Below are positions 1 through 54,900 of a DNA stretch of 54,900 nucleotides, piece by piece; the first letter of the stretch is position 1, and the number at the start of each line of letters is the position of its first letter. This DNA is from a virus (taxonomy: Duplodnaviria; Caudoviricetes): IMG/VR virus record IMGVR_UViG_3300028897_000401, positions 1-54,900 of that record. One strand, 5' to 3'. The notes below the pieces were generated by a model that saw only the letters and a list, made by a program, of their open reading frames with translations, did no database searches and had not been told where the DNA came from. The translations under genes were made by a program, and so were the position numbers.

Positions 1-654
1 CCCGGCTCCAACGTGGGCACGCCGTCTGGCGCGGGCCTCTACTTGGGAGCCGATTGTCTTGGTTATTACTCCGGCTCAGCCTGGGACGTCTATATAGACA
101 ACTCCGGTAACTTCATGTTCAAGGGCGATGCGAATAATTACCTTTCGTGGAACGGAAGCAATCTGACCTTGAGCGTTGATACGGCAAATGCCTTTGTGGT
201 TAAATCCGGTGGAGGTATTAAAATTGAACAGGGTGGCGATATAATTATGGAAGGTAACTCTAGTACGCCATCAAGAGTATATTTTGACACCGGAGGCACT
301 TATGATGTTGTAATGGCTGCAACGGAGCAGGGCAGCGGTGCTTTATGTTTTTACCCCACTACTGGCAATTACGGGCACTTTATTGTTGGTTTGGACGAAG
401 GGTTTTATAGTCAATTATTTTACAGTGTTCAGGTATATAGCCGTGATGAAATATCTTTGTCAACTTATTATGACAATAATAATAAGACCTTATATTATGC
501 TAACTCCGGTGATGGTAATAATATAATTGAGTTAACAAGCCATTCCACAACCGGGTTTGCAGACCTTACGCTCCATGCCTATGAAACTGCTGCCAACAGC
601 TATATAATGTTCAGGCGCAATGTATATGAGAATGGTTCCCGTGTCTATAAATAA
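1..654 (+). CDS. C-terminal part of a tail fibre / virion protein (5' truncated)
   Basis: Frame open from base 1. G/S/N/T/Y-rich beta-strand-like sequence, located just upstream of the lysis genes. Confidence 0.6.
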   Translation, partial: PGSNVGTPSGAGLYLGADCLGYYSGSAWDVYIDNSGNFMFKGDANNYLSWNGSNLTLSVDTANAFVVKSGGGIKIEQGGDIIMEGNSSTPSRVYFDTGGTYDVVMAATEQGSGALCFYPTTGNYGHFIVGLDEGFYSQLFYSVQVYSRDEISLSTYYDNNNKTLYYANSGDGNNIIELTSHSTTGFADLTLHAYETAANSYIMFRRNVYENGSRVYK

Positions 655-655
655 T

Positions 656-928
656 ATGGCCTATTTGGAAACATTCGATCTCCCGGCTACTTCCTATGGC
701 GGTATATTTTTCGGTACAGCATATAGCAGCGGGGGTCACTATTGCAGGGCAATATGCCACGTTCACGCAGATGGGTCACTGCAACTTGATGGCGATTATA
801 TGCAAAATTGGACGTATACTGATTCGGGTAGTTATATGGCTATATACGATAATGGTTCCAATGCTCAACTAAAAAATCGCAACTCAAGCTACACAATGGA
901 TGTTTTTGGAGTTTTTCTATACTACTAA
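656..928 (+). CDS. small virion-associated hypothetical protein
   Basis: ATG 1 nt after the previous stop; composition like the upstream tail protein. Confidence 0.45.
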   Translation: MAYLETFDLPATSYGGIFFGTAYSSGGHYCRAICHVHADGSLQLDGDYMQNWTYTDSGSYMAIYDNGSNAQLKNRNSSYTMDVFGVFLYY

Positions 929-941
929 CGGGAGGGGAGCA

Positions 942-1388
942 ATGAGCTTCAAAATCAAGAACCACAAATTAGACACTGTTTTAAAGTCCAAGGGGTTTAC
1001 CAGGATCACCACAGAATCTTTACCGGCGCGGTTTAGTTATCCACTGGCCTTACTGACGAAACAACTCAGAGAGGCTATGGACGTAATCGGCGACGAACAG
1101 CGCAAACTTGCTGAGAAGTATTGCGACCGCGACGACAAAGAAAAGCTAAAGCGGCGACAGGACGGCGGGTATTTTTTCACCGAGCGCCTGGACGAGTTTC
1201 AACCGGCGTTTGAAGAGTTGATGAACCAGGAAACCCCTATTAGCGGCAACAAGATAAAGGTAGACCTGGATGCGCTGAACAGCGAACTGGAAAAGCCGCT
1301 TACCGCCATGGAGATAGTCGAGCTGTCTTTGATTATCGACTTTGATTTTAACGGAGAAGGAACCCCGAAAAAGAAAAAGGGGAAATAA
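942..1388 (+). CDS. phage hypothetical protein (tail-fibre chaperone-like position)
   Basis: GGAGGGGAG RBS before ATG 942; charged helical protein; its stop overlaps the next start. Confidence 0.55.
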   Translation: MSFKIKNHKLDTVLKSKGFTRITTESLPARFSYPLALLTKQLREAMDVIGDEQRKLAEKYCDRDDKEKLKRRQDGGYFFTERLDEFQPAFEELMNQETPISGNKIKVDLDALNSELEKPLTAMEIVELSLIIDFDFNGEGTPKKKKGK

Positions 1389-1819
1389 TGTACGTTCCCA
1401 AACATTTTGTGCTGGAAGAGTTGTTGCCGCGACAAATCTATTTTGACCTCATGCGCGAGGATAAACTGGATTACGCCTGGGGAATATTTGACGACCGAAT
1501 ATTGTGGACGGCAGACGCGCTCAGGATACGGTACGGCAAAATGATCGTCAATACCTGGAAGTGGGGCGGCTTGAGCCAGTTTAGAGGCTGGCGACCATTC
1601 GACTGCAAGGTGGGAGCCGATTGGAGTCAGCACAAATTCGGCAGAGCTTTAGATTTGGTTCCGGCAGAGGTAAGTGTGGAAAAAATTCGCTCCGACATAA
1701 AGGCCGAGCCCTTCTTGGAGCACTTTATGTATATCACATGCATAGAGGATAACGTAAGCTGGCTACACTTTGATTGCCGAAACTGGGATAAAATCAAAGA
1801 CGGTCTTTTAATAGTTTAA
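1388..1819 (+). CDS. endolysin, peptidase M15 (Zn D-Ala-D-Ala peptidase fold)
   Basis: Motifs G-W-R, SQHKFGRALD and WLHFD match the M15 metal-binding pattern; lies next to membrane-protein genes. Confidence 0.85.
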   Translation: MYVPKHFVLEELLPRQIYFDLMREDKLDYAWGIFDDRILWTADALRIRYGKMIVNTWKWGGLSQFRGWRPFDCKVGADWSQHKFGRALDLVPAEVSVEKIRSDIKAEPFLEHFMYITCIEDNVSWLHFDCRNWDKIKDGLLIV

Positions 1820-1847
1820 CAAGTGTGCGCATACATACAAGGAGAGC

Positions 1848-2240
1848 GTGATGCGATTGGGTAAGGTAAAAATGGGATGCAAGGTTGTTTTGGTCGTACT
1901 GATTTTGTGCGGAATGGTCGGCTGCGTTACCCCTGGCGGCATGAAAATACCCACTACGCTAGAGGAAAGTATTGTTGCCTACGTTGCGGCCCGCATGGAG
2001 TTTAACGACACGATGAAAGACTATCTGGTTTACAAGCAGATGATGACCCCGGAAAAACAGGCTGATTTGTCTGCGAAAGTAAAACCGGTAGCCAAAACAG
2101 TAGACGATGCCTTGGATGCCTGGGGTGAGGCCATAGATGCCGGGCAATTAGGGCTACCGGAACGCGAAACGTGGGCTTCCCACATGAAAACTTTCGTCAA
2201 CTTGCTTATGACGCTGAACGTCATCGAAGTGAAGGAGTAA
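1848..2240 (+). CDS. lipoprotein in lysis cassette (possible spanin component)
   Basis: Hydrophobic signal ending in lipobox-like MVGC, followed by a helical domain. Confidence 0.55.
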   Translation: MMRLGKVKMGCKVVLVVLILCGMVGCVTPGGMKIPTTLEESIVAYVAARMEFNDTMKDYLVYKQMMTPEKQADLSAKVKPVAKTVDDALDAWGEAIDAGQLGLPERETWASHMKTFVNLLMTLNVIEVKE

Positions 2241-2420
2241 ACAGTGGCCCCTATAGTTATAACACCGGAACATTTGATGTTGTTTGGCATTCTTATGGGG
2301 CGTTTGGCTTCCAAGACCTGGGAAAAGGTTTCTCAAATGTCGGTCGAAGAAGCCATGTCCAAGAAAGCCGAACTGGAAAAAGAAACAGACGAACTGCTAG
2401 AACAACTCTAGGAGGATAAG

Positions 2421-2744
2421 ATGGATTGGCTTATTAATTTTCTAGCGAATCCGCTCGCGCTGGACCCGACGCTGGTTCCCTTTGTGACCAAGTTGATTGC
2501 GGGGAATGTTATTACAGCCAGCGTGGTGTGGGGCATTTTGAAGTACTGTGCGGTAAAGAGCACGTGGGCCGTGGATGACAAGGTAATCCAGTTTTTGACG
2601 GGCATGTTTAAGGCGGCGAAGGATTCGATTCCCCAAAAGGGCAACCAAGAACCTACAGAGCCGATACAGGAGCCCGTAATAGAATATTGCGATCACTGCG
2701 GGGCTTTACTGGAGAGTCACGATGACAGCCCGGCAAAAGAATAA
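2421..2744 (+). CDS. holin-like membrane protein
   Basis: GGAGG RBS; hydrophobic N-terminal half with TWAVDDK motif; lysis context. Confidence 0.5.
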   Translation: MDWLINFLANPLALDPTLVPFVTKLIAGNVITASVVWGILKYCAVKSTWAVDDKVIQFLTGMFKAAKDSIPQKGNQEPTEPIQEPVIEYCDHCGALLESHDDSPAKE

Positions 2745-3015
2745 CGGCAACGGCTGGAAGTTTGTCACGGCAATATTGATTATACTAGGCTTAATGGGAA
2801 CGATGATTGCCATAAATGCGGGAGCCATCTCAAACCTGAAAGAGTCGCTGCCAAAAGACTACGTTCAGAAAGAACGATTAAAGACGGAAGTGGAATACTT
2901 GCGGTGCGAATTAGGTAAGGTTTCAACGGAGCTGAGCAAGATACAGGCTAAGCTGGATACCCTAATCATGCGCGAAGTGTCTGCAATGTCACATGACCGC
3001 GACCGTCCCAACTAA
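2722..3015 (+). CDS. single-TM coiled-coil protein (holin/antiholin-like)
   Basis: One TM helix followed by a coiled coil; lysis context. Confidence 0.5.
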   Translation: MTARQKNNGNGWKFVTAILIILGLMGTMIAINAGAISNLKESLPKDYVQKERLKTEVEYLRCELGKVSTELSKIQAKLDTLIMREVSAMSHDRDRPN

Positions 3016-3149
3016 CCAGATAGGTTTTCTGCCCACAACGCAATTCCTGTATTTTGAATGAGTGAATCGGTGCGACAAAAAACCGGTTCCGCCTCAAAAA
3101 TTTAATCACCCGGACAGACTGATCCAACTCCAGGCTGGTGGAGACTTCC

Positions 3150-3194
3150 AAGCCGTCTATGTGGTGCGTTATGGACTGCATAGACGGCTTTTTA
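3150..3194 (+). terminator. intrinsic terminator
   Basis: Stem AAGCCGTCTATG / CATAGACGGCTT followed by a T-run. Confidence 0.55.
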
Positions 3195-3237
3195 TCATAT
3201 ATCCACCCAAAGTGTAAACACAAAAAAGGAGCGGTGA

Positions 3238-4563
3238 ATGGGCTTAATCAAATTCACTGACGACGAGCTACTAGAGCACCTTTCGGAGTTGATTGCCAAG
3301 TACGGCAGTACGTTGACCAGACGACATTTTGAGGGGTTACCAGAGAGAGAGTATGGCTGGTCTACCTACAAACAAAGATTCGGGTCGTGGAATCAAGCAA
3401 AAGAGCTTGCCTTGATATACGAAGCCAAATCGAAAAAAGCCAAGCCAAAAAAGGGAGACATAGTAAAGAAGAAATTCGACAGGGAATCCGGCACGGTCAC
3501 CACGGTTTCGGGGCGTATCAAAACCCTAGAGGAAGCCCTGACAAAGGGCGAAGTTGATATAAACCAATGGGAAGTCGAACGGTACGTTATCAATTCGTGG
3601 GAAGTGGGAGCGAAGCTCCCCAGCGGTACGGTAGTTGTCGAGCCGCTGTGGCAAGTAAAGGTGTGGTTAAAGCGACGCGTACCAGACGTGACCGATCTTG
3701 CTATCCGCAATCTCATAAAAGACATACCGAAGTGGAAACCCGTAAAACCCCGGAAGCGTTTGCCGGAGAGCGATTTTGCCCTGGAGATGGCTTTGTTTGA
3801 CGCCCATTTCGGCAAGTTGGCCTGGAAAAAGGAAGTTGAACAGGGCGACTACGATCTTGACATAGCCGAACAGTTTTACATGGAATCCGCCGAACAAAAC
3901 CTTACACACGCCGGAAATTATCCGATCAGCAAGATTTTTTACATACTCGGACAAGACTTAATGCACGTCGAGAATTACCAGGGGCAAACCCCTATCGGCG
4001 GACACAAATTAGACGTGGATTCCCGATTGCCGAAAGTTTACACCGTAGCCAAACGTGCGGTGCTGCGAAGCATAGAAATGTGCCTAGAGGTTGCCCCGGT
4101 GGAAGTTTTGTGGATTCCAGGCAATCACGATATGCACGCGAGTTTTTACCTGTCTGAAGTGGTCAAAGAACGGTTCCGCGACGATAAATTTGTCACGGTA
4201 GACAATTCGCCACCCTGGCGCAAGGCGAGGCTTTGGGGAAACCTACTTGTGGCCTATACGCACGATGCGAGTCGCAGAACTGTAAGTATAGTAAATATGC
4301 TGCCGCAATTCTGGCCTGAGTTGTGGGGCAAGTCGAAATTCCGAGAGTGGCACGTCGGCCACAAACACAAGAAAGAAGAGTTGAAATTCCATCCTACACT
4401 CACCGTGGGCGGGGTTATTATTCGACAAATCCCGACGTTAAGCACGATAGACGCGTGGCATTATCAAGAGGGATTTGTAGACGCCGTTCCAGCCGGTGAG
4501 AGTTTTATTTGGACTAAGGATCACGGTATCTGCGGACAGTACACAGCCTACGTGGGCGAATAG
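3238..4563 (+). CDS. calcineurin-like metallophosphoesterase with N-terminal HTH-like (homing-endonuclease-associated repeat) domain
   Basis: DAHFG, GQD, PGNHD, THD and GHKH motifs; N-terminal YKQRFGSWNQA motif. Confidence 0.8.
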   Translation: MGLIKFTDDELLEHLSELIAKYGSTLTRRHFEGLPEREYGWSTYKQRFGSWNQAKELALIYEAKSKKAKPKKGDIVKKKFDRESGTVTTVSGRIKTLEEALTKGEVDINQWEVERYVINSWEVGAKLPSGTVVVEPLWQVKVWLKRRVPDVTDLAIRNLIKDIPKWKPVKPRKRLPESDFALEMALFDAHFGKLAWKKEVEQGDYDLDIAEQFYMESAEQNLTHAGNYPISKIFYILGQDLMHVENYQGQTPIGGHKLDVDSRLPKVYTVAKRAVLRSIEMCLEVAPVEVLWIPGNHDMHASFYLSEVVKERFRDDKFVTVDNSPPWRKARLWGNLLVAYTHDASRRTVSIVNMLPQFWPELWGKSKFREWHVGHKHKKEELKFHPTLTVGGVIIRQIPTLSTIDAWHYQEGFVDAVPAGESFIWTKDHGICGQYTAYVGE

Positions 4564-4571
4564 GGGGAGCG

Positions 4572-4955
4572 ATGCGAGTTTATTTGTCTGGCGGAATGAG
4601 AACCAACTGGCAAGAAAAAGTAAAACGGGCATGCCCCGACCTACGGTTTGCTGATCCCATGCTGAATGGCGGCAAGATCATGGCAGAATATGGAACCTGG
4701 GATATGCACGCTGTAAAAAAATGCGACATAGTGTTTACCTATATGGAAAGAACAAATCCGTGTGGAGCCGGGCTCGCCGCTGAAACGGGCTATGCCAGAG
4801 GTTTGGGAAAAACCATTATTCTGGTTTTAGAAAAAGATAACGAACATGTGCCCGACCGCTATTTATTATGGCTGGCCAAGATGGCCGACATAACCTTTGA
4901 CAACCTGGATGACGGCATAGCTTATCTGCAAAAATATCAAGGCATGTTCGTATGA
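4572..4955 (+). CDS. nucleoside 2-deoxyribosyltransferase / nucleotide N-hydrolase family
   Basis: VYLSGGM, D-x5-CDIV and GLAAETGYA motifs. Confidence 0.8.
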   Translation: MRVYLSGGMRTNWQEKVKRACPDLRFADPMLNGGKIMAEYGTWDMHAVKKCDIVFTYMERTNPCGAGLAAETGYARGLGKTIILVLEKDNEHVPDRYLLWLAKMADITFDNLDDGIAYLQKYQGMFV

Positions 4956-5284
4956 CACATGAACAGGCATCACGCTACCTACACAGAATATACCGGGTGC
5001 TTGGCAGCAACGAAGTCGCTATAGTATTCAAGCGAATGAAGCGGTTTTCTGGCATGTGTGAGGGCGACCGTATCCTAATTGATCCTACCAGCGAAATCCT
5101 ACCTGTATTGATACATGAGTTCCTGCATTACTTCTATCCAGACGAAGAGAACCACCCTACCATTGACGCGCTAGAAAATGAGATAGTGAGCCAGCTAACA
5201 GTTAAACAGTGGAGAAACCTGTTAATTCGGCTAGCCTATGCACTCCGCCGGTGTGATAAGTGTGGATCGCAGCTTCCATTATAG
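4952..5284 (+). CDS. small HExxH zinc metallopeptidase-like protein
   Basis: LIHEFLH motif; ATGA overlap with upstream gene. Confidence 0.6.
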   Translation: MTHEQASRYLHRIYRVLGSNEVAIVFKRMKRFSGMCEGDRILIDPTSEILPVLIHEFLHYFYPDEENHPTIDALENEIVSQLTVKQWRNLLIRLAYALRRCDKCGSQLPL

Positions 5285-5449
5285 GTTGCTCTTGTAGACT
5301 GCGCGCCAGCAATTTTTTATACGATATTTTTTAGTTATTTTAACGCATATATGAGTTAGAAGGTTTTGCAACATTTTTCGCAACACTTTGTTGCAATATT
5401 GTTGAACATTTTTAAGTTGCTAAAATTGTTATAATTTCAAGTTCTTCCA

Positions 5450-5466
5450 TTGGCACGCTTTTTGCT
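5450..5466 (+). promoter_or_regulatory. sigma54 (-24/-12) promoter
   Basis: TTGGCACGCTTTTTGCT matches TGGCAC-N5-TTGC with exact GG-N10-GC spacing, in an AT-rich intergenic region. Confidence 0.75.
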
Positions 5467-5639
5467 AGGTGCAACATTTTTGATGCAACAAAATGTTGCA
5501 AATTCTGTGTTGCAGCGCGCTATAGCGTACAACATCTGTAGCATTTCTGCTAACATCTCAAAATCATTACATAACATTTTTGTTATTTTTTTTCCATTGT
5601 GGTATGTATGCGCACACTTCTTGCACTACCTATTATCAA

Positions 5640-6350
5640 ACATTAACCCACACAGAAAAGGACGAGGCCAGGGATAAAGGGAAGCAACGGTACTTAACCT
5701 GGCATAAAATAAGGAAGAGGCAAACTTCAAAACGCGAACTCTTCGGGCGAGTACAGGGAGGCAAAGCATCACAAAGTCCTTCCAGCGAAAGCGAGAGCCG
5801 GGACGGCAAGGAAAGCCCACCACCACCTCAAAACTCCAGCCAGCCAAATCCTTCAGCAGCCTGGGAAGCTGGTAAAGACCCCCAGCCTTTTACGGTTAGG
5901 CTTATTTGAACCGAGTCCGATGATAACCACACCGGGAAAGACGATCCAACTCCAGCCAGGAGAAGGAGCCTTTCATAAGGTAGTCGATCCCACTCATCGG
6001 GAAGGGATAGGACATCAAGTCGCCCCAGACGAGGTTATTTTCAGTTCGACCCGAAATGCAACGGAACTGTAGCCGCGAGGCTCAAAATCTTTTGGACGTT
6101 TGAGGGGGAGCATGATTCCTTTCAAATACATGATGGCGTTCCTATTTGGGTGCAGGGACAATTAGGAAAGACTATGACTGGAAACGGCCATTGTTCGTAC
6201 TAGGGCTTATGGACACAGTAGGCGGTGGAACCGCTGAGAAACAGAGAGTCCCAACCTTAGCTGGTTGGCAGACCCTAGCTGAACGCGATTGCACTTGAAA
6301 AAGGAGATCATGTATTTGACAGGGATCGTGTTCTTTCCTGAACCGTTCAA
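5640..6350 (+). ncRNA. candidate large structured non-coding RNA / leader
   Basis: No convincing ORF. About 40 bp of long-range helix (6091-6134 with 6307-6350) containing many G-U pairs, plus several internal hairpins. Confidence 0.5.
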
Positions 6351-6364
6351 AAAAGGAGAAAAGC

Positions 6365-6595
6365 ATGAAAGCGAAGAAATGCTGCCATTGCAGCAAAGAG
6401 ATAGTAGGAGAACCCTTCAAGGAGTTTACGAGGGAGACTTATTACCATAACTATCATCGCACCCACGTCAAGAAAACGTACTGGCACGAGCATTGTTGGT
6501 ATGAAGTGGAGAAAATCAATGAGCAAGTGAGAGAGGATTCCCTGAAAGAGCTTAGAGAGTTGGCGAAAAAACTTGGCGTCGAGATCACGGTTTAA
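6365..6595 (+). CDS. hypothetical early protein
   Basis: AAGGAG RBS; Cys/His-rich. Confidence 0.6.
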   Translation: MKAKKCCHCSKEIVGEPFKEFTRETYYHNYHRTHVKKTYWHEHCWYEVEKINEQVREDSLKELRELAKKLGVEITV

Positions 6596-6605
6596 GGAGA
6601 AAAGC

Positions 6606-6803
6606 ATGAAAACAGTCAGAGTAGAGTTTGATTTTACAGAAAGAATAGTCTCAGCGAATACTCACCTTACAGACAAGCTGGAAGACGGTGACATTCTTTA
6701 CGATACCGTAACCGGAAATGGTCGCAAGATCATAATGATCGCCGAAGACGAAAACGGGAACCTCAAAATTTACACCGAGCCAGCGACAGTAATTAAGCTG
6801 TAG
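6606..6803 (+). CDS. hypothetical early protein
   Basis: AAGGAGAAAAGCATG start context identical to that of the 6365 gene. Confidence 0.6.
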   Translation: MKTVRVEFDFTERIVSANTHLTDKLEDGDILYDTVTGNGRKIIMIAEDENGNLKIYTEPATVIKL

Positions 6804-6816
6804 AAAGGAGCAGATC

Positions 6817-7014
6817 ATGTTTAGGATCGAAAGTATATGGAACAAAAACTGGGAGATTACGATCGACCAGGAGAATTTAATAGTTGAGGCTGCTCAGACG
6901 GTTCCTGGCCGCGTTTGCGCGGTTCGGACGTTCAAGGCCAAAACTATCCGGCAAGCATGGTTTGCATACTTCAACCCACGAAAGGTTGAGGGCTTGCTGA
7001 AAGAAGGCTACTAG
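6817..7014 (+). CDS. hypothetical early protein
   Basis: AAAGGAG RBS. Confidence 0.55.
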   Translation: MFRIESIWNKNWEITIDQENLIVEAAQTVPGRVCAVRTFKAKTIRQAWFAYFNPRKVEGLLKEGY

Positions 7015-7225
7015 ACGCTTTTCCGAAAGGCTGGAGCAAATGTTCCAGCCCAAGGTGAAGGTTTAGCGGGCAATGTCACTCCCAATGGTTGCGATAGTAC
7101 CAACGGCGGTGGTTGCCTGGGGGAGTCAACTTAGGGGGAATCGTGGCAGAGTAGGTGGACGAGCTTAATAGCCGTCGCAACTGAAGGCGTCAAGGTTCAA
7201 CCGCAAGAGCAAGAAGGGGGAGAAA

Positions 7226-7579
7226 ATGAAGGTAACAATGATGGACGTGCTGATTCGGCCCCACTTGCTGAAGTTGGGGGCGGAGATGTACACAACTAAT
7301 CGGATTCGCAGAGTCGCCGAAGAGGTTGGAATCAAACCTAAACCGCAGCCGGAAAAACCCAAGACGGTTTGGGAGTTGCTGGAAGAGCAACGAGTTAGAA
7401 ACGAGCAAGGGAATTGGTATCCGGCCAGCAATGGTACGGAGACACCTTTTCGCACACGGACCGGACGGCGGTTGCTTTACTGCTACCAGCCGACCACCGG
7501 ACGGCACGCTTACTTGGATTTGGATACGGACTTGATCCTGTCCAACGAAGAGGCAGAGAAGGCGCTGGCTCTCTATTAA
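7226..7579 (+). CDS. hypothetical phage protein
   Basis: GGGGGAG RBS; protein-like C-terminal domain (ETPFRTRTGRRLLYCYQP). Confidence 0.6.
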   Translation: MKVTMMDVLIRPHLLKLGAEMYTTNRIRRVAEEVGIKPKPQPEKPKTVWELLEEQRVRNEQGNWYPASNGTETPFRTRTGRRLLYCYQPTTGRHAYLDLDTDLILSNEEAEKALALY

Positions 7580-7967
7580 GTGTGCGCACAAAAACCAAGG
7601 CTGGAGCAGTTGAAGATGTTCCAGCCCACATTGGAGCCGATCAGCATACGGAAAGTAGGCCAAGAGGACGTAATCGCCATGAGCCACCCGATTTCACATA
7701 GTCGTTAACCGTCCGAATGGACGCCTAAAGCTATCACTGATCTTGGGTCTGACCGGGAAACCCGCGAGGCAAACAGGGAACGGCAAAACTGCTGGATATG
7801 CGTGGACTTGGGAACGGCTAGGACGCAGTTGATCGGTTGCAATGTGTAACTTTTCTCCAGACAAACCGTGTAAGTCGGCAATAAAGAGTGATTCTGACCC
7901 TAGACCGTGAGAGTCGGTTAAAGAAGATAGCGACTTGTCTGGAGAATTTAACATGAGGGGGGATAAA

Positions 7968-8378
7968 ATGAAACGTATAAGAAACGAGAAAGTGGTATGC
8001 CTGTTAATGGCATACGCGATTTTCTTGGTGACTATGGCGATTGCTCGGCCAGAGGGTAACCCTAGGCTTGTTGGTTGTTGGAATGCTGCTGAGTGGGAAG
8101 AGTCTGTTAGGCAGACAACTTATACTCACAACGTCGCAACCGAGCATGCGCACAAAGCCTATGAATTTCTTCGGTACGAATGGCTGACAACGCTAGAAGT
8201 TGCCAAGAGATTGGAAGAGGTTGGCTCTCAGGACCAGCCTATTTACGAACACACACTTGAAACCCTGGAGCAACTCCAGAGCCATGGGCTGACCTTATTT
8301 TTTGAGAGCCGTGATTACGAGGATTACAACTACGAGGCCCATATTGAGGCCGAGAAAATGAAAGTGAGGGAGATATGA
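7968..8378 (+). CDS. exported hypothetical protein
   Basis: GAGGGGG RBS; N-terminal signal/TM segment. Confidence 0.55.
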   Translation: MKRIRNEKVVCLLMAYAIFLVTMAIARPEGNPRLVGCWNAAEWEESVRQTTYTHNVATEHAHKAYEFLRYEWLTTLEVAKRLEEVGSQDQPIYEHTLETLEQLQSHGLTLFFESRDYEDYNYEAHIEAEKMKVREI

Positions 8379-8541
8379 ATTGGATCGCCTATTGTACTAC
8401 TTGTGGCAAGGTTTTAGAAAACTGTCCCAATGGGCATTTTGTTGAAGGTGCTGCCAGGGTGCATATAAAAAACCCTGAGCATACCTATGAACACCAGGTG
8501 ATAGTCGGCTATCTTTACAACGTAGAAAAGGAGAAAGCATA

Positions 8542-8787
8542 ATGGCTTACGATTCATCAAAAGACGTAGAGTTAGGCAGTTGGAGCCTTGACGGCAAGCA
8601 CAATACCTTAGAGGTTGCCGTCATGCAGTACAACGGGGGCGAGGCAAAGGTGTCGCTGCAACGGTTTTTCGTAAAGAAAAACGGAGACAGGCAGTGGACG
8701 AAACTTGGCAGGCTAACCATGGACGAGTACCTGTGGTTGATCGAGCTGAAACCTGAAATTCAGAAGGCGATCAGGGAGTCTGTATGA
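8542..8787 (+). CDS. PC4/YdbC-like ssDNA-binding protein
   Basis: LEVAVMQYNGGEAKVSLQR...WTKLGRLT pattern of PC4-like proteins. Confidence 0.65.
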   Translation: MAYDSSKDVELGSWSLDGKHNTLEVAVMQYNGGEAKVSLQRFFVKKNGDRQWTKLGRLTMDEYLWLIELKPEIQKAIRESV

Positions 8788-9271
8788 AAAAAGTTAAATG
8801 CCCGCATTGCGGAAAGTCGGCAATGCAAAGAAAGCTCAGGGATGGTTCCGTAGAGTTTTTGCATGGCAAGGTTGACACGCAAGGTTTTATTCCAGTGTTT
8901 TTGGTGGACAAGACCTGCGTAACCAAAACGAGCAAGGGACCAGAGAGGTTGTCTCGGTATTTCCCAATGTAAACCCTGCCACGATGGGCCGGAGCTTATC
9001 CGGCCCATGTGAGAGTGTTTACTTTTTACCTTAATAAAAAGGGGGATAAAATGAACGAATCACAACTGAGAGGAATGAGGGAAATGGCTAGAATCATGCA
9101 GAAGCCTAGCAAGTCAAAAACAAAGGAACTTATCACCGACTTGCTTAGCGAGATTTCAATTTCTGTCACTGATCTCGCCACCGATCCGGCATATTTGGAT
9201 TTGCTGGAAGCAACCCTGGTCAAAATCAACCGTGTTAAGTACTACGTGGACACGAGGCTGTAGGGGGAGCA

Positions 9272-9529
9272 ATGAACACAAACATCAAGCCGCTCTTTCC
9301 TGGCGAAGTGGAAGAGTGGGAAGGCAAGGTGTGGCACCACCACGAGAAATACCAAGCCTGTCCGGACTGCGATGTTGATCTGAATGATGACAGGTATTGT
9401 TCGGCGTGTGGGACCACATGGGACGATGAATTGATGTATCCGGCTACACCGCTCAAGTGCAAGTGTGGTGGAAAAAGATTTCATACAGCACATTGTACGA
9501 GTGTGCTCACAGATACAAGAAAGGAGTAG
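9272..9529 (+). CDS. small zinc-ribbon protein
   Basis: CPDC...CSAC pairs; GGGGGAG RBS. Confidence 0.5.
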   Translation: MNTNIKPLFPGEVEEWEGKVWHHHEKYQACPDCDVDLNDDRYCSACGTTWDDELMYPATPLKCKCGGKRFHTAHCTSVLTDTRKE

Positions 9530-10337
9530 TAATGGACGAGAGAGAAAAGGCTTTGGCTTTGTTCAGTAGTATGCGGGGGCAGTACATTATTTCCCAGGCG
9601 TTGTTTCTGGCCCATCGGGAGCTGAAAGACGCAGAGCCTTCAAATGCAGCGGACATGAAGTTGCTGCACGATGAATTGTTTCCGATTTTCAACGACTACC
9701 TGTTTTCGGCCATGACGGCTGCGCACAAACAGAAAGGTTAAGGCTCTGAAGGGGGATTTGACCTGAAAATGGTCGAATCCTCGCCTTGAGGGGTTAACCA
9801 GAAAAAAAATGGATCACGTATAGCGCGCATAAACCGACTTTTTGGCCCACCGAATACAAATACACCTAACCGAAAGAAATCTCGCAGCACAGGGGCGATT
9901 TGTGATCCATGCTTTATCAATCATTTCATGTGCTTAGGCAGAAAGGGGGGATAAAAATGAGTGTAAAGACAAGATTGCAACATTATCTCCACCCTATGCA
10001 CCTGTGGGATTTTTTCGGTGGTAGGTGGACGAAACTGTGGCGGGCTTACGAGTATCGGGTATGGCAACGATACTTTCGGCCCAGGTTAAGGAGTTGACCA
10101 TGGAACATGTAACTTTTGAATGCACGCCCGAAAGCCTTGTGGCGTGTGGATATATGGGGGTCGCCTACATGATCGCATTGGCTGGCATCTTTAGCTTTAA
10201 ATACAATCTTGGCGAAAGGTTGTATGGGTATATGTTCTGCCGTGAATGGGCTACAGAGGTCAAACATGCGATATGTGCGGTGACCGCCATATTGACATTT
10301 TATTATGTGTTGGTCTAGCTTTTTTGTTATTTTCGTA

Positions 10338-10366
10338 TTGACATTTGCTAACAAATTTGCTAGAAT
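10338..10366 (+). promoter_or_regulatory. sigma70 promoter with overlapping operator
   Basis: TTGACA-17-TAGAAT; spacer contains the near-palindrome TAACAAATTTGCTA. Confidence 0.75.
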
Positions 10367-10403
10367 AAGCATTTCAAATCATACCAAGAAAGGGGGAAGA
10401 ATA

Positions 10404-10826
10404 GTGAGCCATGTTACACCTATAGAAATCGAAATCAAGGACTTGGAAGCGGTGAAAGCCATGTGTACCCGCATGGGCTGGCGGTTTATGGAAAGCCAGC
10501 ATTCCTATAAATGGTACGGACGCTTCATGCGTGACTATCCGTTGCCGGAGGGTTTTACCGAGGCTGACCTTGGCAAGTGCGACCATGCGATTCGCATTCC
10601 TGGGGCAAGTTACGAGATCGGCCTGGTTAAGCGCGGGAATCAATATATCCCGTTGTTTGACTTTTGGTCTTCAGGCGGATTGGAAAAGGCACTTGGCGGG
10701 TCAAAGGCTCCGCTGTTTAAGCAGATGTACGGAGTCGAAGCCGCCAAACGCATAGCAAAAAAGAAAGGCTTCAAGGTTGTCGAGAAGCGAGAGAAAGGAG
10801 CGATCAAGTTATGGCTAAAGAAATAG
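10404..10826 (+). CDS. DUF1257-family protein
   Basis: GTG start after GGGGG RBS; SHVTPIEIEIKDL...YEIGL...FDFW...QMYG pattern. Confidence 0.7.
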   Translation: MSHVTPIEIEIKDLEAVKAMCTRMGWRFMESQHSYKWYGRFMRDYPLPEGFTEADLGKCDHAIRIPGASYEIGLVKRGNQYIPLFDFWSSGGLEKALGGSKAPLFKQMYGVEAAKRIAKKKGFKVVEKREKGAIKLWLKK

Positions 10827-11011
10827 AGTTGACCTTTTTCGACGACGGCAATTCTCAAGTTGAAGCCCACGGCTATAGTGGTAAGGGCTGCAAGGCCGCG
10901 ACGGAAGAGATCGAAAAGTTGCTTGGCAAGTCCGGTTTTATGAAGAAGAAAAAGGAATATTTCAAAGGTCTAGTCAAGGGTGCGCAAACACGCTTAACAG
11001 CAAGGGGGTAG
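10811..11011 (+). CDS. DUF2997-family protein
   Basis: DDGNSQVEAHGYSGKGCKAATEEIEKLLG...KKEYF pattern. Confidence 0.75.
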   Translation: MAKEIELTFFDDGNSQVEAHGYSGKGCKAATEEIEKLLGKSGFMKKKKEYFKGLVKGAQTRLTARG

Positions 11012-11200
11012 AAATGAGCGACGAATGTATTCACAGACATGACTGTTCGATAATAGCAACCAGAGGCACTTGCGATGCTGAAGGTTGCGAGCGGTTCAGC
11101 CCTAAACTGCATGGCAACAACGACAAACCGCAGAACGTAACCCGGTCGCGAATGAAAGACTTGGTTACGATTTTTGAGGAAGTTACCTTGGAGGAAGCCG

Positions 11201-11329
11201 ATGAATTTGGAGCTTATCTTTACCGATGACGGTCGATCCATTTTTAATTGGTGGACCGAGGAAGTTGTGGAGATCGTGGACGAATTGGGTAGCGGGGATG
11301 AATCGGTTGAAAATCCATGGTGCGGCTAG
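11201..11329 (+). CDS. 42-aa peptide ending PWCG (not in ORF track)
   Basis: GGAGG RBS; MNLELIFTDDGRSIFNWWTEEVVEIVDELGSGDESVENPWCG. Confidence 0.5.
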   Translation: MNLELIFTDDGRSIFNWWTEEVVEIVDELGSGDESVENPWCG

Positions 11330-11575
11330 CGTGCGCACAAACACTTATCGAAGCTCACAGATCAAAAGGAGGTAGGCAACCATCTTATAGGACAATCTGT
11401 GGGCTTTAGTAATTGTTTGTGTAAAGGAGGTGAAATAATTGCTGGAGAAGTTGGAAAAGAAACTTCGTAGGTTGGAGAAAAAGTACGACAAAGCTAAGGG
11501 GCCGATTGAGCGGGCCAGGATAGCCAAGTCCGCCGAATCGGTAATTAGAAAGATGGACAAAATAAGGGGGAAAGT

Positions 11576-13132
11576 ATGAGCGAAATCAAGGGGGAGATCG
11601 GCAACTTGCTACGTGCGAGGGCTGGCGCCCTTTGGCTCCAGACAAACGAAGAGTTTAGAGCCAAACGTACCGTGGCGGAGGTTGCCGCAGAACTGAAATT
11701 CAACCTCAAGGTTTGGAGCGCCGCAAGGGGGCTTTATACCTACGGCACGAATGAGGTTGACGAGGACACGGTAGAAGTACCGCGATCCGTCTTTCATGGC
11801 ATGAAAGAGGACAAGGCGCGGACGATTTACCTTTTGCTGGATTTTGGTATCTGGCTAAACCTGGATCGTTCGGAAGACGCACCGGTACTTCAAAGAATGC
11901 TAAGAGAGGAACTGGAACGTATTTCCGAATTGCCGAGAGAGGTGGCGAAAGCGATTGTGATTATAGATCGCAGCGCAAGTCCCGACATTCCCGGTGTGGT
12001 TCCGGTTGATTTTCCTCTGCCAACAAAAACGGAGCTGTCTTCGATAGTTGATGACATGCTCCAAACATTGCCGGAGGCGATTGCCGACGATGTGACCAAA
12101 AACGGCAAGAAGGACGATATAGTCCAGGCACTTGCCGGTCTTGAGGCGGAATCGGCGTCTGTGGCAATAGCACGATCTATTGTTGCCGAGAAAACGATAG
12201 ACCCGAAATTGTTGGTACAGAGCAAGCGTCAGCTTATCGGGCGAGAGGGGGTTGTATCCTGGTTTGAGCCGGAACCGATGGGTCTGGACGGTTTGGGTGG
12301 TTTGGAGAATCTGGTGGAGTGGTTTCAAAGACTTACCAGGGCGTTGTCTCCGGCTGCTGAAAAGTACGGCAGACCTAAACCGAAAGGCGCGTTGTTTGTC
12401 GGCCCCGGTGGTACTGGCAAATCTTACAGTTGTCAGTGTGGGGCTACGGCGGCAAACATTCCAATGCTGGAAACGGGAAACTTGGAAGGTTCGTTGGTAG
12501 GTGAAACCGCAGACCGCGTTAAGAAAGCCTTCAGGCAGGCACGGGCGGTAACCCCTTGCATGCTGCGCATTGACGAAATCGAGAAAATGTTGGGCGGAGC
12601 GGGAACCGATCTAAGTGGTTCAACACAGAAGATGCTCGGTACTCTTTTGACGGAAATGCAGGAAGACAAAAGCGGGGTGTTTGTGGTTGCGACCTGTAAT
12701 GATCCCACTGCATTGAGCGGGCCACTGCTCAGGCGGTTTGACAAAATCTTCTGGCTCGACATTCCGCATCTGGACGAATGCGTCCAGATATTTGAAGTGA
12801 TGAAAAAGAAGTACAAGCCGTTGAAAAACATCGCTCCGGACAAACTGGCAAAACCGGCGTCGGAACGAAAACTGACCGGGGCTGAAATCGAAAAGGCGTG
12901 CATAGAGGCTATGGATATTGCCTTCAATGATGGCGAGAGGCCAGTTGAGGACGACGATATTCTCGCAACTATTCCTGAGATTCAGCCGGTAGCCGAGGCT
13001 GATGCCCACAATATTAAGGTATGGAGAGAGTGGGCTAAGAAGGTTGGAGCCAAAAATGCTAGCAAGGTGCGTAAAGTACGGTGGGCCGGAGACAAAGAGG
13101 CAAAAGGCCGTAGGCAAGTGGAAATTGATTAA
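11576..13132 (+). CDS. AAA+ ATPase (Ycf46-like two-domain type)
   Basis: Walker A GPGGTGKS, Walker B LRIDEIEK, VVATCND and LLRRFD; degenerate N-terminal ATPase-like domain. Confidence 0.9.
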   Translation: MSEIKGEIGNLLRARAGALWLQTNEEFRAKRTVAEVAAELKFNLKVWSAARGLYTYGTNEVDEDTVEVPRSVFHGMKEDKARTIYLLLDFGIWLNLDRSEDAPVLQRMLREELERISELPREVAKAIVIIDRSASPDIPGVVPVDFPLPTKTELSSIVDDMLQTLPEAIADDVTKNGKKDDIVQALAGLEAESASVAIARSIVAEKTIDPKLLVQSKRQLIGREGVVSWFEPEPMGLDGLGGLENLVEWFQRLTRALSPAAEKYGRPKPKGALFVGPGGTGKSYSCQCGATAANIPMLETGNLEGSLVGETADRVKKAFRQARAVTPCMLRIDEIEKMLGGAGTDLSGSTQKMLGTLLTEMQEDKSGVFVVATCNDPTALSGPLLRRFDKIFWLDIPHLDECVQIFEVMKKKYKPLKNIAPDKLAKPASERKLTGAEIEKACIEAMDIAFNDGERPVEDDDILATIPEIQPVAEADAHNIKVWREWAKKVGAKNASKVRKVRWAGDKEAKGRRQVEID

Positions 13133-13422
13133 AACGACTGTGCTCACAATCGCCTTTATTTTGAGTGCCGCAGAGACAGTTTATTGCCCGTGCTGGCAGA
13201 CGATGGCGAATTTCAACACGGGTAGCTGGTATCTTAAAATTAAGGTGATTGAGCACCGTCACGGAACAGAAACACGGGAGATTTGGTATTGGAAAGAAAG
13301 TTCCCACTTAGGAAGGTGAAAGGAATCCCATTTGTTAGGCGAGTATTTCTGTATGGGCAGATTGAAAGTTTAGCAATCTTAGTAGCTGGGCCTACAAAAG
13401 TGGTTCGGGTCCACGGTGGGAG

Positions 13423-13506
13423 TTTAAAGCTTTACCACTTAGCTCTGGCCAAAACGTACCAGACAACCAGGGGAAGGTAAGCCAGAGCTAGGGAGCAAGG
13501 CTTTAA
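13423..13506 (+). ncRNA. solo stem-closed TIGR-like guide RNA
   Basis: GGCC-aaaacgtacc-AGACAACC-aggggaaggta-AG, enclosed by stem TAGCTCTGG/CCAGAGCTA and outer stem TTAAAGCTTT/AAGGCTTTAA; intergenic. Confidence 0.65.
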
Positions 13507-13749
13507 CGAAAGGAGGTGTTAAATTGAAAGGATTTGAACGAGTAAATCTGGATTTGTTCGATAAGCCGAAACCCAAACTTGCCCTGCGTGTGATTACTCC
13601 CACCGAAATTGACGACTCGGACTTGGAAATCAAGATACCCGATTACTCCAAGGCAAGATCGACAAGGGAGCGACACCTTATGGCAATGGCTTTTGTGTAT
13701 CAGAACCGCGTGTTTTTAGACATACTAGAAGAGGAAAGGGGGATTAAGT

Positions 13750-14490
13750 ATGAGACAACTCAAACCTAGCTTTATCATCGTCGGCGACGTTGCTGTGCGC
13801 GGGGGCGTGCAGTACACGGTCAACAATCCCGACGAATGGGAAGAGGGCAGCGAGCACCACAAGAGGTGGGAAACGCATCGCACGATTTTCGATCCGGAAG
13901 AGTATAATTCGGGTCGTGCTACAAAGGCTCGCTTGCAGCGCCAACTCAATGAAGTATGCACACGGTCGGCAATCGGCCTTATCTGTCCTTACGAGTTTGA
14001 GGACAGATACCGAGAGATCGTAGAGTCAATCAAATCCGAGATTAAGGATTGGAATGATATAGCCAAGACCTGTAAGCTATCGTTCTATCCGGTCGAGTTT
14101 GAGATTGAGGGCGCAAACCAAAAGGTAGCCGAGGCGTTAATGCGGCAGTTGATTGAATTAATGGAAGACTTGCGGGAAGCTTTGAACAAGGGCGACTTCA
14201 AAGAGGTTCGCAACCTACTTCGCAACAAAAAAGGATTTTCGGAAATCCTGCCGGACGACCTGGGTCAGGATTTACGCGAAGCCCTGGAGTCGGCACGAGA
14301 ACAGGCAAAGGAACTCGCGAAGCAGGCCCGCGAGAATGCCGACCAATTTGAATTGGTACAACGGGCCGTGGATACGAGCAAGGTGTCTCTGGCGAGGCTG
14401 GCTTTTGTCGAGTATGCGGACGAAGTGACTGAGGTGATCGAAACGCCAAAGGTAAGCAATCGGCTGGCTGCGGTAGGAGCGGAGGTATAA
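13750..14490 (+). CDS. helical hypothetical protein (DUF3150-like)
   Basis: Long coiled-coil ORF following the AAA module; family call is tentative. Confidence 0.55.
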   Translation: MRQLKPSFIIVGDVAVRGGVQYTVNNPDEWEEGSEHHKRWETHRTIFDPEEYNSGRATKARLQRQLNEVCTRSAIGLICPYEFEDRYREIVESIKSEIKDWNDIAKTCKLSFYPVEFEIEGANQKVAEALMRQLIELMEDLREALNKGDFKEVRNLLRNKKGFSEILPDDLGQDLREALESAREQAKELAKQARENADQFELVQRAVDTSKVSLARLAFVEYADEVTEVIETPKVSNRLAAVGAEV

Positions 14491-14497
14491 TTTTTTG

Positions 14498-14573
14498 GGT
14501 GTCGGTAGCTCAGTGGTTAGAGCATGTGGCTGTGGCCCATAAGACAACGGTTCGACTCCGTTCCGACACCCCA
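14498..14573 (+). tRNA. tRNA-His (GTG)
   Basis: Cloverleaf: G-1, acceptor GTGTCGG/CCGACAC, D-arm GCTC/GAGC, anticodon loop CT-GTG-GC, T-loop TTCGACT, C73 discriminator, encoded CCA. Confidence 0.95.
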
Positions 14574-14592
14574 GCAAACAATAGGGGGAGCT

Positions 14593-14856
14593 ATGAAAAA
14601 GACAATAATCATCTCCGCCGTTTTTCTTGTCGCGTGTGCATCCACGCCGAGCCAAGAGAAAACTTACGATGTGTGGGAGAGTCCCGGCAAGGAAGACCGG
14701 GGCACTCTCCCGGCATATCGGGTGAAGGAAATGCCTAACGGCGAAGTGCGCGTGTATGAATACGGCGATCCGTTTGAGTACAAGTACCGCGTAACTCCAA
14801 ACGGTAGGATTTACAAAAAGGGCGATCCATTTGAAAGGAAGGGGGAGAAGAGGTGA
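14593..14856 (+). CDS. lipoprotein
   Basis: MKKTIIISAVFLVAC lipobox; GGGGGAG RBS. Confidence 0.65.
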   Translation: MKKTIIISAVFLVACASTPSQEKTYDVWESPGKEDRGTLPAYRVKEMPNGEVRVYEYGDPFEYKYRVTPNGRIYKKGDPFERKGEKR

Positions 14857-15326
14857 AATGTAAATACACGACGGCAATTCACGCCAAAAGACTAAAGCAG
14901 ATGTTGAAAAGGAAAGACCCGTGCGCCTGCTGTCCGGCGGCACCGTATTTTGACGAAAACAAACCTAGTCGCATAATGTGGAGCGATAAACCCAATCCCT
15001 GCCGAATATGCCTAGATTTTGTCGGGCTTACCCACGAGACAGGCTCACGTTGCCCGTGTTTTATTTTGGACGAAAGGGCAATCATCGAAACCCTCAAAGC
15101 ATTGGAACGGTGGGAGAAATCAAATGAACGAAGTTAAAGCCTGGGACGGCGAGATGTGGAAAGTGGGCGAAAAGGTCGGCTACAAAGATATAAACCTTAT
15201 GGAGTACGAGGGTGTAATTGTCGGATTTATTTCTGCGAATATGTGCAACGTGAAATGGACTAGACCGACCTTTCTTTTGGGCATCAATCCTTCACTGGAG
15301 TATATTCCGAATTTGCGGAGGTTGAA

Positions 15327-15713
15327 ATGAAAGTAGGCTTTACCGGTACTCGCAAAGGTATGACCATGAGACAACAACGCACTGTAGAGCGAGCACTGCA
15401 CTTTTTGGGTGTGACCGAATTGCACCATGGCGATTGTTGGGGGGCTGACGAGGAAGCAGATTGGCTTGCCAGGACAAACAACATCAAGAGGGTGATTCAT
15501 CCACCAAAAGACCCCAAGAATCGAGCCTTCTGCGACGCCGAAGTAGTGTTAGACGAAAAAGATTATCTTGAACGCAACCACGATATAGTAGACGCTGGGC
15601 GCATTTTGATAGCGGCTCCAGGTTCTCTGCACGAGATCACCAGAAGTGGCACCTGGGCAACAATTCGCTACGCCGAAAGGAAGGGCGTTCCGGTAATTTT
15701 AGTGAGGCCATAA
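15327..15713 (+). CDS. SLOG-superfamily nucleotide-binding protein
   Basis: VGFTGTR, HHGDCWGAD, ERNHDIVD and RSGTWATIRYA motifs. Confidence 0.8.
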   Translation: MKVGFTGTRKGMTMRQQRTVERALHFLGVTELHHGDCWGADEEADWLARTNNIKRVIHPPKDPKNRAFCDAEVVLDEKDYLERNHDIVDAGRILIAAPGSLHEITRSGTWATIRYAERKGVPVILVRP

Positions 15714-16142
15714 TTATCTGAGCGTCCATTTGTTTGGGCCAGGTAGAGAAAGCAAACCGGAGATATTCCAAGCGAATTGAAGGAAGATTAGAATCCTTCA
15801 CTCTAGCCGCCCGAAATGGTGGCTACAGTAATCGGTTCTAATTGCCGATAATCAATGTAAACAGGGGATGAAATATGGCAATTTTAGCAAGCACTAATGC
15901 ACACGAACGGTCCACCGTATGTGTGCAATAGTGCCAAGGGGGAAACGCATGGAATTTAGAGAACACATCAGAACAATGCTCAAGGACGAAATGGATATGC
16001 TGCAAGAGCCTGGGGCCGGGTATGAAGATGTGGATAAAGTTGAAATGTGGGAGATAGTTGAAAGGCATATTCTTTCCGATTTGGGTGAGGCCGTCAATGA
16101 GGAAATCTTGCAACTTCAAAATTTTCTAAATGAGGGGGAGGA

Positions 16143-16580
16143 ATGATCTCATACGATCTCTGGCAAAACGAACTCAACCGCTGGAGCTACATGGGCACGG
16201 GTAAGCTGCGGACGCGGTTGAATCGTATAACCAAGCCAGACAAATTAGCAGCGTTTATGAAGATGGCGCGGGAGCGCGGGGAGCGCAACTTGCTTGCCGC
16301 TGCGCATGTGCGTTCAGAAAAATTAGGTTTAGATTACCTCAAGTCACTTTATCCGATTAAATACAAACCAATACCAACACAAGAAATGCGAAACCCTCAA
16401 ACGAACTTACAGCAACCGAAAAAGGCAAGACCGAATAGACCGCCGCCACAGAGTACGCCATCGGAGATGCGCGCTAAGGGCTACGAATACAATGTGGCCG
16501 AAAAGCGCTGGCAAAAAAAGAAAGACAAGTGTGTCATTGGTTCCAAGATGACAACCGCGAGAGTGGTGGAGGTGGATTGA
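16143..16580 (+). CDS. hypothetical protein
   Basis: GAGGGGGAGG RBS; part of a coupled operon. Confidence 0.55.
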   Translation: MISYDLWQNELNRWSYMGTGKLRTRLNRITKPDKLAAFMKMARERGERNLLAAAHVRSEKLGLDYLKSLYPIKYKPIPTQEMRNPQTNLQQPKKARPNRPPPQSTPSEMRAKGYEYNVAEKRWQKKKDKCVIGSKMTTARVVEVD

Positions 16581-16845
16581 TGAAGGTAAAAAAGGAATAC
16601 CTAGAATTGTGCTATACGCGCCCAACCAAGCCGCATCCAGGCGGAGGTGTGACGAACGAACCGTATACGATCGTGTACGATTATGACATGGAGAAATTGT
16701 GCGGCGATACATATACTGGAGCGCATTTTCTTTCGGTACTGAATTTTGCATGGAAAAACGGATTCCCCTGGTCGATCAGTAGGTGGCACGAAGTTAACAC
16801 ACTAAGGTCGCCGTCAATAGCCAGGAGAATTGTGGAGGTGGATTG

Positions 16846-17016
16846 ATGCTGATGCCGTGGGGGAAATTTAAGGGCAAAGACATAGAGGAAATCCCGTCGG
16901 GCTACCTGAAGTGGCTGGCCGAGAACTGCGAGGACGACGATATAGCCACAGCCGCCGACGAGGAATATCGGTGGCGAACCGATTGGAACAAACACTTTTG
17001 GGAGCAGGCATTATGA
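16846..17016 (+). CDS. DUF3820-like small protein (not in ORF track)
   Basis: MLMPWGKFKGKDIEEIPSGYLKWL motif; TGATG coupling. Confidence 0.7.
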   Translation: MLMPWGKFKGKDIEEIPSGYLKWLAENCEDDDIATAADEEYRWRTDWNKHFWEQAL

Positions 17017-17328
17017 ACGTGCGCAAACACGCCAAAGTAATAGACCTTGCAGCGTACCGCCGGAAGAAAATTCTAGAGCGGGAGTTGAAGAAACTTAGGG
17101 CCGAAGGATGGATCATCTGTCGGCAAGAAGAGGGGGAGAAATGAGAACTTACTATGTAGCCTATACCGAAAGGGTGATGTTCACCTATCGGGTGAGGGCG
17201 CGAGATTTTGAGGAAGCCAAGCACCTTGTCATAATGGACGGCTGCGGCGAGGAAGTATTTCATGATTCTGACGGCATAGTTGAGGGTTCCATCGAGGATT
17301 TGACCCACATATATGAGGAGGTTGCGGA

Positions 17329-17595
17329 ATGAAACATACACCAGGACCGTGGAAAGCCCACCAAGACCCATACGCTAAAATATGGTTAGTAGATATGGGG
17401 AACGAAAAATGGCGACAGTTTTACAAACAACAAACAATATTTACAGAAGGCAATGCCAAACTAATCGCAGCAGCACCGGAATTGTTGGAAGTCATACAAG
17501 ATTTTTTGGCAGCGAAAAATAAAGATGAAATGCACCACGCAATGGTACGTATGGAAGAAGCAATCGCCAAGGCAACACAAGGGGGGGAGAAATGA
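17329..17595 (+). CDS. conserved phage hypothetical protein
   Basis: MKHTPGPW...NAKLIAAAPELLE motif common in phages. Confidence 0.75.
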   Translation: MKHTPGPWKAHQDPYAKIWLVDMGNEKWRQFYKQQTIFTEGNAKLIAAAPELLEVIQDFLAAKNKDEMHHAMVRMEEAIAKATQGGEK

Positions 17596-17883
17596 ACAAG
17601 TACCTTGAAATGATGTACGAGAGAGCAGAAAGTAAAATGCTGGTCGGTATTTGCCCCTTCTGCGATGCCGACTCTGAAATGGAAAGTTGGGTTGTCGCTA
17701 ATTTTCAGGCTTGCAAGCCAGTAAATTATCCTTGCGCATGGGCTACTTGTATATTTTGTCCGCACGCCGAGTATGCGAATCTGCCCTTTATGATGGACGG
17801 GGATGGCGAAGTAACTATGGATGATACCGAAGAGGGTTGCACTATGGCCGGTAGGCGTGCGTGGCGCAAATACCGAGACTTTT

Positions 17884-19311
17884 TCAATGAAGAATCGGAA
17901 ACACCGTAATTTCACCCGTTCGCACGTCAATTTCCACCCGGTCTATGAGAATGGAGAGAATCCTTTTCATGGTAACCCGGTCGAAATTGGCGTTGCGGAT
18001 AGAGGTTACCTTGTCGGCGACTACTTCATGGTTGTAAATTTCCGCTTCCGCCTTTCTCAACTGTACGCCGGTGGCGTCCAGGCGTTGCGACAATTCACGC
18101 TTGGACTCTTCAAGTTCAAGGACTTTTTTCTTAATAAGATGCCTGTCCTTGGAATTGAAGAGGTCGAGAAGATTGTCTTGCTTAACTGAGAGGTCGTCTA
18201 TTTTGGATTCTAGAATTTCGTATTGCTCTACGAGTCGGCTCTTTCTGTGTTGGACGTGCTTTGATATGGCGGTGGCATTTATGTCGTGCGACCGGAAAAA
18301 TTCCAGGACGGCCTCTTCTAGCGGCTCGCGTTTGATGGATTTCCGGATGCATGTATCACAGTGGTCGTGGGAGCGTGTATGGAATTGACAACGGTATCGC
18401 GCAGTATCCCGGTCTTTGCGGTACTGACCCGCCCAGGAACTTCCGCAGGGTTTGGCGACGACAAGTCCGGACAAGAGAAACCTGTCATCGTCGTAAACCC
18501 TGGTGGCTGCGGTACGACCTTTGATGACGGTTTGCGTGCGTTCCCACACCTGGCGGTCGATTATGCCGATGTGATCCGACGGGAGTACCTCACCGCCATG
18601 CCTTTGAAAGCTGCGGTTTTCCCTGGCAGGATCGGCGATGTAATGGACGGATTTCAACATGCGCAAAATTTGCTGGTGGTTCCAGAGTTTCCCGCCGGTA
18701 GTTTTGATGCCTTGAGCATTGAGCCAATCTGCTATCTTGCGAGCGCCTTGATAGTTGAGGGCTCGGTTGTATATCTCTTTGACAATTTCCGCGTCTTTGT
18801 TGGGCTTGAGCCGTTTGTGCTCACGGTCGAGTTCAAAACCGAAAGAAACCCAGCCGCCCGTCCAGCGCTGCTTTTTGGCGAGCTTGTTCATGGCATCAGT
18901 AACCCGGAGCGAAATAACGTCGGATTCGTATTCGGCAAAAGAAACGAGCATAGTGCGGAACAGGCGTCCCATGGCGGTTTGTGTATCGACATTCTCTGTT
19001 ACCGATACTATGCCGACGCCGTTCTTTTCAAACTCTTCACTCAGAGACAAAAAATCTCTGACACGACGGGAAAAACGATCGAGCCGGTAGACGCATACTT
19101 TGTCTATACTGTTTTCGGAAACTACCCTTCGCAGGGCGTTGAGGCCGGGGCGAGACAGCGACCGCCCCGTTTTGCCTATATCAACAAAGGTGTTGGTAAG
19201 CTCCCATCCCTGGGATTTGATGTAATTCTCGGTGGCGTCCCTTTGTACTTCAGGGCTTACAGAAATATCGCCGCGTTCCTCGGATTGTCGGACGTAAACT
19301 GCGGTTTTCAT
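17884..19311 (-). CDS. large serine recombinase (integrase)
   Basis: YVRQS catalytic Ser, RPGL, VYRLDRFSR, recombinase domain, Zn-ribbon region and coiled coil. Confidence 0.95.
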   Translation of the reverse strand: MKTAVYVRQSEERGDISVSPEVQRDATENYIKSQGWELTNTFVDIGKTGRSLSRPGLNALRRVVSENSIDKVCVYRLDRFSRRVRDFLSLSEEFEKNGVGIVSVTENVDTQTAMGRLFRTMLVSFAEYESDVISLRVTDAMNKLAKKQRWTGGWVSFGFELDREHKRLKPNKDAEIVKEIYNRALNYQGARKIADWLNAQGIKTTGGKLWNHQQILRMLKSVHYIADPARENRSFQRHGGEVLPSDHIGIIDRQVWERTQTVIKGRTAATRVYDDDRFLLSGLVVAKPCGSSWAGQYRKDRDTARYRCQFHTRSHDHCDTCIRKSIKREPLEEAVLEFFRSHDINATAISKHVQHRKSRLVEQYEILESKIDDLSVKQDNLLDLFNSKDRHLIKKKVLELEESKRELSQRLDATGVQLRKAEAEIYNHEVVADKVTSIRNANFDRVTMKRILSILIDRVEIDVRTGEITVFPILH

Positions 19312-19833
19312 TTAGCCAGCCAGATTGATGGGAGCGGAGAAGTGAGGGTCGTCGTCATCCTCGCTGTCCAGTTTTACGTAGTCGCTGCCACTTCCGTAAT
19401 AGTCGTTGTGTATAGCTTTACGTTTATGTTTCCACAGATAAGTATCGTAGGCTTCGATGGCGATACGATAAAAGGCCATGCGCATAGCCTTGAGGCTTCT
19501 GCCGATAGTTGTGTTTACGAATCTTTCGTCGGTGGCCAAACAAAGGAATTTCGTAACAGTCCTGGGTTCGTCGTGATAAATCTTTGCCAGTTTGCACGCC
19601 AACTCTTGCGGAATACCGCAAAATTGCCGCTCGCTAATTCCGAAAATGTAATCCAGCGACCAGCCTTTTTCTATGGCTACCTTTATGATTTTTTCCCATG
19701 GCAGACCGTCTTGAGCGATATAGCGCGAAATACTGTTAGCATGCGGAATGTCGAGTATCTGTGCAAGTTCCTCGTAGGTGTCAACATTTGCAAGGACTTT
19801 AATTTTTTCGAAAACGGCTTTGGCGGATTTCAT
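19312..19833 (-). CDS. CI-like repressor (HTH)
   Basis: N-terminal ELAQILDIP...SLDYIFG phage CI HTH; divergent from 19931. Confidence 0.75.
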   Translation of the reverse strand: MKSAKAVFEKIKVLANVDTYEELAQILDIPHANSISRYIAQDGLPWEKIIKVAIEKGWSLDYIFGISERQFCGIPQELACKLAKIYHDEPRTVTKFLCLATDERFVNTTIGRSLKAMRMAFYRIAIEAYDTYLWKHKRKAIHNDYYGSGSDYVKLDSEDDDDPHFSAPINLAG

Positions 19834-19868
19834 TGGCTACCCCTCATAGCACGAATGATAATTATCTA

Positions 19869-19897
19869 TTGACTAAAGTTAACAAATTTGCTAGAAT
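19869..19897 (+). promoter_or_regulatory. rightward sigma70 promoter with operator
   Basis: TTGACT-17-TAGAAT containing TAACAAATTTGCTA. Confidence 0.75.
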
Positions 19898-19930
19898 ATT
19901 TACACCCTAAAAATACAGAGGTTCAATAGA

Positions 19931-20182
19931 ATGGTTACCTTTACAGACCTAGTGGAAAGAATCAAATCTCTTATGCGCCTGGAAACCGATTCGGAAGTGG
20001 CCGAATGGCTCGGCATATCCGTTGCTGACCTGTATAACCGGCGAAGACGAAACATACTCCCCCTCAAAAGACTTGTTCAGGTTTCAGAGAAGCACAACAT
20101 TGACGTTCGTGCCCTACTGTACGGTCGGGGTCCGACTGTGCGCAATAATAACCATAGCAAAATTGTTGGAAAAAAGCAATAG
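19931..20182 (+). CDS. Cro/CI-family HTH regulator
   Basis: TDSEVAEWLGIS...RRRNILP...LLYG pattern. Confidence 0.75.
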   Translation: MVTFTDLVERIKSLMRLETDSEVAEWLGISVADLYNRRRRNILPLKRLVQVSEKHNIDVRALLYGRGPTVRNNNHSKIVGKKQ

Positions 20183-20400
20183 GGTATTTCCCCCATTTTT
20201 AAGGAAAAAACTATGAAGGCATGTATTTGTGGTGGCAGGATGGCGCTTGGCATAAAAATAGTGCCGAAACCGTATCGTTTTAATCTATATTGTGATTGTG
20301 GGCGGATAGAAAGTTACGATCCGAAAGAGGCGAAGAAACATCTCGACAAAGCCATCACCGATGCGTTTTTGTCTGTGGTTGGCGAACAGGAGGCCGCATA

Positions 20401-21639
20401 GTGTTAGCAGAATTGATCCCCAAGGTGGCGGAATTTGAAAGGGAGCCCACGTCGAAATGGCGAGAGAGGCCGAGCAATGCTTCGTTGGGCCAGAGATGTT
20501 TACGGATGGACGTGTTTCATGCGCTTGGATTCAACCGCCGTCCCTTGCCCGGCAGGGCGCTTTTGGTCTTCGACGATTCAAGTTGGCATGAGGAACTTAC
20601 TGCCGAATGGATCGCACGTACAGCCTTTACGCTGCACTCCAGGCAGATGCCCCTGGATATAATCACAATGGATTGGGTGAAAGACCGGAAAAAGTACGAG
20701 TGTTCCATGTGTGGCCAGCAAGTGTGCGCAAACACGCTTCATGGGCACTCGGATGGTTGTTTGCTTGATCCGAGCCGTGTCGAGCGAAACTACGAACATA
20801 AAGCGATCAACCATTTTAGTTTCCAAGCCTTATGGGGCGGCGAAGAGTTGCCGTTAGGATACTTGGCCCAGGATCATCTTTACACCCTGGGGCTCAGCCG
20901 GTTGATCGAAAACGTCAACGAGTCTTTATTATTGGTAAAAAATAAGAATACGGCTCAGTATATAGATTTCCACATATTGCACGATTTCAAAAGAGACAAA
21001 CTTAGGGTGCTGGAAGCGACACACAGCACCGGCGAAAAAAAGACAATAGATCACACCGAAGAGAACGTGCTCGCGAGAATCTGTGAGCATTGGTATAGGG
21101 TGAGACAATGCGTCGAGAATCGGTTTTTGCCCGTCAGGTCTTACGGCCTGGATGATTGGCAATGCTCATATTGTGGGTGGCACGCACCGTGTTGGGAGAA
21201 TTACACACAAGAAATCAAAGAGCGCCAAGACGTAATCCTGCCGGAATCCCATTTCCTGCCGAAACTAGAAAGATACCTGGAACTCAGAGAGTACGGCAAA
21301 GAGTTTAACAACCTCAAAAAAGAATTGAAGCAAGACCTGGAAACTTACGGGCTGCGGGGCGGCGACGTGTATCTGCTCGACAAGATGCGAGGTAAGGTCG
21401 GCGGCATCAGCGTTATGCTCAAGGTTTTTAAGACTACACGGGTGAACATGGAAAAACTCCCGGTAGAACTTGTCGAGGCCGCTAAGGAAACAAAGGAAAC
21501 CGTCGCCATAGACGTGCGGGTCATTAAACCCACCGACGTTGAAAAGCGGCGAGAGGAAAAACTCAAACAATACTTGGAAGTCACCGACGAGGCCAGATTG
21601 GAGGCGGGGCTTACGGGGAAAAGGATTGTAGAGCTATGA
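20401..21639 (+). CDS. Cas4-like PD-(D/E)XK exonuclease
   Basis: N-terminal C (QRCLR), GHSDG, YEHK, Q-x3-Y and C-terminal CSYCGWHAPC; GTG start overlaps previous stop. Confidence 0.8.
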   Translation: MLAELIPKVAEFEREPTSKWRERPSNASLGQRCLRMDVFHALGFNRRPLPGRALLVFDDSSWHEELTAEWIARTAFTLHSRQMPLDIITMDWVKDRKKYECSMCGQQVCANTLHGHSDGCLLDPSRVERNYEHKAINHFSFQALWGGEELPLGYLAQDHLYTLGLSRLIENVNESLLLVKNKNTAQYIDFHILHDFKRDKLRVLEATHSTGEKKTIDHTEENVLARICEHWYRVRQCVENRFLPVRSYGLDDWQCSYCGWHAPCWENYTQEIKERQDVILPESHFLPKLERYLELREYGKEFNNLKKELKQDLETYGLRGGDVYLLDKMRGKVGGISVMLKVFKTTRVNMEKLPVELVEAAKETKETVAIDVRVIKPTDVEKRREEKLKQYLEVTDEARLEAGLTGKRIVEL

Positions 21640-21924
21640 CCAAGACAAGTTTAAAGGGTACAGCGCTAGAGGGGTTTATGGAATTTGTCGCCGAAAAGCT
21701 GGGCGCAGACACCATGATGCTAGTAGCCTGCAAGGCGGAAGGGTTAAAGGAAAAAGACGAGTACACATCTATAGGTGTGGTTATCGGCAATACGCAGGCT
21801 CTGGCTACGGCTGTAGCCAACGCATTGGCAGGGAATCCACCTCTGGATTTGTTTGTAATGCAAGCGCTTGGAAAGGGAATCTTGCAGAAGTTGGGTTTAG
21901 ACAACCCGATGAAAGGGGGAGAGA

Positions 21925-23169
21925 ATGAGTGATTTTAGAAGGAAGTTTACCTCTATAGAGGATAGGCCCACCGTGCCACGGTTGCCGAGGCTGGGCTATA
22001 TCCGCCTGGGGAAAAAGGTGCAGAAGCAAAACTACGATCCGGGCAAGTGCGTGATGAAAGACAAGCGCGGAAAGTGCCAGGGTTGCTGGAATTGTACCTA
22101 TCCAAAGGAGACTGATTACTTTGTCTGTCCAGACGTAATCCGATCCTATTACGGGGATACCCCGAATGAATTGCGGGTGATGTTACCCATAGACGACGAA
22201 CGGGTGTGCTTCACCAACTACTATGTCTATTACGGTATGTCCAGGGGTTGGAAGTGTATGGGCAACGGCAAAATTGCAGACAGGGTAAACCCGGAAACAG
22301 GAGAGATAAACGAAGTCACGTGTCCTGGCCCCGAAGCGTGCTCTTATCATTATGACAAGAAAGGAAATGCTCAATGTTCTCTTCAGGCCACACTGCAAGT
22401 GATAGTGCTGGATCACACGAATCATCCAATCGGCAACACATGGGGCGTGTATTGGGTAAGGACGACCTCTGAAACAAGCCGGATAGATATAATCTCAGGG
22501 ATGCGGTTCCTGCAAAAACTTGCCGGACGAATAGCATTGATTCCGCTCGTTTTGCGCAGAGTCGAAACAGTATTCCACAGGGATGGCAAGAGAGAGAAGC
22601 ATTGGACGCTGCAACTTATTCCAGTGGCCCCGGTGGATCAGTTGGCCTTTTACCGGGCCAACCCAAATCTGATTTACACCGGGCCGAATTATTGCCTACC
22701 AGAACCAGAAGTGATTCACCCAGCCACACAAGGCGATCCTGTAGTTATAGAAACAGACGACGTGAACGATGCCGAGTCTGACAAGTTTTGCGAAAAGTGT
22801 GGTCAGGCGTGGGCGGTACACAACGATGACGGGAGTTGTGTGGTGGACATAGGGGAAAATGTGGAAACGGGCCACGCAGAGAACTGCACCTGTGAAATTT
22901 GTATGGCAGACCACGACACTGCACCAAAAGAAACGCCAGAGGAAAACGGCGACCTCTATTCGCTATATGCCAAACTCCAACAAGAGATCGCCGACCTAGC
23001 CGGTGATCCCGACAAAACGGTTGATGATATTACAAAGTGGCAAAAGGAAAACGTACAGCGGATAAACAAACTCCCGGTAAAGTCTGACGATCAACTGAAC
23101 CAACCGGAACTACTCAAAGTTGTCAATGCGGCCAAAAGGAAAAAGAGAAATGCCGAACAGAATAATTAA
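21925..23169 (+). CDS. recombination protein (Gp3/RDF-like single-strand annealing family)
   Basis: PRLGYIRLGKK...YPKETDYF...GVYWVRTTS pattern; follows the exonuclease. Confidence 0.65.
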   Translation: MSDFRRKFTSIEDRPTVPRLPRLGYIRLGKKVQKQNYDPGKCVMKDKRGKCQGCWNCTYPKETDYFVCPDVIRSYYGDTPNELRVMLPIDDERVCFTNYYVYYGMSRGWKCMGNGKIADRVNPETGEINEVTCPGPEACSYHYDKKGNAQCSLQATLQVIVLDHTNHPIGNTWGVYWVRTTSETSRIDIISGMRFLQKLAGRIALIPLVLRRVETVFHRDGKREKHWTLQLIPVAPVDQLAFYRANPNLIYTGPNYCLPEPEVIHPATQGDPVVIETDDVNDAESDKFCEKCGQAWAVHNDDGSCVVDIGENVETGHAENCTCEICMADHDTAPKETPEENGDLYSLYAKLQQEIADLAGDPDKTVDDITKWQKENVQRINKLPVKSDDQLNQPELLKVVNAAKRKKRNAEQNN

Positions 23170-23983
23170 GGAGTCTGTCTGGACAAGCCCCAACCTGAAC
23201 AGACTTACCCTTGAGGCGGAGTTTTATTTCTACCGGATACTGCCACTACCAGATGACCACGGCTGCTTTGAGGCGACACCGCTAGTTGTCTTGGGTAAAT
23301 GCTTTCCGTTGAGGTTGGGGGAAATCACACCGGAACATATAGACAAATGGAATAAAGAGCTAGAAGGTGCTCAAATAGTGAGGTTTTGGCACGGTGAAGA
23401 CGGGCGGCTATATGGTAAGTTTTTGTCCTGGGAGGCCCACCAACGAATACGATCAAAACACATGAGAAGAACCCCAATGCCGCCATGGGAAGACAATGGG
23501 GAACGATTGCTACCACTCGGCGACGATTGCCAGCAAATGTCGTCAGATGACCGCCTTAATCCTAATCATAATCCTAATCATAATCCTAATCATAATCATA
23601 TTATTAGTGCGCCTGACGGCTGCACAAATTGTCCCGAAGAGTTTAGGAAAAGATGTAGGAAAAAAGGCGAATACCCTATTTGGGAGTGTAAAACCCCTGA
23701 AGCCAAGGAAGTTGTTAGTTACTTAAACGAAGTGGCAGGGAAAAGTTTCAAACACAGTTTTACCTCTCTTGAGCATCCGCGAGCACGCCTAAGAGAGGGT
23801 GCGACAGTGGCAGAATGTAAGACCGTTATAGATACCAAGCTCGCCGACGAATTTTTTGTGGACAATCCGAAATTTTTAGACCCGAAAACCCTTTTTCGCC
23901 CTAGCAACTTTGAGCGGTATCTTAACGAGAAACCGAAAAAGCCTATCCGGCAACCGGCGAAGGGCTACAAGGAGTTAAAATGA
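23150..23983 (+). CDS. phage replication initiator
   Basis: MPNRIIKES N-terminal domain; C-terminal YLNEVAGKSF...FLDPKTLFRPSNFERYLNE conserved phage domain. Confidence 0.8.
   Translation: MPNRIIKESVWTSPNLNRLTLEAEFYFYRILPLPDDHGCFEATPLVVLGKCFPLRLGEITPEHIDKWNKELEGAQIVRFWHGEDGRLYGKFLSWEAHQRIRSKHMRRTPMPPWEDNGERLLPLGDDCQQMSSDDRLNPNHNPNHNPNHNHIISAPDGCTNCPEEFRKRCRKKGEYPIWECKTPEAKEVVSYLNEVAGKSFKHSFTSLEHPRARLREGATVAECKTVIDTKLADEFFVDNPKFLDPKTLFRPSNFERYLNEKPKKPIRQPAKGYKELK
23557..23598. repeat. TAATCC/TAATCA hexamer tandem repeat inside initiator gene (possible origin)
   Basis: (TAATCCTAATCA)x3 + TAATCA, encoding NPNHNPNHNPNHNH. Confidence 0.6.
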
Positions 23984-24990
23984 TCTGGTTTATATTGGCA
24001 TACGTGGTGTTGATAGTCATGGTTTTTTGTCTGACCGTGCGGTTGGAGTGGACGCACAAAAGGAACAGGGATAACTATTAGCTGGCGGTCTGCCTGTGGC
24101 ACATAGGAGACATAAGAACTCCACACCGGGCGTTATTAGGCTAGTAGGAGAAATCCGAAAGCGAGTCCAACGGTGTAGCGGGCAGTGGGCATGGGAGTCG
24201 TCTGAAAGGTAACGTGGGGTAACATACGAACGACACCGCTGGTTTTTTGTTCATTTTTCGTGAACAGATATTTTTGTGAACAGGAAGGATAAAAAGGAGG
24301 TTTGGGGATGGCACAGATAGCGGATATGTTAGAAGAAATTCTAGTGACTGAATTACAGGAAACACCCGAACGTGCTAGGGAGCTTATCAAAAAATATCCA
24401 GAAATTGCTATGCAAGCTGCGATGACAGGACATTTTAGGGCGGTTGCCTTGGCGCTACAAATGGCAGACGGATAAAAACGTCACCACTTCCGAATAAGTG
24501 GGGGCAGTTTTTACCAATTGTTGATAAGTGCAGGGAGGTGGGGGATGGATAAAGAAAAGGCTATGCAGCAATGGGATGAAGCTAGAAATTATATTGCTAA
24601 TGGTGGTAGGGGCTCATGGCCCAGAGATATGTTTGAATCTTATCTTGATTACATCACGAAAATTGAGATGGAGCTGGAACGAGAAAAACAAAATGACATT
24701 ATCAAGAGTAAATTGCTGAACCATCTTGAAGCGGAGAATGAGAGGTTGAGGGGGGCATTGGGGAAGATAGCTAATTACAGCCCTTTCCATAGTGACATAC
24801 AGGGTTCAAGGGGTCTGGTGGAAATCGCCCGACAAGCATTAGATGACAATCAATCTAAGCAGGGCTAAGAAAATTAGCCACAAGTCAAGAAAAGGTCAAT
24901 ATTGAGAATATTAATTTACATTGCTTTGCTGCTAATTGCCATTAATTGGTATCTGGCGGTAGCAATTTATTGGTAGGGGGGGTGTGGACA

Positions 24991-26358
24991 TTGCAAACTG
25001 ACCGAATCCCACCACAAAACATAGACGCCGAGAGATCGTGTATTGCCGGGACGATAGCGCTAAATTTGCTGCCGAGCGAAATAGACTTAATGCCTGAAGA
25101 CTTTTACCGCTCCGGTCACGGCAAGATTTGGGGCGCTATCCGTTCGTTAGAACAAAAGGGTGAACCGATAGATTTGTTGTCGGTGGTGAACGAGTTGAAA
25201 ACCCGCAAGCACCTTGAGGATGCCGGAGGGGCTGCGTATCTTGCTGGCATGGGGGATGAAATAGGGTTTATCCCTTATACTGACGAACGTGTGAGTAATT
25301 ACGCACGAATCGTTAAGGACAAGGCTATAAAAAGAAGGTTGCTAGGGGTTTTGCGGGAAGGTGCTGTTAAGACTTACGAGGACGGCATGCCAGCCGAAGA
25401 TTTGTTGGGCCATGTTTTTGGGCGACTACTAGGATTAGACGCGAATCAAAACGGCAGCGGGCTCAGAAAGTTCAAAGATACCATGAAGGAAGCGGTTAAG
25501 CATGTCGAAAAGCTCTACCAGGGCGAAGAGTCGGAGGCGAGCATATTGTCTGGCTTTGCGAGGCTTGACAAGGTAACGTCCGGCTTTCAAAAAGGCGAGT
25601 ATATCTTGGTAGCTGGTAGGCCGAGTATGGGCAAAACGGCACTAGCACTCAAAGTTGCTTCTGCTGCATGTAAGCGCGGAAAGGTAGTGGATATTTTCAG
25701 TTTGGAAATGTCGAATTTACAGCTAGCCATGAGGGCGCTGGCCGACCGCACCAAAATCAATCTTATGAAAATACGCACCGGCAAACTAGAAGAGGCTGAT
25801 TGGCCGCGAGTCGTGATGGCAAGTAGCGAGTTGGCCGGATTAAAGTTGTGGACGGACGAAACCCCATACATTACGGTGGCCGAGATAGAGCGACGACTGA
25901 AAAGGAAACCCGAAGGAACGGACCTGGTGATAATCGACTACTTACAACTAATGAATCCGGGTGTGCGCACAGATTCCCAGGAATTAGCTACCGCACATAT
26001 CAGCCAGAGCTTGAAGAATATGGCAAAAAGACTTGACGTGCCCGTGATGGCGTTAAGCCAGTTGAACAGGGAATGCGAAAACCGGAGAGACAAAAGACCC
26101 CTGCTTTCGGATTTGAGATATAGCGGCAGTCTTGAGCAGGACGCAGACACCGTATTGTTGGTTTATCGGGACGAGAAATACTGCGAGGAATGCAGGGCTG
26201 GCCTGGAATGCCACAAAGGGCATGAAGGTATGGCAGAGATAATCATAGCAAAACAACGTAACGGGCCGACGGGTATGGTTCCCTTGGCTTTTCTGGCGGA
26301 TTCGGCATCTTTTGAGGCTATAGCCGAGGACGAGCCGGAGCCGCACTGGCAGGATTGA
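24991..26358 (+). CDS. dnaB: replicative DNA helicase
   Basis: PPQNIDAER, GRPSMGKT, IDYLQLM, LSQLNR, DLRYSGSLEQDAD and KQRNGPTG motifs. Confidence 0.95.
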   Translation: MQTDRIPPQNIDAERSCIAGTIALNLLPSEIDLMPEDFYRSGHGKIWGAIRSLEQKGEPIDLLSVVNELKTRKHLEDAGGAAYLAGMGDEIGFIPYTDERVSNYARIVKDKAIKRRLLGVLREGAVKTYEDGMPAEDLLGHVFGRLLGLDANQNGSGLRKFKDTMKEAVKHVEKLYQGEESEASILSGFARLDKVTSGFQKGEYILVAGRPSMGKTALALKVASAACKRGKVVDIFSLEMSNLQLAMRALADRTKINLMKIRTGKLEEADWPRVVMASSELAGLKLWTDETPYITVAEIERRLKRKPEGTDLVIIDYLQLMNPGVRTDSQELATAHISQSLKNMAKRLDVPVMALSQLNRECENRRDKRPLLSDLRYSGSLEQDADTVLLVYRDEKYCEECRAGLECHKGHEGMAEIIIAKQRNGPTGMVPLAFLADSASFEAIAEDEPEPHWQD

Positions 26359-27301
26359 TATGAAGCAAGAAGAAATACGAAAGGCGATAACGCATCTCGA
26401 CGCAGCGTTGAGCCTACTCAAGCACGTCGAGAAGGCCATAAAAAAGGGATTAGTAGTAATCCCCGACAATTCCGATCAGTTGGCGACGGCTTGGTACAAG
26501 GTGAATTGCTGCCGACTTTATACCGAAGACGAAGTAGCCATGGAAGACTGTAATCAATCGGCTATGGGTTTGATTTGTGATGCAAAGGAGATGCTGGATT
26601 CTTTGGTGGCCTGGAATATGGGGTTAACTAAACATGGTCAGGGAAACATATTAAGGGCGATGGCAATCGCTATGGAGAAAATTGAATTAGTCAAAAACGA
26701 GCTTGAGGTATGGCTCAACAACCGGGTGGCCGGAGAACTGAGTCAGTTGTTACCTTAACAAAAGGAGTCGGGGGATGGAAAAAAAATTATGTCCGATCAG
26801 TGAATTGCCGTGTGAAAAAGCGAAATGTGTGTGGTGGCAAGAGGGCGACTGTTCCGTGAATCATATCGCGGTTGCGCTGGCGGTGATCTCGGAAGAGTTG
26901 GTTGAGGTCCGGCGAAGGAGGTAAGCGATGGAAGAAAAGTTTTACTACTTGAGGGACAGGATGGGCAAACCGGTAATTACCGTGTGCTTACTCAAAGAGA
27001 ACGGTGTGGCGGCTCGCGGGATAGCGGTTTGCAGTGTGGATGACAATTTCTGCTACAAAATAGGCCGTGCCATAGCAAGGGGCCGGGCCCGATCCGCGCT
27101 GTTAAAGAACGTGGAAACGAGGGTTGGTTACGACAATTACTTCATGCCGATCCTACGGCAGAAAGCCATAAGGGCCGTGAACGAGGTAGCCTGGGAAGAG
27201 CTGAAGAAAACCGATATGCGACTGACTTACGATCTCGGCGAGTACGGGTACAAGGCCGTGAAGGCTCCGAAACTATCATCTTTTGAAACGGGGTTGTTTA
27301 A

Positions 27302-27694
27302 ATGAAAACCAGAGTCTATTTGGCTGGGCCCATAGCGGACTGCTCGGAAGCTGAAGCGGGCGAGTGGCGCAATAGAGTCGCGGCTTTGTTGGGGGATGGG
27401 TTTGAGTGTATAGACCCGTTTCGCAACGATTGGCGAGGTGTGGAAAAAGAGTTGTTTCGTGAAATAGTGGAATCGGACAAAAACGACATAAACGGCTGCG
27501 ACATACTGCTGGCCAATGTATGGAAGATCGGCGTCGGTACGTCTATGGAAATACTCTATGCCTGGGAGCGACACAAAGATGTTTACATTGTTGCGCCCGA
27601 CGGCAAGGTGTCGCCGTGGATTTCGTACCATAGCGCCAAGGTCTTTCCCAGCATAGAGGCTGCGGTTGATTTCATTAGATATTTTTATACCTAA
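27302..27694 (+). CDS. second nucleoside 2-deoxyribosyltransferase-family protein
   Basis: VYLAGPI, DKNDINGCD and GTSMEILYA motifs. Confidence 0.8.
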   Translation: MKTRVYLAGPIADCSEAEAGEWRNRVAALLGDGFECIDPFRNDWRGVEKELFREIVESDKNDINGCDILLANVWKIGVGTSMEILYAWERHKDVYIVAPDGKVSPWISYHSAKVFPSIEAAVDFIRYFYT

Positions 27695-27713
27695 CGAGAG
27701 GGGGTGATTAAAA

Positions 27714-28259
27714 GTGCGAGCATTGGGAATTGACCCAGGCTCAAAAACAGGCTGGGGAGTTGTCGAATCCACCAACGGCGAGAGGCGAGTTGTCCAGCAC
27801 GGTCTTTACAAGATACCGCGCAAAACCCTGGCAATAGGCGGAAGGCTGGTCAGAGAAGAACTGTTAAGAGTGGCCAGGGAATACGAGGTGGATGTTGTAT
27901 GCATTGAAGACTATGCGGATTGGTCGGCATCGCTGAGGGCTCGACAAAAGTTTCACGGCAGATGGAAAAAGTTTGACGGCAAAGACCCGACGCGGCGAGG
28001 TAATTGGCGTGCCACGTATGTTTCGGTACGTTTGGTCCAGGCAATTTCGGAATTGGAGCACCATTACAAGGTTGTATATGCGTACCCGATAGTCTGGCAA
28101 CACGCCGTTTGTGGGGTCGCCGGGGGGAAGGAAGCCTCTCGGTGGACAGTCAGACAAATCTTTGGGATTGAGCCTAAGACCGACCACGAATGCGATGCCA
28201 TACTGATAGGGTTGTATGCGCTGGACGTGGAGGTTTTGGGCAGAAAGGTAGCGGGCTGA
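27714..28259 (+). CDS. ruvC: RuvC-like Holliday junction resolvase
   Basis: LGIDPGSKTGWG, CIED and DHECDA acidic catalytic motifs. Confidence 0.8.
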   Translation: MRALGIDPGSKTGWGVVESTNGERRVVQHGLYKIPRKTLAIGGRLVREELLRVAREYEVDVVCIEDYADWSASLRARQKFHGRWKKFDGKDPTRRGNWRATYVSVRLVQAISELEHHYKVVYAYPIVWQHAVCGVAGGKEASRWTVRQIFGIEPKTDHECDAILIGLYALDVEVLGRKVAG

Positions 28260-28418
28260 TGGCATTACTTTACAAGTGCGATAGGTGCGGGGTGGTGGAA
28301 CACAGGGGGGCGGCGAACGTAGTGGAGATACGTTTTATAGACTCCCTAAATCCCTTGCGCAGCTACCACGTTTGCTATCCGTGCAGGACGAAAGTCATTC
28401 AATTTATGGAGACAGAAG

Positions 28419-28721
28419 ATGACGTACTACAATACAACCGGGGAGGCGGGGGCTGTCCTAGGGGCGAGCCAGAGACAGGCGGAGAGTCAAGAGGAAAAAA
28501 TCCTGTGCTTTTTTAAAAAGTACCCGGACAAGGCTTTCACGCCGTATGCAGTGCAGCGGTACTTGCGGGCCAAGTGGCCGATTACGAGTATCAGAAGGGC
28601 GATGACAAATCTGACCAACGAGGGGAAGTTGGAAAAACTGAAGGTTCTTCGGCAGGAGAAGTATGGGAAGTCGAACCATATATGGACCCTAGCCGACAAG
28701 GATCAAATGGCGTTACTGTAA
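28419..28721 (+). CDS. winged-helix phage protein
   Basis: PITSIRRAMTNLTNEGKL motif. Confidence 0.6.
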   Translation: MTYYNTTGEAGAVLGASQRQAESQEEKILCFFKKYPDKAFTPYAVQRYLRAKWPITSIRRAMTNLTNEGKLEKLKVLRQEKYGKSNHIWTLADKDQMALL

Positions 28722-28924
28722 CGAGTGTGCGCAAGCACGACAGGGGAGAAGTCGATGCCTTGGGATTCACACAACCGAACCAAAATGAGCGAGTTGGCTT
28801 ACAAGGTTTTGATTTACGAGAGGGCATTAGAGCTTATCGTCAAGCTCTCTGTGCATAGATCAGAATATTATCGAAAAAGAATTTTGGCGATAGCCAAAGA
28901 AGCACTGCAAAAGGGGGAAAACAA

Positions 28925-29806
28925 ATGAATCATCCAAGTAGGGAAACCATCAAAATGTTGATGAACACTGCCTACGGTTTCCAGCAACTACGGATAATGA
29001 CCGGGAACCGTCTGGCGGCAAACTTCCGCATCAAGCTCGGCGTTGCGCCGGGCATGAAGAAATCCGAAATACCGGAAGCGGCCAAGAACATCTTGGATAC
29101 GTTGTTGGCGGATCAGTTCAGATTGGCAGACGCTCTGGCATCCGGCGGCAGAAAGCGTTTCAAGGCGCGGCTCAGCGACGACGGTATTATCAGCGACGAA
29201 TTTGAGTATGAAGCCATCGGTCATTACATGACCTTGCTGCAAGCAGAGCAAGACGCCTTTAAGGCGGTGGGGCGTGCGGTTCGGCAGCACCCTTTGTGGA
29301 CGGGTTTTTTCAAGGACGTGCGCGGCGTCGGAGAAACTATGGCGGCGGTGTGCATCAGCGAATTTGACGTTCACGTAGCCAAACACGTATCGGCATTTTG
29401 GAAGTATGCGGGCCTGGACGTGGCGGACGACGGCAGGGGGCGATCCAGAAGAAAAGAGCACCTTATCGAAGTGGAGTATATCGACAAAAACGGTGAGAAG
29501 AAAATCCGTAAGTCGATTACGTTCAATGCCTGGCTGAAATCGAAGCTTATGGGTGTGCTGGCAGATTGTCTGCTAGTCAAAGGGAAGTACCGGACGATTT
29601 ATGACAACTACAAGCACCGGCTTGAGCATCACGAAAAACACGAAGAGAAAACGAAGGCGCATCGCCATCTCATGGCAAAGCGATACATGGTCAAGCAATT
29701 CCTGCGTGACCTGTGGGTTGCATGGCGCGAGTTGGAAGGTCTGCGAATAGACGAGCCGTATCATGTTGCTAAGCTGGGGATGGCGGAGCATAGCGAGGCG
29801 GCATAA
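28925..29806 (+). CDS. tasA: TasA-like Nop-domain protein (IS110/IS116 C-terminal-like, no nuclease domain)
   Basis: Coiled-coil N-terminus (QQLRIMTGNR), VRGVGETMAA helix-hairpin, SAFWKYAGL, FNAWLK and HRHLMAKRYMVKQFLRDLW. No DEDD RuvC or HNH domain; TIGR-like array present in the same genome. Confidence 0.8.
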   Translation: MNHPSRETIKMLMNTAYGFQQLRIMTGNRLAANFRIKLGVAPGMKKSEIPEAAKNILDTLLADQFRLADALASGGRKRFKARLSDDGIISDEFEYEAIGHYMTLLQAEQDAFKAVGRAVRQHPLWTGFFKDVRGVGETMAAVCISEFDVHVAKHVSAFWKYAGLDVADDGRGRSRRKEHLIEVEYIDKNGEKKIRKSITFNAWLKSKLMGVLADCLLVKGKYRTIYDNYKHRLEHHEKHEEKTKAHRHLMAKRYMVKQFLRDLWVAWRELEGLRIDEPYHVAKLGMAEHSEAA

Positions 29807-30390
29807 TGAAAACCAAAAAATGCCGACAGTGCGGCAAGAGAAAGAAAATAACCAGATTTACCCTCAACGGCGGGCGTCTTACCTCTGTTTGTCAGGCGTG
29901 TTCCGAAAAGAACGCTACGGCCTGTCCGAAATGTGGTCGTAGCGTAGTGTCGGACATGAAAGCCCTAAAAGAGTTTCGCGCCAAAAGCAAGGAAGTTACG
30001 GCATTAAAAAAGGAAGTGCGCGACAAAAATAGGCGGATAACCTTTCTTGAGTGGCGAACGGGTATCGACACAACCAAGGTTGAGTTGACTAAGGAAATAG
30101 ACAAGCTCCGGGTAGAAAATAAGCGATTGGAACGTAGCGCCGATAGGGGGCGGGCAAACAAGGTGCGATTTCTTGAGCGAGCCAACGATGTCTTGAAAAA
30201 GATGCTCACCGAGGCGGAGGCACGGGTGGAAAAGATGGAAAAATGCCGGAGGCATTGTCTGATGTGCGGGCAAGAGTTTCTGGCAGACGATCCAAAGACA
30301 AACCGGCGTTGCCCCAGGTGTGAGGCGAGCGTGAAGAACAGCAACGTGGATTTCTCGTTTTTTGATAGCTGCGAAGTTCACTTGAAATGA
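29806..30390 (+). CDS. Zn-finger/coiled-coil hypothetical protein
   Basis: Several CxxC pairs; translationally coupled to the TasA-like gene. Confidence 0.55.
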   Translation: MKTKKCRQCGKRKKITRFTLNGGRLTSVCQACSEKNATACPKCGRSVVSDMKALKEFRAKSKEVTALKKEVRDKNRRITFLEWRTGIDTTKVELTKEIDKLRVENKRLERSADRGRANKVRFLERANDVLKKMLTEAEARVEKMEKCRRHCLMCGQEFLADDPKTNRRCPRCEASVKNSNVDFSFFDSCEVHLK

Positions 30391-39524: not shown

Positions 39525-40866
39525 AAAGATTTTGATTTTAAATAATTACGAGTATTTGAACTTTCTCAACGCCGATTCAAGCTATACGCTAACAAAGAGC
39601 TTTATTAACGAAGCCCTGGCTGCCGATGAACACCTTAGCATTAAATGGGTATTGCCGTCTAATAGCACCTTGTCCTGGGAGCCCGATCTCGACCATGAAC
39701 GGCTAGAGATTATCAAATGTCCTTACCTGAAAAGTAGGGATGCCAACGAAATAGTGCCACAATGGTTTGACGCCGTGAATCCTTTTTTCGGTCGACATTG
39801 CGATTATCATTTAGTGATATGTAACAATGCTGGACTAGCACTTAGAATGACAGAGCTTTTGCAGTTTATCCATAATCCGATCCCAGTAATTATATGGGAG
39901 TTTTACACAAAAACTTTAGGTAGGGGGGCTTGGTCGCAGCAAAATGTGGCAAATGTGCAGATGCACGCTTTAGCTCATGCACTTGCAGAGGTGACATGGT
40001 ATCAGAGTGAATGGGAAATGAAAAATGCTGTGAGGATGGCGCAAAAATTTCTGTCACCTAAATTGCAAGACCGAGTGATAGAGACAGGAAGGGCAGTTAC
40101 CATAGCGTGTAACACGAAAGCGTTAGATGCGATTAAGACGACTAAACCCAAAAAGCCCACCCTGTATTTTGGAGGCAGATTTACCAAATTAAAGGCTGGA
40201 GAGGTTGCTGTTCAAGTCTACGATTACCTGTATAAGCTGGGTTTTAATATAGATATAGAAATTACTGTGCCACACAAAAAGGTGCGGCGGTTGGAAACTG
40301 TGGAACTTGGTAAAGATGAACTGAGGATTCATAAAGGATTGCTGCAAAGTGAGGCGTGGGAAGTTATGAAAAGCTGTACTCATTCGATATATCCCGGCGC
40401 CCAGATAAATTCGTTACCTGGAGCTTTTTTTGAGCAAGTTTATTCTGGCTTGGTTGTTTTTGCGCAAAAGAAGAATAGCGAAATGGTATTACCATCGAAT
40501 TATCCTTACTTGTTTACGACTATTGACGAGGCGGTGTTGGGGCTGAAAAAATGCCTGGAATCTAACGAAAAAGCCGATCCGTGCTGGGCAAAAATGGCAG
40601 AGGACAAATTTGGAGTGTGCGTAAACACGCAATCGATGCTCAAAGATATTGATATGGCGAGTAAAAAATCTATGCCTAGAAAGAGCGGCAAGTATGCCAA
40701 GGAATTGAAGGAGCGCGGTTTCGATTCCTGGGCTATTTGCTATGAGTGGCTACTGCGGAATAAGCCGATAGTCAAAGCGACTAAAAGATATGTGCTTACT
40801 CAAGGGACGAGGGTCAACTTAAATGAGGTCTTCAGGGAATGGTCCCAGTTAACGACATTATCCTAA
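39517..40866 (+). CDS. GT-B fold glycosyltransferase (putative)
   Basis: LYFGGRFTKLK and PGAFFEQVYSG pattern of GT-B C-terminal domains; sugar-pathway context. Confidence 0.6.
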   Translation: MRKKILILNNYEYLNFLNADSSYTLTKSFINEALAADEHLSIKWVLPSNSTLSWEPDLDHERLEIIKCPYLKSRDANEIVPQWFDAVNPFFGRHCDYHLVICNNAGLALRMTELLQFIHNPIPVIIWEFYTKTLGRGAWSQQNVANVQMHALAHALAEVTWYQSEWEMKNAVRMAQKFLSPKLQDRVIETGRAVTIACNTKALDAIKTTKPKKPTLYFGGRFTKLKAGEVAVQVYDYLYKLGFNIDIEITVPHKKVRRLETVELGKDELRIHKGLLQSEAWEVMKSCTHSIYPGAQINSLPGAFFEQVYSGLVVFAQKKNSEMVLPSNYPYLFTTIDEAVLGLKKCLESNEKADPCWAKMAEDKFGVCVNTQSMLKDIDMASKKSMPRKSGKYAKELKERGFDSWAICYEWLLRNKPIVKATKRYVLTQGTRVNLNEVFREWSQLTTLS

Positions 40867-41951
40867 AGGAAAAAGAGCGAGAGTATGTCCTCGACTGCCT
40901 GGATCGGCACTGGATAGGTGTTGGCGGTGAAATGGTTCAGGCGTTTGAAAGTAAGTTTCCGAGCGCACTCAAGTATAGGCTCGCAGTAAACAGCGGTACG
41001 GCTGCATTGCAACTGGCGTTGTTGGGGTTGGGGGTAGGCGAGAATGACTATGTAGTTATCCCAGCGTACTCTTGCGGAGCAACGATAGCGACTGTAAAGC
41101 AAGTCGGCGCTGTTCCGCTGATTTGCGACATAGAAAAAGATACGTTGGGGATGAACTGGCTTTGGCTGAAATACGCCATAAAGAAATACGGCTCCAGAAT
41201 CAAGGCTGTGCAGCTTGTGCATGTGTACGGACAACCAGCAAAAGGGACGCTGGAGATTGTCAAGGCGTGTCGGGAAAATGACATTAAATTAATAATGGAC
41301 AGCTCGGAAGCTCACGGGGCGATGATTGGCACGCAGTTGTTGGATGGCTGGGCTGATGTTTCGGCGTACAGTTGTCGGGCGGAAAAGATGATCGGCGTTG
41401 GTGAAGGCGGGATCGTTTGCAGCAATGACAAAGACGTGATTGAGCGGTGTAAATTTTGGGCGTCGAGATGTAAGCCAAACCCGAAGGTGCCCTATTGGTA
41501 TACGGAATCCGGGTTTAATTACTTAATGACGGAAATTCCGGCTGCAATCGGCCTTGCACAAATCGAACGACTTTTCCAGAAGATTGCACACAGAAAGAAG
41601 ATTCGGGAGCGCTACAAGCAAGAACTGAAAGAGCTGTTTTGGTTTCCAGAAGTTGACGAAATTGGGTCGGCAAAGGTTCGTTCCGCTTACTGGCTTCATG
41701 CAGGATTGGCAAACAGAGATGCAGTAAAACTTGCAATGTCAGATATGGCTGCACATTTAAGAGATAGGGGTTTTGGCACAAGGCCAGCTTTTTATCCTCT
41801 GCACTGGCTGCCGATAGAACATAAGACTGTTGGCGGGATGAATGTTGCGCCAGGGGTGTTCAGCGATCTTCTAATTTTTCCGTCTGGTGAAACCATGACA
41901 GAGGAAATTGTTTATGACGTTGCGATGGCGGTTAAGGAGTTGCTTTTATGA
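40839..41951 (+). CDS. DegT/DnrJ/EryC1/StrS PLP-dependent sugar aminotransferase
   Basis: NSGTAAL, VHVYGQP, DSSEAHGA, KMIGVGEGG and GFNY motifs. Confidence 0.9.
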   Translation: MVPVNDIILKEKEREYVLDCLDRHWIGVGGEMVQAFESKFPSALKYRLAVNSGTAALQLALLGLGVGENDYVVIPAYSCGATIATVKQVGAVPLICDIEKDTLGMNWLWLKYAIKKYGSRIKAVQLVHVYGQPAKGTLEIVKACRENDIKLIMDSSEAHGAMIGTQLLDGWADVSAYSCRAEKMIGVGEGGIVCSNDKDVIERCKFWASRCKPNPKVPYWYTESGFNYLMTEIPAAIGLAQIERLFQKIAHRKKIRERYKQELKELFWFPEVDEIGSAKVRSAYWLHAGLANRDAVKLAMSDMAAHLRDRGFGTRPAFYPLHWLPIEHKTVGGMNVAPGVFSDLLIFPSGETMTEEIVYDVAMAVKELLL

Positions 41952-42334
41952 TTGGCGCTAAGGAAGTTAGTATGTCACTGAATGTGTCTACTGTCAAAGA
42001 CGGGCGTGGTGGTATTTTTACCTTCTTACCCAAAGAGCCAATAGTTGAAATAAATCTAGTGGTAATCAAAGCCGGTCATTTTAGGGGTGAGCATTACCAT
42101 AAGGAGTTTGTCGAATATTTCTTGATAGTGTCGGGTTTGGGACTCTATGTGACAAAGGACGAAAAGGGTAATCGTGTTCAGAAAGTGGTTTCCGGTGGCG
42201 AGATGTTTCGTGTCGAGAAGGGAACACCCCATGTCGTCTATGCTATTGAAAATATGAGGTGTATCTCTGCATTGTCGAAAAAATGGGATGATTGTGACGA
42301 ACCGATTACTTACACAGGGGAGGAAGATATTTGA
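41948..42334 (+). CDS. cupin sugar isomerase/epimerase (WxcM/FdtA-like)
   Basis: DGRG, RGEHYH..E and PH cupin motifs. Confidence 0.75.
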   Translation: MIGAKEVSMSLNVSTVKDGRGGIFTFLPKEPIVEINLVVIKAGHFRGEHYHKEFVEYFLIVSGLGLYVTKDEKGNRVQKVVSGGEMFRVEKGTPHVVYAIENMRCISALSKKWDDCDEPITYTGEEDI

Positions 42335-43161
42335 TACGAATAGAGGCTGTGGGTAAGTCGAAAGTGTTTGAGACACGGTTTAAGCCTGCCGCCTTAGAAT
42401 CGAAAGAATTTGTAATCTGTGGGGCAGACTCGCAAGCGGTTTATATTTCAACGCCACCCAGCACGCATGCCGCTTTTGTTATGAAAGCCCTAAAGAGTGG
42501 TAAGCACGTATTGTGTGAAAAGCCCGCTTTTTTGGACGAGGCTTCGGCCAGGGCGGCAGTAAGGCTTGCAGATGAACGCGAGCTAGTTTTAATTGAAAGT
42601 TGGCCGTACACCTTTCACGACCAATGGCGATGGCTTAAGGAGAAAATCCAGAACAAGTTTTTTTATTGTGACGTAGCGTTTGGGGTGCCGATTATTCCAG
42701 TTGGGTGGAGAGAGGTGCCGCGAGAACTTGGAGCGATTGGAGATTTTGCTGTATATGCAATTTCGGTTGCCCTGGAAATGGGCGACCTGCCTGTCGAGAC
42801 TGTTGTCGTCGAAGGCCAATCTCGTAATGGAGTACCCTTTTATCTGGCTGGGACAATTACCACGGCGAAGCAATCCATCGTTTCTTTTCGGGTTGGTTAT
42901 GGTTTGCAGTTTGTTAGTCGATTGCTTGTTTGGGGAACCGATTTTGAAATCGAACTAGAGAAGGCTTTTAATCCAAGAGCAGAAGAAGTTGTTAGGGTGA
43001 GAGAAAGCGTGAATTACTTAACGACGTACCGGAGCTTCCAAAATGACCATTGGTGTCGAATGCTCTCAAAGTTTAGGCGGATGGTGGTAGAGCGTCAAAC
43101 CAAAGACAACTACAAGGTGATTGAACAGGCTAAAGTGTTAGAAAAATTGAAAAAAAAATGA
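42331..43161 (+). CDS. Gfo/Idh/MocA-family oxidoreductase
   Basis: AVYISTPPSTH, GKHVLCEKP and GAIGDFAVY motifs. Confidence 0.85.
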   Translation: MIRIEAVGKSKVFETRFKPAALESKEFVICGADSQAVYISTPPSTHAAFVMKALKSGKHVLCEKPAFLDEASARAAVRLADERELVLIESWPYTFHDQWRWLKEKIQNKFFYCDVAFGVPIIPVGWREVPRELGAIGDFAVYAISVALEMGDLPVETVVVEGQSRNGVPFYLAGTITTAKQSIVSFRVGYGLQFVSRLLVWGTDFEIELEKAFNPRAEEVVRVRESVNYLTTYRSFQNDHWCRMLSKFRRMVVERQTKDNYKVIEQAKVLEKLKKK

Positions 43162-43448
43162 AAAAAATCTAGTTTACTTTTACTAAACTTTTAGTTTAAC
43201 GAGTGTATAGGGGCGATTTTAAAGCCCTTTTTTTGTTTTTTGGGTGGCTTATTGATAAGGATCGACAACAAGCGAGACAAAACGAGTTTTTAGAGAGGCA
43301 TTTTGGCTAAACGCCCTATTCATAAGTATCTACAGGATGACGTATAGCCACGCTATTGAGCGAAAAAGAATCGACCCTTACCTTACTATTCGGGCTTTTT
43401 AGGGCTTTATTGCTAAGTAGTCGCAATAACAAGGAAAAACGAAGATTT

Positions 43449-43464
43449 AGGCATACTTTTTGCT
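43449..43464 (+). promoter_or_regulatory. sigma54 (-24/-12) promoter for the packaging/late operon
   Basis: AGGCATACTTTTTGCT with GG-N10-GC spacing, intergenic, upstream of ParB/terminase. Confidence 0.6.
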
Positions 43465-43582
43465 ATGCGCAGTGGCCCCTACAAAATAGAGGAAGAAATC
43501 GAGTTTAGAGATTGCGCCAAATGCGGCGAAAAATACGGTCGAGTTATATGGAGCGCAGAAAAACTTTGCTACAGGTGTTGGG

Positions 43583-44317
43583 ATGAAACCAGAAGAGAAA
43601 GTCAGTCCTGAAACATGGATTGAGTTGGAGAAGATTCACCCGAACGAATGGAACCCAAACGAGCAAGACGAGGTTACGTTCAATCAGTTGGTGAAAACGA
43701 TTTCGGAGGAAGGGTTTGACCAGCCGATCGTTGTTCACCAGAGGGGCGAGGACGATTACGTCATTATCAAGGGTGAGCACAGGTGGAGAGTTGCGCGGGT
43801 ACTTGGTTACGACAAGGTGCCCTGTAAAATCCGACATGATTGGGACGAGGCCGAGCAGAAACTTCAAACCGTGAGAGACAACATGCTGCGGGGCGAAGTG
43901 AACCGAGCCAAGTTTACCAAATTGGTCAACGAGATTCAGAAAAAGTACGGACTTGACCATGAGGCCCAGGCGGGATTGATGGGCTTTAAAGATATGGAGG
44001 AATTTTACAAAAACTACCTCATAGAGAAGGAGCGACGCAGCAAGGAACTCTTGGACGACCTGGCGGCAGTGAAGGACGAGCTGCGAACCCTGGACAACCT
44101 GTCAACCGTGATACGGGAGATTTTTACCAACCACCGCGAAGAGGTTGAGCTGAACTTTGCATATTTCATGTTCGGCAGGAAAAAGGTGTTAATGGTTGAG
44201 ATGGACAAAGACCTCAAAGACCAAATCGAACGCGTGGTTGATTTTAGCAAAGGAAGGAAGGTGAACATCAACCTCGTCCTGTCGAGAGTCATAGCAGACG
44301 GGATGAAGGGGATGTGA
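43583..44317 (+). CDS. ParB/Srx N-terminal domain protein
   Basis: PNEWNPN, GFDQPIVV and IIKGEHRWRV motifs. Confidence 0.85.
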   Translation: MKPEEKVSPETWIELEKIHPNEWNPNEQDEVTFNQLVKTISEEGFDQPIVVHQRGEDDYVIIKGEHRWRVARVLGYDKVPCKIRHDWDEAEQKLQTVRDNMLRGEVNRAKFTKLVNEIQKKYGLDHEAQAGLMGFKDMEEFYKNYLIEKERRSKELLDDLAAVKDELRTLDNLSTVIREIFTNHREEVELNFAYFMFGRKKVLMVEMDKDLKDQIERVVDFSKGRKVNINLVLSRVIADGMKGM

Positions 44318-44318
44318 C

Positions 44319-44789
44319 ATGAGCGACGACAATAAATCCAAAAAACAAACCTGGAGAACCACAAGAGAGGAAAGAGAGGAACGAAGACAGAAGGTATTTG
44401 AGCTGAGAACACGGCGGCTTTCCCTGAGAGCTATTGCCAACGTACTTGGTGTGAGTGTCGGTACGGTGCGCGATGACCTTGAAAAAATCAAGGCGCTGCA
44501 CAGAAAGGCTATTGAAAAATACGATGTATGTGCAGAATTGGGAAAAGCTATTGAACAGCTAGACATTGTAGCCTCTGAAGCACTAGGAGATGCTGCGGCT
44601 GCGGAAACCGGTTCTCAGGCAAAAGTGAGTGCGCTAAACACCGCACTTCGTGCCTACGACCAAAAGCATAGACTGCTTGTTGACGTGGATTTACTGAAGA
44701 ATCCGGATATAGCCGAAAGAGACAAGCCTATGAAGATCGACATTACCATCCGGCATCCAGACGAGACAGATGAAGAGTGGGAGAGCTAG
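44319..44789 (+). CDS. terS: terminase small subunit (HTH)
   Basis: HTH SLRAIANVLGVSVGTVRDDL; directly upstream of TerL. Confidence 0.65.
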   Translation: MSDDNKSKKQTWRTTREEREERRQKVFELRTRRLSLRAIANVLGVSVGTVRDDLEKIKALHRKAIEKYDVCAELGKAIEQLDIVASEALGDAAAAETGSQAKVSALNTALRAYDQKHRLLVDVDLLKNPDIAERDKPMKIDITIRHPDETDEEWES

Positions 44790-44803
44790 GCGGCTGATGA
44801 ACA

Positions 44804-46240
44804 ATGGCAAACGACACAATGAAGCTGTTCGACGACTACTGGCCGCATCCCCATCAGTACCGTGTGCATACGTGTGGAAAGCGATTCGTCTACGTCATGG
44901 CCGGAAGGCGTGGCGGTAAAACCAAGTGTGGGGCACGAGAATTTCTCAGGCGCATTTTTAAGAAATACCGCAAGATAGCGCATCTGCCGTACAAAGCCAA
45001 ATACGAGATCGCCGGTGGTGCGCCGCGAATAAAACCACGCTTACATTACTGGGCAGTCGCTCCGGATTACAGTCTATCAAAGGTGCAACAAAGGGAGCTT
45101 TTTGACGTCTTGCCCCCTGAGCAGATAGCCAAGTGGAAAGCCTCAGACAAAGAGTTGTGGTTAAAGGGCGACATTCTGATTGAGTTTAAAAGTGCGCAGA
45201 ATCCTGACTCGCTGGTCGCGGTTGGCTTGAATGGAATGTGGGTTGACGAGGTGGCGCGGCTGAGGCCGACGGCATGGAGCGGCAATCTAAGGCCGTGCCT
45301 TTCCGATACGGGTGGCTGGGCCATATTTACAACAACACCACTTGGAAAGAACTGGAGCTACGAAGAGATTTATCGGCTGGGAAACCCGAAAGATGCGTTA
45401 TACGAGCCGGAGTATGCCAATATCACCTGGAGAACAGTCGACAATATACGGGTTCCACTTCTTGCTGATGAAGTTGAAAAAGCCAAAAAGACGATGCCGC
45501 TCAAATATTTCATGCGTGAGTATGAGGCGTCGCTAGAGATATTTGCCGGGCAAGTTTATGACAACTGGGAGCCTTACGTTCATAAGGTAGGCGAAAACAA
45601 CAAGCATGGCATCGTGCGGCCACCTAGGCGGTTTGATAGGTTGATTTGCGGTGTCGATTGGGGATACGCAAACCCCGGCTGTCTTATTTTGTTTGGCGTC
45701 AAAGACACGAAACTGAGGGATATAGGTGGAAACAGAATCCCGAAGTTTTGGGCGCTGAGAGAGATTTACAAAAAACGGCTTCCGGTGGTCAGTCCCGATC
45801 CCGACGCTGATAGTTGGGTGAAGGAAGCAAAAAATCTTAACGCCTATTGCATGAGAAAGTACGGAAAAGCCGTAGAGGCTTTCTATTGCGACCCCAGCGA
45901 GCCAGCATACATAGACTATTTTCTTGAAGCGGACTTACCGGCGCAACCCGCGAACAATGCCGTCGGGCCGGGCATACAAACCGTATCGACGCTGATGGAG
46001 CCATACAGTGCCACGGGTACACCGTGGCTTTTTTATGTTGAGGATTCAAACGACGACTATTACGGTTGCGAGAACCTCATAGAACAGAAGGGCTCGTACA
46101 GGTTTAAGGAAGACAAGGAAGAGCCGGTTAAAGAAAACGACCACGCCGTCGATGCAGAGAGATATGCTCTGCATACCTATGTGGAAGAGTATGGCATCGA
46201 AATCAGAGTCATTGATATTCCGCGCAAGCAAGCGGCCTGA
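44804..46240 (+). CDS. terL: terminase large subunit
   Basis: AGRRGGKT Walker A, WVDE Walker B, TTP, GVDWG and C-terminal DHAVDAERY nuclease motifs. Confidence 0.95.
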   Translation: MANDTMKLFDDYWPHPHQYRVHTCGKRFVYVMAGRRGGKTKCGAREFLRRIFKKYRKIAHLPYKAKYEIAGGAPRIKPRLHYWAVAPDYSLSKVQQRELFDVLPPEQIAKWKASDKELWLKGDILIEFKSAQNPDSLVAVGLNGMWVDEVARLRPTAWSGNLRPCLSDTGGWAIFTTTPLGKNWSYEEIYRLGNPKDALYEPEYANITWRTVDNIRVPLLADEVEKAKKTMPLKYFMREYEASLEIFAGQVYDNWEPYVHKVGENNKHGIVRPPRRFDRLICGVDWGYANPGCLILFGVKDTKLRDIGGNRIPKFWALREIYKKRLPVVSPDPDADSWVKEAKNLNAYCMRKYGKAVEAFYCDPSEPAYIDYFLEADLPAQPANNAVGPGIQTVSTLMEPYSATGTPWLFYVEDSNDDYYGCENLIEQKGSYRFKEDKEEPVKENDHAVDAERYALHTYVEEYGIEIRVIDIPRKQAA

Positions 46241-46552
46241 AAACTGGGTACTGCGAATACCGTGTGAAAAATGCGGATTGTACGCATACGTACAGGGCGA
46301 GAGGTATATCTGTAAGCCCCAGTACAAACTGTGTGACCAATCATGGACGCTAAGCTGTAAATGCGGCGGCGAACTAGGAAAGGTGCGATCACCAAGTCAA
46401 CCGAGAATTTTGTGGGTATGTGAGGGGAAAACATGTGGTGGCAAGAAATAATCGTATTTGTGACAAAAGTAGCTGTCATAGTCGCAGCTATTGAAATTTT
46501 AATGTGGCGATTTTTTGGAGAGCCAAAAGCTGACTCCGAGAAGGAATAAAAC

Positions 46553-49468
46553 ATGGGTCATTTTCATAAAGTGTTGAATCTGATTGAACGCAAGAGTTGG
46601 GACCGGGTGTTTCTGCGCAGCAGAGAGTTGGAAATGTTGGGCAAAGACGTGCGGAATCCATACAAAGAAAGTGATATTTATCACTCTTGCATCAAATATA
46701 CGGCGAGGGCTTTGTCGCAACTTCCCTGGAGAATTATAGAGGTACGGGGTCAAGGCGAGAATGTAGAGGAAATCAATATAGAAGACGAAAATCACGAGGC
46801 CCGAAAGCTGTTTCGACAACCGAACGAAACCATGAGCCGCTATGATTTTTGGGAAGCCCTCTACACGTACTATCTCGACCAGGGAGAGAGTTTTGTGGTG
46901 CCGTGGCCCCCATTGACTATGGCGAAAGGGAGGTGGCCAGAAGAGTTGTTTGTTATCCATCCGCAATACATGGAGCACGTACTTCATCCGCAGACAAAGC
47001 GGCTAATTGGATGGAACTACAAGCCCGGCGGAAGAGAGGTTATTAGGTTAGACGTAAAAGAGGTTTTGCACTGGCGAAATTTCAATCCATACGATCCCTA
47101 TCGCGGGTTGAGGCCGATTGACATTATTCGCATAGCTGTTGACTCCGACCACAAGGCGGCGAAGTATAACGAGACATTCTTTGAACATGGAGCCATAGTT
47201 TCCGGAGTTATAGAAACCAAGAACAAATTCACCAAAGAACAGGAAGAGAGGTTTAAGGCCCAACTGGAGCAGCGCCACATGGGCTATTTGCGCTCTCATA
47301 AATGGCTGATTCTCGACAAGGGAGCCGAGTACAAAGAGGCCGGTCTAACACAGAGGGACATGGAGTGGATTGAGGGAAGAAGGATTTCTGCCGAAAGAAT
47401 TATGCAGATGTTTGGCATGAAAAAAGCCGTTCTGTCGGTAACCGACGACCTTAATTACGCCATAGCCAAGGAGCAGAAAAAATCGTGGTGGACCGACACT
47501 TTGTCGCCGCTGGCCCGGATGGTACAGGATCAATTCCGGCTGAAGTTTTGGTCTGCGATGCCACAGGAAAACCTGAAAGCGTATTTTGACCTTACGGTGG
47601 TTGACGAGTTGCAGGAGGATTTCAACGAAAAGGTCGAGGCAGGATACAAGCTGTGGCAAATGGGCTTTACGGCAAACGAGGTCAACGAAAGGATGGCGCT
47701 GGGATTCGAAGAGAAAACCTGGCGCGACGCGTGGTGGGCTCCGTCCACCGTAATGCCGATTGGTGAAACCGCACAGGAAATACCACAGATGCTCCCGCCG
47801 CCGCCTGAACCCGAACCAGAAGAAGAGGAAGAAGAGGAAGAAGAGGAAGAAGAGGAAAAGATCACACGCAAGCACGCTGGTTTAATCGAATCCAAGAAAA
47901 AATGGCTGTGGTGGAGTGATTCGCTAAAAGAAAAGGTGTGGCTCAAGTTTGTTGCGAAAACAGAACCGCTGGAGAAAAAGTTTGAAAAGAAAACCCAGCG
48001 ACTGTTTTTTGAGATGCGCAAGAAAGCACTAGCCGCACTCAAGGAGCCAGAAAAACATGCCAAGGGGATCGACGAACTAAGCAACCTCACATGGGAAGAG
48101 GAAAAGAAAAATGTAACTCAGTATTCGATGCCGCTTTATAGTGAGGCCATGGAAACGGGTTTTGCGTTTATGGGCGAGCTTATAGGGGTAGACGACTTGA
48201 GCTGGGAGATAACCTATCCGCAAGCTATGGAATTTGTGGCACAGAAGTCTTTAAAGATCAAGGGCATAGTGGATACGGTTGACAAGCAAATAAAAGGTGT
48301 TGTGCGGGACTCCATCGAAAACGGCTGGAGCATAGACAAGACGGCTGATGAATTGAAAACTCTTTTCAACTTTGCCAACAAACGTGCAAACGTGATCGCC
48401 CGAACCGAGGTTATTGGTGCGGTTAATGCCGGTGAGCACATAGCGATGAAAGAAGCCGGAATCGAGTATCGAATGTGGCTTACCGCACGCGATGAAAGGG
48501 TGCGAGATAGCCACCGGGCAGCCGATGGTCAAATAAAACAAATAGACGAGCGGTTTAATGTTGGCGGATATAAGCTGATGTACCCCGGTGATCCGGGTGG
48601 TCCGGCCAGCGAGATTATCCAATGCAGATGTATTCCGCTTCCGGTGGAAAAGCCTGTGGATGAGGAAGAGGTCGAGAGTACCGTTATTCCTAATACTCCT
48701 GCGCAGTATGCGATCTCTACTAAAAAACGGCAAAAAGAAAAAATGACTTTGAGAGCGGAAAAACGTGGCATGACCCTAAATGAATACAGGACTGCTTGCG
48801 ATAGACACATCAAAGACCTTGTTAATAACTCGTCAGTATGGATGCGACGCTCGGAAATGAGTATTCATAAAATACTTGAAGATGGACGATTCAAAACGCA
48901 GTTTGAAGTTAAGAGGTCTGGTGGTTTACTCGATAATGGCATTAGGGAGACATTTGAGAAAGATGTGCTTGGAATACCTAGAAATATAGATGTTAAAAAA
49001 CGTCCTGTGTACGGATACTTATCAGCCGATCCGAATGGTATGGTACTTGAAGAAGTTAAAAGACATTTACGAATAACGCAATATGGCGAAGTTGCTATTA
49101 AATTCAAGGATTCCGTGAAAAGTAGAGCCAGCTTTGTTATGGGTGACACGCTTGCCGAAACTGGATGTGGGAACAACGCTGTTTTTCGACCGATGCCAGT
49201 AAGAAAACCTGGATTTGAAGCAGGGTATTATGAGGGAAAATTTGAGCCGCTGGAATATGTAAGCATTGATAAAGTTAAAAGTAAAGCTGGTATTGTCCAG
49301 AATGCGCATAATTATTGGGAAACCCAGATATTTAACGGTCTTACTCCGGATGATATAGAGGAAATCGTTTTCCATTGGAAGCCAGGACCGCAACTCCAAG
49401 AGAAACTGAATAGGCTTGGTATTAAATGGCGTCATCTTGAAAAAGAGATTTATGGGAGAACGCAATGA
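46553..49468 (+). CDS. portal protein fused to MuF minor-head domain and C-terminal DUF3626-like domain
   Basis: HK97-like portal motifs (VLHWR, RGL.P, FFEHGA, TANEV), Pro/Glu linker, MuF motifs (RANVIARTE, WLTARDERVR.SH, IQCRC), then RFKTQFE...RPVYGYL...QYG...YWETQI. Confidence 0.85.
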   Translation: MGHFHKVLNLIERKSWDRVFLRSRELEMLGKDVRNPYKESDIYHSCIKYTARALSQLPWRIIEVRGQGENVEEINIEDENHEARKLFRQPNETMSRYDFWEALYTYYLDQGESFVVPWPPLTMAKGRWPEELFVIHPQYMEHVLHPQTKRLIGWNYKPGGREVIRLDVKEVLHWRNFNPYDPYRGLRPIDIIRIAVDSDHKAAKYNETFFEHGAIVSGVIETKNKFTKEQEERFKAQLEQRHMGYLRSHKWLILDKGAEYKEAGLTQRDMEWIEGRRISAERIMQMFGMKKAVLSVTDDLNYAIAKEQKKSWWTDTLSPLARMVQDQFRLKFWSAMPQENLKAYFDLTVVDELQEDFNEKVEAGYKLWQMGFTANEVNERMALGFEEKTWRDAWWAPSTVMPIGETAQEIPQMLPPPPEPEPEEEEEEEEEEEEEKITRKHAGLIESKKKWLWWSDSLKEKVWLKFVAKTEPLEKKFEKKTQRLFFEMRKKALAALKEPEKHAKGIDELSNLTWEEEKKNVTQYSMPLYSEAMETGFAFMGELIGVDDLSWEITYPQAMEFVAQKSLKIKGIVDTVDKQIKGVVRDSIENGWSIDKTADELKTLFNFANKRANVIARTEVIGAVNAGEHIAMKEAGIEYRMWLTARDERVRDSHRAADGQIKQIDERFNVGGYKLMYPGDPGGPASEIIQCRCIPLPVEKPVDEEEVESTVIPNTPAQYAISTKKRQKEKMTLRAEKRGMTLNEYRTACDRHIKDLVNNSSVWMRRSEMSIHKILEDGRFKTQFEVKRSGGLLDNGIRETFEKDVLGIPRNIDVKKRPVYGYLSADPNGMVLEEVKRHLRITQYGEVAIKFKDSVKSRASFVMGDTLAETGCGNNAVFRPMPVRKPGFEAGYYEGKFEPLEYVSIDKVKSKAGIVQNAHNYWETQIFNGLTPDDIEEIVFHWKPGPQLQEKLNRLGIKWRHLEKEIYGRTQ

Positions 49469-49911
49469 AGATTATTGCAAGAGTAGCCGGAACACAGATG
49501 TACCTCGTGTCTTTAAGTGGTCAGTTGACGAAGAATACTGAAGGATTCATTGCCGATATAAACCGTGGCATGCGATACCAGATTGAAAATCTGCAAAGTC
49601 TTCTCGCCAGAGGTTACTGGGAGCCGGAAGATCACGATGACGATAAGCTGAAAGAACTCATGGCACTTGAGGAATTTCAACCAGATGAGGAAGAAGAGTC
49701 GAGATCGGGTGAAGGTGATTTTGTCGAAGCCATACGGCAACTCGGCGACCGGCTGGAGCAGTCTTTGGTAAACCGGCCACAACTGATCCACGTCGAAATG
49801 CCAAGACCGCGAAAGCAAGTCAAGCGGGTGATACGGGATGAATCGGGGCAAATTCTGGCAATAGAAGAGGGGGAAATAGACAATGAGGATAATGGTCAGT
49901 TGTCCGAGTAA
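49465..49911 (+). CDS. small protein coupled to the portal fusion (candidate immunity protein)
   Basis: ATGA overlap with the toxin-like C-terminus. Confidence 0.5.
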   Translation: MKIIARVAGTQMYLVSLSGQLTKNTEGFIADINRGMRYQIENLQSLLARGYWEPEDHDDDKLKELMALEEFQPDEEEESRSGEGDFVEAIRQLGDRLEQSLVNRPQLIHVEMPRPRKQVKRVIRDESGQILAIEEGEIDNEDNGQLSE

Positions 49912-50533
49912 CAGGTATCCGGATTGGGATATGATGGCAACGTTGCACCAGGCAATCTTCGTCGCCCTGCATCAAGGGTATATGGTGGATTTCCGGGTGC
50001 CGAATTTTGGTACGTCGAACATGGCGTTTGCCAGACAAAAGGAACTCGCCAGATTTCTCAAGACCGGAGCAGATTTCCTGTTTATGGTGGATGATGACGT
50101 AAGCGTGCCTAAACACACGCTTACCAGATTGGCCTCACATGACAAAGACATAGTAGGGGGGGTGGTAAGAAAAAAGCAAAAGATGTGTCAGGTGTGCGCA
50201 GATGTTGTTGGTAGCTTGGATGACAACCTGAGAAAGAAAAGGATGGTAAGGGCAAACAGTGTTGGAACTGGCTGCACGATGGTAAAAAGAGCCCTGGTTG
50301 AACGGATGATAGGGCACTTTCCGGAACTAGAGTACGATCTCAACGGCGAAACTCACTATGGGTTGTTTATGCCGATGATTGTCGACAGGCGGATAATTCT
50401 CTGCGATTACGCATTTTGCGAGCGGGCGAAAACGGTCGGGGCGGAGATATGGCTCGACCATGAGATTCTCTGTACTCATTGGGGCCGGATAGGATTTGGG
50501 TTCGGTCAAGGGGGTGAAGATGCAAGACCTTAG
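49883..50533 (+). CDS. GT-A fold glycosyltransferase-like protein
   Basis: ARQ...DFLFMVDDDV, DIVGG, VGTGCTMV and DYAFCER motifs. Confidence 0.75.
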   Translation: MRIMVSCPSNRYPDWDMMATLHQAIFVALHQGYMVDFRVPNFGTSNMAFARQKELARFLKTGADFLFMVDDDVSVPKHTLTRLASHDKDIVGGVVRKKQKMCQVCADVVGSLDDNLRKKRMVRANSVGTGCTMVKRALVERMIGHFPELEYDLNGETHYGLFMPMIVDRRIILCDYAFCERAKTVGAEIWLDHEILCTHWGRIGFGFGQGGEDARP

Positions 50534-51302
50534 TTTTTACGAAGAGTTGGAAAAGTGGGATTTCTGCGCAAAGATTTCACCGATGCTCAATAGCGGGGCC
50601 ATGTTTTTCGACCCGAAAACCAGACTGCTTACCATGACCACGGTAATCAACCCCGACACGCAGTGGATATACGTGCGGGATAATTCGGAAGAGCAGATGC
50701 GGTGTAGGTTGTGGCTTCAGATATGGCATCAATTTTTCAAGATCATCCCGGCTCACTGCATGCAGTGTTATAAGGTGGTTGTCAAGCTGGACACAGTGGA
50801 AGACCTTTTTAAAATGCAGGAAATCCAGGAGCGGATGGGACGCAGGGCAAAGTGTGGGTACGAAACGCGAGAGTATGTCGAGGGGTTGTATAGCGGGTAT
50901 TTTTACTGTCGCGGCTTGGAAGAGGGAAAACAGGTTCACGAAAAAGTATGCCACTGGCTTGATACGTTTGCGGACTTTACGACGCCGTGCGTATCCAAGA
51001 AGCCTTTGGGCGAAAGCGCTACGGCAATTCTCAAAAGAGCCTGCACCGAGATGGAGCGCGATCACGGCCCGTCGAGCAAATGGGTATTGTCGGACGATGA
51101 CAGGAAATGGTATCGGATCGTTATGGAAAGCACCGATCCGCTTATGACACTAGAGGCAAGTCAACCAAGTGTGGTTAAAAACCACGTCAAGATGCGCTGG
51201 TTAAAATTTGCATCACAACATAAAGACAAAACGGCTAGGATTTTCAACAACAACAAACCATTGCACGTTGTTGTTGAGACTTACCATGACCAGGAGGATT
51301 AA
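50520..51302 (+). CDS. hypothetical protein
   Basis: GGGGG RBS; long ORF with CxxC and LKRACTE motifs. Confidence 0.6.
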   Translation: MQDLSFYEELEKWDFCAKISPMLNSGAMFFDPKTRLLTMTTVINPDTQWIYVRDNSEEQMRCRLWLQIWHQFFKIIPAHCMQCYKVVVKLDTVEDLFKMQEIQERMGRRAKCGYETREYVEGLYSGYFYCRGLEEGKQVHEKVCHWLDTFADFTTPCVSKKPLGESATAILKRACTEMERDHGPSSKWVLSDDDRKWYRIVMESTDPLMTLEASQPSVVKNHVKMRWLKFASQHKDKTARIFNNNKPLHVVVETYHDQED

Positions 51303-51305
51303 ACG

Positions 51306-51701
51306 ATGACTCTTTTAGTACCAGATGTTGGTGAAGCAGAAATGCTCACCCGGATTTTGAAGGACGTGGAAAACAGCGTCCTGAAGCTCTACACGAACGA
51401 TCATAGTCCGGCTGAAGCCGATACGGTTTCAGCTTACTCGGAGGCAAGTGGCAACGGTTATGCCGAAAAGGTCTTAACCAAAAGTTCATGGTCGGTTGCC
51501 ACGTCGGCTGGGACAACTGAGGGCGATTATGCTCAGCAGACCTGGACGTTCACCGGAGCCTTGGGAAACGTGTATGGGTATTACATTACTAATGCCGCAG
51601 AAACTACCCTTCTGTGGGCGGAACGGTTTACGGACGGCCCATACAATATACAAAACAACGGCGACCAGATCAAAGTCACTCCTAAAATTCAGTTGGCTTA
51701 A
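51306..51701 (+). CDS. virion structural protein
   Basis: LKLYTND...EASGNGY...VYGYYI...LLWAERF pattern of small phage virion proteins. Confidence 0.6.
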   Translation: MTLLVPDVGEAEMLTRILKDVENSVLKLYTNDHSPAEADTVSAYSEASGNGYAEKVLTKSSWSVATSAGTTEGDYAQQTWTFTGALGNVYGYYITNAAETTLLWAERFTDGPYNIQNNGDQIKVTPKIQLA

Positions 51702-51764
51702 TCGGGTGTGCGCACAAATGCAGGCCGCACTCTTCGGGGTGCGGCTTGTATTTTGGAGATGCTA

Positions 51765-52108
51765 TGAAAGTGGTATTGGACTTGCCGAATTGGGTAAAGG
51801 AACGGCACATAAAAATCTTTGCCGGAATCGAATTGGTGGCCATGAAGTACGCACACGAAAATTTCTGGAAGGTAAAGGATCAGCGGTGCAACATGTGCGG
51901 TGAGTGCTGTCGTGGCTTTAAGGGCGGACAAGATCATTATTTTCCGGTTGTGGATGGCCACTGCATCCACCTTGTTCCGGAGCCAGGAACAAAGGACAAG
52001 TTCCGCTGCAACATAGCTCTGAAAAGGCCATTTCCCTGTATGTGGGACCCAAGAGGTAAAAAGGCGGAGAAGTGTTCGATAACTTACGTGGAGCAATCCG
52101 GTAAATGA
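51765..52108 (+). CDS. YkgJ-like Zn/Fe-chelating protein
   Basis: CNMCGECC...CIHL...C.I...RP..C. Confidence 0.65.
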
Positions 52109-54900
52109 AGATCGTTTGTTGTAAATGCAGCCACAAGTACGACGCCCGGTTTTATGAATGCGACAAGGTAAGTACGCCTATTGTCGAATGCCCTAATTGC
52201 GGGCTGAAACACGCGGTGGAATTTACTCCTTTCGCGAGCGAAACCGAAGACCTGAAAGAGGTCGAAGAGGTAAACCTGGGCGGCGGGCCGTACTATGCGG
52301 TTATGGGCGGCAGTCGCATTTTGAGTATCGACGGCACAACGGATCATTCGGGTTCCGATGGCGGCGATGTATCGGATTGGAGCCACGGCGATAATTTTAT
52401 TGTGGCGGTTTTAATTCATTCGGGCGGCAAAGAAACAGAGGCTTCAACGTACAAACTAAGGTGGCGCGATGCCTCTGACGAGGGAGCTTTTGCCGATCTT
52501 GCCGATACGGGTGAAATGAATTACACGGCCAGCCAAGCAAGCTGGAGCCACGGTGACGAAGTAACGTCCGCACAGAGAAAATGCACCACGGAGGGCGACA
52601 CTTGGCAGAATGGCGAAAGGGTTAAAGGACAGGTTTTAAGTGATTCGATCGATTTGCCGGATGATTACGAAACGGAAATTTGGTTCGGGATAAACCCGGC
52701 TACAGCCGACGATTTGCACGATTACGAATTTGAATTGTATTCAACGGCTCAGGGTGCTTCCTTGGGTACGTGCGGGCCAGACACGTTAACCCTGACCATG
52801 ATCGAAGCGGCCCCGGAAACGGGATACGCCTGGGGTGAAGAAAGTCCCGGTACTGGCTACAAAGCAGTATCCTGGCAGAACATGTATCCAAACCCCTCGG
52901 TAGTGGACGGCCCGGACTACGGCAAACTGGAAGTACCTGACCAATTCAGACATAGCCCGGTGAAATTGGTTGGTGGAGACAAAACGTACTCTGTCAATTT
53001 AAACAAATACGGCAGCGGATCGGGAAGTGTGGAAGCATGGGTGAGGGGGGCGGATGCAAGCTGGACGGACGTTGATACCTTGGAGGTTGCGTGCGGTAAG
53101 TATCACGCGCTCGCCATTAAAACCGACGGTACGTTGTGGGCGTGGGGTCGCAATTCTTACGGCCAACTCGGTCTGGGCGACACAACTTCCCGGTCTTCTC
53201 CGGTGCAAGTGGGATCGTTAACGAATTGGAGTCAAACATCGGACGGGTACGGTCACGCCTTAGCCATTAAAACCGATGGCACTCTGTGGGCATGGGGCCG
53301 CAACAATTACGGCCAACTCGGTTTAGGTGACACGACCGGACGGTCGTCGCCGGTACAGGTTGGATTGTTGGCGAATTGGAGTCTAATATCTAGCGGGTAC
53401 GACCACTCTCTCGCCGTAAAAACCGACGGCACGTTATGGGCCTGGGGTGCCAATACCTATGGCGAACTTGGCTTAGGCGACACAGCCCCTCGGTCTTCCC
53501 CGGTACAAGTCGGAGCACTGACAAATTGGAATCGAATTGGTGTTGGTTATTACCACTCCCTCGCCATTAAAGCCGATGGCACTCTGTGGGCATGGGGCCG
53601 GAATGACACAATGGGGCAACTCGGCCTTGGTGATACAACCAGCCGGTCATCGCCGGTACAAGTGGGAGCACTAACAAATTGGAATCGTGTTAGGTGTGGC
53701 GACTACCATACCCTCGCCATTAAAACCGACGGTACGCTTTGGGTGTGGGGCCGCAACGACAAAGGCCAACTCGGCCAGGGCGACATAACTCCCCGATCTT
53801 CTCCGGCACAGGTTGGAGCACTGACGAATTGGAGTCAGACTCCGAACACCACTGACCATACCATCGCCATTAAAACCGACGGTACGTTGTGGGCGTGGGG
53901 TTACAATGCAAGCGGCCAGCTTGGCTTGGGTGATACAACCAGCCGGTCATCGCCGGTACAAGTGGGATCGCTGGCGAATTGGAGTAAGGTTGAGTGCGGC
54001 GACTACTTCACCTTCGCCATCAAAACTGACGGCACTCTATGGGCGTGTGGCGAGAATATGTATGGCCAGCTCGGCAAGGGCGATATAATTTACCGTTCTT
54101 CTCCGGTACAGGTGTCCGGGATAAAGACGTGGGCGAATCTTCTCCGGTACTACGCTAATGTTGCGATTTGCAAAGGTGACGGCACGTTGTGGATATGGGG
54201 CCGCAACGACTACGGCCAACTCGGTCTGGGCGACATAACTCCCCGGTCTTCTCCGGTGCAAGTGGGATCGTTGGTAACGTGGCATAAAGCTGGCTCCGGC
54301 ATTTATCACTCTGTTGCTATAAAAATCGATCGTACATTGTGGGTGTGGGGTGCCAACGCATACGGCCAACTCGGTTTAGGTGACATAACTCCCCGATCTT
54401 TTCCGGCACAAGTGGGAGCAATGACGAATTGGAGTCAAGTCGCCTGCGGCGGTACTCACACCGTTGCCGTAAAAACCGATGGTACTCTATGGGCCTGGGG
54501 TGCCAATACCTATGGCCAGCTCGGTTTAGGTGACATAACTCACCGATCTTCGCCAGCACAAGTGGGAGCACTGACAAATTGGAGTCAAGTCGCCTGCGGC
54601 GGTACTCACACCGTTGCCGTAAAAACCGATGGGACACTGTGGGCGTGGGGCCGTAACAACTACGGCCAACTCGGCCAGGGGGATATAACCGATCGGTCTT
54701 CGCCAGCACAAGTGGGAGCACTGACAAATTGGAGTCAAGTCGGTTGCGGCGCTGGTCACACCCTCGCCATTAAAACCGACGGTACATTGTGGGTGTGCGG
54801 TAGTAACGACTTTGGTGAACTCGGTCAAGGCAACAGCGGCGCTGGGACCCACCGTTCGTCGCCGGTACAGGTTGGATCACTGACGAATTGGAGTCAAACA
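52105..54900 (+). CDS. RCC1-repeat protein, 3' truncated (missing from ORF track because no stop in window)
   Basis: Open frame from ATG 52105. At least 12 repeats of ~50 aa, H.LAIKTDGTLWAWG.N.YGQLGLGD...RSSPVQVG, from ~53100. Confidence 0.9.
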   Translation, partial: MKIVCCKCSHKYDARFYECDKVSTPIVECPNCGLKHAVEFTPFASETEDLKEVEEVNLGGGPYYAVMGGSRILSIDGTTDHSGSDGGDVSDWSHGDNFIVAVLIHSGGKETEASTYKLRWRDASDEGAFADLADTGEMNYTASQASWSHGDEVTSAQRKCTTEGDTWQNGERVKGQVLSDSIDLPDDYETEIWFGINPATADDLHDYEFELYSTAQGASLGTCGPDTLTLTMIEAAPETGYAWGEESPGTGYKAVSWQNMYPNPSVVDGPDYGKLEVPDQFRHSPVKLVGGDKTYSVNLNKYGSGSGSVEAWVRGADASWTDVDTLEVACGKYHALAIKTDGTLWAWGRNSYGQLGLGDTTSRSSPVQVGSLTNWSQTSDGYGHALAIKTDGTLWAWGRNNYGQLGLGDTTGRSSPVQVGLLANWSLISSGYDHSLAVKTDGTLWAWGANTYGELGLGDTAPRSSPVQVGALTNWNRIGVGYYHSLAIKADGTLWAWGRNDTMGQLGLGDTTSRSSPVQVGALTNWNRVRCGDYHTLAIKTDGTLWVWGRNDKGQLGQGDITPRSSPAQVGALTNWSQTPNTTDHTIAIKTDGTLWAWGYNASGQLGLGDTTSRSSPVQVGSLANWSKVECGDYFTFAIKTDGTLWACGENMYGQLGKGDIIYRSSPVQVSGIKTWANLLRYYANVAICKGDGTLWIWGRNDYGQLGLGDITPRSSPVQVGSLVTWHKAGSGIYHSVAIKIDRTLWVWGANAYGQLGLGDITPRSFPAQVGAMTNWSQVACGGTHTVAVKTDGTLWAWGANTYGQLGLGDITHRSSPAQVGALTNWSQVACGGTHTVAVKTDGTLWAWGRNNYGQLGQGDITDRSSPAQVGALTNWSQVGCGAGHTLAIKTDGTLWVCGSNDFGELGQGNSGAGTHRSSPVQVGSLTNWSQT

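What the first reader, a model, noticed from the sequence alone, without database searches (positions are those of the whole stretch)
13423..13506. Solo guide unit closed by a long stem (box C/D snoRNA-like) 22 kb from the array
An intergenic sequence has the array grammar (GGCC-N10-AGACAACC-N11-AG). The edge repeat is replaced by a perfect 9-bp stem (13440-13448 with 13482-13490) and an outer 10-bp stem. One genome would then carry both dual-repeat guides and a stem-closed single guide, resembling a bridge between tigRNAs and C/D-box sRNAs. It lies in the early operon just after the AAA ATPase region.
Basis: partly seen in the sequence, partly recalled or inferred. Interest (0 to 1): 0.8.

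Follow-up and report, generated by a model that had tools for sequence, protein, structure and literature searches.

The report
Stem-closed TIGR guide units in phage
A marine phage with a TIGR guide-RNA array and a TasA protein also carries, 22 kb from the array, a hairpin whose loop matches one array guide unit, and it is one of three such hairpins, so guides of two architectures may serve one protein.

Summary
At 13424-13506 a two-tier stem (12 bp inner, 10 bp outer) encloses CC-N10-AGACAACC-N11-AG. This matches the unit grammar of the dual-repeat TIGR array at about 35494-36480: exact loop-repeat consensus, 10-nt spacer A, and an 11-nt spacer B as in 6 array units.

A grammar score of 22.5 bits was reached by 0 of 300 simulated genomes. 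The closing-stem energy of -31 kcal/mol was matched by 0 of 2932 background positions.

The unit is not solo. Two more stem-closed units lie at 11335-11422 and 11599-11687, before and inside the AAA ATPase gene. A linear single unit with a terminator lies at 38490-38548.

The only Tas gene (28925-29806) is TasA-type and keeps the Y...KLG...H processing motif typical of dual-repeat systems.

Stem-loop tigRNAs are already described, so this is a new variant, not a new class. The variant is two guide architectures with one dual-repeat-type TasA, with the stem-closed units dispersed in early genes 15-17 kb from tas.

No classical box C/D or K-turn is present.

Expression, TasA binding and targets are untested. 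No close relatives of the phage exist to test covariation. Related tas loci show no enrichment of such hairpins.

The parts
13424..13433 (+). U2 outer stem, 5' strand (UUAAAGCUUU)
   Evidence: Pairs with 13497-13506: 9 Watson-Crick pairs and 1 G.U.
13438..13449 (+). U2 inner stem, 5' strand (CUUAGCUCUGGC). It begins with CUU and ends in the first C of box C.
   Evidence: 12-bp helix in the MFE and centroid structures. The perfect 9 bp 13440-13448 / 13482-13490 was read directly.
13449..13450 (+). Box C-like CC. Together with G13448 it gives GCC, the last 3 nt of the edge repeat.
   Evidence: Array edge consensus is AGCGTGCC.
13451..13460 (+). Spacer A, 10 nt (AAAACGTACC)
   Evidence: Same length as 25 of 26 array spacer A copies.
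13461..13468 (+). Loop repeat AGACAACC, identical to the array loop consensus
   Evidence: 13.39 bits, the maximum of the loop weight matrix.
13469..13479 (+). Spacer B, 11 nt (AGGGGAAGGTA)
   Evidence: An 11-nt spacer B occurs in 6 array units.
13480..13492 (+). Box D-like AG (with C13482 giving AGC, the first 3 nt of the edge repeat), followed by the inner stem 3' strand
13497..13506 (+). U2 outer stem, 3' strand
13509..13769 (+). Ribosome-binding site AAAGGAGGTG and TTG-start ORF (81 aa, no family) directly after U2
   Evidence: The same RBS-plus-TTG arrangement follows U0.
11335..11422 (+). U0: a stem-closed unit with central AGGCAACC. The loop reads UC+10+8+11+CA. The edge boxes are degenerate.
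   Evidence: Fold z -5.77. Closing energy -30.8, the best of the whole-window scan. Octamer score 11.35 bits.
11599..11687 (+). U1: a stem-closed unit inside the 5' end of the AAA ATPase ORF, reading GCC+10+AGACAAAC+11+AGC. In the unconstrained MFE its guide part is paired.
   Evidence: Weight-matrix score 18.29 bits (genome-wide p about 0.04). Closing energy -28.6 to -30.2. TIGR-like fold -28.6 against MFE -45.2.
11576..13132 (+). AAA+ ATPase (Cdc48/VCP/FtsH-like) flanked by the three units
   Evidence: Pfam AAA 2.7e-22. PDB Cdc48 2e-35.
28925..29806 (+). tasA: the only Tas/Nop-like gene in the window (293 aa). It has no nuclease domain. Its C-terminus reads PYHVAKLGMAEH.
   Evidence: PDB 9mty_A 1.9e-11 and TasH 3e-6. 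PF02371 at 24.8 bits, above its cut-off. Y..KLG..H compared with SpTasH PLYVQEKLGH. Single copy.
35494..36480 (+). Main dual-repeat TIGR array, about 27 units, period 36-37 nt
38490..38548 (+). Linear one-unit mini-array: (TA)GCC-GGTAGCACCA-AGACAACC-TTTTAGAAAA-AGCG, then an intrinsic terminator hairpin and a U-run
   Evidence: 24.27 bits, the maximum score. Terminator stem-loop seen. No closing stem (-4.1 kcal/mol).

Best explanation
The hairpin at 13424-13506 (U2) is a stem-closed tigRNA-type guide unit belonging to this phage's TIGR-TasA system.

The guide core (box C, 10-nt spacer A, loop repeat AGACAACC, 11-nt spacer B, box D) is the same as an array unit. The two half-edges (GCC and AGC), which in a mature array-derived tigRNA form a 2-bp helix, are here prolonged into a 12-bp helix plus a 10-bp outer helix.

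U2 is one of three such units (U0, U1, U2) placed before, inside and after the AAA ATPase gene on the coding strand.

Inferred mechanism. The units are transcribed as part of the + strand mRNA. They are cut out either by the TasA Y/H loop, at the positions equivalent to the edge-repeat cleavage site, or by a host double-strand RNase acting on the long stem. They are then loaded into the TasA dimer. Because TasA has no nuclease domain, the complex would bind and repress a DNA target matched by both spacers.

Shown here: the grammar, the stems, the statistics, the presence of tasA and its type. Inferred: transcription, processing, TasA loading and the target.
For: 1. Grammar identical to the array: 22.47 bits, with 0 of 300 simulated genomes reaching 22. 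The spacer asymmetry (A 10 nt, B 11 nt) matches the array's own variation.

2. The stem flanks box C and box D exactly. It keeps GCC and AGC of the edge repeat, so it prolongs the same G-C and C-G pairs that literature describes for the edge helix (Faure 2025 section 8, read via passages; Guan 2026 section 5 passages: the ends form a short paired element in dual-repeat guides and a single extended stem in the stem-loop guide).

3. Closing energy is -31.0 kcal/mol, with 0 of 2932 background positions as low.

4. Of 120 loop-like octamers outside the array on the + strand, three have closing energy of -30 or lower. The next best is -20.4. The minus-strand control best is -17.6 (of 128) and the reversed-motif control best is -19.5 (of 105).

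5. Of the 10 strongest closing stems found in a scan of 27404 window positions, 3 carry a centred loop-like octamer, with a per-site chance of 0.0001 to 0.0014.

6. With the guide part kept open, U2 loses only 3.3 kcal/mol relative to its MFE.

7. CUU lies at the base of the inner stem (13438-13440). A CUU at the stem base marks processing of stem-loop tigRNAs (Xu 2026 section 11, read).

8. tasA is present, single-copy and on the same strand.

9. TasA proteins act as RNA-guided repressors (Xu 2026 sections 12-13; discussion read).
Against: - There is no evidence of expression or TasA binding.
- The hairpin is invariant in the two runs that cover it with listed contigs (X1, X2). Listed contigs of X3 and X4 do not span it. 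There is therefore no covariation signal.
- No related phage shares this region.
- The window's TasA keeps the C-terminal Y/H loop. [quoted passage not shown]
- Among 80 loci with TasA homologues (973 kb), stem-closed loop-like octamers are not enriched: 33 of 2465 at -20 kcal/mol or lower, against 34 of 1927, 22 of 1299 and 25 of 1522 in the controls.
- Three other complete phage genomes with this type of system, counting phiRSL1, have no clear off-array unit: G001 by the grammar score and the stem scan, G004 by the stem scan only, phiRSL1 by pattern. G001 has only one doubtful hairpin.
- No target was found in the window: the best is 5-6 mismatches of 21, the same as random guides.
- U0 has degenerate edge boxes. 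In its MFE, U1 has its guide part paired, 16.6 kcal/mol below the TIGR-like fold.
Confidence: 0.58

Rival explanations
1. The hairpins are cis-acting TasA-binding or processing sites in the early mRNA rather than DNA-targeting guides. They mimic a guide unit so that TasA, or its Y/H RNase activity, binds or cuts the polycistronic transcript around the AAA ATPase gene. This would tune expression of the ATPase and of the TTG-start ORFs that follow U0 and U2.
For: - All three units bracket or sit in one gene, on its coding strand.
- U0 and U2 have the same build and both end 3-17 nt before an AAAGGAGGTG ribosome-binding site and a TTG start.
- U0's edge boxes are degenerate. Its spacer A (AAAAGGAGGT) itself looks like a ribosome-binding site.
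- No DNA target was found for any unit.
- Dual-repeat Tas proteins cut RNA themselves (PMC13421893 section 15, passages).
Against: - The spacers of the three units differ from each other, as guides do. A pure protein-binding site would not need 10/11-nt variable arms of exact length.
- No such regulatory use of Tas is described in the passages read from Faure 2025 (PMC12045711), the sections read from Xu 2026 (bioRxiv 10.64898/2026.09.09.750476), or the passages read from Guan 2026 (bioRxiv 10.64898/2026.08.11.744272) and PMC13421893.
Confidence: 0.2
2. The hairpins are TIGR-derived but no longer part of the system. They would be array units that were copied into the early region and are now kept, if at all, as ordinary mRNA structures: an RNase III-type processing site or a stabilising hairpin between cistrons.
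For: - Long imperfect intercistronic hairpins are common processing sites in phage early mRNAs (general knowledge, recalled).
- U0 and U1 depart from the consensus.
- A 12-of-13 nt match (GCCAAA(A)CGTACC) joins the 3' flank of U1 to box C plus spacer A of U2, hinting at copying events.
Against: - U2 keeps every one of the 14 informative grammar positions and the exact arm lengths. A relic under no TIGR-related selection would lose these.
- The stems start exactly at the box nucleotides in U2.
Confidence: 0.17
3. A chance resemblance: an unrelated hairpin or terminator whose loop happens to contain the motif.
For: AGACAACC alone occurs 6 times outside the array on both strands. Short motifs recur by chance.
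Against: - 0 of 300 simulated genomes reach the grammar score.
- 0 of 2932 positions reach the stem energy.
- Three co-located cases were found.
- No U-run follows the stem, and the terminator scan reports nothing at this site.
- No Rfam match was found.
Confidence: 0.02

Closest known systems
Stem-loop tigRNAs of TIGR-Tas systems (Faure et al. 2025, PMC12045711 section 9; Xu et al. 2026, bioRxiv 10.64898/2026.09.09.750476; PlTasA structure, Guan et al. 2026, bioRxiv 10.64898/2026.08.11.744272)
   Same: - Two spacers of 8-12 nt flanked by box C/D-like nucleotides.
- A palindromic stem takes the place of the edge repeats.
- Stems vary between units while the loop between the spacers is about 8-9 nt and conserved.
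- CUU lies at the stem base.
- Units can lie inside coding sequence.
   Different: - Here the only Tas is of the dual-repeat kind, with its Y..KLG..H loop kept.
- The units are not in tandem next to or inside tas. They are dispersed 15-17 kb away, around another gene.
- The loop is the same repeat as that of a co-resident dual-repeat array.
Dual-repeat TIGR array units (36-nt tigRNAs) of the same window and of phages such as Ralstonia phage phiRSL1 and Salicola phage CGphi29
   Same: Identical loop repeat, box nucleotides, spacer lengths and strand. The same TasA is presumably the partner.
   Different: There are no full edge repeats; only 3 nt are kept on each side. The unit is not in an array. 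A 22-bp two-tier stem replaces the 2-bp edge helix.
Archaeal and eukaryotic box C/D s(no)RNAs
   Same: The overall plan: two guide segments held by a terminal stem and an internal element, bound by a Nop-domain protein dimer.
   Different: - No RUGAUGA or CUGA boxes.
- No K-turn and no L7Ae or fibrillarin partner in the window.
- The expected target is DNA, not RNA.
RNase III processing hairpins between cistrons of phage early mRNAs (for example T7; recalled, not tested)
   Same: A long imperfect hairpin of about 80 nt in an intercistronic position, just upstream of a ribosome-binding site.
   Different: A 33-nt open loop carrying the TIGR unit grammar. No such motif is known in RNase III sites.

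Membership tests
Stem-loop tigRNA (TIGR-Tas) | Two 8-12 nt spacers, each flanked by box C-like and box D-like nucleotides, with an internal loop element between them | tested here: met
   CC-10-AG/ACAA/CC-11-AG, read directly. Scores 22.47 bits against the array-derived matrix.
Stem-loop tigRNA (TIGR-Tas) | A palindromic sequence in place of the edge repeats, closing the unit with a stem | tested here: met
   12-bp plus 10-bp helices. Closing energy -31.0, with 0 of 2932 background positions as low.
Stem-loop tigRNA (TIGR-Tas) | Units in tandem arrays next to or within the tas gene | tested here: not met
   The three units lie at 11.35, 11.63 and 13.45 kb. tasA is at 28.9 kb.
Stem-loop tigRNA (TIGR-Tas) | A partner Tas of the stem-loop clades that lacks the C-terminal Y/H processing loop | tested here: not met
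   The window TasA ends ...PYHVAKLGMAEHSEAA. This aligns to SpTasH PLYVQEKLGH (Y289/H296), and the Y and KLG are invariant in 3 homologues. Only one Tas is present.
Stem-loop tigRNA (TIGR-Tas) | CUU motif at the stem base | tested here: inconclusive
   CUU is present at 13438-13440 and 13431-13433, and also in the 5' stem strands of U0 and U1. A 3-mer is weak evidence.
Stem-loop tigRNA (TIGR-Tas) | Expressed, processed to a discrete small RNA and bound by Tas | not testable with these tools
   Needs small-RNA sequencing or a pull-down.
Dual-repeat tigRNA unit | Loop repeat and spacer lengths of the locus's own array | tested here: met
   AGACAACC matches exactly. Spacer lengths are 10 and 11 nt.
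Dual-repeat tigRNA unit | Full edge repeats on both sides (needed for processing of minimal arrays; Faure 2025 section 5) | tested here: not met
   The 5' side CTCTGGCC and the 3' side AGCCAGAG each share 4 of 8 positions with AGCGTGCC.
Box C/D s(no)RNA | Box C RUGAUGA and box D CUGA forming a K-turn, plus internal C'/D' boxes | tested here: not met
   No TGATGA or CTGA occurs in 13415-13515. No Rfam family matched at E up to 10 in 13100-13560.
Intrinsic terminator | A GC-rich stem with a short loop, followed by a U-run | tested here: not met
   The loop is 31-33 nt. The stem is followed by CGAAAGGAGG. The scan reports no terminator here.
TasA (nuclease-less Tas) for ORF 28925-29806 | A Nop-like C-terminal domain homologous to solved Tas proteins, with no HNH or RuvC domain | tested here: met
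   TasH chains at E 3e-6 and 9mty_A at 1.9e-11, over residues 104-285. The protein starts at the coiled-coil segment, aligned to 9mty residues 123-137. Pfam finds only PF02371.

The most novel reading that the evidence does not exclude
One dual-repeat-type TasA, with its Y/H RNA-cutting loop, is served by two guide architectures in the same phage. One is a 27-unit dual-repeat array. The other is a set of stem-closed guides embedded in and around an early gene far from tas.

[quoted passage not shown] They would also couple guide production, or TasA-dependent mRNA cleavage, to early gene expression.

This would imply that searches limited to the neighbourhood of tas miss part of the guide repertoire.
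Probability: 0.4. Interest if true: 0.78.

Novelty: new variant of a known kind. Interest (0 to 1): 0.62.

Why it matters
TIGR-Tas systems were described only in 2025. The papers read here treat dual-repeat and stem-loop guides as separate architectures tied to separate Tas clades, with different maturation routes.

A phage in which the array's own loop repeat and box nucleotides reappear inside long-stem hairpins would give a concrete, testable case on three points:
- how one architecture can turn into the other;
- whether a Y/H-loop Tas tolerates or trims an extended stem;
- whether guides can be hidden in mRNAs away from the locus.

It also shows that guide annotation restricted to tas flanks can be incomplete.

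If instead the hairpins are TasA-responsive mRNA elements, that would be a new regulatory use of a Tas protein.

Tried and rejected
Comparative test. Relatives of this genome region were sought and none share it:
- blastn of 11.5-15.5 kb against phages: no match.
- The search for related loci with ORF 13750-14490 in viral contigs and in metagenome contigs: none.
- The search for related loci with the ATPase in viral contigs: 4 distant loci only.
- The complete phage G004 (TasA 52% identical) has no ATPase homologue.

Covariation could therefore not be tested.

Public runs. Four DNA metagenome runs hold the 9-18 kb stretch nearly unchanged. No RNA holder is listed. Contigs of X1 and X2 cover the hairpin without differences. 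Listed contigs of X3 and X4 do not span it.

Self-targets in the window. For U2 the best match has 5-6 mismatches of 21. For the 38.49 kb unit, U1 and U0 the best has 5. Sixty random guide pairs gave best hits of 3-6 mismatches, mostly 5. This was rejected as noise.

Exact target searches for U2, in both strand arrangements with small gaps. Viral contigs gave 0 and 0. Genome contigs gave 0 and 2. The two hits (Cellvibrionaceae and Trueperaceae MAGs) are about what chance predicts (my estimate is roughly 3). The one inspected lies inside a long ORF and mismatches the 11th spacer base. They are uninformative.

Generality:
- 80 TasA loci: no enrichment of stem-closed units.
- G004: none.
- phiRSL1: no off-array unit by pattern.
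- The pattern GGCC-N10-AGACAACC-N10/11-AGCC in viral contigs gave 25 hits. Only one has even a moderate closing stem (L133, -23.6).

Other candidate Tas proteins. ORFs next to the array (34250-34684 and 34832-35263) and ORF 13750-14490 gave no Tas-like hits. Pfam Nop PF01798 finds nothing in six frames.

The hairpin at 17906-18010 looked like a fourth unit by closing energy. It is a fully paired long hairpin and is not TIGR-like.

Supplementary files of the papers were not consulted because they are closed. Faure's table S1 and figures S4 and S13, Xu's supplementary table, and the not-yet-public TIGRSafari may already list this locus or mixed architectures. My statement that the mixed arrangement is not in print rests on two listings and on the sections and passages read.

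Full report
**What the window is.** It is an IMG/VR virus record of 54.9 kb, estimated 58% complete. Nearly all genes lie on the + strand. It occurs almost unchanged in four marine sediment or seawater DNA runs.

At about 35494-36480 it carries a dual-repeat TIGR array. One search parsed 27 loop copies (consensus AGACAACC) and 26 consensus-like edge copies (consensus AGCGTGCC) plus one degenerate terminal edge. The period is 36-37 nt. Spacer A is 10 nt in 25 of 26 units. Spacer B is 10 nt in 20 units, 11 nt in 6 and 9 nt in 1.

Both repeats start with AG and end with CC. This corresponds to the box D and box C positions defined for TasR (UG and CCA) in Faure et al. 2025 (passages). AG-ACAA-CC fits their A-rich tetraloop-like loop repeat. 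AGC-GT-GCC fits their edge repeat with one extra G-C pair.

**The Tas gene.** The ORFs next to the array are not Tas, and Pfam Nop is not detected. Searching viral contigs for edge-N10-loop found three contigs with the same repeats (L014, L015, L026). Their array-adjacent protein is homologous to window ORF 28925-29806.

That ORF (293 aa) matches solved TasH chains (E 3e-6) and PDB 9mty_A (E 1.9e-11) over residues 104-285. It also passes Pfam PF02371.

The protein begins at the coiled-coil segment and has no HNH or RuvC domain, so it is TasA-type. Its C-terminus (PYHVAKLGMAEH) aligns with the SpTasH segment PLYVQEKLGH, which holds the RNA-processing residues Y289 and H296 (PMC13421893 section 15). 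It therefore looks like a dual-repeat-type, self-processing Tas. A profile of three TasA sequences finds no second copy in the window.

**The finding itself.** The sequence is as described. A perfect 9-bp stem, 13440-13448 with 13482-13490, is extended by folding to 12 bp. An outer 10-bp stem pairs 13424-13433 with 13497-13506. Enclosed is CC-AAAACGTACC-AGACAACC-AGGGGAAGGTA-AG.

The three nucleotides next to each spacer (GCC and AGC) are those of the edge repeat. The stem therefore prolongs the two base pairs that the 5' and 3' ends of a mature dual-repeat tigRNA form.

A weight matrix from the array (GCC-N10-loop-N10/11-AGC) scores the site at 22.47 bits. Of 300 simulated genomes, none reached 22 bits. 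Its closing-stem energy, -31.0 kcal/mol, is lower than at all 2932 random positions.

No U-run follows the stem. No Rfam family matches. There is no canonical C/D box or K-turn sequence.

**It is not solo.** The same matrix gives the maximum score, 24.27 bits, at 38490. There GCC-GGTAGCACCA-AGACAACC-TTTTAGAAAA-AGCG sits directly after a stop codon and is followed by an intrinsic terminator. This is a one-unit linear mini-array with truncated edges, the arrangement Faure et al. describe for array ends.

The matrix also gives 18.29 bits at 11627, inside the 5' end of the AAA ATPase ORF (genome-wide p about 0.04).

An unbiased scan of closing-stem energy over 27404 window positions put 11363, 11627 and 13451 among the four strongest sites. 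Each carries a loop-like octamer at the centre: AGGCAACC, AGACAAAC and AGACAACC. The per-site chance is 0.0004, 0.0014 and 0.0001.

Among 120 loop-like octamers outside the array on the + strand, these three have closing energies of -30.8, -30.2 and -31.0. The next is -20.4. The minus-strand control reaches -17.6 and the reversed-motif control -19.5.

**U0, U1 and U2 compared.**
- U0 (11335-11422; fold z -5.77) and U2 share a design. Both have a two-tier stem and a 32-33-nt loop laid out as 2+10+8+11+2. Both are followed by an AAAGGAGGTG ribosome-binding site and a TTG-start ORF.
- Their stems and spacers differ in sequence (and direct reading), as expected of a scaffold with variable guides.
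- U0 has degenerate edge boxes. UC is a variant seen in 4 of 26 array edges. Its 3' box is not seen in the array.
- In the MFE fold, U1's guide part is paired, 16.6 kcal/mol below the TIGR-like fold.
- U2 is therefore the best-formed of the three.

**Against a general phenomenon.**
- The complete phage G001 shares only the TasA-array module with the window. All of its units are in the array. It has one doubtful hairpin with the 2+10+8+11+2 layout but no box nucleotides.
- The complete phage G004 has no stem-closed unit.
- phiRSL1 has no off-array unit by pattern.
- Across 80 TasA loci (973 kb), stem-closed loop-like octamers are no commoner than in the controls.

**Targets.** None of the units has a match in the window better than random guides do. 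Exact searches for the U2 spacer pair gave nothing in viral contigs. In genome contigs they gave two hits, about what chance predicts.

**Relation to the literature.** Stem-loop tigRNAs have two spacers with C/D-like boxes, closed by variable palindromes, sometimes with conserved loop elements, sometimes inside coding sequence, and processed at a CUU at the stem base. They are already known (Faure 2025 section 9; Xu 2026 sections 5, 7 and 11; Guan 2026).

In those papers the two architectures belong to different Tas clades, and all stem-loop binders lack the Y/H loop (Xu sections 6 and 10). I did not find three things described in the text I could read: a Y/H-bearing TasA, a dual-repeat array, and stem-closed units with the array's own loop repeat, together in one phage and far from tas. 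Supplements and TIGRSafari could not be checked.

**Verdict.** The best reading (0.58) is a stem-closed tigRNA-type guide, one of three, belonging to the phage's TasA system.

The rivals are a TasA-responsive mRNA element (0.20), a TIGR-derived hairpin now serving only as ordinary mRNA structure (0.17) and chance (0.02).

The link to box C/D sRNAs is not supported beyond the general analogy already published. This is a new variant of a known kind, of moderate to high interest to the TIGR field, and it needs RNA and binding experiments.

Noticed in passing
window 38490-38548: A one-unit linear TIGR mini-array lies 2 kb downstream of the main array. It has a perfect grammar score, its 5' truncated edge overlaps the stop codon of ORF 37873-38490, and an intrinsic terminator follows. 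The main array also starts with TAGCC overlapping a stop codon (35497-35501).
   Followed up: partly
window 11658-11671 vs 13447-13460: The 3' flank of U1 (AGCCAAACGTACC) nearly repeats box C plus spacer A of U2 (GGCCAAAACGTACC), matching at 12 of 13 nt. It does not form a TIGR target arrangement. It may record a copying event between the units.
   Followed up: partly
window 17906-18010: A very stable, fully paired long hairpin (MFE -51.9 kcal/mol, z -5.06) spans the 3' part of minus-strand ORF 17421-17930 and the gap before plus-strand ORF 18071-18388. It is not TIGR-like, and its function is unknown.
   Followed up: partly
window 38318-38339: Inside ORF 37873-38490 there is an exact edge repeat, AGCGTGCC. 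It is preceded by TTAGAAAA, as in spacer B of the 38.49 kb unit, and followed by TCAATA, as in spacer A of array unit 36221. Repeats of 12-14 nt of this kind are expected by chance at this genome size, so the significance is unclear.
   Followed up: no
window 14499-14573: A tRNA-His (GTG) gene lies 1 kb downstream of U2 in the same gene block.
   Followed up: no
window 53110-54793: A 150-nt period tandem repeat of about 11 copies at 69% matches lies at the right end of the window. It looks like a repeat-domain coding region.
   Followed up: no
G001 (L032 14885-15010; genome 34885-35010): An unrelated complete phage with a homologous TasA-array module has a hairpin (z -3.75) with a 33-nt loop laid out as 2+10+AGGCAAAC+11+2. 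Its stem ends in UGCC/GGCA, but it has no box C/D nucleotides. It may be a degenerate stem-closed unit or chance (rough p 0.03-0.1).
   Followed up: partly
L034 (Ralstonia phage phiRSL1, NC_010811 13180-15642): ORF034, annotated 'transposase', is a TasA homologue (35% identity). It is followed by a 1.4-kb gene-free stretch that is a dual-repeat TIGR array (AGTGAGCC / AGTCACCC type).
   Followed up: partly
window 36849-37256 and 37323-37736: Two paralogous small secreted-looking proteins (signal peptide, shared WEQAIS..FYGWK..NAWDKSGNFS motifs) lie just downstream of the array. One hits a tail-fibre PHROG weakly.
   Followed up: no

Follow-up and report, generated by a model that had tools for sequence, protein, structure and literature searches.

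The window analysed here (the whole 54.9-kb record) probably carries a TIGR-TasA system of the canonical dual-repeat type, which belongs to a tailed marine phage and whose two parts are not adjacent to one another. The phage TasA is an ordinary member of its family, and the distance to its array is its sole unusual trait. We regard TasA and the array as a cognate pair because one tas gene and one array were found in the window, and because the repeats are of the same type as those of the tasA-adjacent arrays of relatives. The features on which the following description is based are:

28925..29806, plus strand: tasA, encoding the nuclease-less TIGR-associated protein (Pfam, PDB sequence and fold matches, AF2)
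29806..35499, plus strand: the 5.7 kb in between, densely filled by about 15 ORFs on the same strand (ORF list, Pfam, PHROGs)
32111..32140, plus strand: best sigma-70-like site between tasA and the array, TTGACA-18-TATTAT, 11/12 positions, with TG (consensus match only)
35263..35499, plus strand: 78-aa Cys-rich ORF without a family match (Pfam, PHROGs), which ends (stop codon 35497-35499) within the truncated edge repeat that opens the array
35494..36481, plus strand: dual-repeat TIGR array, 27 tigRNA units of 36 nt (parse, position-wise conservation, period-36 signal)
36483..36713, plus strand: 76-aa zinc-ribbon-like ORF (zf-ChsH2, E 1.4e-4, below the cut-off), whose ATG starts one base past the last truncated edge

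The tasA gene and its product

In the ORF list of the 54.9-kb record, tasA is intact, with an ATG start and a product of 293 aa. The tasA start and the stop of the preceding ORF overlap, and the next ORF begins at 29806, directly at the tasA stop. As the original prediction had proposed, the gene is situated within the replication module, together with genes for DnaB (24946), a deoxyribosyltransferase-like protein (27302) and a RuvC-like resolvase (27714), as assigned with Pfam and PHROGs. The same prediction had described the product as a nuclease-less TasA with a Nop-type domain, and this was borne out by both sequence and structure comparisons. The IS116/IS110/IS902 C-terminal domain (PF02371) was matched by residues 130-204 with 24.8 bits (cut-off 21.3), and no RuvC, HNH or PF01548 domain was detected by Pfam at E<=10, the sole other match being a sub-threshold DUF3368.

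In the AF2 model of TasA (pLDDT 86.1, pTM 0.80), residues 6-121 are helical, and the C-terminal domain behind them is rich in helices and has a single beta hairpin; a beta-rich N-terminal domain is absent from the model. The long helices (6-37, 52-85 and 92-121) match the Tas coiled-coil in Foldseek alignments. Comparison with Nop5, IS110 and TasA structures, which had been suggested as a check, gave a clear order: the best ten Foldseek matches in PDB consisted only of TasH and TasR chains (E 1e-7 to 1.1e-5), the IS621/IS110 recombinases came next (E ~6e-3), and Nop5, Nop56 and Prp31 appeared only at E ~1. Sequence searches against PDB pointed in the same direction, both with phmmer (TasR 9mty_A, E 1.9e-11; TasH, 3e-6) and with the family profile (TasR 9.2e-25; TasH 8.5e-18). 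At 293 aa, the protein is shorter than the PDB chains of TasR (331 aa) and TasH (354 aa); homologues number 858, and those among the 120 listed are mostly of ~280-310 aa.

All invariant columns of an alignment of 30 sequences, in which the window TasA is itself one row, are present in the window protein. Its C-terminal loop reads PY..AKLG...H, where Y279 is invariant in the alignment and aligns with Y289 of SpTasH, and H289 is kept in at least 90% of the sequences. The tigRNA-processing Tyr/His dyad of SpTasH is Y289/H296 (Xu et al. 2026, bioRxiv 10.64898/2026.09.09.750476). Since H289 is located three residues further from the KLG motif than H296 of SpTasH, the equivalence of these two histidines is not certain. 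Altogether, 28925-29806 encodes a nuclease-less TasA in which a Nop/IS110-type RNA-binding domain follows an N-terminal half made up of helices.

The array and the DNA that separates it from tasA

The array is composed of 27 loop repeats alternating with 26 full edge repeats, with a truncated edge at each end; it opens with a 5'-truncated edge (..AGCC, 35498-35501) and closes with a 3'-truncated one (AGCG, 36475-36478). The consensus is AGACAACC for the loop repeat and AGCGTGCC for the edge repeat, with the patterns AG-ACAA-CC(R) and AG-CGTG-CC(R), respectively, and ~9-10 variable nt behind each. Half-units are mostly spaced by 18 nt; the variable gap behind the 8-nt repeats measures 10 nt in 47/54 half-units, 11 nt in six and 13 nt in one, so that seven of the 54 are overlong by 1 or 3 nt. 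Positions 1-2 of the repeats (AG) are conserved in 53/53 (A) and 49/53 (G), positions 7-8 (CC) in 47/53 and 53/53 (C8 in 26/26 edge and 27/27 loop repeats), and a purine occupies position 9 in 22/26 and 22/27. The edge gap consensus CGTG has complementary ends (C3 and G6, 22/26 each) and the loop gap consensus ACAA is A-rich, a combination which the TIGRFinder methods, as described, use as a criterion. With its covarying AG...CC boxes, 36-nt units and truncated ends, the array fits the descriptions given by Faure 2025 (PMC12045711) and for TIGRFinder.

Across the window, 35512-36463 is the only stretch with chains of at least three AG-N4-CC motifs spaced by 17-19 nt, and no such chain was seen in 20 shuffles. 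The peak period-36 identity is 0.59, as compared with 0.54-0.77 in 16 of 17 relatives and 0.49 in the split locus L058 (see below); the window array is more degenerate than the arrays of most relatives. Among the four of 27 tigRNA units that were folded, no stable fold of a single unit was obtained (z -1.8 to +0.7), and the complementarity of spacers A and B showed no excess within units (own-unit mean 2.8, cross-unit 2.7). An array-like 20-mer at 33852-33871 agrees with array unit 21 at 18/20 positions, the chance of such a seed being estimated at ~0.1. The sole Rfam match over the window is a tRNA at 14499, and nothing was matched at the array.

The distance of 5.7 kb stated in the original prediction was confirmed: 5,688 nt lie between the tasA stop (29806) and the first base of the array (35494), both being on the same strand. 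No array remnant was found beside tasA. Among the intervening ORFs, only those at 32493-32771 (a DUF968/HNH-like protein) and 32761-32988 (a weak zinc-finger match) could be related to a known family, and the DUF968 protein is also the only one with homologues in the relatives' loci. Insertion of a mobile element was considered as a cause of the split and found no support: no transposase or integrase family was detected among the intervening ORFs with Pfam and PHROGs, and the flanking repeats (22 nt, 77%; 18 nt, 83%) are at chance level. Likewise, a repeat search of 28400-36900 yielded no convincing terminal repeats, in agreement, for this region, with the earlier statement that tasA has no IS ends.

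The split layout is real, given the metagenome contigs that span it: a 9,182-nt Logan contig (run X1) covers 28900-36210 and a 5,959-nt contig (run X2) covers 29549-35507, although X1 and X2 may themselves be source runs of the record. Contigs of a further run, X3, tile most of the stretch from tasA to the array, with gaps. In metagenome contigs we also found array alleles whose lengths are exactly one 36-nt unit apart, in populations that are otherwise near-identical. No RNA datasets were among the sequencing runs listed.

The array is wedged between the two small ORFs listed above, with no intergenic space upstream. No convincing rho-independent terminator was found after it, and the fold of 36470-36580 was not more stable than shuffles (z +0.79); the sole terminator-like site nearby (36529-36545) has a weak T-run and lies within the ORF 36483-36713. 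Neither terminator-like sites (25 vs 16.6 +/- 3.8 in shuffles) nor promoter-like sites (19 vs 15.9 +/- 3.8) are enriched. The sigma-70-like site at 32111-32140 is a candidate, by its sequence, for the start of a separate transcription unit, and it is possible that this unit would contain the array.

Targets were searched for on either strand, with the array masked, using composite 18-mers built from each of the 27 units in the two possible half-site geometries. No self-targets were detected in the window at <=2 mismatches. Matches with three mismatches (four in geometry 1 and one in geometry 2) were discarded as a signal, with ~0.9 and 1.0 expected from 50 spacer shuffles. In 91 relatives' loci (1.11 Mb), five two-mismatch matches were obtained, all in geometry 2 and representing two independent sites, with ~2.5 expected by chance (an estimate). 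No spacer targets were thus found in the window or in the relatives' loci.

Relatives' loci and competing readings

We surveyed 113 relatives' loci for the distance between gene and array, and 114 (tasA with up to 10 kb on each side) for homologues of the neighbouring genes. On the co-occurrence of array and gene, which had been named as a check for related phages, the relatives' loci show an array within ~410 nt of tasA in 98/113. In 11/113, no array was found within the DNA examined; most of these loci end close to tasA, and one of them (L044) is array-less despite having 10 kb on each side. Separation of gene and array is rare among the TasA relatives. Arrays abutting the genes of 17 TasA relatives have the repeat types AG(C/A)GAG(C/T)CA and AGA(A/C)AACCA, the same as in the window, and the translated window array cross-matches relatives' arrays with E 1e-6 to 1e-10. 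Closer relatives were not retrieved: none of 50,697 phage records was matched by megablast with 24000-44000, no usable loci were obtained from IMG/VR with the neighbours 29806-30390 and 34832-35263 as queries, and a metagenome scan with TasA gave nine loci with identities of at most 61%.

Only one other locus among the 113 has its sole detected array more than 3 kb from tasA. This locus, L058, is an IMG/VR contig with a TasA 46% identical to that of the window and an array of ~22 units located ~6.7 kb from the gene, with minus-strand ORFs between them. It resembles the window in its edge repeat (AGCGCGCC) and in the position of tasA downstream of the DnaB gene, and differs in its intervening genes, which have no relation to those of the window and lie in part on the opposite strand, and in a T-run behind the array. 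Beyond DnaB and TasA, nothing was found that relates the L058 phage to the window phage.

By analogy with the published family, the array would be transcribed within a long plus-strand transcript, a TasA dimer would bind box D (AG) and box C (CC-purine) of each unit, and the C-terminal Tyr/His loop would cut inside the edge repeats, a cleavage expected to free 36-nt tigRNAs of the form UG-CCR-N9-AG-ACAA-CCR-N9-AG-CG. In each RNP, the two ~9-nt spacers would pair with opposite strands of an ~18-bp DNA site, and the nuclease-free RNP may then block transcription or replication of the bound DNA, be it genes of the host or of the phage itself or a competing mobile element. TasA would act in trans on RNA made elsewhere in the genome, and the separation needs no new mechanism, because any diffusible RNA-binding protein can act in trans; with L058 as a second split locus, such an operation appears plausible. 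The earlier proposal of an RNA-guided DNA binder stands, by homology only, as the published function of the family, and it falls as something new: as TasA binding and repression are already contained in 2026 preprints, it is a restatement and not a discovery.

An unlikely elaboration of this mechanism is that the array forms part of a polycistronic message, which TasA would sever by cutting the edge repeats, providing a timed post-transcriptional switch for the downstream genes while making guides; the gain and loss of 36-nt units in metagenome alleles would then reflect live guide turnover. In this picture, the array opens within the stop codon of one ORF and closes one base short of the next ATG, no terminator follows it, and TasA would come from the upstream replication module.

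Apart from the canonical system with separated parts, the layout might have arisen by decay, that is, by a rearrangement which split the gene from the array and left the latter as a non-functional relic inside an operon. The comparatively degenerate array with units of irregular length, the lack of a promoter or terminator of its own and the rarity of separation among relatives could be taken as signs of this. We consider it decidedly unlikely, however, in view of an intact tasA with every invariant family residue kept, box positions that are near-invariant (A1 and C8, 53/53 repeats each), natural alleles that differ by exactly 36 nt with the register preserved, and the independent L058, which retains an array of ~22 units 6.7 kb from its gene.

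It is very unlikely that the array is served by another Tas protein in the unsampled part of the genome, which would leave tasA at 28925 as an orphan or with another source of guides. The completeness of the record was estimated at 58% (CheckV), and a second tas gene or array may therefore exist beyond it; the 11 array-less relatives' loci, L044 included, imply that array-less tasA genes may exist, and a branch without detectable arrays is mentioned by Xu et al. 2026 (bioRxiv 10.64898/2026.09.09.750476). Against this, the repeat type of the window array is the one adjoining the genes of the clade of the window TasA, no second Tas-like ORF was found in the 54.9 kb (best other match E 1.8), and most array-less loci are cut near the gene.

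The original prediction had also named RuvC (27714), the DUF968/HNH-like protein (32493) and ParB (43583) as possible trans partners which TasA, as a targeting module, would recruit. All three are encoded in the window, tasA genes occur in operons with the parB-like tasParB (Faure 2025, PMC12045711), and in L003, a distant syntenic relative, DUF968 and ParB genes likewise follow tasA at a distance of 2.6-3.2 kb. These pairings found no support in the survey: of the 114 loci, 0 have a homologue of RuvC in the vicinity of tasA, 3 one of DUF968 and 3 one of ParB. Moreover, the only ParB-like gene of the window (43583-44317) adjoins the terminase genes 13.8 kb downstream of tasA, and the RuvC product matches ordinary phage Holliday-junction resolvase families in PHROGs. 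Recruitment of any of the three is most improbable.

Finally, the view of tasA as an IS110-family transposase remnant, which follows from the PF02371 match and automatic labels (Pfam Transposase_20; PHROG 4285, labelled 'transposase', a full-length match with E 3.5e-35; 'transposase' for the phiRSL1 homologue in RefSeq), is effectively refuted by the absence of the N-terminal DEDD/RuvC domain (PF01548) from a protein with a helical N-terminal half, by a fold search in which Tas chains came out 4-5 orders of magnitude ahead of IS621, by the TIGR arrays adjoining relatives' genes in 98/113 loci and by the embedding of the gene in an operon where stop and start codons overlap.

Comparison with known systems

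The TIGR-Tas family has been described recently, with TasA defined by Faure 2025 (PMC12045711). Since the family, the array type and nuclease-free binding and repression are already in print, the locus adds no new principle. Its value is modest, as a natural case showing that linkage of tasA to its array is not obligatory. A catalogue limited to gene flanks, or to contigs shorter than ~6 kb, would score the window phage as array-less, and the split layout bears in this way on the array shortfall reported by Xu et al. 2026 (bioRxiv 10.64898/2026.09.09.750476), where 6,685 arrays are given for 20,096 tas loci, mostly on short contigs. According to the description of that survey, flanks of up to 10 kb were taken to the left and right of every Tas gene in the tree, with a median recovered length of 5,374 bp. 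The expectation that adjacency-based searches would miss the layout is consequently correct for short contigs and incorrect for long ones, on which the array falls within the 10-kb flank. The one-unit array alleles offer a modest clue to the way in which TIGR arrays change, a matter called unknown in the text of both papers (Faure 2025; the 2026 preprint).

The closest likeness is to the FpTIGR system of Flavonifractor plautii (PMC12045711), in which a solo nuclease-free Nop-domain Tas is likewise found in a phage context, and FpTasA binds 36-nt array RNAs (Faure 2025, PMC12045711). FpTIGR-type arrays share with the window array the alternating edge and loop units of 36 nt, ~9-nt spacers, covarying boxes and truncated ends. 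As these systems are described, the window array differs in lying 5.7 kb from the gene and not directly upstream or downstream of it, in having no terminator and in its 27 units; the most common array size is given as 5-15 units (Faure 2025, PMC12045711), and a rho-independent terminator after the array is typical of the published arrangement, though not obligatory. The TasR consensus (PMC12045711) has UG and CCA where the window array has AG (box D) and CC-purine (box C), AG and CCA being common to the whole clade of the window TasA.

The best sequence and structural matches, SpTasH (PDB 9W03, 21KL and others) and TaTasR (9MTY), have the same Nop C-terminal domain and P-Y-x-x-x-K-L-G motif, and a coiled-coil to which the long helices of the window TasA probably correspond. 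The window TasA differs from them in the absence of HNH and RuvC domains and in a histidine placed three residues later than in SpTasH, with 19-24% identity in the fold alignments. MbTasA and PlTasA are nuclease-less as well, and their RNA-guided DNA binding and repression correspond to the function proposed for the window TasA: for MbTasA, repression of reporters and a shift of target DNA are reported (Xu et al. 2026, bioRxiv 10.64898/2026.09.09.750476), and for PlTasA, DNA binding (bioRxiv 10.64898/2026.08.11.744272). Both are described with stem-loop tigRNAs and without the Tyr/His loop, whereas the window TasA is of the dual-repeat type; the repression experiments of the 2026 preprints, as reported there, used stem-loop-type and not dual-repeat TasA. 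Activation of a reporter by FpTasA-VPR is also reported in the 2026 preprints.

More distantly, the IS110/IS621 bridge-RNA recombinases share the PF02371 RNA-binding C-terminal domain and a remote fold match (E ~6e-3); the window TasA lacks the DEDD domain and a bridge RNA, shows no convincing IS ends within 28400-36900, and is not a member of that group. In the tasParB-tasA operon (Faure 2025, PMC12045711, fig. S14 as described in the text), the parB-like gene accompanies tasA, whereas the ParB gene of the window phage is not in the tasA operon.

The Tas protein and its phage

The virus record is linear, 54.9 kb long and 58% complete as estimated by CheckV, and belongs to a tailed phage with nearly all of its genes on the + strand. 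The features relevant here are as follows.

24946-26358: DnaB helicase (family search)
27714-28259: RuvC-like resolvase (family search)
28925-29806, + strand: tasA
32493-32771, same strand as tasA: DUF968/HNH-like ORF
35263-35499: ORF with its stop codon inside the first truncated edge of the array
35494-36481, + strand: TIGR array
36483-36713: ORF with its ATG one base after the last edge of the array
43583-44317: ParB-like gene, adjoining the large terminase
44804-46240: large terminase
46553-49468: portal-MuF fusion, 971 aa (portal protein, Mu F-like head morphogenesis domain and DUF3626-like tail)

The region from the array to the packaging genes includes a sugar-nucleotide modification cluster (38562-43161; NAD-dependent epimerase/dehydratase, DegT-type aminotransferase, cupin and GFO/IDH/MocA oxidoreductase). 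The phage also has two nucleoside 2-deoxyribosyltransferase-like genes (4572-4955 and 27302-27694), a possible sign of nucleotide or DNA-base metabolism. A tRNA-His (GTG) gene is located at 14499-14573. The ORF 23120-23983 (Phg_2220_C domain) contains a perfect 12-nt tandem repeat, TAATCCTAATCA, in 3.4 copies (23557-23600). The 150-nt tandem repeat at 53110-54793 is explained by an ORF of >932 aa with an open 3' end (52105-54900), built of RCC1 repeats (PF00415, 12 stretches, E 2.4e-147).

The tasA gene is a genuine + strand ORF of 293 aa, overlapping at its ATG with the stop of the ORF before it; its own stop abuts the next ATG at 29806. Its sole Pfam domain is PF02371 (IS116/IS110/IS902 C-terminal domain), scoring 24.8 bits at residues 130-204 with the cut-off at 21.3, and no nuclease family matched at E≤10. 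In PHROGs, the full-length protein matched phrog_4285 (labelled 'transposase', E 3.5e-35). The only PDB sequence matches were the nuclease-bearing Tas proteins TasR of 9MTY (E 1.9e-11) and TasH of 9W03/21KL (E 3e-6), improving to 9.2e-25 and 8.5e-18, respectively, with a 30-sequence family profile. The structure prediction and fold comparison proposed with the original prediction gave a confident AlphaFold2 model from the alignment (mean pLDDT 86.1, pTM 0.80), with long helices in residues 6-121 followed by a helical C-terminal domain that includes a single beta hairpin. The top ten Foldseek chains in PDB were all TasH/TasR (E 1e-7 to 1.1e-5), followed by the IS621/ISCro4 recombinases (E 6e-3 to 1e-2), while archaeal Nop5/Nop56 and Prp31 first appeared at E ~1. 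Based on these sequence and fold matches, the Nop-type domain and the lack of a nuclease, the ORF is therefore a TasA as described by Faure et al. 2025 (PMC12045711), just as originally predicted.

A word-indexed search of ~5.8 billion protein clusters yielded 858 homologues at E≤0.001; among the 120 listed, most were ~280-310 aa long and the top identity was ~50%. Within a collection of 50,697 phage records, the isolated phages with a homologue were only the jumbo Ralstonia phage phiRSL1 (13219-14178, 35% identity, RefSeq label 'transposase') and Microcystis phage Mvi-JY20 (31% identity). The C-terminus of TasA reads P-Y-H-V-A-K-L-G-M-A-E-H. Y279 is invariant in the family alignment and H289 is kept in at least 90% of sequences; the profile alignment places Y279 on Y289 of SpTasH, a published TasH. 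According to Xu et al. 2026 (bioRxiv 10.64898/2026.09.09.750476), Y289 and H296 form the dyad that processes tigRNA in dual-repeat systems. The histidine of SpTasH immediately follows KLG, whereas that of the present TasA lies three residues further along.

Structure of the array and its probable pairing with tasA

The array comprises 27 units of 36 nt, each with an edge repeat (consensus AGCGTGCC) and then a loop repeat (consensus AGACAACC), both of which are followed by ~10 variable bases. Across the repeats, positions 1-2 are A (53/53) and G (49/53), positions 7-8 are C (47/53) and C (53/53), and position 9 is a purine in 44/53, with little information at later positions. In published terms each repeat has AG as box D and CC-purine as box C, 4 nt apart, with a 9-nt spacer after it. 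Here the edge gap is CGTG, with complementary ends, and the loop gap is ACAA, which is A-rich; the TIGR authors distinguish edge from loop by these features. As in the TIGR arrays described by Faure et al. 2025 (PMC12045711), the first edge is truncated on its 5' side and the last on its 3' side. An excess of 1 or 3 nt was seen in seven of the 54 half-units. Chains of at least three AG-N4-CC motifs at 17-19-nt spacing occur in the window only at 35512-36463 and in 0 of 20 shuffles, and the pattern is therefore not due to chance. No Rfam family was found for the array. At the start of ORF 33837-34085, positions 33852-33871 match unit 21 in 18 of 20 letters on the same strand (end of spacer A, loop repeat and start of spacer B), a likeness that may be chance.

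Arrays that abut tasA in 17 relatives share this repeat type: their boxes are AG and CCA, their edges resemble AGCGAGCCA and their loops AGAAAACCA or AGACAACCA. Translated as a spurious ORF, the window array cross-matched the relatives' arrays at E 1e-6 to 1e-10. No second Tas-like ORF was detected in any frame of the window. As the record holds one tas gene and one array, the simplest reading of the sequence is that the two would form a cognate pair; the missing 42% of the genome has room for a possible further tas gene.

Distance between gene and array

A distance of 5,688 nt separates the tasA stop from the array downstream, in agreement with the 5.7 kb originally given. Approximately 15 ORFs, all on the same strand, occupy the interval; the DUF968/HNH-like ORF is the single one with a clear family, and transposase or integrase families were absent from Pfam and PHROGs matches of these ORFs. 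An AG-N4-CC chain search of the window found no array remnant adjoining tasA. An inserted IS as the cause of the separation was sought by family matches and by a repeat search of 28400-36900, and none was found. The top promoter-like site upstream of the array (32111-32140) is a consensus match only, promoter-like sites are not enriched, and a terminator-site scan with folding gave no convincing terminator after the array, which is packed directly between its flanking ORFs and leaves no intergenic space on either side. For these reasons, we infer that the array is probably co-transcribed with its flanking genes.

The tasA-array stretch is present in Logan contigs of four metagenome runs. In run X1 a 9,182-nt contig spans 28900-36210 with two differences from the window, and in run X2 a 5,959-nt contig spans 29549-35507; both runs may be sources of the record and are hence not independent of it. 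In a third run, X3, a 2,287-nt contig covers 33924-36210, and smaller pieces tile most of the remainder, with gaps. The split layout is no obvious chimera.

We compared 114 loci of relatives, including as much as 10 kb of flank at either side of the gene (82 from IMG/VR, nine metagenome contigs and 23 GTDB genomes). Arrays were detected by autocorrelation at period 35-37, with a match fraction of ≥0.44 over 180 nt and ≥0.10 above periods 30, 33, 39 and 42 (maximum in shuffled sequence, 0.41). One short fragment without a gene match was left out, leaving 90 scored viral and metagenome loci. The counts below are of loci, not lineages, several being near-duplicates.

Position of the array relative to tasA
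Viral/metagenome, ≤300 nt from the gene (often overlapping its end): 80/90
Viral/metagenome, 300-1000 nt: 2/90
Viral/metagenome, only array >3 kb away: 1/90
Viral/metagenome, no array: 7/90 (in 5/7 the DNA ends ≤~270 nt from the gene on one side)
GTDB, within ~410 nt: 18/23
GTDB, at ~1 kb: 1/23
GTDB, no array: 4/23

The exception, L058, is a second split TIGR-TasA locus on an unrelated IMG/VR contig, with tasA at 9916-10899 and an array of ~22 units (roughly 17569-18377) ~6.7 kb downstream. It shares with the window the split and a similar edge repeat, AGCGCGCC, but minus-strand ORFs separate its gene from its array, which is followed by a T-run. Locus L003 has the same order as the window (DnaB, tasA, DUF968, ParB and portal, at 27-52% identity), yet its array abuts tasA on the upstream side; distantly syntenic phages thus vary in where the array sits. 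No period-36 array was detectable in the stretches covered at loci L044 (10 kb each side of tasA), L073, L094, L096 and L106, which are candidate systems with the array either absent or split off further away.

Possible array turnover and proposed function

In the assembly graphs of X1 and X2, the stretch 36181-36286 exists in two forms: one with the window's own sequence (depth 8.8 and 6.7, respectively) and one longer by 36 nt (6.4 and 3.8, roughly 40% of local depth), with extra letters including a loop-repeat motif and several changed spacer letters. A further form in X2 skips exactly 36 nt, from 35528 to 35565 (depth 2.9). Of the eight single-letter differences listed across 7.8 kb, five are in the 1-kb array, and four of these are linked on one contig. 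Six pairs of A spacers agree in at least 7 of their 10 letters, where 200 shuffles averaged 1.2 such pairs and never exceeded 5; the A spacers of units 15 and 17 are one letter apart. The 36-nt alleles suggest that natural populations gain or lose guide units, and the A-spacer likeness hints that units duplicate and then diverge; both fit such turnover, the mechanism lying beyond these data.

The original prediction also named RuvC, the DUF968 protein and ParB, as speculation, as possible partners in trans. Homologues occur near tasA in 0, 3 and 3 of the 114 loci, respectively, RuvC matches ordinary phage resolvase families (PHROGs) and ParB, beside the terminase genes, is 13.8 kb from tasA; a dedicated partner is therefore unsupported. 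In a search with both possible half-site geometries, covering the window as well as 1.1 Mb of relatives' loci, array targets did not exceed chance, and natural TIGR targets are reported to be mostly not determinable (Xu et al. 2026, bioRxiv 10.64898/2026.09.09.750476). What stands is a rare, mechanistically undemanding layout variant and a small population-genetic lead on array turnover.

Because of its homology to the published family, we propose that this TasA would make 36-nt guides from the array transcript and, thus guided, would bind ~18-bp sites without cutting. Array RNAs of 36 nt co-purify with the dual-repeat FpTasA (Faure 2025, PMC12045711). MbTasA is described as shifting target DNA and as repressing reporters reversibly and guide-dependently (Xu et al. 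2026, bioRxiv 10.64898/2026.09.09.750476), the PlTasA dimer as unwinding its target, with each spacer pairing with one strand (bioRxiv 10.64898/2026.08.11.744272), and FpTasA-VPR as activating a reporter in human cells (2026 preprint). The originally predicted role, an RNA-guided DNA binder, is not new and repeats this published function of the family.
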